From: Schizochytrium sp. TIO01
Taxonomy: Eukaryota; Protista; Bigyra: Labyrinthulomycetes
Assembly (NCBI GenBank): GCA_004764695.1
Contig: SMSO01000034.1
Coordinates: 4,340,001 to 4,404,000, forward strand
Direction: 5' to 3'
DNA length: 64,000 bases
The first letter of the stretch is position 1. Each line of letters begins with the position of its first letter. Below, piece after piece: positions 1 to 64,000 of the stretch. The translations under genes were made by a program, and so were the position numbers. A model generated the notes under the pieces. The model was not told the origin of the DNA. It made no database searches and saw only the letters and a list, made by a program, of their open reading frames with translations.

Positions 1-1
1 A

Positions 2-1947
2 CGCAAGCCGCAATGGGTGCTTACAGAAATGGCTGCTCGCGCTCTGGGTATCCCATTACCAGCTACAGCCGAAGAGGAGGTCCAACGCCAGATTCAGGTT
101 GAGGATGATAGCAGGAAACTTAATGTGCCGCCATCGCCAAGCCTTTCCGAAGATACCCCTTTAGTGAGCAAGGCCAAGAAGGGTAAGAAACGAACAAAGC
201 GCGATCAGGAACATGACGACGATGATGAAATTGCCCAAGTTGGAGTCAATCCGCCCCTTGGTCGTCTTATCAACGAGAACCAGTATTCCAGTATTAATAT
301 ACGCACACGCCATATGGTACCTCTTATACAGCGTCCATCATACAAGAGACATGCCATGCCTCAGCCCAGAGCTTCTTCTCCACCTGTGCCAGTGGTTCCA
401 GTTACACCTATTTCTGAACCAACAGCTGTTATGATTAATTCCACCACATCCTCACCTGTCAACCCTGCCAAAACCGTGGATTCGGGATCGCCATCAGCGC
501 CTGCAAACTCGACTACGGCTGACCGCTCTCGCACCTCCTCTTCATCGCCAACTCCTGGAAGCATTACCCGGTCTCTTTCACGATCTACCCCTTCAGACCC
601 CGCAAATGATGGAACCAATTTTTCAAGTGGCAATGGCTCCACGCCGTCCTCTAATGTTCAGCGTGGTACATGGACTCCAGAGGAGAAAAATCTTTATCTT
701 GATTGCTTGCAAAAGTTTGGCAAGGATTGGAAGGTCTTGCATCAATACATTCCGTCCAAGACTATAGCGCAGCTCAAGAACTACTACCAAAATTACAAAG
801 CGAAGCTCGGCTTTGATAATATTGTTGCTCAGCGGTCTACAACTCCAAGTCCCGCACCCCTTCCTCAACGCACTGCATCATCAGCATCATCAGCATCGCC
901 TCCCTCTCCATCAGCTTTTGAGTCGATCCTGAACTCTTGGATGAAAACTGCAGCTGAGGCTCACGAAAACCAAGATGCGAAGATCCTTGAATCTCTTCGA
1001 TCTCAAATTAGTCATTACCTATCAAGTGTGACCCTTACGCAGGCTCAGAATGACCTCATTCTCCAACTGATTGGTGAGCTTGGTGTTGTAATTGAAGATA
1101 TGTCCCGAAGCGATAATTCTGGTAATAAGGATAGTACGCAAGGCAAACAACAAGATGATTCGCGCGAACCGCGCGGGCAGGCTGTGGATAACGGAGCAGC
1201 AACCCCTGGCGGGGTGAGATTTGCAGAATATGAGAAAGTTGCTGAAGAGTTCCGAGCCGCTTCGCACGAGGCAACCGTCAAGCCGACAACAGAAAATCTG
1301 CTGGTTCTTCATGATAAGATTACTCAGCTGCTTCGCTTGCAAGCCAGGTCTCATGAAGACCAGATTCAACAACTTCAGGCTATGCATTCGCAGAGGCTTG
1401 CGGAATTAAATGCTCGTCCGGGAACCCGGCCAGACGAAATTGAAGATGTCAATGCTGAGCATCAGCATCATCTTGTGCAGCTCACAAGTATCCAGAAGAG
1501 TGAGCAAGAACAACTTCATTCTCAGCGAAAACTTATCGAACAGTATCTAGAGTCATTACGTGGTGCTGATACAGAATCTGCTGCTACGGCAAAGCAAAAT
1601 GGAGCACCGGCTAGAGTAGCTCTTAAGAGTGAACCAAAACAGGCTCCATCGCCGACACCCATGTCTGCCCAGAATAAGGGCAAGGATAACAAGCAACCTA
1701 CTAAAGTAGTTCCTTCGCCGTCGCCATCGCCATCATTTCCTCAGCAAGCGAGCAAGGGCCGTGCTATGCAATCTTCGGAACTGCAGAATGCCCAATCCAA
1801 GTCTGCGCAACAACAACAGCAACAGAAGGAACAACATTCTGCAAGAACCTCGAAGCCACTCGCTTCGAAATCAGGTCAGCAGCAACAGAAACAACAGCCC
1901 GTACCTCAGCCTCCTCGGCAGCAGCCTAAACCTCAACCTCAACCTCG

Positions 1948-1978
<31 letters not shown>

Positions 1979-2801
1979 CAACAACAACAACAAAAACAAA
2001 AACAACAACATTCAGGAAATGAAGATGAACAGGAACAAGGCTTTACGCCTGAGGAACTAGAGCAAGTGGTGACGTTACTGAAGCAAGGTCAGATGAATCA
2101 AGAACATCTCTCTTCGCATCTATCCACTCTTTATGCTGACGGTAACATTACTGAGTATCAGCTACACCAGATTGTTGAGAGTTTCATGAAAGATCGGGAG
2201 GGCCATGGTGCTGCTACCGCCCAATCTGCATCTTCCCAGCCGCAGCAGCCTTCGCTTCAAGCCCGGCAAAACCCCCAACCTCAACCTTTGAAGCAGCAAC
2301 AACAACAAAAACCGCAACAACAGCCACAGATGCGCCCCCCGTCCTCGCAGCAAACTTCGCCGCAGCTTCAGGCCTCCCAACCTCAGTCATCGCAGCAGCA
2401 AATGCATCGCAACCAAAGCTCCGATCTAGAATTCTTCCGGAGCAACATCGAACGTCTTGGTAAAGATCCAAATGCGCTCATGGAGTTTTTTACTTCGCGT
2501 GGGTACTCTCAAAATGAAATCGTACAAATCGTTGAACTGTGTCTGAAGGAGGAACACGAACAGGAGCAGAGGAACAAATCTCAGCAATCTAGCAATCAAA
2601 AGCAGGCGTCAGTGGACCCCCGCGCGTTGCATGCGCGTCAGGTTGAAGCAGTTTTTAAAGAACTGGAAAAATATGACTTTGCACCTGACCAGATGGCAAT
2701 GCTCCGTTCACTAGTTGAAAGTGGGGAGCTTGAACTTCATTCTGTCCAGGAGCTTGCAGCAACTTATTATCAGCAGCAGCAGCAACAACAACAACAACAG
2801 C

Positions 2802-2836
<35 letters not shown>

Positions 2837-3343
2837 ATCCACCAGAATTCCCAGCAGCCTGGACTTCAATCCCGGCAGCAACCCAAGCCTCAACAGCAAC
2901 AGCAACAGCAACTACAACAGCAGCAACAACATCGGGACGTTGAGCAACGCATCTGGCGGCTTCTCACCGAATCTATTCAGCTAGGAATGATGGATCAGCA
3001 GGGTGCTGAGCAACTACTTCAGGTTTTGCATACAGACAATGCTAATGAGATCGCAGAGATTCTTGAAGATCAAGTAAATACTAAAAAGCAGCAGCAGCAG
3101 CAGCAACAACAACAACAACAACAACAACAACACGCGATGCTTCTAGCCCAACAACAGGCAATGCAGCAGCAGCAACAACAACAACAGCAGCAGCAGCAGC
3201 AGCAGCTTCAACAGTCGCCCCAGCAGACGATGCAACAGCAACAGCAACAGCAACTTCAACAATATCTGAACCTGGATATGGAAGCAATCCTCAAAAACCC
3301 GCACCTGCTCGCGCAACTGCGACAGCAGCTAGATCAACAGTAA
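2..3343 (+). CDS. SANT/Myb-domain, glutamine-rich nuclear protein (NCoR-like SANT); 5'-truncated by the window edge
   Basis: WTPEEKNLYLDCLQKFGKDWKVLHQYIPSKTIAQLKNYYQNYK is a typical SANT domain. There are several polyQ tracts. The frame is open back to position 2. Confidence 0.8.
1948..3255 (+). repeat. Coding CAG/CAA (polyQ) tracts
   Basis: CAG/CAA runs near 1948-2010, 2771-2835, 3088-3130 and 3164-3255. Confidence 0.9.
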
Positions 3344-3610
3344 CTCAAGTAAACTGTACAGTGGAATTAAAACAGGCTACCAGTATTTTAGTCTGAAACT
3401 CAACATGTTCTTTAGGGCGTTCAAGCCTCTTATTTTTAGAGTCAATTTACCTCGTCAAGAGTATTAATCTACAATTATAATTTTGTGAATCTTCATATTT
3501 AATATCTGACAATGACTGAAGCCATGTTACCATGACAAAGTTTTGTTCAATTATAATGTATGACTTTTATTTATTTATTCTTATTCTTTGATTTCATGCA
3601 CAGGAGTTGT

Positions 3611-6600
3611 TTAAGTAAAGACGCGTCGATTTCGAATAAGTTGCCAGGCAGGGAATGAGTGCAAACTGTTTGGCCAAATCATTAACATCTGCTCCCCTGG
3701 TGTTTGAGTTTTAAAGATCAACGTATGACAATGAAATAACTTTGAGAGGCTAATAGTCACAATCGGACTCGTTCGCGTGTCTAGCAGTTTGATGAAAATG
3801 CACCCAGAAAGTTCGAGGCCTTTGGTAATATTCGGCCTCGAAAATTTCGTAAGATCCAGAGCCACGAGCTGAGGCTGTGACTCAGAACATGAAAATTCCA
3901 CAATTGCTAGAGGGAGCAAGATTTGCTGATCCTCGGAAAGCCATAGAGAAGGTGTTTTTCCACGTCCAATCTTTTGCTTCCTTTTGAAGAATTGCAGAGG
4001 CACACTGCCAATATAGGCATTCCTACGAATCCTAACTACAGGCATGCTCAATGAACCAAAGGTAGCTTTCGCAATAAAACTTGTGAAGACCCCCAGTAAC
4101 TCATGTTTTCGCCGCACAGCATCCTCCTTGGCACTGATAATACGCATGCACTTGTCTTTTGCAGAAGGGGGTGTGTCTTTCTTATAACCATGGTTGATTC
4201 AGAGCTTAGCCAAGAGCGTCTGCATATATGTGTAGATGCTTCGTCAAGGCTCATCCAAAGCTGGTTTGTTGTGGAAGTGCGCAAATCGCCTAAGTAAATC
4301 GTTCGGTTTGTAGTGGTGTTGTCTGCATCGTCGAGGCTCTTTATACCCATGCAGAAAGCCTCTAACTCAATGTATCGATCTACGATACCAAGGCAACTAT
4401 GCTTTTCACTTGTTTGTAGGCCTGCAAGGTTTTTTGCAGTTAGATATATATCTTCATAACGTGATGAAGGATCGAGCATCTCAAGAGTACCAAACTTTTT
4501 GATGTAGCTTGGAATTTTGTTGATAGCATTAGTGTCCAGGTTGATCTTGCGTCCATATTTTATCATGTGTCTTTCAATCTCTGTGCATAGCTCTGCGATT
4601 GCGTTGCACAATTGTTGGACATATTTGATATGAGCCGAGGGGTAACTTTGCAAGATGAACTCTAACGATAACAATTTGGAAATTGCATGTGCTATTAGGT
4701 CAGACACCTTGTAGCCGCTTCGGGCAGTGTTACTTTGCTGGTGCTGACGGATTTGCGCATAAGTCATAAGCAGGCTACGAAGTATGTCAGATCTACATTT
4801 TGCTTGTATGCCATCTTTTGCAATTCCTGTAAGACAATTGGTGGGGATCATGGGATTCGCATGGGTATTCTCACTTGTTTCAAAGTTTTTCTTTTTTGGT
4901 TCGAAGAAACTACTTGGAGAGCCGCTACTTTTATGAATTATAAACTCTTCCAAAATGCTGCCAAGGCGCAACGCAACATCGTCGTAACATCCATTCATCG
5001 GGTACAGCGAAGCTATATCATCACTCATCCATTCCAATGAACTAATTGTAAAAGGGATTGACTGCTGCTGGGTCGTGATGTGACTTCTCTCTACTTCCAA
5101 GAGAAGACTGATGTAGAGAAGGTCCAGTATACCTGCCTTGAGCATTGAACGGTTCAGAATGTGCTTGGCCGCCAAGGATTTTCCATTTTCTGGACAAGGG
5201 GCTAAATATATCGTTTTGGAGTGTAGGGGGTTGGAGTTGTTCATATCGCTCATGTCTCTGTTCAGGCACTGGCGCCTACAATGCTAAATATTGCAGGAAT
5301 GAAAAATTTCTTCTCGTTTCCTCGCTCATCTGTGAAAGCGAGGCCGCCATCTTCCCATGCAATTTGTTGCCAGACTCCAATAGTCTGAAGAATATTGTAT
5401 ACTATTAGTTGGCGAATTAGATGCCGATGCATTTCTGGTGAACTAGTTTGATGAGGGATTTCAGAGTCCCATTTGACGACCCCGAGCATTCGCACGGCAT
5501 TGCCACGAGATCCATTACAATAACCAGAAGAAAAATCATGGATATAGATCATGACAGCACAAACCTCAATCTGAGAAGTCATCTGGAAATTCTCCAGAAC
5601 AATACTGATGCAAAGTGGTTGCAGCTTGCGTTGATCAATACCTAATCTTGCAGCTTTTCTCTTTAGGAAAGCTCGAATCTCTCGAAGACGTCTCGGCGGG
5701 CTCTCCGCTTTTGTTTGATGTTCAGATTTCACGGTGAAGATGATTTCTTTGTCGTTAGTATCGAAGGCTGATAACGCAACAAGTACTGGGTCTCGCATCT
5801 TAATTGTAAAAGAAGATGGGAGATTAAACTTTTCGCGAAGCTTTTCGGGAAAGCAATTCTGAAATTCCCAAACATGGCCTAGTGTAGCGGCCGTAGCCTT
5901 CTTTGCAATGTTGCATGCAATCTTTTCTTCTTCCAAACTAATATGCCACTTTGAACCAAGCATAGGTAAGAACCCCGAGTCATCATGAACTTCTTCATTG
6001 CCTTCTTGCAGGTATACGAGGCGCATTTCATGGAATTTCTCCTCAGTAAAGACGGAAAGTTCACGACGGGCTTGTGCTCTGTTTGCGTCAATCTTATTTA
6101 ACCCAGAGCTACGTATCTTCGCCTGTATTTCCGCGAAGAGGTGAGGTGTACCTGGTTGGTTGCGCACATTCTGGAGTGATTGCAAGCTTTGAAAGCCATG
6201 ACTAGGTACTGGTCGAACAGAATTAGCTGGTAGCCGTGTTGCGCTGGAGGTGTTTGGCAAGATTGATTCCATGCACAACTCACTCAGTGTAGCATAGTCT
6301 TCACCTACGAAAAATTCCGAAGGGCTTGGTATTTTAAACTGTGGAATTTCTTGACTTCTGGGAACCAAAGATTTACTAAATGAATACTCATAGACTGGAG
6401 GAGAAGGGTCCGCCATATCTTCTTGCTGAAGGCCAGAGTCTAAATGGAATTGAACTAAATTTTCATCAACTTGACCCAGGATAGCCGAGGAAAATATCGA
6501 ATCAAATGGTGTTTCGGACTTGAGTCCACAAGATAAGGATTCGACTTTACGCCGTTTAGGTGTCTGGTTCATTAAATTACTATTCGCCAGAGCCAGATGC

Positions 6601-6674
6601 ATCTCAGCATTAAAGTGTTCATCAAACGTGGCAAATTTTGAATTGGATTGTCTTTGTGAGACTATTCTTGACAT
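3611..6674 (-). CDS. Transposase-derived protein, paralog B (CMC/Plavaka-like, catalytic residues eroded); one gene split into ORFs 5262-6674, 4048-5253 and 3611-4147 by two frame breaks
   Basis: The three ORFs align in order with the neighbouring 1247-aa ORF: MRDPVLVAL/LRDPVLTAV, WQQIAW/WQQVAW, SLEWMSDDI/SIDWMANDV, FGTLEMLDP/YGSIKMLDP, PSLWLSEDQQILLPLAIVEF/PALWMTYDLKIILPIALVEY. Confidence 0.7.
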
Positions 6675-7664
6675 ATGGCCAGTGCTTCAGCTGTTTGGGG
6701 ATTTGTCTCGATCAGATTGAGTTCTCAGCAAAAGGAGGGGACCTTTAAAAAAAAAGCGGAGGTCTCGGAGAGCAATGCTATGAACTCGCCTATGGAGGCC
6801 TCACTTCGTATTGTGTAACATAAGAATTGGTGTGTCAGTGCTTTGGTGATATTGATTTGCTTGTCGCTGGAGACGAAAATATTTCAATGAAGTGGCTGTG
6901 CTGGTTTTAAAAGTATGAAAATATTCTACATTCACGCTAAAAATTGAAAGCAGGAATTATGGGTATAAAATAAAACTTTTGTTAGGTTGGCTTATCTAAT
7001 GGTAAGAAGTAGATACAAAGTGTATTTAATTTGCAGCTTGGCAAGTTATCGGAAACAATTGCTCAGAATAACTATTAAAAACGGTATCTCAGATTATGTA
7101 AACTTTTTTTTGTGTTTCGCTTTGTGGGCATATGATGAAGTGCTAATCTTTGACCAATAACGCAGATTAGAGGACCCGATCACATTTGGATACAACCTTC
7201 TTTCGCCTACCTTCGAACAAATTTATCAAACATCGATTTATTTGAGAGTGAGACTCGTCTTTCTGACACGCTATAAGGTTTCAACGAAATATCTAGTCCA
7301 GGTGCCTGTAGATTTTACAGCCTTGAACTTTTAAGATCTCAACTTGTTATTTTTCAAGTCTATCGGATGAAGCAAGAATGTCGATTATTATTAATGAATT
7401 CATTTCATATGTTATCAACTAAACAGGGGTAATACTCGCAGATTTTTGTTTCCATTTTAAAATATGCATCAGTGAACGAACTCAAAGAATTTTCCTTGAA
7501 CATGTTAGTGAAGGTAGGTAAGTATGATGAGAATATGAGATATCAGAAACTGAGAAAGTTCTAGTACTCATGGAGAATTCTGGGTTTTGGTTGAGCTTAG
7601 CTCGCGAGTACAAAAGATATATACATAGACATCTTTCCAAATAATGATATCATACTTGCTTACA

Positions 7665-10441
7665 TCAGCCACTCTGAAGAGTAAATGGAGATCGATTCCA
7701 TGAAAGAGGTGCATGAACACCATTCGGCCATACTGCGAGACGTAAATCGTGCGATACGTCAGGTGTTAGGCGATACGTCTGACAGTGACACAGGGACGAA
7801 ACATCATGCATCACGAAAATGGCTCTCATGAGACTGTGCAGGGTTTACGATTGTAAACCCAGTCAAAGTAGGGCTCGACCCTCGATCAACGGCTGAGAGA
7901 TTTTGCAATTGAGTGTTGCCAGACGAAAGTGCAATCCCAAGTACTGCGAAAGCCTGGCTGAGATCTGTATGGTTAACATATTCAACCAGTGCTATCGGCA
8001 AGATAATTTTGAGATCATATGTCATCCATAGAGCGGGTAGACGTTTCGCACTCTCCCAGAATGTAGATGTCTTATAAGTAGTAAAAGATTCACCGCGTAC
8101 TGAGGCGCTACTCCATAACCGGAATTTTAGGGATGCTAATGGTAGGCGGGGAGCAGTTGCAGTTCGGCTCCAGTAAGAAAGGAGTACGTTTCGCGCATCG
8201 ATGCGGCTACTCGGGGGTGACAAGTCCTTAGGAGGCTGCAAAATCGCGTCGTCTCTCCAAAAGCCTCGTTCCTGGGTTTGAGTGATTGCTTTTAATATGG
8301 ATTCTGCCTGTCGATCTATAGCTTGAATAGTATCAGCAAGATTAAGCAGATGCTGATCGTTGCCCATATCCTGGTGTTCATCAATTGAGTAAAAGAATGT
8401 TGCGAGAGGCTCAACAGCTGATGGGTTACAAACAGCATAACTCCTCGTAGCTATGAAAGGTCGTTGGTAGCTAGCGTGAGCGAATGCTTCGTTTTCAATA
8501 ACACGATGCAAAAGAGCTAATGAACGACTTCCCGATACATTAGAAGACTCGTTTTCATCGGGGAGAGTTTGCATGAGCCTTTCGATGCGGTCGGCAGTTA
8601 CCTGTCGACAACAGGGGTCGAGCATTTTGATGGATCCATAATTCGCAAGGTAATCTGCAATATGTAGAATTGCGTGAATGTGTTGAGGGCTTATGCGATG
8701 ACTGGAATCACGGAGGCCATGTAAAGCTTCTGTACACATTTGCTCAATGTTATGAACAAGTTCCCTGACATAGGCTAGTGATGCTTTGGTATGGTAGGAT
8801 CGGGAGGTTTCAAAATCCAGGACTAACATGCTCGCTATTGCCGATACAATCAGACCAAGGCTGTTATCGGCAGAGAAGTTAGGATTATTCTTGTACAGCG
8901 AGCTGTTTGTAGGAGTGTTGGCTGGGGTTGAGTTCCGTAGGTAGTATAGAACCACCCCCTGCATCAAATCTCGAAGGTTACGAGGATAAGTTTCCGATGA
9001 TATCTGCGCTACTTCAGCAGCCAATCCGAGCTGAGTAAGAAAATATTGAAACGGCTTCACAGCCGTTGGAAGCTCCACTTTATCCAGATTCCCAGATCCA
9101 CGGCTCTGGGGAAAGTGAGTTGCATCCGGTGACATTTCTTCCGTTAGAGAGTCTAGAAAGGTTTTCACTAGGCCGCAAGCCAGAGTATAAAAGCAGTTGT
9201 TTACTGGTAGCAATTCTAGGACGTCGTTGGCCATCCAGTCAATCGATTGACTTGCTAGAGCATTAGGTACATTTTTCAAAACTCCGTTTGATGAATCACT
9301 TCTGGACGTTGGGCTACTCTTGGATATTTGACGCCTAAGAAAGTCCCAGGGGTTAGCGCTGCTCACCGTGGAAGTTGGGGATGCACAGGCACGGCAAGTC
9401 CCTGGAAGAATATCTGCCAGGGTGCCTATAAGCTCTTCACTACCCGTGATGCTCACTAATACTGGAACGACTCGTAGAACCTCGATTTCTTTTTGTTCAG
9501 TCCCGCACCGTTGTTGCTTCTTGAAAAACTCGTTGCTGTGTCTTTCATCTTCCTGATGATTTGCATGCTGACCTCGGTTCTCATTTTGACATTGCTTTCC
9601 TTGATGCTGTGCCTCAGAGCATGTTTCCTCGCTAACTCCAATATTCATTGGAATGCTGAGCCCGCTCTGGCCCCAAGCCACTTGCTGCCAAGCCGCCACA
9701 GCCTCCACGATGTCATGCAATGCCGCTTCTATTAGCTCCGAAAGTAATAGTCCTCCTGCCCTGCTCTCCAAGAACCCCAATGCTACCGGCGGTGCAGGTG
9801 CAGCGCCACGTGGTCCATGCACGAACAGTAGAAGCGTCGCCCTATTCATCAGTCCCCTTACATCTCCATCATCCCCAGAATCTTGTCGGAATTCTTGCTT
9901 TTGTTTTTGTCTTCGACACTGTTGTTCTTGACATTGCTGTTCGACTTTGTTATTGATATCATCATTTCTACAATTCACTTGTCCAGCTTGTGGTCCTTCC
10001 CGTAGTGTTTTCACGCGTTTATCAGTGGGCCCATCCTCGTTGTCAATGTCCACGACGACCGATATAGGCAATGGAATAACCTCATGCTCCACACCAGTTC
10101 TGGCACATCGTCTCTTGATCACTTCTGCCGCTTGAGCAATACGCCCCGGAAGGCCAGCAGCTTGAGGAGACATCTTCGCTAAAGTCGGCGTAGCCCGCAG
10201 CAACGCCACGGCGGTTAGCACAGGATCTCTGAGAGACACTACATCACACCGAGGTCGGTTCGGGGAGGAGTTTAGCGATGATGGTGTAGAAGGTGTCCAA
10301 GTAGACGTTGGCGACGAAGATAAAGGCGAAGATGATAATGAGATAGCAAGACCAGAGAATGGAGTCGTATCATGATTAAGATGATGAAGGAAATGGTGGC
10401 ACTCTTGAGAATAATGTTGTTGTTGTTGTTGTTGTTGTTGT

Positions 10442-10472
<31 letters not shown>

Positions 10473-11487
10473 GGTGGAAGTCCCAGATGTGACCAAAGGA
10501 GGTTGAGGCCGCCGAAAGAGCGACAGAGGCAGAATTCCCTGCAACAAAGGATGCTGTGACGGAACCAGTGCGAGCAGAGAGCCTAGCGGCGGAAGAGGGA
10601 GCAGCAGAAACAGCAGAAGCGGCAGCAGCCAAGAGAGCGTGGGCATTGGTATCAGTCAGGCCCTGGTCAAGTCGAGCGAGCTGAAGAGAAGCAGCGAGAG
10701 GGTGGAGGTTTGAGAGACGTCGGTCAGACATGGCGAAGGCTTCAGGAAGTTTGGAGAGAGAAGAGGAGACCAAATACGATTGTAGTTCGGAGAGAGAGGC
10801 AACGTCTACCATCTGAAGGCAAGATGTCACGCCGGAGGCATGAACACGGACGGGTTCGCCACGGCTCAGGGGCGACGAGGCAGCTGGAGCAGGGAGTTGA
10901 AATGGAGAGGAGAATGAGACACATGGCGATGAGGGCAATGATGATGAGGAAGATACAGAGGAGGCGTGGGAGAGAGCGGAAAGTCTCGGGGTCGGATAGT
11001 TCCTAGAAAAGTTCGAATTCGGAAAGTTCGAAATCGAAAAATTTGAAAAATTTGAAAATCCAGAAGCATGATTTCCAGTGAAGCCCACGGAGGCTAGGCT
11101 TGATGCGCGGCTGGAGCGCGCGGAGCTACTTGCTGAAGACCATACATCACCTGTATCCACCTCTAGCAGCACCGATTTCCAGTTCTTCGCCGCCCAACCG
11201 CCGCTGTTCCACCGCGGGTCCTGTGAAGCATCCGTGGGCCTACTGAGGACTTCGGGTGGGCCTTGAGCTGCTGTAGACGAATTAACGTTGCTATTCTTGA
11301 CGCTCTCGACAGTTTTTGAGCTGTTCGGGCTATTACTTCCGCTGCAGCTATTGCTTGGGCTACTAGAGCTCTCGATATCGTCGCTGCCGAAGCGGACAAG
11401 ATCCTCTTCAAATTGCTGCTGGAGCTGCTGCCGGAGCTTATTGATCTTACGGCCTCCGCCGCGTGTACCGCGTCGCGTCTTGCCCAT
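7665..11487 (-). CDS. Transposase-derived protein, paralog A, with a long Ser-rich/polyH/polyQ N-terminus; true C-terminus lies in the +1 frame past 7804
   Basis: ATG at 11487 (MGKTRRG). Near 7820 the +1 frame reads IFVMHDVSSLCHCQTY...LAVWPNGVHAPLSW to a stop at 7665, matching paralog B (SKLFHCHTL...LMIWPNSLHSFPAW). Confidence 0.75.
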
Positions 11488-11796
11488 CTTCCAAGCGCTG
11501 CCCTGGTGGCCACAATTTTTCAGGGGAAAGCAGCGCGAACTCCGCAACGAAGACGGTTCAATAGATCAAGATCCAAGTACCGGCTATTCCCCAAGCTGTC
11601 TTGTAGATACGTAAATTAATTAGTCCACCGATAATCCAATCTCTTCTGCTTGGCAATTCCTGGCAGAGTTCACCACAAAGGGTTTGTTCTGGAGTTTCTC
11701 AAAGCCCTTCTTGATTGATCCCTTCCTTCCTAGAAGGTCAGTCTGAATTCGAATTCGAACAATGCCGAGCCCAAGTTCTTCGGTTGCCGTCAATGC

Positions 11797-11845
11797 TTTC
11801 TTCTTCTTCTTCTTCTTCTTCTTCTTCTTCTTCGTCTTCGTCTTT
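11797..11845. repeat. (TTC)n microsatellite
   Basis: Visible directly in the sequence. Confidence 0.9.
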
Positions 11846-13504
11846 TCCTCTTCCCTTTCCCAGTGCCACTGTTCGTGATCTTGCTCGACTTCTTCAATAG
11901 ACAGATCTTTGCCTCTTGATTCCTAGCCAGCAATTGCTAACCGGTGATCGTTCCCAAAATCGAATTTGGTGCAGAAGTGATGATATTTGGGTGGCGATGG
12001 CGATGGCGATGGCGACGGCGAAGAAAGAGTTGGGATAGGATGGACGAAATTCCACGGCAGCTGTCAACCAAAAGTTCGAGAAAGCGAGAATTATTGATTT
12101 GGCCTCGAGGTCACGACGCTGCTGGAGGACTCCAAAGATGGAGCTAGAGCAGAGAGGGACCGTCTTAAGGGGGACGTTCCTTCGAGGAATGACGGACGAG
12201 GGTGAAAGTCAATGTAATGCAGTTCACAGAAAATCAGTGTGTGCGTGTGTGCGCGGCAAAGAGAATGAATCGAGGGCCGACGGGACAGCGATCGATTCGG
12301 GTCTGCTGCAGCTTGAGGTGCACTTCGGTGTGTAAAAATAGGTGCGCTACGGCTCAGATAATAGATTGAAGGATCACACGAGAAGATGAAAGGTGACTAC
12401 TAAGCTCTGTGGATGTATCCGTCCAATCAGAATTTGAAAATAAAATCCACATCGGAGAGTGAGGGAAAATTGTCAACCTGAGAGTGGGCGGCCATTGACC
12501 AGGCAAGAACCATAAATGAAAGTTACCTGGAGAAAAGAGAGCGCTTGCAGGGTCCTTCAAAAGAGCTCAGAAGAGCAGATTGGAGGCGGCAAACTGTAGA
12601 TAATGGATGTCTATGAAATGCAGTAGAGCAATCAGGGGAGCGAAGATAGATAAAGATTCCCTCAATTCATTGTTTCTCAATACCAAAGAGTGTAACGAGT
12701 GTAACGCATATTCCGGGCAGCAGAATTTACATCAGCTGATTATGAGAGCATCGTGAAAGAGGCGAAGTGGTAGGTCCCATGGTGTTCAAGAGCGAGCGAC
12801 CTAGTGATGTCGGGGAAACTATCGAAGAAAAAAAGTGGCCGGCATAAAATCGATGTGCTCCCTGGATTCCCAGCCCGGTTATTCTAGTCTTGGCTTGCAC
12901 CAAATCCATGCGAAAGGTAACTCAAAGCTCGCCAGAAAGCATATGGACACTCTGAATAGATACTAACCTTGGAAATTCTCAATCACATGCATAGATTGGT
13001 AGTGATGTAAATGAAAGTTGGGGAGACTGCTTGTACAACCCGAAAGGACGCCCCAAGAGTAGCATGGTGGTACCTAGAAGTAGGTTTATCCTTTGCGTTG
13101 ACCAAGGGATATAATGGGAGAGAAGAAGGAACAGCAGAAGAGAAGAAGAAGAAGCTTGAATGTATCCGACCGAACGAGCCACTGCGACACACTAAGCTCG
13201 AGAAAAGGGACCCAGCAAACAGGAAGGCCTGCACGCAGGAGCTGAGGCCGTTCCTTATAAAGCCGTAGAGATTCAAACAAACGCAAAAGAGCAAGAGCAA
13301 TTTCGAATCGTGATAAAGAGAGAAAGAGCCTTCGGAAACGAAACATAGGTAACAGAGAAACAGGACAAAGTGGGGAAACGAAGTGTATAGATTATCTGCC
13401 AAGTGCGAGGACAAGGGTTCGACTTGAGCGAAGTAGAACGAGTACGCCGCTCTGGCTGGGATATTGGCACATTTTCGTTGCTTTGTATCAGACTTTTCTT
13501 TTAT

Positions 13505-15308
13505 TTACAGCGGAACGCTCTGCAACGTCAACGCAAGGTCCTCGAGTAGGGGCTGCAGCGTGAGATCAAGGCGCGTAGTGTCGTATGAGGCCACATCACC
13601 ACCAATTGGAGTACTATACATAGCAAGAACCTGTACATAAAAGGTGAAAAGGAAGAGCAAAAAAATTAAAGCATAGCCCGGCAAGCAGCGCCAGAGCAAT
13701 AATTGTGATGCGTCAGTGAGATGAACTTCAGAGACCCCTTCAAAGTTCAGACAAGAAAGCGCTACAACAGAGAGGGGGAGAAAAATGAAAAGAGGTGGGA
13801 GAAGGTGACCCTTCAGGCGCTTCATTTTGCAGAAAAGATCTGCGCAATAAACAAAGCGCGGGAATCCCCAAAGCAACATAGTGTCCTCTATGAGTGTCCG
13901 TAACTACTAGTGAACTCAAAGTAGTTAAGTACACTACCATGCAGTGCTACCACGCAAAAGTAGCAAGAGCCAAGAACTTACTTTATTGCCCACAGCGTAG
14001 CACGAGAACACTAAGCGGTCGCCCTTTACATGCATGATGGGGCATTCCGAGACCTGGAGCGTATTGGCTAAACAGACAACCAAGTTGTGACCGAGCCGCC
14101 GAATTCAGGCAAGTCCAAACCAAACCGACGTTTGAACAGCGGTAACAATAATTTTACTTTGTCAGTCATTTACTTCATACTCGAAGTTATTATTAGACTT
14201 GGATGCTCACCCTCCCCCCCCACACACATACATAATTGTGTTAGCAAACACGGAGCTTCAGTCAATATATCATGAAAATAGAAATTCTGATGTACACCAG
14301 AGATCTCATGTTGAATAACGAAATCAATGGTTCCATGCATCAGCTCTTTATCATATGAAGACCAATCAAACTGCATTGCGTAGCATTGCATATGTGCATT
14401 TATGTATTCTAAATAACCAAGATTCACAAACGCAGACTTATCTGCCAAAGTTCGATATTTGCTTTCAAATTTGTACGCAAAGGCAGTACGGTCACCAATA
14501 TCGTTCCATTCTTGGAATGGCAAGCTCTAAAATAACCCAGAGCTCGGGAGCCATGAGAAGATGTCTGCATTTCCCTTTGCCACATTCTCTCCCCGCATCA
14601 CCTCTGCCCCAAACGATATGCGCCTGCTCTCCCTGCGTCCCCTCTGGCAAATATCTTGCCGGAGAGAGGCCAGGCGAGTATATAATGGTTCGAAAAAGTT
14701 CACAAAAAATAAGAGGACTGTAACAAACCAGTGCCCGTAGGAACAGAGCCCAGTTCTCCACTTCAAAACAATTGACTTGCATGTTTTGTTGGCCTCAGTC
14801 CTCAGAACTTTAGTTGGCCTAACTGAGCGAATCTGTGACAGTAACCTCTTCCAAACCAATACCGTAAACCCAAAGACTGAAGGGATCAACAATTCGAAAT
14901 GATATCATCCAAATATCAATCTAGGATCAAAGATCACTTACCAAAGCGGTTTGAGGCAATTTGCAGTGCGCCCAAGACGTGCAGCATGGACTGATCTGCC
15001 GCATCTTTCGCAGCGTCAAGCGCCGACCTAGCCTTCTTACCCTTGGGCTGCCTCTTTACACGGGTTTGGGCCTTGGATTCTCCAGATCCCATTGCTCCAG
15101 AAACGTTACCTGCGTTACGCCCGTTCACGTCTAAGTTCTCATCACCGTTCTCCCAGTGCGCCAGGAGACGACCTTCCGCAGAGACCAGACTCACGGAGGC
15201 AGCGCGCGCCTCAGGTAGCCTCTGTGCTGCTGTGGCGAGTTTATCATCAAGCAGGGCCCGAGCCGCCGGTGACAACAGCCCGCGCCGCTGGCAGCAAGAG
15301 GTGCTCAT
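13505..15308 (-). CDS. Three-exon ~192-aa protein, probable roadblock/LAMTOR/profilin-like fold; exons 15308-14942, 14067-13982, 13630-13505
   Basis: GTAAGT donors at 14941 and 13981, acceptors TTTAG (14068) and TACAG (13631), with consistent phases 1 and 0. The spliced product reads ...VSLVSAEGRLLAHW...ASNRFANTLQVSECPIMHVKGDRLVFSCYAVGNKVLAMYST...LEDLALTLQSVPL*. Confidence 0.8.
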
Positions 15309-17727
15309 GCCTACGCAGGCTCCGTAGACGCAGCTTCGGAGCACCACGCGGCAGTCAAAAAAGGACTGCCGGAAAGGAGCGAGGGCGGATCAATATGGAA
15401 ATAGCAGTTAAAAAAAGAGCTCACATATTAAACATATTATTCTACCTACGTCAATCTATGCGCACTTCGACCCGGATCCTCTCAACACAACCAAAGCTAT
15501 ACATAACGGGGTGGCTAAGTGCATTTGCTGGATTTGGAGTGAGAAGTCAATGTAAATCAAGGAAACAGGAGATCACAGAATGCATGATACAATCTTGTAA
15601 CTACAAAGATATAGAATGCAGAGCAAAATGTTGTAAAGAGAAGCTTGTTGATGGGCGCTCGGAAAGGTGGAGCGCTGGGAAGCAGATCTGATAAGCTGAG
15701 ATGATTTATTTGCAGCCTTCTTTCGGTAGAGGTGATGTTAGCTTGGTGTTCGGATGCATCTTGGGTTTTGATGGTTTTTTTACAAAGGCAGAAGGGAAAT
15801 GCAGATTATGGGGAATGAATCGCAATTCGTCCTAGATACCTGTGCCTAAGAGTGAGTCGATGATGTATTGTAGATGAAGCTCCGGGAAGTATTACCTTTT
15901 CGTAACCTGCGCTATCTCAATGGTGAAATTTCGTTTCGAAAGCAGAATGACGACATACAAGCTGTGAAGAATAGACTATATACAGAACAATCTTTCGCCC
16001 CATCATCTTCGGAATAATGAAGCAAGAAATAACATAAGTGTATTTACGTATTTACACATTTACACTTGAAGAATTCCTTTTGCCTACGCAATAAAGGGAG
16101 GTGTGGCATTTTAGAGTGGTTCTTTGTGCCATTCTTTATTTGTCTCTAACAAATTTGATCTTTAGAAAAATAGAATTGTAGTCGCTTTAATGACTAGTAA
16201 ACTTTGGAAATAACGCATCCATCATGTAATGTTTCCTAGGTTCTAAGTGACAGGCTCAGGTGCCTCCTCTTATGGACTTTTGTCGCCAGATTGTCCCAAT
16301 CTTAGAAGTGCATTGTTAAAGAAGACAACTCACATTTTCTGTTTGCTCGAAGTAGGACAAGCCTCGCATGGTGTGTACTTTCATTTGTACTATCATCAGA
16401 ATGCGATACGAAGAACTGAGAAGAGGCTTCAAATTGTCGTATCGTTTTATTTTTGCGCGTTGAGTCCTGAGAAAGCCGATCCGCTGCTCGGGCCAGTTGC
16501 AGGTAGCCACACAAGATCTCGACGTATTGATCCCAAACAATCTCTACATAATACCTTGGATTTTCTTATACACCAAAAGAATATTTAGTTTTGACTCTCG
16601 TTTTTGTGCGCAGCACGAGGAAATCCATGCTTCACCAATACAATACAATGCAAAGTACTGTGATTTTCGACAGAGTCAAAAGCAAAGACCAAGATGCAAG
16701 AAAGATGTTGTGTAGCCAAAGGTGCCACTCAATCACCATTTTGGTCCTAATTCTAACCGTTTGATCATCTGCTTGACTAAAACAGAATCAACTCAAACAT
16801 CTTGAAAAATCCAGCTCATACAAAGAAGGTTTATGCAGCTGGTTCCCACGTTGCCACAGTCATAAGAAAGATGATGTAACAGAAAAGCAAGCACGTGGAA
16901 AACGGCACCTCTGCGCATTATTTCCTTTCTTTCAAACCATTCCTCCACCTCCGATTACCATGAAGAATTTTGCCAAAAAGCTGCTATGGCAGGTACAACC
17001 TTGTGCACATGAGTTTCTATCCAAGCGTCTGTTTGCTCCATACCTTGGAAACTCGTCCTGGCAAAGTCGCGATAATCTACCAAAGTGAAATCAAGACAGG
17101 CGGCAAACTCCGTGTGGGCGAACTTTGGGGTCCCACGGCCACAATAGTCCCCTGGTGAAGCTGCTGCGTCGGTAGAGGAAGAAGTAGAGCACGCGCAGAA
17201 AAGAAAGAAAAGGCGCCGCGGTCTCTTCTACCATTGCTCTTGCTGAGCGGGACTAGGTATGCTGTAGCTGGCTTTGTAAGGCTTTCGCAGAAGAGAGCAA
17301 AGCTTTGCATTTTGAAACCTTAGCCTGAAGTGGGTGGAATGTATAGTGCTTGGAAAGAATTGACAATGCGGTGGAACAGAATGGACTGTATTGGAGAAGT
17401 TCATGCCTCGACATCGTGATCTCGTCTAGCGCCGGCGCAGAGATGGAGCTAAGGCAGGTAGAGGTGGAGGAGAACCCGGCCAACGCAACGGGTGCGCTCA
17501 AAGCGTCGCCGCGCTTTGGAATTTGTTTTCGCATGAGTAGGATTGCTTCCTAATGTTTAGAGTTGTTTTATCTGTGGTTTGAAGTACTACATTCTACCTA
17601 CCTCTTATTGGATTTGAGTTTTAAAATTCACCTTTTTGCAAAAAGCTTTCTTTGATGAATCTTTTCTTTTTTAGTCTTTTCTTTTCTTTTCTTTATCAAA
17701 AATAGAAATGCATTTTGAATATAACAT

Positions 17728-17937
17728 TTTGAATTTGAATTTGAATTTGAATTTGAATTTGAATTTGAATTTGAATTTGAATTTGAATTTGAATTTGAAT
17801 TTGAATTTGGATTTGGATTTGGATTTGGATTTGAATTTGAATTTGGAGTTTGAATTTGAATCTGGATTTGATTTTGGAGTTTGAATTTAATTTGAATTTG
17901 GATTTGATTTTGGAGTTTGAATTTAAATTTGAATTTT
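17728..17937. repeat. (TTTGAA)n hexamer array degenerating into TTTGGA/TTTGGAG variants
   Basis: About 13 perfect units followed by variant units. Confidence 0.95.
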
Positions 17938-19687
17938 CATGGTTGGATTGTTATTAGATCTCTTCGTAGAATCCGATTCCAAAGAGCAGAGATGAGGATA
18001 GGTTTGCCTGCGCATTCCAGCATCGCACAAGACCCATCAAAACGCCTCAGAAACGATGGCAAGAACAGCATTCGCAAAGCAGAGCCTCCCACACAGCACG
18101 TACCGGCTGCGCTCTGCTTTCCTTTCCAGTTGTCATTGAGTCCACGCAAAGCTGCGAACAGGCTTCACGGTTCTGCTGTCTCTTCTATGAAATCATAGCC
18201 TTTACAAACTCAGTTTCATCAATTATGATGGTCTCCTCAACATAGGTTTGATACTACTTGTTACAAACGGGGCATTGACTGGGCCCACCTGTCCCAGCGT
18301 TCTTCACCAGATAAACTATTAAAAGAACGTATTAGCTATTAGGCCCCCACTATGAGGTTTCTTACTGTAGGAGACCTAGTACGTATAGTGTTAACTACAC
18401 GCTCCTGGAAAGTTAGTGTTTCTTGTTTGTTTTTAAAACTTCAACTAGTAAAAAAGAGTGCCTTTTAAATTAAGAATAGTTTAAAAGTATCAACTACCTG
18501 TCTACCGACTCAATAGCTACTCTTAACGCTATTGATTCTTCTTTTTTTCTTTTGGTTATTCTTGAGAGGATAGGGAAAAAGGTGCTTCTTCCCTTGCAGG
18601 GATCATGTTTTGGTGAAATTATATCACCTAATATCGCTTGGGATCCAAACTCCAGGCCGCTTTGTAAGTCCACTGTTCACTGCATAGGTGCATGCTTCTG
18701 CTTTTGGCCTATAGGCTCTTGGCGTCCATTTGCAGCGGCACAACGTAATCTATCTGATTTTAAAAGTAAAGTAAAGCTCGTTTGCTTTGGATTGCCCTGT
18801 TTCGATTTCTTTTCTTTTCTCAGATTTACCTTTCTACTCTCTCCTTTTCATGTCTATGAAATGCATGGGCGGATTTATCGATCGATCGATGGTGTCACAG
18901 CACAGTCTCGATTCTGCGATTCTGTGATTCTGCGACTCTGCAATTCTGCGGATGAGGAGCTAAGCCGAGCAAAGAACAAGGCACTGCGTCGCAGACAGTG
19001 GCGCCTACGTAGGTATCTGCCTGCCTGCGGAAAGGCGGCGCTTCAAACCTTCGCTCTGTCGGATTTTGATTGCAGCTAACTAGTTGACTTTCTTTTCTTT
19101 TTTTCGTTCTGCTTTAGTTTTTATCTGCGACTCGAAGATATATAAGGAACTAAAGCAACTAAGTAGCTAACTAACTCAAATATCTTTCTTCGTTTTGAAG
19201 GTGTTTGACGTGGTCTCTGCTGCACCTTCAAATCTTGGAATGCGATGAATACGAAGGCGGGGAAAACCACCTATCTCTCTATCTCTCTATCTATCATATA
19301 TCTATCTATCTAATTATCTCTCTTTTATGGCTACTGTGGCGGGTTTTGTTTACCTCCTTTCGATACGCCTCCTTTCTCTACAAGATTATGGTCGTCATTC
19401 TCCAAGTTTCTTTAATACATTCTCTTCTTCTTTTCTTTTCTTTTCTTTTCTCTTCTCTTCTTTCATTTCTGTTCAACAAGAAACACCACACTGCGACGCA
19501 CTATGGTATACATAGCCACAAGTGTAGGACCCTCCTTGAGCTTGCCACCGCCTTTTCTATCTTCTGGAGCCTCGTCTTTTCCGCTGTCTTTTTTCTTTCC
19601 TTTTTTCTTTTTTCTCGTGCGTGGATAGGAGTCGTATAGGAAGTCTTGCACCAGCGCACGCTGGCCAGCGAGAGAACATGAGAACTT

Positions 19688-19759
19688 GAAGAACAGAAAG
19701 AACAGAGAGAACAGAGAGAACAGAGAGAACAGGGAGAACAGAGAGAACAGGGAGAACAG
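19688..19759. repeat. 9-bp tandem repeat (GAACAGAGA/GAACAGGGA)
   Basis: About 7-8 copies visible. Confidence 0.9.
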
Positions 19760-20032
19760 CGGCCCAGGGATCGATTTGGGGAAGGCTGGCGATCGATTGA
19801 TTGTTAAAATGAGGTCAGCACGCGTGAAGGCGCGGCTGAAGGCAGGAGAGTCGTTATGGACACGCTGAAGAGCTGCGCGAAGCCTGAGAGGCCCGGCTGG
19901 ATCAGACCTCGCTTTGGTCGATGTTTTCAGGCTTCGGTTCATGATTCGCGAGGATGATCTCCAAAATTTACATTTGGAAGATTGGCGCCTGAAAGGAGAG
20001 AAAAGCAATGAAAGAAAGAAGAATTAATCACG

Positions 20033-20033
<1 letters not shown>

Positions 20034-20119
<86 letters not shown>

Positions 20120-20122
20120 AAA
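20034..20122. repeat. (AAAG)n microsatellite
   Basis: About 21 units. Confidence 0.95.
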
Positions 20123-21426
20123 CACAAGAAAGCAAAAAAAAGAAAAGAATCAGGATGAGGACTTGTAAGAAGTTAGAGTACTCGTTGAGGGAAGAGTCGA
20201 ATTTAATAAGATGGATCGACCCAATACTCACCCAAATAGATGTGCCTGGTGCTTATCTGTTATTTCTTACCCTATTTTGTCTGTGTGTTGCGGGCGGCTC
20301 CAGAAGAGGAAATGGAACGCACGCAGGTAGGCAGGCAGGCAGGCACAACGTACGTATCTTGGGCGAGGGTCGCCAAAGAACAGAACGATAGGAACGAAAG
20401 AACAGAACGATACTGGTGGGGAAAAGAAAAGAAGTAAAGAGAAAAGAAAAGAAAAGAAAAGCTACTACTTCTTCTCTTTTTCTTTTCTTTCTTAAAAGTT
20501 TTCAAACAGCCATTTAGGAGATGGAACAGTGACTAGCCCCACACTAATGCTGGCTAACCATCCATAGCTAAGTTACTACACGAAGGAAAAGGAAAGAAAA
20601 GGAAAGAAAAGCAAAGCAAAGCGTGGGAATAAGGTGGAGTTTGAAATTGCGTTGCGCAGACAACTCCAGCGGCGGCTTAAAGTTTATATGATTAGTTTGT
20701 TTGATCTTGATGTTTGATGTTTGATATTGCTTTCTTTTCTTCTGCTTTGTGGTTTTTGGCTTTTAATCGTTTTCTTCTCTCTGCGCTTTCTTTCTTTCTT
20801 TTTTTTCTTTCTTTCTTTCTTCAAAGCAAACAGCGATGATCGCTCATGAGCACCAAAAGCTGCGAATCTGCGTTGAGATCTGCGCCGATAAGCGTGGCAG
20901 TTCTCGCAAGTGGAAACCTGCAAGAATAGGCAGCACTTGCGTAGCATGCCTTCTTGAAGGCCGTGCTCTCTGCGTCTGCAGAGGAATGGATGGATGGATA
21001 CTCAACTGGTTTTCATTTGCGTCGCTGCGATGGAGTAGTAGCTAGGAAGAAGACGCTAGCAGTTGGTTAGGTAGAAACTCTAGCAGGACGATAATGTGTG
21101 TGATTCATGCGCCGTTTGCTTTTGCTTTTGTTGCGGATGATGGATGTTGCTGTGCGATTGATACTGATCCGCATCTGTAAGGAAAGCCGTCGGTGCCTGC
21201 TGTTGAAGAGCGCAGAAAGACTGGCACTGCGTGGCGTGGCATTCATTTGCGATCACATTTGCTCTGCTTTTGATGCCCTTCGCTGCATTGCATTGCCTTG
21301 CATTGCGTTGCGTTGCATTACATTTACTGCATTGCATTGTATTTATGGCGGCGCGGCATTTCACTTTTTCATTAACTTTGAAACGTATTGTAAGAAAGAA
21401 GCATATTTAAAAAAGAAAAGAAAAAC

Positions 21427-21494
21427 TGAATGAATGAATGAATGAATGAATGAATGAATGAATGAATGAATGAATGAATGAATGAATGAATGAA
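21427..21494. repeat. (TGAA)n microsatellite
   Basis: About 17 units. Confidence 0.95.
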
Positions 21495-21976
21495 GGAGAT
21501 GGAAATCATGAATTGATTGAAGAAAGGCAGCTAGCGCACAAAGGGAAGAGCGAAGGAGAGCGAAGGAGAAGAAGATCAAAATAGGTCTAGGCAGCAAATC
21601 AACAGTGGGAGGGGATAGATGGCACTGGACGGGCGATAAGTGAGCGATCCACGCGAGCAAAGACGAGCAAAGAAGCACTTGGAAAACCATGTTCATAAAA
21701 GGCACTTTCTTTCTTTCTTTGTTGATTTAAAAAAGAAAAGAAAAGAAGAAAAAAAAGCGATTCAACCCTCCAAAAAAAGGCAATTCCAAAAAGGCGATTT
21801 AAAAAAGCAATAAAGACACAGATTTAAAAAGCAAGCAAGTTGGCAGAAGAGCGAGCAAGACACGAAAAAGGCTTAGCAGCAAGCAGATCCCTAACTCGCG
21901 TTGTTAGTCTGCTCTTGGACAGCTTGCAGGCACAGTCAGCAGTCCCGTCAGTCAGTCAGACAGGCAGTCAGGAACG

Positions 21977-23351
21977 ATGGCGCTCCGGTTCTGTGTGGTG
22001 GGCTCTGGCCCCGGTGGCATGTACACTGCCAAGTACTTGCTGAAGGCACTTGGAGACAAGGCCCGCATCGATGTTGTGGACAAGCTGCCCGTGATGTACG
22101 GCCTCGTGCGCTACGGTGTGGCCCCGGATCACCCCGAAGTTAAGAGCGTAAGCAATGACTTTGATGAGGTGATGAACGACCCGCGCGTACGCTTCTTTGG
22201 CAACGTGGAGATTGGCAAGGATGTCGAAGTGGCAGACCTCCGCAGCGCGTACGATGGCGTGGTGTTTTCGTACGGCGCAACGAGCGACAAGCCTCTCGGC
22301 GTGGCAAACGAGGCTGGCACCAAGAACGTATGGGGTGCCAGAGCCTTCGTCAACTGGTACAATGGCCACCCCGAGATGTCCGTGCTCGAGCCCCCCAAGC
22401 TCGACCAAGAGACCGCTGTTATCATCGGTCAGGGTAATGTTGCTCTTGACTGCGCTCGCGTTCTTACCAAGAGCGTCGACGAGCTTGCCAAGACTGACAT
22501 CTCCAGGGCAGCGCTCGAGGTTCTCGCTGAGAGTAAGGTTCGTCGCGTGGCTGTCGTCGGCCGCCGTGGTACTGCTCAGGCCGCTTTCACCATCAAGGAG
22601 CTCCGTGAGTTGACCAAGCTCGACGGTGTTGGCTGTGTTATCCAGAAGGATGAGCTCGCCCGTAGTCTCACTGAGGCATCTCTCCAGGAGATTGCTGACG
22701 CTCGTGCTGTCAAGCGCATCAACGAGCTTATCCAGAAGATCGCAGCTGGCTCTGCCAAGGCCGCCAAGCAGGACCGCGTTATCGACCTCCGCTTCCTCCT
22801 CTCCCCGACCGAGATCCTCAAGGCTGAGGATGGACGCGTATCCGGCATTGTGCTTCAGCACAACGAGCTTGTTGGTGAGGCTGGCAACCAGAAGGCTCGC
22901 ACCATTACCGATATGGACAAGGAGATTATCGATTGTGGTCTCCTTATCCGATCCATCGGATACCGCTCGGAGCCCATCCCCGGTCTTCCCTTCGACGAGA
23001 GGCGTGCTACCGTTGACAACACTGGAGGCCGTGTGAACGGTGTCACTGGTGTATACACTGCTGGCTGGGTGAAGCGTGGACCTTCTGGTATCATTGGCAC
23101 CAACATCACGTGTGCTCGTGAGACCGTTGATGCTATTGTAAACGATGTCGAAAGCGGTGTTGTCAAGGCCGGTGAGGGTAAAGGGCATCGACGCCCTTCT
23201 TTCCTCGTCCATCAGGCCCGTGTCCTGGCCTGAGTACCAGTCCCTTGACAACCTCGAGCGCCACCGTGGAGAGACCCAGCAGCCCCCTGCCGTGCGCCAG
23301 AAGCTTCTCACCATCTCCGACATGCTCTCATCCATTGGCCTCTCCAAATAA
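21977..23351 (+). CDS. FDXR: NADPH:adrenodoxin/ferredoxin oxidoreductase (FDXR/Arh1/FprA family); +1 frame break near 23180
   Basis: Family motifs VVGSGPGG, YGLVRYGVAPDHP, IIGQGNVALD, VGRRG and GWVKRGPSGIIGTN. The expected C-terminus (VSWPEYQSLDNLE...RQKLLTISDML) is in ORF 23145-23351. Confidence 0.92.
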
Positions 23352-24722
23352 GTGCTTCGCATTTCACGAGCATGGGTTGAGCATTTAGAATTATGCTCTC
23401 ACACCCGCTTGCTTGCTCGCTTACTTGCTCACGTAATGGTATCTTGTTCCCTATGCTGAGCTAGCATTCGAGCAATAATTCCCGAGCATTATAACCGTAC
23501 GATTGTGAGAGTCTGAGTGCTACACAAGAATATTAAGGCTTCTTACCACTGACCTGCCTCTCAATACGAAGACAAGAAGAAAGTTGTCCTTGCAATACGT
23601 CGCCCGGGAGGACCCTGCAAATAGTTGTCTCTTTGTGTGCCCTTCAGTGAAGGCATGCCCGCGCTGGAGATCCTGGGCATCTATTTTTCCAACCCCATCC
23701 TTCATCTTACCCTACTTACCCAGCCTTGAGTACCCTTTTTGTATGCGGTGATGATACGTCCATTTACACACACACGAGTCGATCGTCACCGGCAACAAAC
23801 TCAATTTACCTTTAAAACAATACACATAACAAAACTAAACTGTGTTCAGTTAAAAGTTAAAATCATAATTGATTGATGATGATTTTTTATGTGAACCCCG
23901 CCCATTTGGTCTTGTGCTTATTAAATTTAAATTTTACTCATTAATGATGACCAGAAATTCCACCTTCAGAAGAGTTGTCGTAGTCACAATCTCTCGCACA
24001 GTATCATAAACATGTAGGTGCCTAGCGTAGTTACTCGTACCAGAACTCCTTGACATTCTATTTGCAGTGTTTGTTTGGCAAAACTTTCTGATGTTTATCT
24101 ATCGTGAAAGCAACGAAGGATTCGATTTATAATCTTATTTTTGTTATATTTTTATCACCTAGATCATATCAATTTTACAAGTTTGTATTTTTTTTTCTTG
24201 TTTCTTGTTTTACGTTTTTGTTTCTTATTTTTTTGTTTCTGAATAAAGTTATATGTCAACCTAGCGCAAAGTATTGTAACCCTGCTGTTGCTGCTGTTGC
24301 TGCTGAAGGTAGAGTCCTTCACTTTATGGTCATTTTAACATTCTACGGGAGGATGAAATCTGGGGATAAAGTATACAAAGAATCTGCCTCTCGATGAACT
24401 CTTGCCTACAGCAGGAAATCGTTACAAATCATACTTTAATAAATTTTGGACAGGCACCAAAGAAGGGAGTCTAGCTATCAGTATTGTGATCCTAAACAAT
24501 CAAAGAAAAAATGGGATTGTTACATGAGTTTTACTTCTTGTTTTCTTATTTAAATGTCTGGACGATGCACTCCAAAGAGGGAGGAATATATCTAGCTTGT
24601 CTCTCTGCACTTAGTATCAACAAGCTACATCAAAAACTATTTCTTTGTCTTCAGTTACTGCTAATGAAAGGAATTAATTTAGACAAATTTATTTCTTCTC
24701 TTATTTTATAAGCGCACAAAAC

Positions 24723-25280
24723 TCAATTGGAAAGCATAGGAACTGACGAAAAAATAGTAGGATCTGATGACAAATCATGAGCCGGATGATGGTTTGACGT
24801 TTTGTGAGAAATCATCAACTCCTTGAATTCATCATAATCCCCCAAACTCAGCAAAATATCAAAGACATCGCCACAAATTTCATGCCGACGCTGCTCGCAG
24901 GTATACGCAAAGTCATCCAAGCGGAATCCGGGAATACGGCGCCTAAGACAAGCTTCAAGGTAGCTCTCAATCAGATCAGTATACTCATTGAAGAGTGTGG
25001 TATATTCTAATTTGTTTTCTTCGCCTTCTTCGTCAAAGAGAGCGCAGTGTTTCTTGCAGAATGTAGTTTGCATATCGACAAAGTCTGGGTCCATGATAAC
25101 CTCCTCTAGTACGCCCACTGCCAAATCAAAAGCGTTATCCTCGACAGTGCCCCCATGGCCTTCGCAAATCAAATCTTCATCTTCTTGCGAAAAGTCACGG
25201 CCAACTTTACCTTCGTAGAGGCGGTCGTCCTCTACTCGGTCGTCTAAGCTTACTCCCTTGAACTCTGAGCAAAGGTCCAT
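24723..25280 (-). CDS. ARL2BP: ARL2-binding protein (BART domain)
   Basis: FDLAVGVLEEVIMDPDF...EENKLEYTTLFNEYTDLIE...GDVFDILLSLGDYDEFKELM matches the BART family. Confidence 0.85.
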   Translation of the reverse strand: MDLCSEFKGVSLDDRVEDDRLYEGKVGRDFSQEDEDLICEGHGGTVEDNAFDLAVGVLEEVIMDPDFVDMQTTFCKKHCALFDEEGEENKLEYTTLFNEYTDLIESYLEACLRRRIPGFRLDDFAYTCEQRRHEICGDVFDILLSLGDYDEFKELMISHKTSNHHPAHDLSSDPTIFSSVPMLSN

Positions 25281-25897
25281 GATCTGAGATTAGCGTTTCT
25301 TCGGTTGTCTCTGTTCGTTCGCTACCCTGTCTTGGCTGCCAAAGTCCGCTGGATAAAGCCCTCAACTCCCGTTGGACTTTGCAAGTGCTCTTGCCGCCTT
25401 GACTTTGAACGACTCCTGGTTGTTTTGATTTGCGTTTGCTTCACCGCGCTCAGATTTGTTGCTATTGTTGTTGTTTTCAGTTCTTGTGCCCGAAATTGTC
25501 TAACTTAACCTTGTATAATATTCTTAATATATGACAGTTTCATGGGCTCTAACTCTGCTCGAATCACCTATTCTAATCTAGTAACAGGCTGTCTTCAGTG
25601 GGCTCCTCTTGTTTTTCATGTTCTTGATGCTGCTCAAATAGATGCAGTATATAGCCGTTGGCATGAGTTAAAAAAAATAATATATATATACATAGTTGTG
25701 TCTTAATTAATTAATTTTTATCTTTTATTTATTTAATATTAATCAATATGGACTGGCCTACACATAGTGAGTGGTACACGTATATCTCATATAATTTAAC
25801 CTATGAAATTTGTAAACCTTGCATTTCATATGGTGCCAAAGTGGGGCTAAGGCCCAATCGCGGGTTAAAAGATTGGCCCATGACTCGAAGAGATTGC

Positions 25898-26300
25898 TTA
25901 AATCATGTCCTTGGATAGATATCGCAAAAGGATGCCTCTGGTGGAGTGGAGTGGATACCACGATCAGCTATGCTTTTGCATTTGAGACATTTGAAAACCC
26001 TGGATGTTCTGAGCTTGTCCTGGATGGTCCTACAGTCATTGCATGTTTGTGAAGTGTAGTCCGCTCGGCAAATAAGCAGTTTACACCACTGGCAGGAAGA
26101 CAAGCTCGGCTTTGTGAATGAGCGCTTGGCAGAAGCTAACGAACGACATATCGTTCGAGCTGTCTTGATTTTGATTCGCCTCTTTGATTTGATGAGGTTT
26201 CGAATTGAGGCAAAGGGATAACACGGTAGTGTTCACAGAGCCACAAACCCGGCCTGTAGAAGTTGACAACTCTACCGATGTCTTTGTAGACGGTGGGCGT
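25898..26300 (-). pseudogene. Degraded Fanzor2/TnpB-like RNA-guided nuclease remnant (RuvC-II, Zn ribbon, RuvC-III)
   Basis: Fragments in order across shifting frames: WLCEHYRVIPLPQFETS, KRRIKIKTART, SFCQALIHKAE, CKLLICRADYTSQTCNDC...SRVFKCLKCKSIADRGIH, TRGILLRYLSKDMI*. Confidence 0.8.
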
Positions 26301-27153
26301 GGGTCTGGATAGACACGAATCTGGCATTTGAAATCCTCTTTTTGCTTGGCGGAGGACACACTATGTCGTGCATAATGGCACGGTCAGTGCTGCGTTGTTG
26401 CTCCAGCCATCAGAACAAACCACAGCAATTAGCGAACTCGACGTCGTCACTTGCGTAAGTGCGATTGCCTCCGGGGGAGCACTCGAAGGGCTTACGTTGA
26501 GACACCAAACTTCTGGATGAAGCACTTTGATAATCTGAATTGAAGGTTTGCTTCCCTTGTACTTAATGATTCCTTTGCCATTCCATTTTCTTACCTAACC
26601 TCTGCTCCTTGAATAATTATAGTATATTATTTTTATATGGAATGATCACCACCATTTGAGATATTTTCACAGCTACTGTATTCTAAACAAAGTTTATTTA
26701 AAAAATTAATTGAAAAAGGTTTCTTTTTTAATCAATAGGGAAGTGCTTCCTTTGCTTCTGTGCTTCTGTGCTTTGTTTTATTGGCTTGAATCTCTTACCT
26801 CACCTGCAATCATGTGAGGTAATGGAATCATAACCAATGCCGTATATGTTGTTTTCAAAGAGAACCTTGATTCATTATAAATGACTGATTTGAAGTCTTG
26901 GGACAATGTTTAGGAATGCCGTCTCACAGTAAGAGTTGAACAAATTGACACAGCGTCTTGCCACAGCTCTGGAAAGAATAAAGAAAACATAGAAACAAAA
27001 TCAAAAAATGGTATTATAATTCGCTGAAGTGGAGAGAGCATTGTGCAGCATTAATGACAAATAAGGTTACATTTCATTCCAGAACACAAACACGGCAAAA
27101 TGATATATGTGATATAATTCTAAAGCCTAATAATCTGAAGCTGCGCAAGCTAG

Positions 27154-30100
27154 TCAAAAGAGCCCAAGGAACTTCTTTTTCTTCTTGGGCTTCTCGTAGG
27201 AGACAGCCAGATCTATTTCTTTGCAGACAACCTCACGGATTTGGCGACCAGCGCCAAATCGCACAAGGTACTTGCTATCTGGAAGCTTGTTTGCAACCTG
27301 TCCAATTTCACCCATGTGCACACGAGCGTTTGTTCCCTTATAACGAACATAACTCCCGATTGCAAACTTAGGTCGCATGTTAGGTCGAGCATCTTCACCA
27401 TAGCGCGATGGAGTAACGGCACCCTTAACAGCATTGAGGATCTTCTCACGGTCTCCAAACATAGTAATCCCCATGTTACGAAGCTGGGGGTGTCCAAGTT
27501 TCGAGCACTTACTCACTGTATCAAAGCCAGCATTACACATCGCCTTGTAGTATCTCTGTACGCCAGCATCAGTAAGCAAGTCCAAAAGTTCTTCGTCCTC
27601 AGAGGAACTGCCACCCCGACGTCGTGAACTAGATCGTGACCGAGACCGGCTGCCACTGCGAGAAGACACAGCTTGAAAGGCCTTGATGATCTGATCGCGC
27701 TCAGCATATGTAGGTATATTCATAGTACGAAGGGTTGTGTGATTCAGTTCTTTGCATTGCTTCAAGGTAGGATATCGACGGGAGATGATCGCATAATAGC
27801 GATCTGCGCCAGCACTTTTCAGGGCTTTACGAATGGCAGCTGAATCATCGGCATCAGACGAACTTCCGCTCGAGCTACTGGAGCCCCGACGCCGAGAGCG
27901 AGAACGTGATCCTGAGCGAGAGCGAGATTTTGGTTTCTTCTCTGCATTGGCCTTAATGTACTTAATAATCTCAAAGCGTTGGGTCATAGGAATATCAACC
28001 GCCTTTAACTCAACGTGTGAACCTTTCAAAGCTTTCTCTACTGTGAAACCCTGCTTCAGCAGTGGACTTAGCTTTGAATAACATCTTACACTCTTAAGCG
28101 CATCTTTGATGATTTCTTCATCATCACTACTTCCCTCCGAGCTCTCAGAAGAAGACGAACTTCCTCGGGAGCGACCCCGACTGCGACTTTTGCTTCGCGA
28201 TTTGCTACTTGACTTCAAGTCTTTCATGGCTTTCATTAACTTATCACGATCTGAGAACAAGGATATACCGGCCGACCGGAGGTCAGCATGGTTCATAGCT
28301 TGACACTTCTTAACCGTATTAAAGCCTTGTTCGAACAGCTTCTTCCTGTAGATGCTCATACCTGCACTCTTCAAAGCATCCTTAATAAGTGCTTCGTCAT
28401 CACCCGAGCTCGAGGAAGACGAAGATGATGACGACCTCTTGCTACCTCGAGATCGGCCGCGAGATCGACTCCGACTACGTGACTTGCTCTTGCTCTTGCT
28501 CTTGCTCTTTCGTGAAGGCTTATAGGCTTTAAAGGCCTTGATGAGACGTTCCCGTTCGCTGTATGTCACTATGAAAGATCGCAAATCAGCGTGGGTGAGG
28601 GACTGGCAAGTCTCAATCGAGTCAAAGCCCTTCTTGAATAGGTCTTTACGATATTGATCAAGCTTATTCTCCTTTAAGATCTCTTTGATCGTAGCTTCAT
28701 CCTCAGAACTACCCCCACTTCCTGACGAGCTTGATCCAGAGGAACTGCTTTTGCTACTGTCGCTCCCACTCGATGAAGATGAGGAGCTACGCTTCTTTTT
28801 AGACTTACTACGGCTACGACTTCGGCTCTTGCTACGACTCTTGCTTCTCTTTGAGGGTTTGAGGTCGCGGAAGGCTGTAATCATCTTATCACGATCTGAG
28901 AAGAGTGACACACCAGCGACACGTAGATTAGCATGAGTGAGATCCTTAGTCTTCTTGAAGGAGGTTAGGCCAGCTTTCTTAAATTCCTTCGCATACTTCT
29001 CCTTATCCAGCTTCTTTAAAACCTTCTTAATTTCATCCCACTCATCTGCACTTGAGCCAGAACTACTCCCAGAAGACCCGGAACTAGAACCTGATGAGGA
29101 GCTTGAGCTACGTTTGCTATGTTTGCTGCTCTTGCTACTCTTGCTACTCTTGCTTTTGCTGCGTTTTCGGCTCCGGCTCCGGGACTTGCTTACAGATACG
29201 TTCTTAAAGGCGCTTATGATCTTGTCGCGCTTCGCAAACATGGTTATCCCAGCATTGCGCAGGTCAGTATGGTTAACCTCTTTGAGTTTCTTCAGAGACA
29301 TTAAGTCAGCTTTTTGGAGATTTTTGCGGAAATCGTCGAGTCCTTCTTTCTTGAGAATCTTCTTGATCGCTGCTTCATCATCTCCACTATCGGAGCCGCT
29401 AGATCCGCTTGAAGAACTGTTGCTGCTTGATGATGAGGATCCACGCGAACGTCCCCTGCTACGGCTACGACTTTTTTTTTTTTTTGATGATTTGCTGCTG
29501 CTGCGGCTGCGGCTCTTACTTCTTGACTTTGAAGCTTTCATTTCGGCAAAAGCGTTGATCACTTTCTCACGCTGAGTATACATCACCATTCCAGCCTCCC
29601 GCAGGTCGCTGTGTTGCATATCTTTACACTTCTTGATAGTAGTGAAGCCCTTCTTATGAAGGTACTTCCGAACTTTATCGTCAACTTCCAGCTTTTGGAG
29701 CGTCTTTTTGATTTTTTTCTCATCGTCGCCACCACCATCTGAGTCCGAGCTGCTAGAAGAACTGCTTGAACTACCACCGCGGGAACGGCTGCGACTCTTG
29801 TGCTTAGATTTGCTGCGGCTGCGGCTGCGGCTTTTGCTTGTCTTCATTTTCCCTTCGGCTTCCTTAAAGGCGTTGAGAACTTTCTCACGATCAGAGTAAG
29901 ACCACATTCCAGCTTGTTTTAGATCAGAGTGGCTCATTTCGGCGCATTTTTTAACACTTTTGAACCCTTTCTTTTCTAAATCCTTCCTTATTGTATCATT
30001 AACGTTGCATTCCTTCAGAACTTTTTTAATAACCGATTCGTCATCGCTCCCCTCCGAACCGCTACTGCTTGATGATGAACCACCTTTGCTCTTGCTGCGA

Positions 30101-33100
30101 CTGCGACTGCGGCTTTTACCCTCTTTCGAATCACGGAGGCATTGGATCAATTTGTCGCGATCCGAAAACAAAGTTAAGCCCATTGCCCGAAGCTCGCCGT
30201 GTGATAGATCCTTGCATTTTTTGAATGTTGTGTAACCTTTACTGAATAGAAGTTTTGCGTGCTTGTCAAGACCCTCCTTTTTCAAGATCTTCTTGATCTC
30301 CTCCGAGTCGCCGCCCGCGTCACTCCCGCTGCTGCTACTGCTGGTCGAGGATGACCTCTTCTTACTTTTGCTTCTACTGCGGCTCCGGCTGGCGGATTTT
30401 CTACCGCCAGAAGACTTGCCATCAAATGCCTGACATGCTTTGATAATTGCAAAACGCTTTGTCATAGGGATCTCAATACCCTTGAGCTCGATATGAGACG
30501 CACTCTTACCAGCTTTCATGGTAAACCCGGCCTTTTTGGCATCCTTGAACTTGTCCTTCAATCCATTATCATCAAATATCTTCTTCAAAGCTTCCTCCTC
30601 TGCTGCAGAGTCTAGCCCGCTGTCACTGCCAGAATCCTTTGACTTGGATTTGGACCTCGATTTGGACCTCGATTTAGATCTTGACTTAGAGCGGCTCTTC
30701 TTTTTTTTGCTGGAGTCGCTATCACTGCTGCTACTGCTGCTTCCTGAGGATGAATCACTTGAGCCTCCGCCTGCTGAACCACTGTATTTTTTCGGATCTG
30801 CCCTCTTAAAAGCAAGCAAAATATTTGTACGCTGGGCCATGGTTTGAATGCCAGCCTTTTCGAGGTCATCTCCAGTCATATTTTGACCCTTCTTAATCGT
30901 GGTAATCTTCGCCTTTTTCACGATAGCATTGTAGTGCTCCTCAAGGTTGTTGTCTTTAAAAAGGGCCTTGATAGGATCTTTTCCGTCGCTTTTACTACCG
31001 CTTTTCTTCTTCTTCTTCTTGGATTTGTTTCCTTTCTTGGACTTCTTCCTTGAGGTCGAAGAATCACTGTCGTCGCTATCGCTGCTGCTATCAGAAGATC
31101 CAGTATCGCTATCACTATCGCTTTCGCTGTCACTCGTTTTCTCCGAGTCACTATCACTCTCACTGTCGCTTTCACTGCTGTCACTTGAAGAATCGTTCTT
31201 TCTCTTCTTTCCCTTTCGACCCTTCTTCTTAGACTTGGACTTTGACTTTGACGAGCGTTTCTTGGCCTTTTTCTTGGCGGCTGCCTTCTTGAGCTGGCGA
31301 AGCCTCTTCTTTTCCTCTTCCTCCTTTTTCTTTTCTTCTTTTTCAATTCGAGCCTTCTCACGTTCAATGCGTGCCGCAAGACGTCCTGAATTGGCGAGCT
31401 TTTGCAAGTGCTTTTTACGCTTAGCAATGTGCTCCGCAACGTCCGAAGGCTTGTGGTCCTTGAATGCAGCTATAAGCCTCTTCTGCTGTTCTGCGGTGGC
31501 TCCGATCTGATGCCAATCAGATTCGACCTTGTCTTTGAGGATTACAGGGTTACAGTCTCCATTTTTCTTAATTGCAGGAAAGAATGCATCCATACCACAT
31601 GTGCTAAGCACAGTTGCAACTTCTTTCTCAACTAGCTCAATGTCTGATTCTTTTACCTTGAGAAGCTTTGCAGACATTAAAGCAACCGGTTCCTCTGCAG
31701 GGGGGTCTTCCGGAGGTGGTGCTGGAGCAGCAGGAGTTTCTCCAAGAAGCTCTTTAGTCTTGTTCAAAATAATATCGATTCGACCCAAATCATCGATACC
31801 AATTCGCTTAAGATGCGAGTGATTCACACCCTCAAAATCTCGCAAGGCACGGTAACCACCGCGTTCGAGAACACCAATGTAATTGTCCATGGCAAGGTCA
31901 CTGAGCACCTTTCGCAGTTCGGGCTCCATATCAACACCATCTTCATTGCCGCCACCTGAACCGTCGGCCGGAGCTGCCGCTACTGCGTCAGGCTCTTTTA
32001 CCACTGTAGCAGACTTAACGCGGTCAAGTAGCTTTCGACGCGAAACATAGCTGTCAATACCAATATCTTCAAGATCAGGCATAGTCATGTCTCGAACAGC
32101 TTCAAGAGTGGTCTTGCCACAAACTTGGAAGTTGGGGATGTACTGGTCAAGTTTAGTTGCCCGCAGCAAGGTCTCCAAGCCTACCTCGAGCCGCTTCAGT
32201 TGCACACGAGCGTTGGGATCTACATTGGGCGGTAAAGAAGGCTCCCTAATTGGTCCAGAACGAGGAAGTGCAAGTGAGGTACCGCGCAAGCTGACGGGGC
32301 CCACTCTGACTAAAGAGGATTCACGCTGATGTGCTCGCTCTTGAGATCGCGCACGCCGGCGAAGGAGAGACTCAAGAGGGTCAGCTGACTTATCTTCAGT
32401 AGACTCGACTTTGCGAATAATAAGATCACCATGCGTAAGATTCTCTACTCCGGCCTTCTCAAGATCATGAACAGTGACGTTAGTAAAGTCCCGCAGAGTG
32501 CGGTATCCATGCCGGAGTAGACGATCTTTGTAACGTGTAAGCCCCAAGTCTGAAAGAATCTTGTTAAGGCTAGCGTCCATCTCTCCCTCAGAACCATCCG
32601 ATTCTGCATCACTCACGTCTTGCGATGGGCTAATGTTAGGATTGACAATAGTCGCATTCATAATCATATCCATAATAAGGCGGCGGTCATTGTATGCGTT
32701 GACACCGATCTCCATAAGCTGTGGCATACTCATGTCATGTACAGACTCCAAGGTGCATTTCCCTGCGCCCCTAAAGTTACCAAGATAGGCCTGCATACCA
32801 ATTGCACAAAGAAGAGACTCAAGTTCTGGGTCAAGTTCCCTCGGGCGCATGCGAGAATTTGACTCTGAACCAGATCTTGAGCGCATTCGAGAAGTAGAAA
32901 ATCCTCGGTCAGGTCGAGAAAATGCAACTGATTTGCCACGAACGCGTGACGAGTCAGCATGACGAGAGTGATGTCTTTCTAAGGATCGTGCGCGGCGATG
33001 GGTGCCTGATGACCTGCTCGGAAGACCTTGGTACATCTGCGGTGTATATCCACTACGCTGAAGAGATGGTCCACGAGTACGATTTGCTTGTTGTTCAATC

Positions 33101-34398
33101 ATGGCAGCTCTTGATGCCACGGTAGTTTCGATAAGCATCCGGCGTTTTGCGTCCTTCAACGCAGCTGCTTGAAATGCGCTCATCAGCCTCTCGCGCTGAC
33201 TAGCCACATTGATGCCTTTCTCACGAAGCACCTGGTGTGAAAGTGCTTTTGCGCGTGCCAAGGTGTAGTTCTCAAAAAGAGGTTTCATGTGTCCATAGCC
33301 AAGCTCATCTAGTACTGCATGTACCGGGTTTCCTTCGACATCGCTACCATCGCTGGCATCCATGCCGAGCGCACCAGTCTTCAAGTTGCTGCGTCTACGG
33401 TTTCGAAGGCGATCATCATCTTCATCTGAGGATGAGGAAGAGGAAGAAGACGAAGACAAGGAGCTTTCACTATCAGAAGAGGCCGCATCAGGGGGTGTTT
33501 CGTAATTCATGAAGGCATGGAGAATCGCAGCACGGTCCTTGAAGACGGAAATACCCCAAGCTTTCATGTCCTCATGTGTGAGCGCCTGTGCATCTTCAAT
33601 AGTCACGCAATTGTTTTCATCAAACAAGCCCATGTACTTCTGCAATTGAAGGTCACGCAGAACCTTACGTACATCACGGTACTCATCGCGGCCAACCTCA
33701 GTATTTGTCTCCTCTTTCAGGTCCGAAGAATAGCGTCTTTGGCGGCCACTATGGCTTCGCTGCTGCGATGGTTTTTTAGAGGATGAGCGCTTAGAGTGTT
33801 TTGAACTTTGCGATGAAGACCTCACGCGCCCTTTTCCTGAATTTCTCGAAGATGATCTTTTGGAGGATTTGTGCACTGACGGTGACCTTGAGATAGATGT
33901 GGATGACGCTGATACGGATGGTCGACGCGAGGAAGAACGGACCTTGCTCTTAGAGCGGCGTGATCCGCGCGAGTTTGATCGCACTCGAGCAGCCCTCCGC
34001 TCGAACAGCTCCTCGCTTCCGGATGAGGATTCTGAGTCCACATCAGAGTCCAGTTCCGACACGAATAGAAGGTCGTCCATGCGCTCCTTAAAGTTGAAGC
34101 CCGCGTCCTTGTGCAAGTGGCCCTCCACGGCATTCGAAAGCACAGCCGTGCGTAGCGGCAGTACACTGTTGCCACCCATGTTCAGTGCCATTGATTCCTC
34201 AGGCTTTCGTGACACGGAATTGCTTGCACTTCGCCGTGAGACTGAAGTTGTTCGCGCCGCCTTACCCGGCACGATGGGCAAGGCTTTTGACCGCGACGAG
34301 CTCGAAGCAGAGCTACGGCTTCGCGGAGGTTGCGAAGACGATGACGCGTGATGCGTATGCCGGTGGCTCCGAGAGCTGCTCGCAGCGCGGGCGCTCAT
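27154..34398 (-). CDS. 2414-aa protein with ~19 SAM-like domains, SR/polySer linkers and a C-terminal SH3/KOW-like domain
   Basis: Repeated ~58-aa units with SAM pattern, e.g. IKKILKKEGLDKHAKLLFSKGYTTFKKCKDLSHGELRAMGLTLFSDRDKLI. The 7.2-kb ORF is intact. Confidence 0.85.
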   Translation of the reverse strand: MSARAASSSRSHRHTHHASSSSQPPRSRSSASSSSRSKALPIVPGKAARTTSVSRRSASNSVSRKPEESMALNMGGNSVLPLRTAVLSNAVEGHLHKDAGFNFKERMDDLLFVSELDSDVDSESSSGSEELFERRAARVRSNSRGSRRSKSKVRSSSRRPSVSASSTSISRSPSVHKSSKRSSSRNSGKGRVRSSSQSSKHSKRSSSKKPSQQRSHSGRQRRYSSDLKEETNTEVGRDEYRDVRKVLRDLQLQKYMGLFDENNCVTIEDAQALTHEDMKAWGISVFKDRAAILHAFMNYETPPDAASSDSESSLSSSSSSSSSSDEDDDRLRNRRRSNLKTGALGMDASDGSDVEGNPVHAVLDELGYGHMKPLFENYTLARAKALSHQVLREKGINVASQRERLMSAFQAAALKDAKRRMLIETTVASRAAMIEQQANRTRGPSLQRSGYTPQMYQGLPSRSSGTHRRARSLERHHSRHADSSRVRGKSVAFSRPDRGFSTSRMRSRSGSESNSRMRPRELDPELESLLCAIGMQAYLGNFRGAGKCTLESVHDMSMPQLMEIGVNAYNDRRLIMDMIMNATIVNPNISPSQDVSDAESDGSEGEMDASLNKILSDLGLTRYKDRLLRHGYRTLRDFTNVTVHDLEKAGVENLTHGDLIIRKVESTEDKSADPLESLLRRRARSQERAHQRESSLVRVGPVSLRGTSLALPRSGPIREPSLPPNVDPNARVQLKRLEVGLETLLRATKLDQYIPNFQVCGKTTLEAVRDMTMPDLEDIGIDSYVSRRKLLDRVKSATVVKEPDAVAAAPADGSGGGNEDGVDMEPELRKVLSDLAMDNYIGVLERGGYRALRDFEGVNHSHLKRIGIDDLGRIDIILNKTKELLGETPAAPAPPPEDPPAEEPVALMSAKLLKVKESDIELVEKEVATVLSTCGMDAFFPAIKKNGDCNPVILKDKVESDWHQIGATAEQQKRLIAAFKDHKPSDVAEHIAKRKKHLQKLANSGRLAARIEREKARIEKEEKKKEEEEKKRLRQLKKAAAKKKAKKRSSKSKSKSKKKGRKGKKRKNDSSSDSSESDSESDSDSEKTSDSESDSDSDTGSSDSSSDSDDSDSSTSRKKSKKGNKSKKKKKKSGSKSDGKDPIKALFKDNNLEEHYNAIVKKAKITTIKKGQNMTGDDLEKAGIQTMAQRTNILLAFKRADPKKYSGSAGGGSSDSSSGSSSSSSDSDSSKKKKSRSKSRSKSRSKSRSKSKSKDSGSDSGLDSAAEEEALKKIFDDNGLKDKFKDAKKAGFTMKAGKSASHIELKGIEIPMTKRFAIIKACQAFDGKSSGGRKSASRSRSRSKSKKRSSSTSSSSSGSDAGGDSEEIKKILKKEGLDKHAKLLFSKGYTTFKKCKDLSHGELRAMGLTLFSDRDKLIQCLRDSKEGKSRSRSRSKSKGGSSSSSSGSEGSDDESVIKKVLKECNVNDTIRKDLEKKGFKSVKKCAEMSHSDLKQAGMWSYSDREKVLNAFKEAEGKMKTSKSRSRSRSKSKHKSRSRSRGGSSSSSSSSSDSDGGGDDEKKIKKTLQKLEVDDKVRKYLHKKGFTTIKKCKDMQHSDLREAGMVMYTQREKVINAFAEMKASKSRSKSRSRSSSKSSKKKKSRSRSRGRSRGSSSSSSNSSSSGSSGSDSGDDEAAIKKILKKEGLDDFRKNLQKADLMSLKKLKEVNHTDLRNAGITMFAKRDKIISAFKNVSVSKSRSRSRKRSKSKSSKSSKSSKHSKRSSSSSSGSSSGSSGSSSGSSADEWDEIKKVLKKLDKEKYAKEFKKAGLTSFKKTKDLTHANLRVAGVSLFSDRDKMITAFRDLKPSKRSKSRSKSRSRSRSKSKKKRSSSSSSSGSDSSKSSSSGSSSSGSGGSSEDEATIKEILKENKLDQYRKDLFKKGFDSIETCQSLTHADLRSFIVTYSERERLIKAFKAYKPSRKSKSKSKSKSRSRSRSRGRSRGSKRSSSSSSSSSSGDDEALIKDALKSAGMSIYRKKLFEQGFNTVKKCQAMNHADLRSAGISLFSDRDKLMKAMKDLKSSSKSRSKSRSRGRSRGSSSSSESSEGSSDDEEIIKDALKSVRCYSKLSPLLKQGFTVEKALKGSHVELKAVDIPMTQRFEIIKYIKANAEKKPKSRSRSGSRSRSRRRGSSSSSGSSSDADDSAAIRKALKSAGADRYYAIISRRYPTLKQCKELNHTTLRTMNIPTYAERDQIIKAFQAVSSRSGSRSRSRSSSRRRGGSSSEDEELLDLLTDAGVQRYYKAMCNAGFDTVSKCSKLGHPQLRNMGITMFGDREKILNAVKGAVTPSRYGEDARPNMRPKFAIGSYVRYKGTNARVHMGEIGQVANKLPDSKYLVRFGAGRQIREVVCKEIDLAVSYEKPKKKKKFLGLF

Positions 34399-37300
34399 AC
34401 TTGCCCAAATTGATCGTTGCTTTGGGATCTAGTTTAGAATGAATAAATCTTGACAACAAGATATCGACGAAAGGTCCACAAAGTGCAAGGACAGTATTTA
34501 AAAACGCTCGCTAGGAATTACACAGAACCTTGGAAGGATAAATCCACACCAGACGATACCTTGCCAATTCGGTACCTGAAGCCTATGAAAGGCGCCCAAG
34601 ATGGGTGGGTATCTTGAGTTCCTTCGAGATGCCACGTAGTGGAATTCTAGGAGTCCAAATACAACTTTGGCGGCGATCTCAAGAGTGTAATATTCAATGC
34701 AGCAAGCTGATTCTTGCTGGCAGGAATACCTTCGCGGACAGAGTCTCCCCAAGTCGAGAAACTGTGCGAGGGTCTGCGCAGAGCACAGGGATGAACGAAC
34801 GTCCGTGTATACTGTCAATCACAATTATACACCTATGTGACCGGCTGACTCTCGCTCGCGGCACGAAGCGGTGACCTCAGAGGGGCGGCAGCAGAGAGGC
34901 CCTCGCGGCAGAAGGGATGTTACAGGATCGGCAGGCGATTGGCCTGTACAAGAGTGGTACCCCGCGTCGAGAGCAAGCGGAGCGTGCACAGGCCTCCGTC
35001 GCGTGCGAGGGGAGTGTTTTTGTAATGCATCATCAAACAACACCAAAAAGGACTTTTTTAATTCCATTTCTTTTATAACTCCTTTAACTCCTTCATTTAT
35101 AAATAACTTTTGCAAACCATTTCTATACTCGGAGTGATAAATAGTGTATATTAATGAATGAATGAATTAATTAATTAATTAATTAATATACGCAGATTAA
35201 TGTTTTTACTAGTTTTTTCTTTTTCTTTTTTCATTCTTTATTATTTTTCGCAGAGGAAATAGACCAAAGTAAGACTCTTCAAGCGCCTCCTTGGCTTCAT
35301 TCAGTCTGTACTAGGTGGAGGCAGTCAGGCGCAGCAGCAGAGGCGTGGCTGGGAAAAAGAAGAATGCAGTCTGCATACAGTGCGGCGGCTACCTTGAATT
35401 TGAGCGAGCGAGCGAATGAGGGAAGCGATCGCTGCGATGGGCGGAAACGTGTGCATTACGTTCGCCTGCTTTTCCCTTTTCTATTTAATCGGAAACAAAC
35501 ATTATTTTTCTTTTTTCCCTAAGAATCAATTTGGACGAAACAACTTTCTTTGGGGCGCTTGTGAATAGGTAGAGTAAAGCATAGGAGGCGACCATTGGAG
35601 AATCATTTGTGAACAGAACTGCTCTATTTACCAAGATAGGTACTAATGGTAAGAAAAACAGCCAATAACAAAAGAAACACAATAACAAAAGAAACACTTG
35701 TGCAAATGGAAAAATTGGCAAATGATAATATGCTACGGTAAAGAATAGGGACATCCTATTTAAACGAAAGACCTGCCAAAAGAGGAAGTAGAAGGAAGTG
35801 AAGTATTTATACATATATACATGTATATACTTTTTTCTTTTTTTCTTTTTTTTTAACTATCCACCATGATAACTCGTGAATGCTAACAAGAAAGCGATGC
35901 TTATCAGAGTCGAGATTGAGATTCTTCTCTACTTCGAGATACCTAGGTAGGTACCTGGAGAACTTGAGAAAGACATCACCCACGATAGCAACCAGCAGGC
36001 AGGGCTTCACTTGTACGTATCATCTGCGTCAAAGTATTTGAAGTTGCTGAATGATTTGCAATTGATGAGTCGGAAGGCATCGCTAAAAAGTCCTCGTTGT
36101 ATCAGCGTTGATTGCTCATGTGCAGCAACCGTGTTGATTGCTCATGTGTAACAAAGTTGAGACAAGACCAAAGACGCCTGGGAGTTCCTCGCAAAGAACT
36201 TGTAAAACTGGCTAAAGCTGGCCAAAGCTGGCTTCGGTAACCTTTGTAGTTGTGTTGTGTGCACTGCTCATTACTCCGAGGTCAACCACGAAGTTTAAGG
36301 GCGTGGACTGCCACGTGCTCCAATGAGGCGAGGAAGGACATAGCTCTGGAATGATCGATGGGTGAGTGACTTTTTGGTCTATTGATTCTTGTTCTTGAGC
36401 ATGAGAGACGTTGTATCACAAATGTTGATTTTCGTCTCCAGGAATTACGATGATCATCAACACGCAGATAGATCAACACCGGCGTGTTCCGAGACCATCG
36501 CGGGTAGCAAAAAATGGTTGGCAGTCTGTGACTGCATTTGGGCTTCGCAAAGCCTAGATGATCTCATGCTAGCAGGTTTTGTGGATATTTGGCACCGCAA
36601 GTGCACTGCACCTGCTTAGACGAAGCGATGTTACCAAACTGTCGCAGATTTTACTTTATGGAAACATCAGAAGAACAACTCCGCCAAAGTGTCTTGCAAG
36701 GAAGCGTGCGGCCTCCGCCAACTTGAAGGCTGAAAATGAACGAGGTGGTGGAGTGGCCACTGCCCGTGATAACTTTGTTGTTCGCTAATATGAGCATATT
36801 GATGTCATAGATCTCTCAAAAGGCAAACCAGAGGTATCAAGCAAGCAAGCAAATATTTTGCAAATTTTCCAACGAATGGACACAGCTTACAGGGGTGAAG
36901 ATATTTGAGGAGTCTCATCGACTTAACAGCGGTATTTTTGATCGTGCGGAGAAAGGCTGAAAGTGTTATGAACTAAGCACGAAGCTGGACTTTCGAAGCA
37001 TCGTGTACGAGCCTAAGTGCTTATATGATGTCTTTGTGCAGGAAGAAACGACACTCTGCACGTGCGATAAGAGCATCGGCAGGATTGGGAGACACAGGAG
37101 GTCCCGGAGACAAGTGAGGCGCAAAACATCGAACGAATGCGAAAAGAGGCCACATCAGCCCCACAGATCAACAAGTAGAAACAGGTTGTCTTTGCAGCGA
37201 GTGAAAAGACTGCATTGATTGCTCTCGGCACATAAAATTTCGCAGGATCACTGTAAGTGAAATTGAAGTTGTCTCTTGAAATTGATGCCATCTAGAAGGC

Positions 37301-38609
37301 TTCGGACGCAAGCAGGATTTATATGACCATCCACTACAAAGCCGGTCTCATGGATAAGTCCCGAAGGAGCCATGATTTAATTAAAGATAAACCAAATAAA
37401 AAGTAGACCTCAGCCCCTCAGTGCGTGTGGGATATCGAGAACAACCCGAGCTCGTGCGCAGTCCCCAAGAGAACATTGTTTTGACAAAACTAAAGGAGTC
37501 AAGCCAAGGTATTCTGTGAGAAGCAAGATCATAAACCAACTCTCATTCTCCATAAATCAAGGTGCCCATTTGACAAAAGCTCCAACTTTATCATGGTAAC
37601 TATTATAAAGCTCATCGCCAAGCTCGACATCTTATTACCATGAAAAGCTCAATATATGATTAGAAATCAATTTTTATGGAAAGAAGAGAGTTTACCCCTG
37701 TTTTGTTTTGTCTTTTACTTTTTTCAAGTTTTTATCATCATGATAGAAAATACTCAGCATCAACAAAAACTTTTTAATATGTTTTTTTTAATATGTTTAT
37801 TTTTTGATTTTAGAAAAGTCAAAAATATTGTTGTATTATGGTATTATTGATAACTCTGCTCAATCGTCATCTCATCAAAATGAGGATCTTCCGGGGCAGC
37901 ATTACGTGATCGGCCACTCAGCGCCGTTACTTAAGGACCCTCTCCACAGATCAAGCGGGGAGCTCGGTTGTGGCCGTTTCTCATCTTGGACTCAGAGTTG
38001 TGCACGCCTTGAAATTCTTCCTTTTTAGCTCTTTTTTGATGCGCCAAGTAAAAAGCAACTCAAAGGAGGCAGCCTCCGGTTTCATATTGTGGGGGTCCTC
38101 GCAGACTCTGTGGAACAATAGGTGTGCACTGGCGCGGATGTGGCTTGGAACTGGTGCTGGGTAAGGCGCGTGTGGAGTAAGGAGTGACCAGGACTGCAGA
38201 TTAGTTCGTTCAAGCACGTGAATATGAGGATGGACTCGAAGATCACATGGTGTTAAGCGGGAAAATCATGGATCTGACGACGGATAGCTTAGGATGCGAA
38301 GGAAGTACCAAAGACCGGGAGAATATTGCAGTATCGAAAGGACGTTTGGGAAACAAGGCCTGAATAGAATTGTTTGGTCATCACACGGAGATTCTGGGTT
38401 CAAGTGCAACAGCCAACAGCAATAAGTCGTGAATCAGGTCAAATATCTAGGCTGTGGTCTTTTTAATCGAACAATACTCGCTCACTAAATTGTGTTGGCC
38501 TAATCGAGGTTTTATTTCAATTTGAGGGTCGGTTGGTAATTTATTTCGGTTGCTTGACTATTTGACTGTATTTGCTTCATCAAAGCGTTAGTATAAATCG
38601 AAAACTAGA

Positions 38610-39494
38610 ATGGGTAAAAAAAAGTCTGCTGGAAAAGACAATGGTCTGGATTCTGATCAACTTGAGGGGAAAGGCAGTGGTAGCTCTCTAGAGGTCGAGG
38701 ACGAAGATGGAGAACAAGTCTTAAGCAAGCCTATTGAACTTGACTTAATAAATGATGTCCCTCCCCCTGAGTGCAAGTGTGCTGGAAGGGTCTTACGAAG
38801 AGAAAGGTATCGCCCGCACCTCTGTCCAATGGAGATTCGCAATAAATACTCTGTTTATGAAGGCCTTGAAGGTATTCAGCCAGGACAGCTTATTGAGAAT
38901 CAGCTTTTCAGACGCGTTGAAAGCCATCTTCCTCCAGACAACCAATTCAGAGATCAGCTCATCAGCGTTGAACCGAAAGAGAAAACTCGAAAGTGGTGCG
39001 AGCACCAGCTTGCGGAATACGATGCTCTTCTACTTCATCACAATCAAATTCGTGCGAAAGAACAACAAAAGGCTTTACTAGCTGTGCAGACGTCAACCAT
39101 GAGTTTAGATCAGGAAGGGACGAGATCTCTCCCTTCAGAAGCAAGGAATGTAAAGACAAATACTACAGAGCCTCATTGTGACAAAGATGCGGAAGATAGA
39201 GAATCTGAATTTTTAATTGAAGATCCGTGCAAGGGGGAGAACCTTGCCCTTCCATATACGCGTCGCGCAGCACTTTTGCTTGCTCTAGGACGATACAATG
39301 AAGCCCTTGACAGTGCCGAAAAGGCAACAACTCTCAATGTCCACCTTGCTAGTGCATTTTACCAGAAAGGTCTAGCTCACTATTATCTTGGGGACTACGC
39401 AGCCGCCATGGATGTGATGCTGCAAGGACTTAGATATAACCCCCACAATCCACGCCTTGATCGTGCTGCAGCCAGATTACGAGTGCTACTGTAA
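38610..39494 (+). CDS. Protein with C-terminal TPR repeats
   Basis: YTRRAALLLALGRYNEALDSAEKATTLN...AFYQKGLAHYYLGDYAAAMDVMLQGLRYNPHN. Confidence 0.8.
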   Translation: MGKKKSAGKDNGLDSDQLEGKGSGSSLEVEDEDGEQVLSKPIELDLINDVPPPECKCAGRVLRRERYRPHLCPMEIRNKYSVYEGLEGIQPGQLIENQLFRRVESHLPPDNQFRDQLISVEPKEKTRKWCEHQLAEYDALLLHHNQIRAKEQQKALLAVQTSTMSLDQEGTRSLPSEARNVKTNTTEPHCDKDAEDRESEFLIEDPCKGENLALPYTRRAALLLALGRYNEALDSAEKATTLNVHLASAFYQKGLAHYYLGDYAAAMDVMLQGLRYNPHNPRLDRAAARLRVLL

Positions 39495-39792
39495 TGAAAA
39501 GTCACGCTGCTCGATGTCAGCATGAAATACTAAAGCCTGAGTTAGATCAAGCCGACTGCTGAAGATAAATTAGAAATTGTATAAAAGATAAAAATCATAT
39601 GTTCATTTTGAATTCAGGGTAAATAATCAGCCAAAGGTTTACGGAGCCAAGTAATTATTACTATGCACAATCAAAGTTAGATACAATTGATAGGCCCATC
39701 TTTGGCGAATTTGTTCATGTAGGTATTGTAACATTTGTCTTCAGGAAATAGTCACTAGTTAGCAGCTGCACGCTATTTCCAGAAGAGGTTTA

Positions 39793-42700
39793 TCAAGGAT
39801 CAGCGGGGCCCTCTTTGGAACGCTTCAGCTTAATTTCTGACAAACGACGTTTTCCAAATCGAGAGCTCCAAGATCCTTTTCCTCTCCGCTCCGTGCCCGT
39901 CGAAGGTGGACTTTCCGATGGCTGCGAAGATAGAGGAGCAGGAGGAGGGGGCAGAGAAGCAGAATCAGGATAAGATTGTACAGCATTCGCCAAGCTTGCA
40001 GGTGACGCTGTTGCACCTGTTCCATCCCCTTCTGAAACATGAGAAATATGTGCTGATTCAATCCCTGATGTGGTGTTAAAGCTCTGATCAGATGCATGAG
40101 TTCCCGACTCGCCTTGCTCACCTGTACTCAACGATAGCCTACCAGCGGTGGCATTCCTTTTTTGCATCTCTTTGTAGCGAACGTGAGCTGCGTTGGTTAT
40201 GCCATCTAGTGGTGATGAGAAAACTGGAGATGTTGCCGAAGATGTCATACCGTGGGGAGAAGAGAATGGTGAGAAGCGACGACTCGAGCTGTGTGGCACA
40301 AGTTTTGAGAAGAAAGTATTTAGGCGTCCGAGCGTTCCTTGTCTTGGAGGGATTTTCTTTAAATGGTCAACAGAAACTTTTGCGCATAGCCCTTCGTCAA
40401 ATTGGACTTGGCAATGTGGAGAGGTTAAAAAGGCCTCAATTACCATTCCAGTTGCATTACGCTCAATATCATATACATTATTCACCGTAAGCTTCACGCG
40501 GTCCCCCATCTCAAATTTAAGAGGTGGAAAAGCCTCGCTCACCGGTAGATATGCATCGCCTTGAAATGTTTGACAGTTCTCACATACAATTTGTTCACTT
40601 GTATTGACACGTCGACAGACGCCGCAAACCCAAGGTTCAGCATCCTCCATACCTCGGGAACTTTCATGTCTTGCGTACTGCGCATTATGAGCAGATCGCT
40701 TGCCGCACTGTTCGCATCTAGTCTGTTCTGGGTCATTTCCGTCAAATTGACAAATTCGGCATTTCCAAGTAGAGTTTTCAATGCTATTGTCGTCATCATC
40801 TCCACCTTCCACAAGGCTACTACTACCGCCTGAAAGGCCACCCCGTAGCTTGTTTCGAAAAGGTCCAAGAAAATTGTCATCCTTCGTCTCCATAGTTCGC
40901 GACCGAGATCGTGTTCGGAGCCGCGTAGCACTTCCAGCGTTAACTTGATCAAGACTGCGATGTCGCCGATGGTGCCTCGGCGGAAGCTCTTGGTTTAACA
41001 ACTCTCTATCATCAACGGAGGCAGATTTGGTCTCACTTCTGTTATTGGAGAGCTCGTCGAAACGATCTGCACCAGCCATTGCATTTGCCACACTCGGTCG
41101 CGGGTAACGGTTTCGCCGAAGAAACATCCTCTTATCTTCATCAGCCACGTCATCGTCCTCTGATGTTAGGGGCTTTATATTAGCTTTAATTGAATCAGCG
41201 TCATTCTCACTGTCATCTTCATCGTGTTCATCGAGCGCATCCAGTTTGAGGTCTTTCTTACTATTACGATCTTTACTTGATGACTTCTTATGCCCATCCC
41301 TCGAAGCCCCTGGGCGCAAGAACTTCTTTAAGAGTGGGCCGCCAGCTTTGATTTTCTCTAGAATCTGTTTCCGGTCATGATGGCTTCCCACACCTAATTT
41401 TGAAAGCTTTTGCTTGTTGAGTGATCCGAGCTCTTCTACACTAAAGATCCCGCGCTCTACAAGTTTACTGCGCCAGTCTTCTAAACCAAGCTCTATGATA
41501 GCATCTTCAAACCGAGGTCCTGATTCGTACAAATCTTCAAGTCTTTGACTGGGCCGTCGGGGTTGTGAAAGTGCAGATCCAACCCGTCCATAGTTGTGAA
41601 AAGCACGGATTAGTTTATCCTGGTGCGCAAAGAGTTTTACACCGAACTCTGGAAGCTCATCATGAGTCAACTGTTTTACTGACCGAATGTTGATAAAACC
41701 CATGGAACGAAAGCCATCCATGTACTGGCTGAGACCTAATTTGTCAAGCAGTTCACTCAGTAAACGACCATCCTCCTCATCATCGTCAAAGGCTTCAGCA
41801 TCGAAACCATCAAGCTCGGAGCCGCTGCTGACGATCGCAGATGCCCCATTACGGAATCGGCGTCGACGTCGAGGTGCTTCAAGGTTTGTAAACAAAAGTA
41901 GACCATCTAAGCGATCCCCTGTAGAAGGCAGTGGCAACTGGAAACTCTCTACAATTCTCTCTTTCAAAGGTGCGTTTTCGACAAAGCTTGCCCAAGCTTC
42001 TTCCTCGTCACCCATTTGAAGCTGCACTGATGCAGATACCCGATACCAGTCAGACCAAGATTTACTAACTTTCACAGTGTTGGAACAGAATTGTTCTGCG
42101 TAGGGTTCGCTGGTTATGATATGATAGAGGCTCACAGTTTGACGGGAGGAAAGCGCACGTGCTTTGGCTTCAAGAAGTTTTCTGTGTTTAGCTACTGCAA
42201 GGATGCGCTGTTGGCGCTGTTGATTCAATCCTCCCTCAGCCTTTGGCCTAGTATTGTCACCCTTGCTGTCATCAAACTCTATTTTTGCGGTTGGTGATAA
42301 TGGATTAGACGTCGCTGCGGGGACGCTGAGGATCTTAGAGAGCCTTCGACCGGTTGTCTCGTAACGCCGAGAGTGATCGAGCGAGTAGCTACTAGACAGT
42401 GCTGCTGCAGATATCAAGTCCGGTGTTGGAAACTCGCCAGAAGTCCTGATATGATTCACGGCAAGTGCATGGTCAACGAAGGAAATACTTCGTAGTTTCT
42501 TTGACTGGGATTCTTGTCGCAGTTGGGATAAGCGAGTACTTCCACGTTTCAAGTGTATCATCCAGGCCAAGGCTTGAGCCCAACGCTCACGCAAGGCAGC
42601 ATCTGACATTCGAAACATATGAACTTGGCCGGGACCAACAGTAATTTCTAGGTAATTGTGCCCAAGTTGATCTACAACATTTAGTGCTTTCACTTGTGTT

Positions 42701-45700
42701 TCCGCATCGATTTCAATTTGCTCTGTGATTTCCTCTCGAATGTATAAGAAAAGAATGTTTTGATGTAAAATAGCAAAACGATCCTTCCATGCAGAACGAC
42801 TACCGTCTTTGTCAATGCGTAACTGCATCTGACCATTTGTAAGAAAACTCGATGAGAATCGACCGGCCAGCTCATCCAAGGGAGAAAGTACAAAATCTAT
42901 GAAAGTTGGCGGATTTGTGATATCTGACGCCCAACCATTGTGATCCTCAGGTCGAAGGACATCACAGAAACTTAGGGTGCGCAATACTCCCCCAATCTGA
43001 GTGTTCACCTGAACGGACGTAATCTCCTTTGAGTCTCCACCTTGCACAATTGAAGCAGTTGTTATGTCCGGAACCAGGATCTCTTCCCAAGACCTTTTCC
43101 CAGTGACAGGGTCAAGTAAGATTAATTGAGCGCCAGGATTGTTTGTAAGAACGAGAATCTGCCGTTTGCGCTTAGCAGCTTTGGGCAAACCTGGGACAGA
43201 ATTTGTTATGAGAACCATCGAGGATCGAATAGGGCTCTGGATCGAAGTGAGTCTGGCGCAACTCTGATTACGACAAATTGTAGCCATTTTCATCCGCTGA
43301 CGAACCAGATGGCCTCGCCAATACTTTTGGATCGGTAGTACCATGGTTGAAGCACGAACATCCGAGGAACGACACAGAAAACGTCTTGCTAAAGCCTGGA
43401 TGCGAATCGCAGCACCACGTACAATGAGGAAGTCATTCCGAATTCGAAAAAGACGAAAGGCATTTAAAATTCGAAGCGCAGCACTTCGATAGAACGCTGG
43501 ATCAAGAATTCTCTCATACACAAATCGCTGAATCTTGACGACTGCTTCAATTTTCTCAACCAGTTTCATGAATTCATGCTGCAGTTTGGTAGCTGCTTTG
43601 TCTCTCACTCGCCAGCGGCAGCATTCTAATATGCGCTGCGCCTTGAGAGATAGATAAAAGACTGCATCATCAGCATGAGGATCGTCGCTGGTACTCAGCC
43701 AACGAGTACGCTCAGGGCCAAGAATCACCTCAAGAATGTCTGGCGCATGTTTGCCGATCTCTGGTTCAAACCTTCGCGCAATTGGCCAAAATCTTACCAC
43801 AACATCATCACCACAAACTCGAGTTGGGAAAAGCTGGTTGCGTACATCGCATAGCTGTCGAAACCCTGCATAGTCAAATTGCCGCACCATGGCAGCATCG
43901 TCCCAGACCATTGGATGAAAACTCAGATTTGGCATAAAACAACGAACAAACCATTGGTTGGTGCTTTCGAGTATCTCTGAGAGAGCACTTATTTCTTCAC
44001 GTCGGTTTTGAGCTGTGGTTCTTGTTTCTGCTCGCTGGTTCAAGATTTCAGTCTCGCTCTGCTCCTTATGTGCACGAAATTGAGCCTCTTTGTATAAAAG
44101 AGATAATACAGAAGAAACCCCTTGATGAAATAACTCCAGAAATTGCACACTTGAGACTTGGCATGGTCTTGCGTTTGCTGACACAAGGCCACGGGCGTCA
44201 TATTCGAGAAAAGAGCCGCCATAGTGCCGGACACGGAAAGATTCATAACCAAACATTGCGCGTTGCAGATATCGCTTGCTTTCATGGACAACAAGTAGAA
44301 CTTGAACAAGATCAGCATCCTCCTGACTTTGTCGACCACGGATAAGTGATTGTTCATCAAGAAGGCAAAAGACGCCTTCTGGATGGCCAACAAACATACT
44401 CAAAAGTTGCTGGCTAGCTCGAAGAGGCTTGCTTCGGGCAACCTCCTGGCAGAGGTCTGGAAGTCTTGCCTGCTCGCTGCGGTGTAACGCATCTTCATAC
44501 AGGTGCTCAAGAACCTCGTTAGCAAAGTTTTGAAAAAGAGCCTCGCTTGAAAGAAGTGGTGATGTGGCAAATGTGGCAGGGCTGTCCGCAGAGGTCCCTC
44601 GCATACCACAACTTGGTGCCATGAAGTCTTGATCAATATCCTCCCCGGCGATACCATATACAAAGGAGGCGTATTCTACGACGTTCAAGCATAGGTCTTC
44701 TACTCCTGGAGACCTTCGGCCCATGTTATGCCCAAGTTTTGCATTAATAGCACCTAACAGAAAGTCAAACAAGTTGCTGTATACATGCTCGATAAAGCGA
44801 TTACGCATCTCTGCTGCGCCTTCAGGATTGAAAGGACTAGCCAAATCATCAGAATCATGGTAGTCGCGGAAAAGAAACGCGCGACTTAAACGAGCGTGTC
44901 CTACACCGAGCAAGTGGCATGCCCGCTCAAGAGAAGATGCACTATTCCCGACTGTGCTAACGACGGCCTTTGCAACCGCAGATTTGGTTTCTGTGTCAGA
45001 ATTCGCATCCTCCTGATATTCAGGGTTTTCCTCAAATTGAACGTTACTGAGGAGCAAGAGAGCTGTGAGGATACGCATAAGGTCCTCCTGCACATTAGTA
45101 TCCAGGCCTATATCTGAGAGCGCACTTAACGTCGCTCTGAACGCGGATGCCCGAGTATAACGAAACTTGGATGAATGTTTATCTTTAGGCTTCAGGTGCC
45201 TCCGAAAGGTTACATCATCTGACCCAAGCATCTGATATCGTGATGGTTTATCGAGATCCAGATTCTGTGATACTGGAGCTTCGGACCAACCATTGCAGAG
45301 TTGGTAAAATATATGAAAATTACGCTCAAGGGGGGGCTTTTGAACAAGGCGATTCACATCAAACATATGTGCTTCATACCAAACACTTGAGATGGCATAT
45401 TGCGGCTCGACGGAGGAACTCCCACTGCTGGAATTTCCACTTGACGGTCTCATAATAAGACGTACATTTTTGGTGTAGCAAGTTGTATCTGCACACCGTA
45501 CTGAGCTTGCATTACCAAAAGCCTGGAGGATAATCTCTGCTGCAGTGATTTGCTTTTCAAAAGCAACTTTATCAAACAAAGCTGATTTTGATGTCGTCAG
45601 ATAATGGACAAGTTCTGACCCCAGTCGTGATTTTCCAGAACCAGACATTCCAGTAAGTACAACTGATTGAGATACAGCAGCATCTCCATTCACAGTAGCA

Positions 45701-48700
45701 TCAAACGCTTGATCAGCGAGAGAAAAAATATGTGCCGAAGGAGACATTAAGTATGATGAAACAGGGAGTGCTTTGGGGGTAAAAAGGTCGCTAACTTCGT
45801 GACAGGGATTGACTGCCGCAAGAACATTTGTAGAGATCCAGGTGAATACTTGCTTGCGTCGAACAAAGCGGTCACGCAAGCGAAAGGCTATAACTGCTTC
45901 GTTGAGGTCATCGAATTCAGAAAGTTGGTCATCACCGACATACTCTACGTCGATGTGGCCAGGGTGTACAGGTAAAGCTCGGTCTAGAGGAACAACTATA
46001 CTTTCCGTGGCACCATCACAGCGAACACGCATGGAGGTCTTATAACATTCATCCAAGGTTGCAAGACACCATCCAGCCGAATCTTGAGGACGTACCCATG
46101 CGCGATGTGCAATCTCTGCAACAGGATAGTCTTTGATGCGCATTAACCAGTCCCACCCTGGTGTGAAGGGTCCCGGTGGAGGTCTGTAGGTTCCTTCGGG
46201 TTCAAGTTTGCTTCGACGGCGAGCTACCCATTTTGAATCGACAACTCCAAGCTCTCGGGGAGGTGCCAAAAGACTTGGGCGCCCAGACGATATTTGAAGA
46301 TTACTGGGAACAGGCACAAATCGCTCAATGCCAACACGTAGAGGACGCTCCTGAGTATTGATCCACTCCATAATTGCATCTTTCTCACGAATATCATCGT
46401 CGTCGATAATCCTGTCTTCTGTTAATGGAAAGAAACTTCTTTCTCCCATATAGATAATACGGTTTCCTTTACTGATTGCAGATTCAATATCTGGAACAGC
46501 TTCCTTAAACAGATCATAGTCAAGGCCTGATAGCTCCAGTGTTCCATCATCCATAATGTTAAATCCAAATCCGACATCTTGCTGTTCCACACTTAATTCT
46601 GTGATAACACTAACGAGATTGGTTGGTTGTGGCGGTTGCTCAATATAGGCTGAAGCAGGCACCTCATGTTTTTCTTTAAGCTGCCTCTCTTCATCTGAGC
46701 CAACAGTGAATTCCCGCTCCGACTGTTTGGAGTGTCTGCGCCGACGGCGACGAGAACTTCGATCCCTCCTTGTTGTAAGCCCTCCATTGTTATATTCATC
46801 TATCGAGCCGTCGGCCTCGTCTTCATCATCCTCATCCTCTCCCTGATACTCGATATCCTTATCTTGTAAATCAAAGTTAGATTCATCTATTTTTCTGCGA
46901 CTGCTTTCTGATGCGGGCGAAACATCAGCTCCATTAATCCTATCTTCTTCTGCAATGATCTCTACTTTATGTTGAGCATGAGGACTCAACACTTCATCCA
47001 GAGCTCCTGCATCGTTGCAAGAGGCTGGATGTGAGCGTGGTTGTAAATGGTCCAGTTTAAGGATGTCATTGTGTTGGTCTGATTCATCGTAGTCAACATG
47101 ATTTCTTGTCTCAATCTCATGACGGTGAGGTGACCTGCGCCTCTCACTGCGACGCCGAGGGCGGTGCTCTTCATCCTCACGCGAGTGTGCAACTGAACCA
47201 TTGGGCACAAGCCTATGCCCCTCTTCAGGTACCGGTTCTAAAGAGGGCGACGACATTGGAGAGCTGGGAGAGCTAGGAGAAGCCTTAGAAACAATTTCAT
47301 TCGATTGAAGGGATAAAGCTACCAATGAGGAGCTTGGAGTGCCTTTACTACTGCTTGACCTTCGTTTTGAAGATCTCCTTTTAACCTTGTTACTGCTGGT
47401 AGAAGAAGAATCACGCATGCTGTTTGGCCCCTCAAGACGGCTCTGTTGGTAATCAGACTCAGATACAGTTGCATCAGAAACATCTTGACTATCCATATCT
47501 TCATCTTCTGCAGACCCCATGCGCAAGACGACAGGTTGGTCTGCTCGTATCACATGTGACTCTTCTATAGATCCTGCTGGTGACGTTGCTTCTTTAAGGC
47601 TACTTATCGCCTTTGATGGCCATTCTGCAAATTCTTTACTCTGTCTGTCTTCGTCATTCGCTACGTTCTCTTCTTCTTGAATTGGTGCCTCAATGACACT
47701 TTCCAGGCGTTGGGATGAATTATTTTTGAGGTGATCGCGTCCCATATCCGACAGTTGAGGTGCTGACATTGAATGCGACATCCGTGCAGCTGCAGAGGAC
47801 GCACGCTGTCGGGGTTTAGGGTCACCCAGAAAATCGCTGTCGATAGCATCATCCTCAGCGCTGGCTAGTTTACCGTCAATCCGAGTAGAACCGTCTTGCT
47901 CACTGCCGACATCTTCCCCACTTTGAGATTCTGAAGCGCGAGATGTTTTCGATGCCCGTCTTCGTCGATGGCTATTAAGTTCATTTTTAAAAGAAATATT
48001 GATTTCGGCAGCTGGTGTACTCTGGCGGCGACGTTGACGTACTTCTGGCTGAGCTCCTTTGTCCAGTGACAGGGACCCACCCTGCTCAGTTTCAGACCAT
48101 GAGCTCCGTGCCAAAGACCCCCCTGTCGGCAAGGGTGTGGATAGGTCTGCAACAGTTACGGAAGCCCGTCTCCCTGTGACTAATGCAGCCTGAGATAGTT
48201 TGTCACTGCTGCTGTGACTTCGTTTAATAGTATTTAGACTGTCCCGCCCTAGATTTACATCATCCTTACTAATACTTCCATCTAGTGCTGAATCAGCTGT
48301 GGAAGCCCTACGCATTGGTTTTGAAGTGAGTTTCTTGTCACGTGAGAGTGGCACGGGCTCGCCCGAGTCAGACATAGATGCTGTGGCCGTATCTTTGGCC
48401 TTCGCAGATGACTTCCTTTTCCGATGGGATTTTCGTATTGACTTTGTGTCAGCCCCATGTTCTTCTGAGAGCGTTGAAGTGGATTTTCCACTCCTTGCTG
48501 TGCTTGACTGGTCCTCTCCCCTTTCCACAATCTGTATTTCTGAGAGTACCTCTGCAGTTGTTGGAAGTGAAGGTTTCCTACGACTGGCCACATGCTCCGA
48601 TTCACCGCCGACATTCACCTCCTTACGAGATTTCCGGGACTTTGTAGACCTGCGGCGTGACTCTTCATTAGACACAGATCCTGCATCTTCACCATTTTCT

Positions 48701-48747
48701 ATTGCGTGGGCTTTTTCCACACTCTCCTCGCCCCTCGATTTTGCCAT
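39793..48747 (-). CDS. Divergent unconventional myosin: long disordered N-terminus, motor-like domain, IQ motifs, PH, 2 SAM, 2 RanBP2-type zinc fingers, SH3/KOW-like domain
   Basis: Motor motifs LAAVNP, HIFSLADQA, GMSGSGKS, ILQAFGNA, ERNFHIFYQL, FRVRHYGG and WFVRCFMPN. IQ motifs IQALARRF and IQKYWRGH. Zinc fingers WKCRIC..N...RCEQC and WVCGVC..N....CENC. Confidence 0.88.
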   Translation of the reverse strand: MAKSRGEESVEKAHAIENGEDAGSVSNEESRRRSTKSRKSRKEVNVGGESEHVASRRKPSLPTTAEVLSEIQIVERGEDQSSTARSGKSTSTLSEEHGADTKSIRKSHRKRKSSAKAKDTATASMSDSGEPVPLSRDKKLTSKPMRRASTADSALDGSISKDDVNLGRDSLNTIKRSHSSSDKLSQAALVTGRRASVTVADLSTPLPTGGSLARSSWSETEQGGSLSLDKGAQPEVRQRRRQSTPAAEINISFKNELNSHRRRRASKTSRASESQSGEDVGSEQDGSTRIDGKLASAEDDAIDSDFLGDPKPRQRASSAAARMSHSMSAPQLSDMGRDHLKNNSSQRLESVIEAPIQEEENVANDEDRQSKEFAEWPSKAISSLKEATSPAGSIEESHVIRADQPVVLRMGSAEDEDMDSQDVSDATVSESDYQQSRLEGPNSMRDSSSTSSNKVKRRSSKRRSSSSKGTPSSSLVALSLQSNEIVSKASPSSPSSPMSSPSLEPVPEEGHRLVPNGSVAHSREDEEHRPRRRSERRRSPHRHEIETRNHVDYDESDQHNDILKLDHLQPRSHPASCNDAGALDEVLSPHAQHKVEIIAEEDRINGADVSPASESSRRKIDESNFDLQDKDIEYQGEDEDDEDEADGSIDEYNNGGLTTRRDRSSRRRRRRHSKQSEREFTVGSDEERQLKEKHEVPASAYIEQPPQPTNLVSVITELSVEQQDVGFGFNIMDDGTLELSGLDYDLFKEAVPDIESAISKGNRIIYMGERSFFPLTEDRIIDDDDIREKDAIMEWINTQERPLRVGIERFVPVPSNLQISSGRPSLLAPPRELGVVDSKWVARRRSKLEPEGTYRPPPGPFTPGWDWLMRIKDYPVAEIAHRAWVRPQDSAGWCLATLDECYKTSMRVRCDGATESIVVPLDRALPVHPGHIDVEYVGDDQLSEFDDLNEAVIAFRLRDRFVRRKQVFTWISTNVLAAVNPCHEVSDLFTPKALPVSSYLMSPSAHIFSLADQAFDATVNGDAAVSQSVVLTGMSGSGKSRLGSELVHYLTTSKSALFDKVAFEKQITAAEIILQAFGNASSVRCADTTCYTKNVRLIMRPSSGNSSSGSSSVEPQYAISSVWYEAHMFDVNRLVQKPPLERNFHIFYQLCNGWSEAPVSQNLDLDKPSRYQMLGSDDVTFRRHLKPKDKHSSKFRYTRASAFRATLSALSDIGLDTNVQEDLMRILTALLLLSNVQFEENPEYQEDANSDTETKSAVAKAVVSTVGNSASSLERACHLLGVGHARLSRAFLFRDYHDSDDLASPFNPEGAAEMRNRFIEHVYSNLFDFLLGAINAKLGHNMGRRSPGVEDLCLNVVEYASFVYGIAGEDIDQDFMAPSCGMRGTSADSPATFATSPLLSSEALFQNFANEVLEHLYEDALHRSEQARLPDLCQEVARSKPLRASQQLLSMFVGHPEGVFCLLDEQSLIRGRQSQEDADLVQVLLVVHESKRYLQRAMFGYESFRVRHYGGSFLEYDARGLVSANARPCQVSSVQFLELFHQGVSSVLSLLYKEAQFRAHKEQSETEILNQRAETRTTAQNRREEISALSEILESTNQWFVRCFMPNLSFHPMVWDDAAMVRQFDYAGFRQLCDVRNQLFPTRVCGDDVVVRFWPIARRFEPEIGKHAPDILEVILGPERTRWLSTSDDPHADDAVFYLSLKAQRILECCRWRVRDKAATKLQHEFMKLVEKIEAVVKIQRFVYERILDPAFYRSAALRILNAFRLFRIRNDFLIVRGAAIRIQALARRFLCRSSDVRASTMVLPIQKYWRGHLVRQRMKMATICRNQSCARLTSIQSPIRSSMVLITNSVPGLPKAAKRKRQILVLTNNPGAQLILLDPVTGKRSWEEILVPDITTASIVQGGDSKEITSVQVNTQIGGVLRTLSFCDVLRPEDHNGWASDITNPPTFIDFVLSPLDELAGRFSSSFLTNGQMQLRIDKDGSRSAWKDRFAILHQNILFLYIREEITEQIEIDAETQVKALNVVDQLGHNYLEITVGPGQVHMFRMSDAALRERWAQALAWMIHLKRGSTRLSQLRQESQSKKLRSISFVDHALAVNHIRTSGEFPTPDLISAAALSSSYSLDHSRRYETTGRRLSKILSVPAATSNPLSPTAKIEFDDSKGDNTRPKAEGGLNQQRQQRILAVAKHRKLLEAKARALSSRQTVSLYHIITSEPYAEQFCSNTVKVSKSWSDWYRVSASVQLQMGDEEEAWASFVENAPLKERIVESFQLPLPSTGDRLDGLLLFTNLEAPRRRRRFRNGASAIVSSGSELDGFDAEAFDDDEEDGRLLSELLDKLGLSQYMDGFRSMGFINIRSVKQLTHDELPEFGVKLFAHQDKLIRAFHNYGRVGSALSQPRRPSQRLEDLYESGPRFEDAIIELGLEDWRSKLVERGIFSVEELGSLNKQKLSKLGVGSHHDRKQILEKIKAGGPLLKKFLRPGASRDGHKKSSSKDRNSKKDLKLDALDEHDEDDSENDADSIKANIKPLTSEDDDVADEDKRMFLRRNRYPRPSVANAMAGADRFDELSNNRSETKSASVDDRELLNQELPPRHHRRHRSLDQVNAGSATRLRTRSRSRTMETKDDNFLGPFRNKLRGGLSGGSSSLVEGGDDDDNSIENSTWKCRICQFDGNDPEQTRCEQCGKRSAHNAQYARHESSRGMEDAEPWVCGVCRRVNTSEQIVCENCQTFQGDAYLPVSEAFPPLKFEMGDRVKLTVNNVYDIERNATGMVIEAFLTSPHCQVQFDEGLCAKVSVDHLKKIPPRQGTLGRLNTFFSKLVPHSSSRRFSPFSSPHGMTSSATSPVFSSPLDGITNAAHVRYKEMQKRNATAGRLSLSTGEQGESGTHASDQSFNTTSGIESAHISHVSEGDGTGATASPASLANAVQSYPDSASLPPPPAPLSSQPSESPPSTGTERRGKGSWSSRFGKRRLSEIKLKRSKEGPADP

Positions 48748-50549
48748 GCTCGTCACGAATATAATAAATTTGTCACAGTGCTTTGCACAGCTCTTATTTT
48801 TTCAACTAGCTTTGGTCCTCTCGGGTTAAATACCACAAAGAATCTTTTCACAACACTATTTTTGAAGAAACAAATAATGCCTGGCTTTTAGAACTGACAC
48901 AACGTCTTCACTTGACACAGAATGTTATATTTGAAAAATGAAAACCCAACTCTGCACTAGAAAATATTGCCCAAGACGAAAAGTTCGGCCTTACGAAGCT
49001 AGACTTGGTAGCTTCCCTAGCTTAATCTTCAACCCAAATCCCAACGGACTCTAAGCGTTCGCTTTCACAGGTACCAACTACTAAAATCCTCGCGCGCGAC
49101 AATATATCTATGATATGGAATCGTTGATATATGTGCCTTTTCTCTCCCACGTTCGTAAATATATACGCGCTCACTCCAAGTGGGACTTAGATCAACCTAT
49201 CTGGAGCTGTTTTGACGGGCTAACAGGTTCCAATGCGAGACTACCTTTACGATTTGTCTCGTCTTCGCGTCTTGATCTTCTTCCTCAGCAGGCTAGGTCT
49301 AAAAGGAGGCGGTGCATGCACAACTAAGAAATTTTACCAAGCCGACGAACGAAGGAATTGGCAGAAAAAGTGAATGATTTCGACCCAGCTTTCTTTGAAC
49401 GTAGGCTGAAGAGATATTGCCAGGGCTTTGAAGGCAACGGAATTGGGGCCAGTCCTGCTCCTCCAGGTGCACTAAGCCGGAGTCTGTGGTTCTTGCCACA
49501 GATTTCTTCCGCCTTGCACAAGCCGTAGCAAAGGGATCGGTAAGCTCCCAAAGACCGACCTCGGCAGTGAGAGCGACTCTGGAGACTATGGGGTGAGACG
49601 AAGCAGCTTGAGGGACAGCTGGAAAAAGCTTGTTAGGCGATTCCCTCGCCTACGAGCTTCGAAAGGCGCCGCGCACGGGCCGGCGCGCGATACTTTGCAA
49701 GTGCCTCTTCCGTGTAAATGCTCGCTCGCAAGAGCACGGCCTGGACACCCTTCCGCAAATACATTATTCCTCTATACCCCTAATGGGGGCTTCCCGGGAA
49801 TACAAAACGCTAATACTCAATATATGTATCGGTAGATCCAAATGGAGAGTATATTAGAAGTTAATTTTAGCCGACTGGTCTAGACGTAAAAGCTTCATTG
49901 ACCCAAGGGAAAATGCGTTTTGTAAGGACCCCATAATTACAATATCCCAAATAAAGGTGGATTAGATGAATCCATATGTTGTAAATAGTGGAGAAAGCGG
50001 GAGTTAAGAAGATTGGGAAGTTAGAGAATATGAGGGAGTTTGTGCAGAACTGAATCCGTGGCGCGGAAAAGGTGTGCACCACAGGCGCGGGGCTCCATAT
50101 TTGCTGCACGTGTTGTGAAGAGTGATACGAAAAGACTCGAACTGAGTAGGAGGAGGTGATACACTACAGCGTTTACAGAAAGTGGAGAATGGATGAATAA
50201 AAATTTTGAGGTCTGCATGACGGCCTAGGAAAAGTTGGCATTGTTGGTTCTGAGAATCAATTTTTGGGCGCAAGGTGTAGCTTTTTGTTGAGGATCGATG
50301 CAGCAAGGCTCGCTTTGGAGCATCAGTTGAACCTAGAGCTCAAAGCGAGGCAGCTGGGACGAGGACGACCACCGAGCTGATTTCTCCTCATCGATTCGCT
50401 GAGTTGACTGATAGGCTGACTTGTTGATTAGTTGAGTGCCTGAGTGAGAAGCCAAAGCGGTGACAGTGGTCTGAAGACAGTAAGATATTGACTCTGAAGG
50501 TTGTAGGCATTCCTTTCAGTAGTGGAGAAGGGCAAACGTGAACGTAAAG

Positions 50550-51470
50550 ATGGAGGACAAGTACTTCAAGAGACGCGCAGAATTGCACCAACGTCGACTT
50601 GAGGAGAGACGTGATCGACTGATTGCACCAAGCGCCTTCAACAAAGACACCAAGATTCCGAGGCTGCGTCTGGGACCAGAGTTTGTTAGAACAGAGACGA
50701 ACAATATTCAAGGCCAAACAAACTTTGCTGGAGTAGGAGAAAGCTCCGCAGCCCAAGACCAAAGGGCGCTTTCCTGGAGATCACCACGACTTAAGATTAA
50801 AGAGTGGAATGGAACTAGTGATCTGAAGGGGTGGAAAGCTGAGTTGGACGCATACCAAGCGAATCATGAACGTGAGGTAACTGTATCTGCAAGGCCCCAC
50901 TATACACACCAAAGCAGTATCATGCGCTTGGAATTTGAACGCCATCGCAAGCACGGCCTAGATGGTGCCCCATATGAAGAGGACAGACTTTTACTGCACG
51001 CAACGGGACTCGACAAGACTGTCAATCCTTCATTTGGTCGAATCGCCATTGCTTCGCCGCGACCAGCAAACCACCATTTTCAAGAATCTGAGGACCCAAC
51101 GCTATTAGGAATGAAAGATCCCCTACCTGTGCGAGCTCGAGGTGGGCATGGGCGTCATTTGATCTCAAATGTGAACCCCTTTGGAGGCCCAGAATCAAGT
51201 ACCAACCCTCTTGCTCCCTCTAAACCAAGCCCGCCTCCTCCTCGATGCACATATGACCCTCTGAACCATAAATTTATCTCGGGTACAGCTGATACAAGTA
51301 CTTGCAAGGTAGCATCTACATGCCCTTTCAAAGACCCTATGCATGTCCATGCCCACGTTGATCGTGAAGATGAACGTTTGCCATCTGGACGTCTTCGTGG
51401 CCGATACAAGAGTCATGGATCAAATGTAGCTCGCGGGTCAAGCATTGGAGAAGTTCTTGCTCATAATTAG
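50550..51470 (+). CDS. Hypothetical protein (~306 aa)
   Basis: Long ORF with coding-like composition and ATG at 50550. No family recognised. Confidence 0.65.
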   Translation: MEDKYFKRRAELHQRRLEERRDRLIAPSAFNKDTKIPRLRLGPEFVRTETNNIQGQTNFAGVGESSAAQDQRALSWRSPRLKIKEWNGTSDLKGWKAELDAYQANHEREVTVSARPHYTHQSSIMRLEFERHRKHGLDGAPYEEDRLLLHATGLDKTVNPSFGRIAIASPRPANHHFQESEDPTLLGMKDPLPVRARGGHGRHLISNVNPFGGPESSTNPLAPSKPSPPPPRCTYDPLNHKFISGTADTSTCKVASTCPFKDPMHVHAHVDREDERLPSGRLRGRYKSHGSNVARGSSIGEVLAHN

Positions 51471-51631
51471 CAATAATATAGCAATGATGTAGTTGACCTT
51501 TGCAAACTATTTTTATAAGGCTTGAAGAAAGGAAAGAGAGATTTAACAGATTCTGACCAGTGCTATTGCACTCTACCTTTCGAAGAATAAAATTTTGATT
51601 CCTCTTTTTGTTTTGCTATACATGTTACGTA

Positions 51632-53351
51632 CTAGTGTTTAGGTTTTGTCAAACTAGCGCGACGCCCTGAGTGGGGTTGTTTCAATTCGATTAATTGCAC
51701 ATCTTCCGATTGATCTTCCACCAGCATTCTATCTTCTAATTCCTTCTGCTCTTTCTGCTGTTTGTAGAGATTCTCTACATACTTGAGTTGCTCCTTTTGT
51801 TGCTTAAGTTCAAGATTGATTCGTTCTTGCTTCTTCACTTTAAAGTCAAGCTTAATCTTACGGCTCTTTGCACGTCGCTCTCTCTTTCGCTGCAGCGCTT
51901 CTTGTGCAGCGATCCACTCAGCGCTATCATTGTCAATTTTTGGAAGTAGAGACTCTGCTTTGAGCTGGGAGAACATTTGTTGCCGCCTCGCAACACGCGC
52001 ATCTTTCTTGTTGAGACCATGTTCTAGACGTTTGAACATTGCAGAGTACTCTAGACCTTCATCATGAAGAATTTCTTCGTTTGAAATTTGCCCCTCATTC
52101 CAGTGAGACCGTGCACGGATAGTACACGTTGATACAGCGTCTGCCATGACTTCCTTACAGGTATGGGTAAAGTAGCAGTACTCAACCTCTGTATCTTTCG
52201 GACGAACCTGCAGCTCCTCTGGTGTGGCACCAGGTTGCTTCATGACTCTGTGGTGTTTACGTTGTAACCGAGTATAACACGATGTATCGGCTGCAACCAA
52301 ATAGTCGCGTGGGTAACATGGTGCTTCGATATGATGAAGCAGAGCCCAATCTCCGATCATGGCGAAAAGTTTGCTTTCCTTCAATCGGTCAAATTTCCAT
52401 CGATCAAGAGGGTCAAATGTAAGAAGGCCATTAATGACTTGAAGTACTCCGCTTCCCCGATGACGTTGCTCAATTGCGTCCGCCCACAGAGGCCATCTTA
52501 CTCGTCTATTTGTCAAAATCCGTTTGCAAACAACTTCCTTCATCTTCCGAGACCTCTGTGCCGAAAGGATCGTATCCGTAGACAAGCTGAAACATGAGAA
52601 TGCCAAGAGCCCACCAATCAACCTCATAAGAATGAAGAGACTCGAAATCAACTGAGCCAAATATTTTGTTTCGATATGAGGGAGGTAAAAACTCAGGAGC
52701 ACCACTGCTCAAGTTCAAAGCGCATACCTTGTCTGTTGTTTCGATGGTGTCTTCTCCAAATTTGAATTCCGTTGCATGCCCAAATCCTAAAAGCTTGACA
52801 TGACCGTTCCATGCCAGCCCAACATTTTCAGGAAGCAGGTTGCGGTATATAATGCGTCGGTCATGCATGTGTTGGATTGCAGATGCAATCTCCGCAACAT
52901 AGAAGCGAACACTGTCGGGTCCGAAGATTTTGGGTGGTATTAAACGAGGTATGCTTCGTTGTCGTAGAATACCCAATGTACCTCCGATACAGAATTCCTG
53001 GACAAAATAAACAAAGGAGTGGTGATCAAATACCCTGAAAAGATTTACGATAAATTTGCTTTGAAGATGGAGATGGATGCTAGCTTCTCTGCGAACCTCT
53101 TCAGCAGCTTGATACTTGAACATCCACTTCTTTTTTACTCCACGAAGGACATAGTATCGACCACTCGCTTTAAGTCTCGCAAGGACTACCTGTGATCTTC
53201 GACCTTCGCAAAGGTATTTAATAGAGTCAAAGCTATCAATATTGATAAATCTCGTGGTGAGGACTTTTCCATCACGAACAGGGTTACCTAGCCATGGCGG
53301 AAACTTTCGATCAGGGCTGTCGCGCAGACAATAATTATGCGCCCTCTTCAT
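51632..53351 (-). CDS. AGC/PKA-like pseudokinase with C-terminal coiled coil; +1 frame break near 52540
   Basis: Kinase subdomains FVQEFCIGG, FYVAEIASAIQHMH and VDWWALGILMF in ORF 52506-53351. Subdomains X-XI (KRIL...INGLLTFDPLDRW) continue in ORF 51632-52705. Confidence 0.8.
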
Positions 53352-53916
53352 CCGCCAATCTTGAGTTCAGGCATAGAGAAAGCTTGATGAAGAATTCTAG
53401 TTCTAACCAGTCTTCCTGAGAAAATGTTTCTTGCAATGCTTTTTCATCGTTCACATTCTCCCATTTAACCACCATCAATGTCCTACATTCCAAGTACTTG
53501 CTAACAATTAATATGTAATGTGTGTGCAGTACCTCGTGCTCTTCATTTTATTATTATTATTATTATTTTATTCTTTCTAATTAAAGAAATCTATACTATA
53601 TAGTAGCAAAACTTTTTCTAAATATGTATCTGGTACGCATATGTTTCTTTCTATCCTTCTATAATTCTATCATTTCATTCATTCTTCTCTCTGTATCTTG
53701 CCATCCCCCACTATTGCAATGCTCGATCGCTTGTTATGTCGCTCTTGCCAGTGGCGATAAATTAAATTTTACTCCACAGGTCTTATTTCATTCATTCATT
53801 CTCACATTATAAGAGGACATAGACCCATGTATCCGTTGAAGGTACTTATTCTTTCACTATTAAAATTATATAGCTTTAACAATAGCCGGTCAATTACAAG
53901 CTTAGAAAGTAACTTG

Positions 53917-53934
53917 GCAAGACTTAAGTCTTGC
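53917..53934. promoter_or_regulatory. Perfect 18-bp palindrome GCAAGACTTAAGTCTTGC in a divergent promoter
   Basis: The palindrome is seen directly. A regulatory role is inferred from position only. Confidence 0.3.
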
Positions 53935-54066
53935 AATGGAAACGTGCGCTAATTGGCGCTGTAGCTCAACCATTGTGTGAGTGAAAGAGGCCCTGGCGCT
54001 CGAGCAGCGGCCAGAGTCTCGAGTTTGTTCGCTTTGGGAGGGCGTAGCACGGACTCGTCTAGCACC

Positions 54067-55407
54067 ATGGATTCCAGTCCCATGTACAAGTTTGCGGCAA
54101 GTCCTCAGGCCGTGGATGCCAAGCGGAGGTCACTGTACCGAAAATCGAAGGATGCCGCTGCCTCCGTGAGAATGGCCAAAGATGGTCGTGTGTCAGCTTC
54201 GGCGAGGCTTTCAAATTCGGACTCCAGCGAAGAGCAGCGCATTGCTCATTCAAGAATTCCATGGAGCGATATCGCAAGGCAAAAGCAAGATGAGGAAACT
54301 CGACAAGTTTTAAAGCAAGCAGGCCGAGGTCCTATTGACATCACTGGAAATCTTGTGGAACAGGTGGACCCCATACAGACTATGGCCATGGAAACTCAAA
54401 CTGACGATTTTGTGAAGCGTCCAGAATCACCACCATATGTACCCCGAAAAACTGGTGTCGATGTGGGTACGCAGATCGAGGATCAAACTGAGCTGTTCGA
54501 CTTTGATCGCGAAGTAGAACCAATTCTGAGCATTATCGTCACGAAAACCCTCGAGCAAAGCCTCTTGGAGGTTCGCCAGGAAGAGGAAATTGCCCAGCTG
54601 GCCCAGGCCAAGGAATACCACAACACAGAGCGTGCGCGACTGCGTTCAGAGCAAATTGAGCGTGAGAGGCTCGAAATGAAACGATGGGCCGAGAAAGAGG
54701 CCTTGAAAAGAAGAGAAGCAGATCGCCTTGCCAGGGAACTCGTCCTTTGCGAGAAAGCTGCTGCTTGCAGATTTATCCAGACAGCCGTCACAGAAAACCT
54801 TGAAAAGACTGCATTTAGACACCTTGAACTATCTGGCCACTTTCGAGACGAACTTCGCGATGAAATTGATTCGATCTTCCTGCCTTTTCTTGAGGAGGCT
54901 GTTGCGACACTCACGGACAAGCGCGTCATGTGCGCGGAGCTTACTGCTGGAATTGTGCAGCGTGCAATACGCATTCGGCGCGAGCGTGCTCTGGCTTATC
55001 GTCAGGCAATTCAAGAGCGTAAACAGGCTGAAGAACAAGCAAGGGTTGAGGCACGTGAAAGGGCAAAATCACAGCGCATTCGGATTTTTCTGCGTGGAGA
55101 AGACGTTCTGGGCGAGGAAGGTATGTTGGGTCCCATCGAGCTTTGTTTGGGAGACACTATTGCAGCCGCTGAGCGTGCAATTCAAACATGGATTGATGAG
55201 AATGTACAAAGTGAGGTCACGCCACCAGACGGTGGTTACCTCCAGCTTGCACTTGAGCTTTCCAACTGTACATTTGATCCGACTGACGAAGAAAACACCC
55301 TGGAGTTCCTTACATTCCTCGATGATTGTATGCTTGCCAATGAAGATGAGGAAAATGATGCCACGTCTAGCAATAACGTCGAACCTAATAATGAGGACGA
55401 TGAGTAA
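54067..55407 (+). CDS. RSP3: Flagellar radial spoke protein 3
   Basis: TQTDDFVKRPESPPYVPRKTGVDVGTQIED..ELFDFDREVEPILSIIVTKTLEQSLLEVRQEEE is the RSP3 signature. Likely ATG at 54067. Confidence 0.9.
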   Translation: MDSSPMYKFAASPQAVDAKRRSLYRKSKDAAASVRMAKDGRVSASARLSNSDSSEEQRIAHSRIPWSDIARQKQDEETRQVLKQAGRGPIDITGNLVEQVDPIQTMAMETQTDDFVKRPESPPYVPRKTGVDVGTQIEDQTELFDFDREVEPILSIIVTKTLEQSLLEVRQEEEIAQLAQAKEYHNTERARLRSEQIERERLEMKRWAEKEALKRREADRLARELVLCEKAAACRFIQTAVTENLEKTAFRHLELSGHFRDELRDEIDSIFLPFLEEAVATLTDKRVMCAELTAGIVQRAIRIRRERALAYRQAIQERKQAEEQARVEARERAKSQRIRIFLRGEDVLGEEGMLGPIELCLGDTIAAAERAIQTWIDENVQSEVTPPDGGYLQLALELSNCTFDPTDEENTLEFLTFLDDCMLANEDEENDATSSNNVEPNNEDDE

Positions 55408-55804
55408 AGTATTTTGTTCTTTTTTAGTTTATGATGTTTGACTAGTTTATTGTCGACTAGCTTGGGATTCTACATGGAATTCTTGAGAACTCTTTATAGC
55501 TTGCCCATAAATTCAATTGCTATGGATTTTCTATTCAAAGCTGGCCATCAATAGAAGAAAAGAAATAAGTATATTGTAATCACATACTGCGCAGGTCATT
55601 ATCAAAATAGGTAATCAAAACAAAAGGAAGTAAAGTTCTTGAAGTTCTTGTTGATCTCAGGTTCTTGGTTTACTTTCGAAATTATAAAGACTGAGCGGCA
55701 TACAATCGACAGTAAGGTCCTATTGTTGCTCACTAGCTGTATTATGTTTGAGATGTATGAAGCATTTTAAATGTGCACCTTCATGATTTGAGAACACCAA
55801 CAAT

Positions 55805-58134
55805 CTAGAGATCAACTTCGGTATCGGAATGGGCTGCTGCTCCATTCGCGATCTGGGCTTCTAGGGAGCGGATATGCTTTCTAAGGTCCTCAACTTCTGC
55901 AGCATACGATTGAGCACCCGACTCAAGGAGAGACTTCATTTCCTTCAAGGCTACGTTCTCTTGTAAGAGTGCTTCGAGGCGTTGAGCGAGCTGCAACTTG
56001 ACACCATCATCTGGCTTTGAAGTTGCGGCAGCAGGTGCATGTTGATCGTTAGTCCCTTGGCGTTTGCGCATTAGGCCACTAATAGAAGGTCCCTTTCGCG
56101 ATTGAGCCTGCAAGAGGTCTTGCTCAAGTTGAGCTATTCTTTCCTCAAATTCCCTACGAGTGTTTTCAGCATCAACGCGAGCCTGCTCGGCAGAGTCTGT
56201 AATGTCTTCGAGACGGCGTTTCAAATCAGCACTTATTGCCGTTTCACGAGACAATTGGCCTTTGAGTTCCTTCACAAGAGTAATGGCTCTTTTAGAAGCA
56301 ATTTTATGCTCTACAGTTTGCTCCTCAAGCTGCTTCTCGAGGTTCTCTACGTTCTCTAAAGCTCTTTCCTTGTGTTCTCTTTCTGCGTTGAGCGAAGCTC
56401 GTACAGACAAAAGAGCTTCCTCGGCTTCCGCAGCCCTTTCCTCAGCAGCTTGCCGAGCTTCTTCTGCGGACTTGAGGGAAGCCTCGGCTTGTAAAGCTCG
56501 TTCGGCATCCCGTTCGGCTGTTTCACGAATATTTTTGAGATTTTCCTCCGCCTCTGAAGCACGTGGTCTCAAGGAATCTAGCTCTTCTTCTGCCTTTTGG
56601 AGTGCCTCAGTTTTGATTGCCAAGTCTGCTTGTGAAGAAGCGAGTTGAGATTGGGCTTGTGCTTTACGGCGAGCTGCTGCTTTGAGCTTCTCAGAAACCT
56701 TTTCAAGCTCAGAAGATTGTTCCTTAAGTTTGTTCTCTAAACCAGAATCTTGGTTTGCAGATGTTTGTAGTTTCGTTTCGAGTTCCTTTTTCTGAATCTC
56801 AAGTTCATTCTTTTGAGCTGCAAGATCCTTGGCTTGTTTCTCGAGAGATAAAATTCGAGCTTTGGCGCCTTCGAGCTCTTTAGCTGTAGCTGCTGGCACA
56901 GATGAGGGTACACTTGTGATCTCAAGGGCATCTTTCAGAGTCTTGACTTGCTGCTTGAGGCTAGAATTCTCATCGTTTAAGCGTTGAATTTCATTAGGTG
57001 CTTGTTCATTTGCCTTGAGAGCTTGTGAGACCTTGCGTAGATCTGCATCCTTTTGTGCAATATCTGCACGTGCATCTTTGAGATCGTCTTCAGCTTTGAA
57101 TCGAATCTCCTTCTCTGCCATCATCTGTTGGCTCAATTTGGCCAAATCTTCCCTTAGGGCTGCAAGCTCCACACGTAGTTGCTCCTGGTCATCATCCTCA
57201 TCAACCTCTTCATCAATGTTTCCCACATTTTCTTGGTCTTGGTGAGATTCTTGGTTCTCTGCGCTTCCTTCGAGCACGGTGTCTGAGACTCGCTCCTGCG
57301 AAGTCAGATTATCTACAGGGTCTTTCCCTTGATGGTCTTCGCCTGCGTTGCATTGTGCGTTTGGGGTTTCTTCGAGCTGGTTCTCCTCACCCTGTTTGAG
57401 GTTTCCCATCAGAGTCTCTTCTTGACTTTCCTTTTCATCTTCTACTTGGTCTTCCTTTGCAGCTTCCTGTTGAACCTCCTTTTCAACTTCAATTTGATCA
57501 CCTTTTACACTCTGCTTTGTTTTTTTTCTTGATCATCCTCTTGATCATCCTCTTGATCATCCTCTTGATCATCCTCTTGATCATCCTCTTGATCATCCTC
57601 TTGATCATCCTCTTGATCATCTACTTGATCATCCACTTGATCATTCCCTTGATCATCTACTTGATCATCTTCTTGATCATCCTCTTGATCATCTCTTAGA
57701 TCGTCTTCTTGATCATCTCTTAGATCGTCTTCTTGATCATCTCTTAGATCGTCTTCTTGATCATCTCTTAGATCGTCTTCTTGATCATCTCTTAGATCGC
57801 CTTCTTGATCTGGGTGTTTGTCCTCACCTTCCTGTGCATCTGCATCTTGATCCTGGTCCTGGTCAGAGTCATTTACCTTGTCTCCATTCTCAGTTTCAAT
57901 ATCTGACGCATTTCCACTTCCTTCTTCATATTTATCGCTCTTTATATCCTCATTTTCTCCTTCGCTTTCCTCGTTGTCGTTTGATTTGTCCGTATCATCG
58001 CCAGCACCTTCAGGCGCAAGAGCTGTAGCAGCGGTCTCGTCGGTCGTTGCCTTGAGAGGGACATCATCTCCAGCGACATCTGCATCGACAGCTGTCTTCT
58101 GGTCTTCACCAGCGTTCTCCTTCCCCGCAGACAT
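55805..58134 (-). CDS. Acidic N-terminus plus long coiled-coil protein (golgin/GRIPAP1-like); -1 frame break at an A8 run near 57525
   Basis: After GAA AAA AAA the -1 frame reads TKQSVKGDQIEVEKEVQQEAAKEDQ... directly into ORF 55805-57409, which has heptad coiled-coil character. Confidence 0.7.
57529..57810. repeat. Coding minisatellite: 12-bp units (EDDQ, ~13 copies) adjoining 24-bp units (LRDDQEDD, ~5 copies)
   Basis: TTGATCATCCTC and TTGATCATCTCTTAGATCGTCTTC repeats. Confidence 0.95.
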
Positions 58135-58809
58135 CGTGGCAGTCGAACCTCGCACGAAATATCAATCGCTCGGAGCTGCGCAGGAGCAGCTTTCTGCGAG
58201 AACAGGTCTGCTGTGCATTCATTCATTTTGAGCGCTTCGCAAATCTTCAACAAATCCAGCCCTTTCTTTCTCTCCCCTTATTCCACAGTGAGAATCAATC
58301 CTCTACTATAGGTTTTACCGCATAACTCACTTACAGCTGTCACTTACACAAGTTTATAGCAGGATATGAGCAGCATTGTAATATTCTGCACGCATTAGTT
58401 CGATACAAGTCATTGCATAGTAGCCCTGATTAGACAGAGGGAACCGAAGCGCTAGACGGGAAGAGAGTCCACTGTGAGAGGCGATTCTTTTGGCTGCCAG
58501 TTTGTTTCACTTTGTGCGATATGTTTCACTTTCGGGTTTGTAGTTATAGTAGACTATAGGTTTAGTTGTGTTTTGTAAAGTGCGGTCAATAGGCGCAAAG
58601 AAGAGAATGGCTCATACATTGCTTGTGAGTATGTAATACGGGGTTTATGGACAGACTCGTAAAACATAAGGGGAACTGTGGCACTTGTAGGAAAATGGCA
58701 TGGAGAAAAGGAGCAGGTCTGAGGAGGTCGAAAATCGCTGGAGCCCAGAACGGGAATTGAGGACTAAACAGCAAACCACCGTCGAAGCTGTCCACATTGG
58801 CAGGCCAGG

Positions 58810-60824
58810 ATGCCGGTAACTCCGAGATTTGTGCTGCACCAGGACGACGACTTTGTATACGTCGACATCCGCACGCCGTACGTTCGCGTGGCGGACTTAG
58901 AGTACACGATTGACGGACCTGCAGTCTCGTTCTACGTCAAGCCATACCTGCTCAAACTTAACCTCCCGGGCGCTGTTGAGGACAATGATCGCACGAAAGC
59001 GGAGTATGATCCAATCAAAGATAACGGCACTGTGACCTTGCATTTGCCCAAACGTGAAAAGGGCAAGCATTTCGAGGACCTCGACCTTCTCACTAAATTG
59101 CGTCAACCAGCAAAGGCTCGCGCAGTCAAACTCGACTCTGCAGCGACGCCTAAATCCGAGACAGCTCGAGCGCCACAGCAGCCTCTCCAGCGTGATGCCC
59201 CTGGAGCTACAGGCCCTTTAATTCAGGTTCTCAGCTCACTCAACTTCGACGATACTCCTTCAGCCGAAGAAAACGGAGACGACCAGCAAACCACTTCTGA
59301 AGACGCTAAACAAAAGATCCCGACAAACAGTTCTACTAATGAAGAGGCGCAACAGGGTCAATCTTCTGCATCGGAGGAGTACCTTGCCAGTCTTTTGGAG
59401 AAGGCAACCCTTGAGGAGAGCAATGGTGGTGGTAAACAAACAAGCCAAGCCCCGAGTTATGAGGAAGATGCAGCGCACGATATTGAGGTTGACTTTGAAA
59501 AGCCAAAGTACGGGTTTAACCATGGGTTTGATGGATTCTTTAATGACATTCTGACAGAGTTTCCCGAGCTTGTTGACCTGCCAGATCCTGATAACGCTCT
59601 TGAACCTGTTCGTCGTGAAAAGCGAGTTGAGGCAGAAAACGAAGCCTTTCATGTAGAACGCTACCTTGCCGATCTTGAAGGAGCGTCTGAGGATCACATC
59701 TTTGAGGCTGCTCTAAACTACAAGCTCCCTGAAGATTTTGGAACATCTGAGTTCACAGTCGAGGAGCAAGAGCAAATGTTGAAGCTCCGTAACCGAGAGT
59801 TTCTTCCATTTTCAAAATTTGAGCAAGAACGTGCTCTTTGCTCAATTCTCGACATTACACTTGGTTATTTGTATGACATGCGCACAACTCAGGGAGAGCA
59901 CAATGTGGAGTCAGCGTGGACTATTCGTATATTGAGCCCTACTTTGTCATGGCTTGAAGGGTCAGCGGTAAGTACACGGAGGAATATAATTCTGGAATCC
60001 TGGGAAGTTCTTCAAACATCGTTGCGAGGTCGTGCGATTGATTGAAGTTACGAACTGTGGTGCTAATAAAGTTGCACACTGGACAAACGATTTGTATGAC
60101 TAATATTTTGGAATTTGTTTAAATGTCACGTCAACTACTACAGGACCTTGGTGAAACTGTTCGCAGCAACGTCCTTCGGAGCATTATCTACCCATACCTT
60201 CGTCATTTGTCTCTGGCACGCAAGGTGCTCCTTGATGCTGTAGAGGTATTAAAACAAGGAAAACGCGGTCTCGTGCGCTGTATCTTAGATGTTCATCGTA
60301 TTTTTGCCCGCTCTGACATCTTTTATCTTCATAACCGCCTGTACATTACTGATATGGCGGTTTGGATTCAGCAAGTTGAGACCAGCGTAATGGAGGAATT
60401 TTGCCAGCGCGCTATCGCATGCGCATCCTTTTATGCACGTGATCCATACGAGGCCTTGCGTTGGGATTTGCGTCAGCTTGAGGCTGATTTTGGTGTAAAC
60501 CAGGAAAGCAGTGATGATGACGACAGTGATAGTGACGACAGCGACAGTAGCAGTGATGATACAGAATCGTCCTCCGAAGAGGAACGAGACGGCAGTGAAA
60601 GCGAGAGTGATACAGAAGAGGAAGATGAAAAAGATGCTGTGGCAAAAAAATCTACCGAGGAGGTTCTTGAAGTTCTCGCCGAAAAGAGTAATGAGGAGGA
60701 GATTATCACTGTAGAGCCAAAGGCGAGCGATACCACGCCTCCTCCAGCTCCTAAACCGAAACTCATTGAGGTCTTAGAAGAGACAACGATTGAGGAAAGC
60801 GACGACCTTGAAAAGGAACAATAA
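58810..60824 (+). CDS. SHQ1: H/ACA snoRNP assembly factor SHQ1; exons 58810-59967 and 60144-60824
   Basis: CS domain start TPRFVLHQDDDFVYVDIRTPYVR and motifs KYGFN, GEHNVESAWTI and RSIIYPYLRH. Phase-0 intron 59968-60143 has GTAAGT...TGACTAAT...CAG. Confidence 0.92.
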
Positions 60825-61648
60825 AGTAAATAAGCAATACTCCTTATGCTTGGTTTACTATGATAATTAAACGTTCCTAAACCCTTAACTACTTAAATAT
60901 CTAAACATCTAGAGAAGAAGAGAAAACACACAACTAGGTTGCTTCCTTTCTCTGCTTGAGTAATGTTGTGTTCCTACTTTACTATTGTAGCTATATGGAT
61001 GTTCGGTTATCCTTTCTGAAGCATTGATTCTTCAAAGTCCTGGTTTATAGATGTGACTTTCCAATAACAATATACCAATTCAAAAATTCTCATTTGCATT
61101 TTCCAAACAGCAGGTTTGATAGACCTTCACAGAGAGAAGCTAAACTGGTGTACAAATTCCAGCTTTTGACTTCGGAATTCTTGTCATTGTCATACTTTTC
61201 TGTTCGCCTCGGTTGCATGAAACTAGTAAACATACATGGAATCCTCAGCCGTGCACCTCGGTTCCGTGGCACTCTCTTTACTTACCGAAACAGCAAGCGA
61301 AGAATTGAAGCAACTAGGTGATCGAGCGCGTACGCCGACAAGAATACTGTCAAAGGCAGCTATATAGAAGCAAACAAAAAGGAAGAGCACAAGTAAAAGA
61401 CAAATGGAAAAGCTAGCTTTTCTTGAGTATGTATGTGTGATCTAGTGACACGAAAATATTAATGCTGCGCGAGAGGTACTGTGTATGTGTCGCTGCACAA
61501 GCGAGCGACAGAGCGGAAAAGCGATCTCAAAGGGTCGCTTAGGAGGTGTTTGTATATGAAGAGTCAAATGGTCAATCATAATCGCCGAGAGTGGATGAAT
61601 TGAAAATGAATGAGTAAATGGCTTGGTAAGATGCAGGTCGCACGGAGA

Positions 61649-61894
61649 CTACTTCTTCCCCGTGACCTCTTTCGCAAGTTCTTTGCGAACATCAGAAAGA
61701 AAGCCAAGGAAGTTGGTGCCGCCCTCCTTGAAGTTCTCGCCGGCCTTCACGCCGTTCTCAGCGACAAACTTCTGCGACTTGGTCACGTTTTGGTGGGTCT
61801 TGTGTGCAGCGCGCATGAAAGTCTCAGACTGCGCAAGGCGCTTAGTCACGATCTCGTTCGCGAGCATCTGGGCAATACGCTGGAAGAAAGACAT
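61649..61894 (-). CDS. Small 81-aa protein, NCBP2-AS2/Mrx7-like, possibly mitochondrial
   Basis: MSFFQRIAQMLANEIVTKRLAQSETFMRAAHKTH with strongly biased codons. The family call is tentative. Confidence 0.6.
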   Translation of the reverse strand: MSFFQRIAQMLANEIVTKRLAQSETFMRAAHKTHQNVTKSQKFVAENGVKAGENFKEGGTNFLGFLSDVRKELAKEVTGKK

Positions 61895-62371
61895 CTTGAA
61901 AGAACTTGAGCTTTTGTGCTGCTGCGGTCTTAACCTGGTCGTCAACCTTTCGTTTCGTGTCTGCAAACAACCTTGATTCGCGGAATGCCGACCTAAAGCA
62001 CGCGATCGCCAGCCGCCATCTTTTCCCGTATTTCCGCATAAATATGCTTCCGATGCCGGAATTCCGTATTTATTTTGATGAAGTCGCTTTTCCTCTTTCA
62101 CTTTTCTTTCTTACTTCCTTCTGGAAGGGAGAACTGCCCAGAAACTCCGTCTTCCCCATCCGACAGCAGTCACGGATATCCGGGGATTGTACGAGATTTG
62201 ATCGGATTTCCGGGAGATAAAGACTGTAGGATTTCCGGGTAAGCAGGAGGAATTTCGGGACAATAAAACTACGAGGTTGAGGGCTTTGTGAGTGAATGTG
62301 AGGCGAGGATAGATCAGGAATTGCGATTGGTTTGCGGGTCTGCGCAGAGGAACTGCGGCCCTGCTGCGAGG

Positions 62372-62902
62372 ATGGACGAAATTGAAGGCGCCGAGGGCGT
62401 TCGGAAGGCGATTGTTGATGCTCACAAACAAGCTGCATGGCTGGACGAGGAACAGTCCAAGGTCGAAGGTGCCATTGAGGCATATGAAGACCTTATTTTG
62501 CATGCGAAGGCGTTGAAGGAACGTGTGCAAGCTCAAAAACGTGCCAGAGATGAGATGAAGAAGCAGGAAAATGCTCAAGGTCCATCAAGTGTGAATAAGC
62601 GCAACTTGGACGACCGCCCTGAAGCCCTTGTGGATCTTGGCTGCGGCGTATTTTCCAAAGCCCGCATCGATGAACCAGAGCTCCTCAGTGTATGCATCGG
62701 CGCTGGAGTCTATGTAGATTTGACTCTCGAGGAGGTTGAAAAGGTTGTCAACCGTCGGATTTCACTGCTGAGAGAGGAGTGTGCCATGTGGATGCGTAAA
62801 CGTGGAGAGGTCTATGGGCATGAGCGGATCTTGCAGGAGGCGCAGCAGATTCTTAATTATGTTTCTGGTCTGAGCGATGAGGAGAGGCAAGCGCTGATGT
62901 GA
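62372..62902 (+). CDS. UXT: Prefoldin alpha-type subunit, UXT-like
   Basis: LVDLGCGVFSKARIDEPELLSVCIGAGVYVDLTLEEV between two coiled-coil helices. Likely ATG at 62372. Confidence 0.75.
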   Translation: MDEIEGAEGVRKAIVDAHKQAAWLDEEQSKVEGAIEAYEDLILHAKALKERVQAQKRARDEMKKQENAQGPSSVNKRNLDDRPEALVDLGCGVFSKARIDEPELLSVCIGAGVYVDLTLEEVEKVVNRRISLLREECAMWMRKRGEVYGHERILQEAQQILNYVSGLSDEERQALM

Positions 62903-64000
62903 TGGTTTTTAGGATATATATTCAGATTTATTCCGGATATGGAAATCCCTGTGCCCGTGATTATTGAGTAAATGTTGCCTTTTACAAGGAGGAAGACAAA
63001 AATAGTTTTTCTACAAGCATTGTTGCTGTTGATTTCATATTCGAAATGCAGCATACCTTAGTTTTAAGGTCAAAGACTAAATACGGTGGCTTTCTTGATG
63101 CAAAGATTTATTGTCATCTTGAGTGATCTTGCGACCTCCTTACGTTTCTTCACTAGATTTTTAAAAAACATGTATTTGTAACTTTTTTCTTTGTTTCCAT
63201 CTGAATTTGTCAATTACATCAGGAGCAGCTGTTATTGCCAAGACGTGAGACGTTGAAGAATTTATTGATAGTTGCTCTGTGGGGGTGTTGGACAGATGGC
63301 CGGTTTGAGCTATGTCAATTGTTTGACGAGGAAGAGAAAGTCTAGTATGAAAAAGAACGCTCGCGACTCCTAAAATTTGACTGGGTTAAAAAAAAATAAA
63401 ACACGTACTCATTGTTTGTTTGTTTGACTGTGTGAGCCAGTGAGTTCTTCAATCCAAAACAGAAGAAAGAGAGAAATCAAGAGAAAACATGATAATGAGA
63501 ATCAAAATTGATGATTTGCAATGATATCTATATGATGGTATGCACATATCTAGGGTGTGTAGTCAGTGAACGAATCGACAGCAACAATTCGAAACACATG
63601 TAGTATATCTGGTGATCTGGAAATCAGTGTAATTCCCGGATAAACGCTAAAGAGTGCCTTTCGTTGGAAAAGACTTGTGAATATGTTTGCTGTGTTGCAC
63701 AGATGAGGGCCAATCATTCAATCGCTGTAGCGCCAAAAGGTAACGGAGCAGACAATATCTTTGCTTGCATGTATCTCCTAGTCCCTGCTTCATTTAAAAA
63801 GTATGATAAACCGTCTGTGACTAGGCGTTACGAATTTAGCAGAACCTTTCTCTTGAAAAACCAAAACAAAACGACAAATTGGTATGTGCAGAAATTAGCA
63901 CCTGTACTGCAAGAGTGCATTTTTTATTTCTGTCCAGATTAAGGTGATGATTCCTCGCATAATTATCTCCTAGCCTTTATTAATGTGACGACTCCAGGCA

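What the first reader, a model, noticed from the sequence alone, without database searches (positions are those of the whole stretch)
25898..26300. Fossil Fanzor2 (eukaryotic TnpB) between ARL2BP and the poly-SAM gene
Stitching minus-strand frames gives ...VVNFYRPGLWLCEHYRVIPLPQFETS / KRRIKIKTART / SFCQALIHKAE / CKLLICRADYTSQTCNDCRTIQDKLRTSRVFKCLKCKSIADRGIH / TRGILLRYL. This follows the Fanzor2/IS607-TnpB C-terminal pattern (LCENYxxIxLPxFET, KTAR, YTSxTCxxC, FxCxxC, DRDxNxARNI). The RuvC-III Asp appears as Gly and I could not find RuvC-I, so this copy is dead. It implies the lineage has carried an RNA-guided nuclease family, and intact copies may exist elsewhere in the genome or in associated giant viruses.
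Basis: partly seen in the sequence, partly recalled or inferred. Interest (0 to 1): 0.7.

Follow-up and report, generated by a model that had tools for sequence, protein, structure and literature searches.

The report
Dead IS607–Fanzor2 mini-transposon, many copies
This 0.8-kb stretch is a broken, internally deleted bacterial-type jumping gene (half a recombinase gene joined to the tail of the RNA-guided nuclease Fanzor2) that recurs at many places in the genome of a protist, likely a thraustochytrid, which suggests that such elements once moved inside a eukaryotic nucleus.

Summary
The Fanzor2 fossil is real, but it is only the 3' part of a larger object. Minus strand ~26608-25790 holds an IS607-type element: left end, the 5' half of the serine-recombinase gene tnpA (50.6 bits; 0 of 100 shuffles reach it), a deletion of about 1.05 kb, the last ~110 codons of Fanzor2 and a decayed right-end RNA region. 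This copy is dead: RuvC-I is deleted, RuvC-II Glu is Ala, RuvC-III Asp is Gly, and there are four frame breaks. Contigs of four public runs show dozens of 80-95% similar sequences over the element and single-copy cover outside it; all four runs carry the insertion here. Loose ends suggest that paralogues share one tnpA::Fanzor2 junction, i.e. a non-autonomous family moved in trans. No intact copy and no viral copy was found, but the host assembly could not be searched. It is a new member of a known kind (eukaryotic IS607/Fanzor2), unusual in copy number and host.

The parts
25790..26608 (-). Whole internally deleted IS607-type (tnpA + Fanzor2) element, about 820 bp; ends approximate
   Evidence: Summed contig depth is 15-40 times the flank in bins 25812-26619 and single-copy outside, in 4 of 4 runs laid; gene relics below
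26582..26608 (-). Left end, with two AGGT(T/A)A motifs (26601, 26596) and a GG at 26608-26607 as candidate terminus
   Evidence: 7 paralogous contigs of run X14 stop aligning at 26602 with a mixed loose end, agreement 0.58; motif positions; the GG terminus is inferred
26244..26581 (-). 5' half of IS607 tnpA (serine recombinase): helix-turn-helix relic, catalytic-motif relic (..VSS.KQKED), KDIG..VNF.RPGL; two stops and several frameshifts
   Evidence: 26478-26244 aligns to positions 35-104 of a TnpA profile at 50.6 bits; shuffles max 20.8 (0 of 100), 178 other window tiles max 31.2. 26581-26479 is assigned by eye only: 26610-26385 alone is not significant (16 of 100 shuffles)
26243..26244 (-). 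Deletion junction, tnpA joined in frame to Fanzor2; about 1.05 kb missing, including the tnpA 3' half, the Fanzor N-terminus and RuvC-I
   Evidence: The same two motifs lie 973-1166 nt apart (median 1054) in 13 intact relatives; many paralogous contigs stop at 26243 or 26244-26248 and one carries about 42 nt more here
25898..26243 (-). 3' ~110 codons of Fanzor2: RuvC-II region, C4 zinc finger (4 Cys kept), RuvC-III; four frame breaks; Glu read as Ala at 26064, Asp read as Gly at 25959
   Evidence: read through with X it covers profile positions 376-488 of 499; Glu stands at that position in 238 of 240 fetched proteins with the motif; codons
25790..25897 (-). Right end and decayed guide-RNA scaffold region (TTGGGCCTTAGCCCC at 25857-25843, TGCA, ATAGGTTAAA); the 3' terminus lies near 25800-25790, or at most 25755
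   Evidence: A model built from 15 relatives without the window has its best hit of the 64 kb here (18.6 bits, rough E 0.02); this copy does not fold better than shuffles (z -0.8)
24723..25280 (-). Host neighbour: ARL2BP (BART) gene, not part of the element
   Evidence: PF11527 E 5e-30; nearest named relative Hondaea fermentalgiana, 66%
27154..34428 (-). Host neighbour: 2424-aa ORF with many SAM domains, not part of the element
   Evidence: PF07647 E 7e-68, 13 stretches

Best explanation
This is a dead, internally deleted copy of an IS607-type transposon (tnpA plus Fanzor2) that belongs to a repeat family of dozens of similar sequences, likely a non-autonomous family that an intact partner once moved around the host's nuclear genome. 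Shown: the two gene halves in IS607 order, the ~1 kb deletion, loss of all three RuvC catalytic residues, many paralogues with common boundaries, and presence at this locus in 4 of 4 runs. Inferred: one founder lost the middle of the element but kept both ends. TnpA from an autonomous copy then excised and re-inserted it by serine recombination at a short shared core (GG in bacterial IS607), with no inverted repeats or target duplication. The founder's right end would also have made a guide RNA usable by an intact Fanzor2 in trans. This copy later lost a further ~42 nt and decayed neutrally; it now encodes nothing functional.
For: TnpA relic: (50.6 bits; 0 of 100 shuffles; 178 tiles max 31.2); the two best of 2434 window pieces against the TnpA profile are the two element pieces, in order; the two profile members tested are IS607 transposases above cut-off (2 of 90 tested). 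Fanzor relic; the profile of its relatives has mimivirus L79 as best PDB match (E 7e-61 against 2e-22 for IS605 TnpB). Repeat family: 250, 226, 230 and 257 contigs laid per run, most under 95% alike; up to 37 contigs in run X1 differ at one site. Shared junction: loose ends read by eye continue TnpA as KRQGLCSLLD (1 contig in X1 and X19) and lead into WLCEHY as IHRMLAL (3 contigs in X19); 3 contigs in X15 read through from one to the other; X15 record 19 has ~42 nt more. Neutral decay: majority letters of the paralogues at 26049 and 26000 give the conserved Lys of SKTC and SKVF, and loose ends at 25941/25950 give Asp at RuvC-III (my reading). No long terminal inverted repeat joins the ends.
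Against: The shared junction rests on a handful of contigs; 207 loose-end rows and 312 piece rows were not shown. Summed contig depth is not a copy number. Different flanks for the paralogues rest on depth and on one loose-end row (7 contigs, agreement 0.58). No empty site and no autonomous partner were seen. The GG core and both termini are inferred; the pseudoknot partner that marks the 3' end in 15 of 15 relatives (4-7 bp) is not found near 25800 in this copy (3 bp). The tree placement is weakly supported.
Confidence: 0.75

Rival explanations
1. The copies are remnants of full-length autonomous elements that inserted first and were each deleted and degraded afterwards; there was no amplified non-autonomous founder.
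For: This copy does carry its own extra deletion at the junction, and one search lists many joints of unknown content (118 not shown). Only a few contigs define the shared junction.
Against: The loose ends on both sides meet within about 42 nt in runs of different studies (X15, X19). No shown row runs on into RuvC-I or into the tnpA 3' half.
Confidence: 0.13
2. The locus or its sister copies are maintained as guide-RNA donors ('ghost' loci) for an intact Fanzor2 still present in the host, so the family is partly alive.
For: The right-end motifs are kept. A paralogue consensus at 25897 (9-10 contigs per run) reads as a perfect 10-bp hairpin before the TTGGG motif (my reading). Ghost loci give working guide RNAs in Spizellomyces (PMC10432273, passages).
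Against: In this copy that hairpin's 5' arm is mutated, folding is no better than shuffles (z -0.8 against -1.7 to -8.9 for six relatives), and the pseudoknot partner is missing near the end. Copies are 5-20% diverged. No intact Fanzor over 52% identical was found.
Confidence: 0.06
3. The copies spread by segmental duplication or came with viral DNA, not by IS607 transposition in the nucleus.
For: Gilbert and Cordaux found that many eukaryotic IS607 fragments share flanks and arose by segmental duplication (PMC3673617, passages). Fanzor2 relatives are common in viral contigs.
Against: Cover falls to single copy right at both element ends in 4 of 4 runs. The neighbours are ordinary eukaryotic genes. 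No close viral copy was found.
Confidence: 0.04
4. The sequence is a bacterial IS607 pro-Fanzor (contamination or a direct recent transfer), not a eukaryote-type Fanzor2.
For: The Atlas lists only bacterial zinc-ribbon clusters as look-alikes of the 46-aa core. The closest proteins carry no organism names.
Against: Contigs bridge both junctions into eukaryotic flanks in 4 of 4 runs. The fragment scores 91-99 bits (42-48%) against unnamed metagenomic relatives and 67 bits (37%) against the best of 29 loci from named bacterial genomes. It sits in a 122-leaf group without any of the 9 genome loci kept (support 0.87).
Confidence: 0.02

Closest known systems
Eukaryotic IS607-type elements with Fanzor2 (IS607EU; ACa-1, ACa-2, ISvMimi_1; PMC3627910, PMC13565253, PMC3673617)
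   Same: tnpA (serine recombinase) upstream of Fanzor2 on one strand, no terminal inverted repeats, zinc finger between RuvC-II and RuvC-III, structured right end.
   Different: About 1.05 kb deleted and both genes dead. Dozens of similar sequences here, against 1-7 copies for every Fanzor2 family in the 2013 table and 1-2 for the nuclear families with TnpA. Host likely a thraustochytrid, which the searched papers and supplements do not name.
Fanzor 'ghost' loci of Spizellomyces punctatus (PMC10432273)
   Same: Short non-coding derivatives that keep both ends and the guide-RNA region.
   Different: Those belong to Fanzor1, have 30-nt inverted repeats, and give working guide RNAs. This family is IS607-type, keeps gene stumps, and this copy's RNA region is decayed.
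Bacterial IS607 with pro-Fanzor TnpB (cyanobacteria; bioRxiv 2023.08.09.552727) and IS607/IS1535 (PMC6188088)
   Same: Same gene order and recombinase; the source of the inferred GG-core mechanism.
   Different: More distant in sequence (37% against 42-48%). Here the element lies among eukaryotic nuclear genes.

Membership tests
Fanzor2 protein (as a relic) | C-terminal TnpB-type C4 zinc finger followed by the RuvC-III (R)D motif | tested here: met
   PF07282 E 2.2e-5; four Cys kept; DRD is DRG in this copy and DRD/DCD in paralogue loose ends
Fanzor2 protein (as a relic) | RuvC-II Glu shifted to six residues before the zinc finger | tested here: inconclusive
   The context aligns without a gap but the residue is Ala here; Glu in 238 of 240 relatives; definition from section 21 of 10.1101/2023.08.09.552727
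Fanzor2 protein (as a relic) | DPG motif at RuvC-I | not testable with these tools
   The region is deleted in this copy; DPG is conserved in the closest full-length relatives
Fanzor2 protein (as a relic) | Groups with Fanzor2 rather than bacterial pro-Fanzor or Fanzor1 | tested here: inconclusive
   Closer to unnamed metagenomic and viral relatives than to bacterial genome loci, with weak supports and no named Fanzor1 or Fanzor2 in the tree; relatives' profile best matches mimivirus L79
Active Fanzor2 nuclease | Intact reading frame with the three catalytic residues | tested here: not met
   RuvC-I deleted, Glu to Ala, Asp to Gly, four frame breaks
IS607-type element (IS607EU) | Serine-recombinase tnpA upstream of the nuclease gene, same strand | tested here: met
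   (as a truncated, frameshifted relic)
IS607-type element (IS607EU) | No terminal inverted repeats and no target-site duplication | tested here: inconclusive
   No long inverted repeat links the ends. AGGTTA stands near both ends in direct orientation, but the same motif is internal to the right end of relatives; no empty site was seen
IS607-type element (IS607EU) | Insertion at a GG (or other dinucleotide) core | tested here: inconclusive
   GG at 26608-26607 and in the paralogue loose end (agreement 0.58); right terminus unresolved
IS607-type element (IS607EU) | Structured right-end RNA with a 3' pseudoknot | tested here: inconclusive
   Sequence motifs present (rough E 0.02); folding and pseudoknot not kept in this copy; no Rfam match
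IS607-type element (IS607EU) | Guide RNA is expressed and directs cleavage | not testable with these tools
   No run on record as RNA holds the stretch

The most novel reading that the evidence does not exclude
The host still carries an intact IS607-Fanzor2 element that mobilised a swarm of guide-RNA-bearing mini-elements. A culturable protist would then be a model for serine-recombinase transposition and Fanzor2 homing inside a eukaryotic nucleus, and the source of a new thraustochytrid Fanzor2 with its target motif readable from dozens of insertion sites.
Probability: 0.12. Interest if true: 0.72.

Novelty: new member of a known kind. Interest (0 to 1): 0.36.

Why it matters
Gilbert and Cordaux could not conclude that IS607 ever transposed within a eukaryotic genome (PMC3673617, passages), and the Fanzor2 families in the 2013 catalogue have 1-7 copies. 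A family of dozens of deleted copies with common ends is the kind of evidence that question needs, and its flanks would give the target core and the Fanzor target motif by alignment alone. The copy itself is inert, and eukaryotic IS607/Fanzor2 elements are known, so the value lies in the family and in whether a partner survives.

Tried and rejected
No host genome was held, so copies could not be extracted. The window holds no second copy. Word-based protein search with the C-terminal piece found no candidate of 192-2000 aa (weak). The piece found no relative in viral contigs (18 pattern hits, none confirmed), and a 23-nt pattern found nothing in viral or metagenome contigs. My first idea, that FKCQIRVYPDP is the Fanzor N-terminal motif and SPGG a RuvC-I relic, failed against shuffles; both are TnpA. 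The single piece has no significant PDB match, and Rfam has no relevant match. The tree used two pieces in the wrong frame and was replaced. Expression: no RNA holder listed; run X19 (RNA only by guess) holds an identical 449-nt contig at depth 6.5 and X15 is probably DNA, which is no evidence either way. AGGTTA near both ends was considered as a target duplication and set aside because relatives carry it inside the right end. The 15 right ends in the RNA model were hand-picked from motif-bearing loci (12 of 16 with both motifs, L084 and L128 dropped as near-duplicates, L062/L095/L101 dropped as poor, plus 4 of 15 with only the first motif), so one search's 15 of 15 is not an unbiased rate. 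In the tree, 217 sequences were reduced to 153 at 75% identity.

Full report
Observation. One unjoined frame (25906-26232) matches Pfam PF07282 at E 2.2e-5, 24.9 bits against a cut-off of 26.3, NCBIfam IS607_TnpB at E 0.0011, and 136 of 1.84 billion representative proteins at E<=0.001. A profile of the 58 hits of 400-750 aa finds that frame and, separately, the WLCEHY piece (E 2.2e-4) as the only two significant pieces among 2434 in the window. Read through with X at four breaks, the remnant covers positions 376-488 of the 499-position profile (this score is partly circular, since the hits were found with the fragment). The flanking genes are ARL2BP and a SAM-repeat ORF. The nearest named relative of ARL2BP is from the thraustochytrid Hondaea fermentalgiana, 66% identical, and the DNA runs that hold the stretch have 58-69 million letters of contigs; a thraustochytrid host is an inference.

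The upstream part is TnpA. The region 26610-26250 does not match RuvC-I or the N-terminus of the Fanzor profile (27 of 60 and 16 of 60 shuffles reach the scores). I took 90 ORFs with a YxRVS motif from the 157 loci fetched around Fanzor2-like genes; the two tested are IS607 transposases above the NCBIfam cut-off. Against their profile, the two best of 2434 window pieces are the two element pieces, in order, each weak alone (E 0.012 and 0.23). A frameshift-tolerant alignment covers 26478-26244, profile positions 35-104, at 50.6 bits; 0 of 100 dinucleotide shuffles (max 20.8) and 0 of 178 other window tiles (max 31.2) reach it. So 'KDIGRVVNFYRPGL' is the TnpA motif 'kdigsGlnfkRkgl', and the next codon starts the Fanzor2 piece. 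In 13 loci where both motifs could be matched they lie 973-1166 nt apart: about 1.05 kb is deleted, taking the tnpA 3' half, the Fanzor N-terminus and RuvC-I.

The copy is dead. In Fanzors the RuvC-II Glu lies six residues before the zinc finger (10.1101/2023.08.09.552727, section 21 read; PMC13565253, passages). It is Glu in 238 of 240 fetched proteins with the motif and Ala here. RuvC-III Asp is Gly, and a 5-nt tandem duplication follows it. TnpA carries two stops and frameshifts.

It is one of many. Twenty of 24 listed runs, from 12 studies, hold the stretch or a part of it. Laying 4 of them on 24600-27600 at 80% likeness placed 226-257 contigs each, most under 95% alike (X1: 11, 16, 80 and 143 at 99+, 95-99, 90-95 and under 90). 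Summed depth is about 15-40 times the flank from 25812 to 26619 and single-copy outside, apart from a doubling in the repetitive SAM gene. The tool warns that this is no copy number; up to 37 contigs of X1 differ from the window at one site, so 'dozens' is an estimate. Contigs bridge both junctions in 4 of 4 runs with about 0-2% differences, so the insertion predates the split of these strains; X1 may be the window's own source. No shown joint skips the whole element (118 not shown). Where most paralogues differ from the window, they restore conserved residues at 26049 and 26000, and loose ends at 25941 and 25950 carry Asp at RuvC-III (my reading).

The junction looks shared. On 26130-26420, many paralogous contigs stop at 26243 or 26244-26248. 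Translated by eye, the loose ends continue TnpA as KRQGLCSLLD (one contig each in X1 and X19), lead into WLCEHY as IHRMLAL (three contigs in X19), and pass from one to the other within a few codons (three contigs in X15). X15 record 19 has about 42 nt more between 26318 and 26243. I infer a family junction some 42 nt longer, and a further private deletion in this copy. No shown row runs into RuvC-I or the tnpA 3' half, but 207 loose-end and 312 piece rows were not shown, so full-length copies are not excluded.

Ends. Seven X14 contigs stop at 26602 with a mixed loose end (agreement 0.58) that suggests a terminus at a GG a few bases further out; the window has GG at 26608-26607. Downstream of the Fanzor stop, relatives share TGGG.CT..CCC, TGCA and a 3' end like GGTTTAA.TGTAGG. 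In 15 hand-picked relatives the first motif pairs with the last nine bases by 4-7 bp and covaries (sum 85; permuted partners mean 58, 0 of 2000), as expected for the Fanzor2 pseudoknot (PMC13565253, passages). A model of these 15, without the window, has its best hit of 64 kb at 25884-25701 (18.6 bits, rough E 0.02; next 7.8 bits). In this copy the region folds no better than shuffles (z -0.8; six relatives -1.7 to -8.9) and pairs by only 3 bp near 25800; a TGTAGGCC at 25758 is an alternative partner, but no paralogue aligns at 25779. The right terminus is therefore uncertain.

Placement. The X-joined fragment is 42-48% identical to unnamed metagenomic proteins and 37% to the best of 29 loci from named bacterial genomes; no fetched protein exceeds 52% over 80 columns. 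In a FastTree tree of 154 sequences it sits in a 122-leaf group free of the 9 genome loci kept (support 0.87), on a long branch with weak local supports. The relatives' profile matches mimivirus L79 far better than IS605 TnpB. The Atlas returned only bacterial zinc-ribbon clusters for the 46-aa core, which does not discriminate.

Mechanism. Shown: anatomy, deletion, loss of catalysis, repeat status, presence in four runs. From established knowledge: IS607 TnpA alone suffices for transposition, inserts at GG and leaves no duplication (PMC6188088, passages). Inferred: a deleted founder kept both ends and was amplified in trans by an autonomous partner, and its right end could have supplied guide RNA, as ghost loci do for Fanzor1 (PMC10432273, passages).

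Novelty. Eukaryotic IS607/Fanzor2 elements are known (PMC3627910, passages and supplement 1 read; PMC3673617 and PMC10530073, passages). In the 2013 table Fanzor2 families have 1-7 copies, and Gilbert and Cordaux could not conclude that IS607 transposes in eukaryotic genomes. Full-text searches for Fanzor or IS607 with thraustochytrid names gave one paper on a green alga (listing only) or none, and the supplements searched do not name these genera (two files of PMC3627910 and one of PMC10432273 were not searched; bioRxiv supplements, Repbase and most subscription papers were out of reach). An earlier, unreviewed note of this scan (e1-10595914) describes what appears to be another copy of the same family in this genome; I saw it after reaching my reading, and it is not independent evidence.

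Verdict. A real, dead member of a known kind of element, made more interesting by its copy number and host, with the intact partner neither found nor excluded. Interest 0.36.

Noticed in passing
window 26257-26295, runs X15 and X19: One or two contigs of very high depth (about 8,000-10,000 against 6-70 for the window's own contig) match only this ~35-nt part of the tnpA relic; either a chance likeness to an abundant sequence or a fragment of the element inside an abundant transcript.
   Followed up: no
window 26601-26590 (minus strand): The left end reads AG|GTTAG|GTAAGA, which resembles a spliceosomal donor site, and relatives end in TGTAG|G, which resembles an acceptor; in relatives that 3' end is explained by the pseudoknot. 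Splicing was not tested.
   Followed up: no
window 27154-34428 (minus): Single 2424-aa ORF with at least 13 SAM domains separated by Ser/Arg-rich linkers; the 3' part shows doubled cover with a second variant in the runs.
   Followed up: no
window 39793-48801 (minus): 3002-aa intronless ORF with myosin head, IQ, PH and SAM domains and a weak RanBP-type zinc finger.
   Followed up: no
L078-L157 and L001-L077 (Fanzor2-like loci): The right ends of environmental Fanzor2-like elements share a covarying pseudoknot stem and often end in TAGG-C or TAG-CG, a motif with no Rfam match in the window and worth a curated model.
   Followed up: partly
L158 and L221: Short contigs (2.0 and 0.8 kb) in bacterial MAGs encode proteins 45-47% identical to the eukaryote-like group; possibly mis-binned eukaryotic or viral contigs.
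   Followed up: no
window 17728-17936 and 57527-57810: Long tandem arrays (6-nt unit x 34; 12-nt unit x 24).
   Followed up: no
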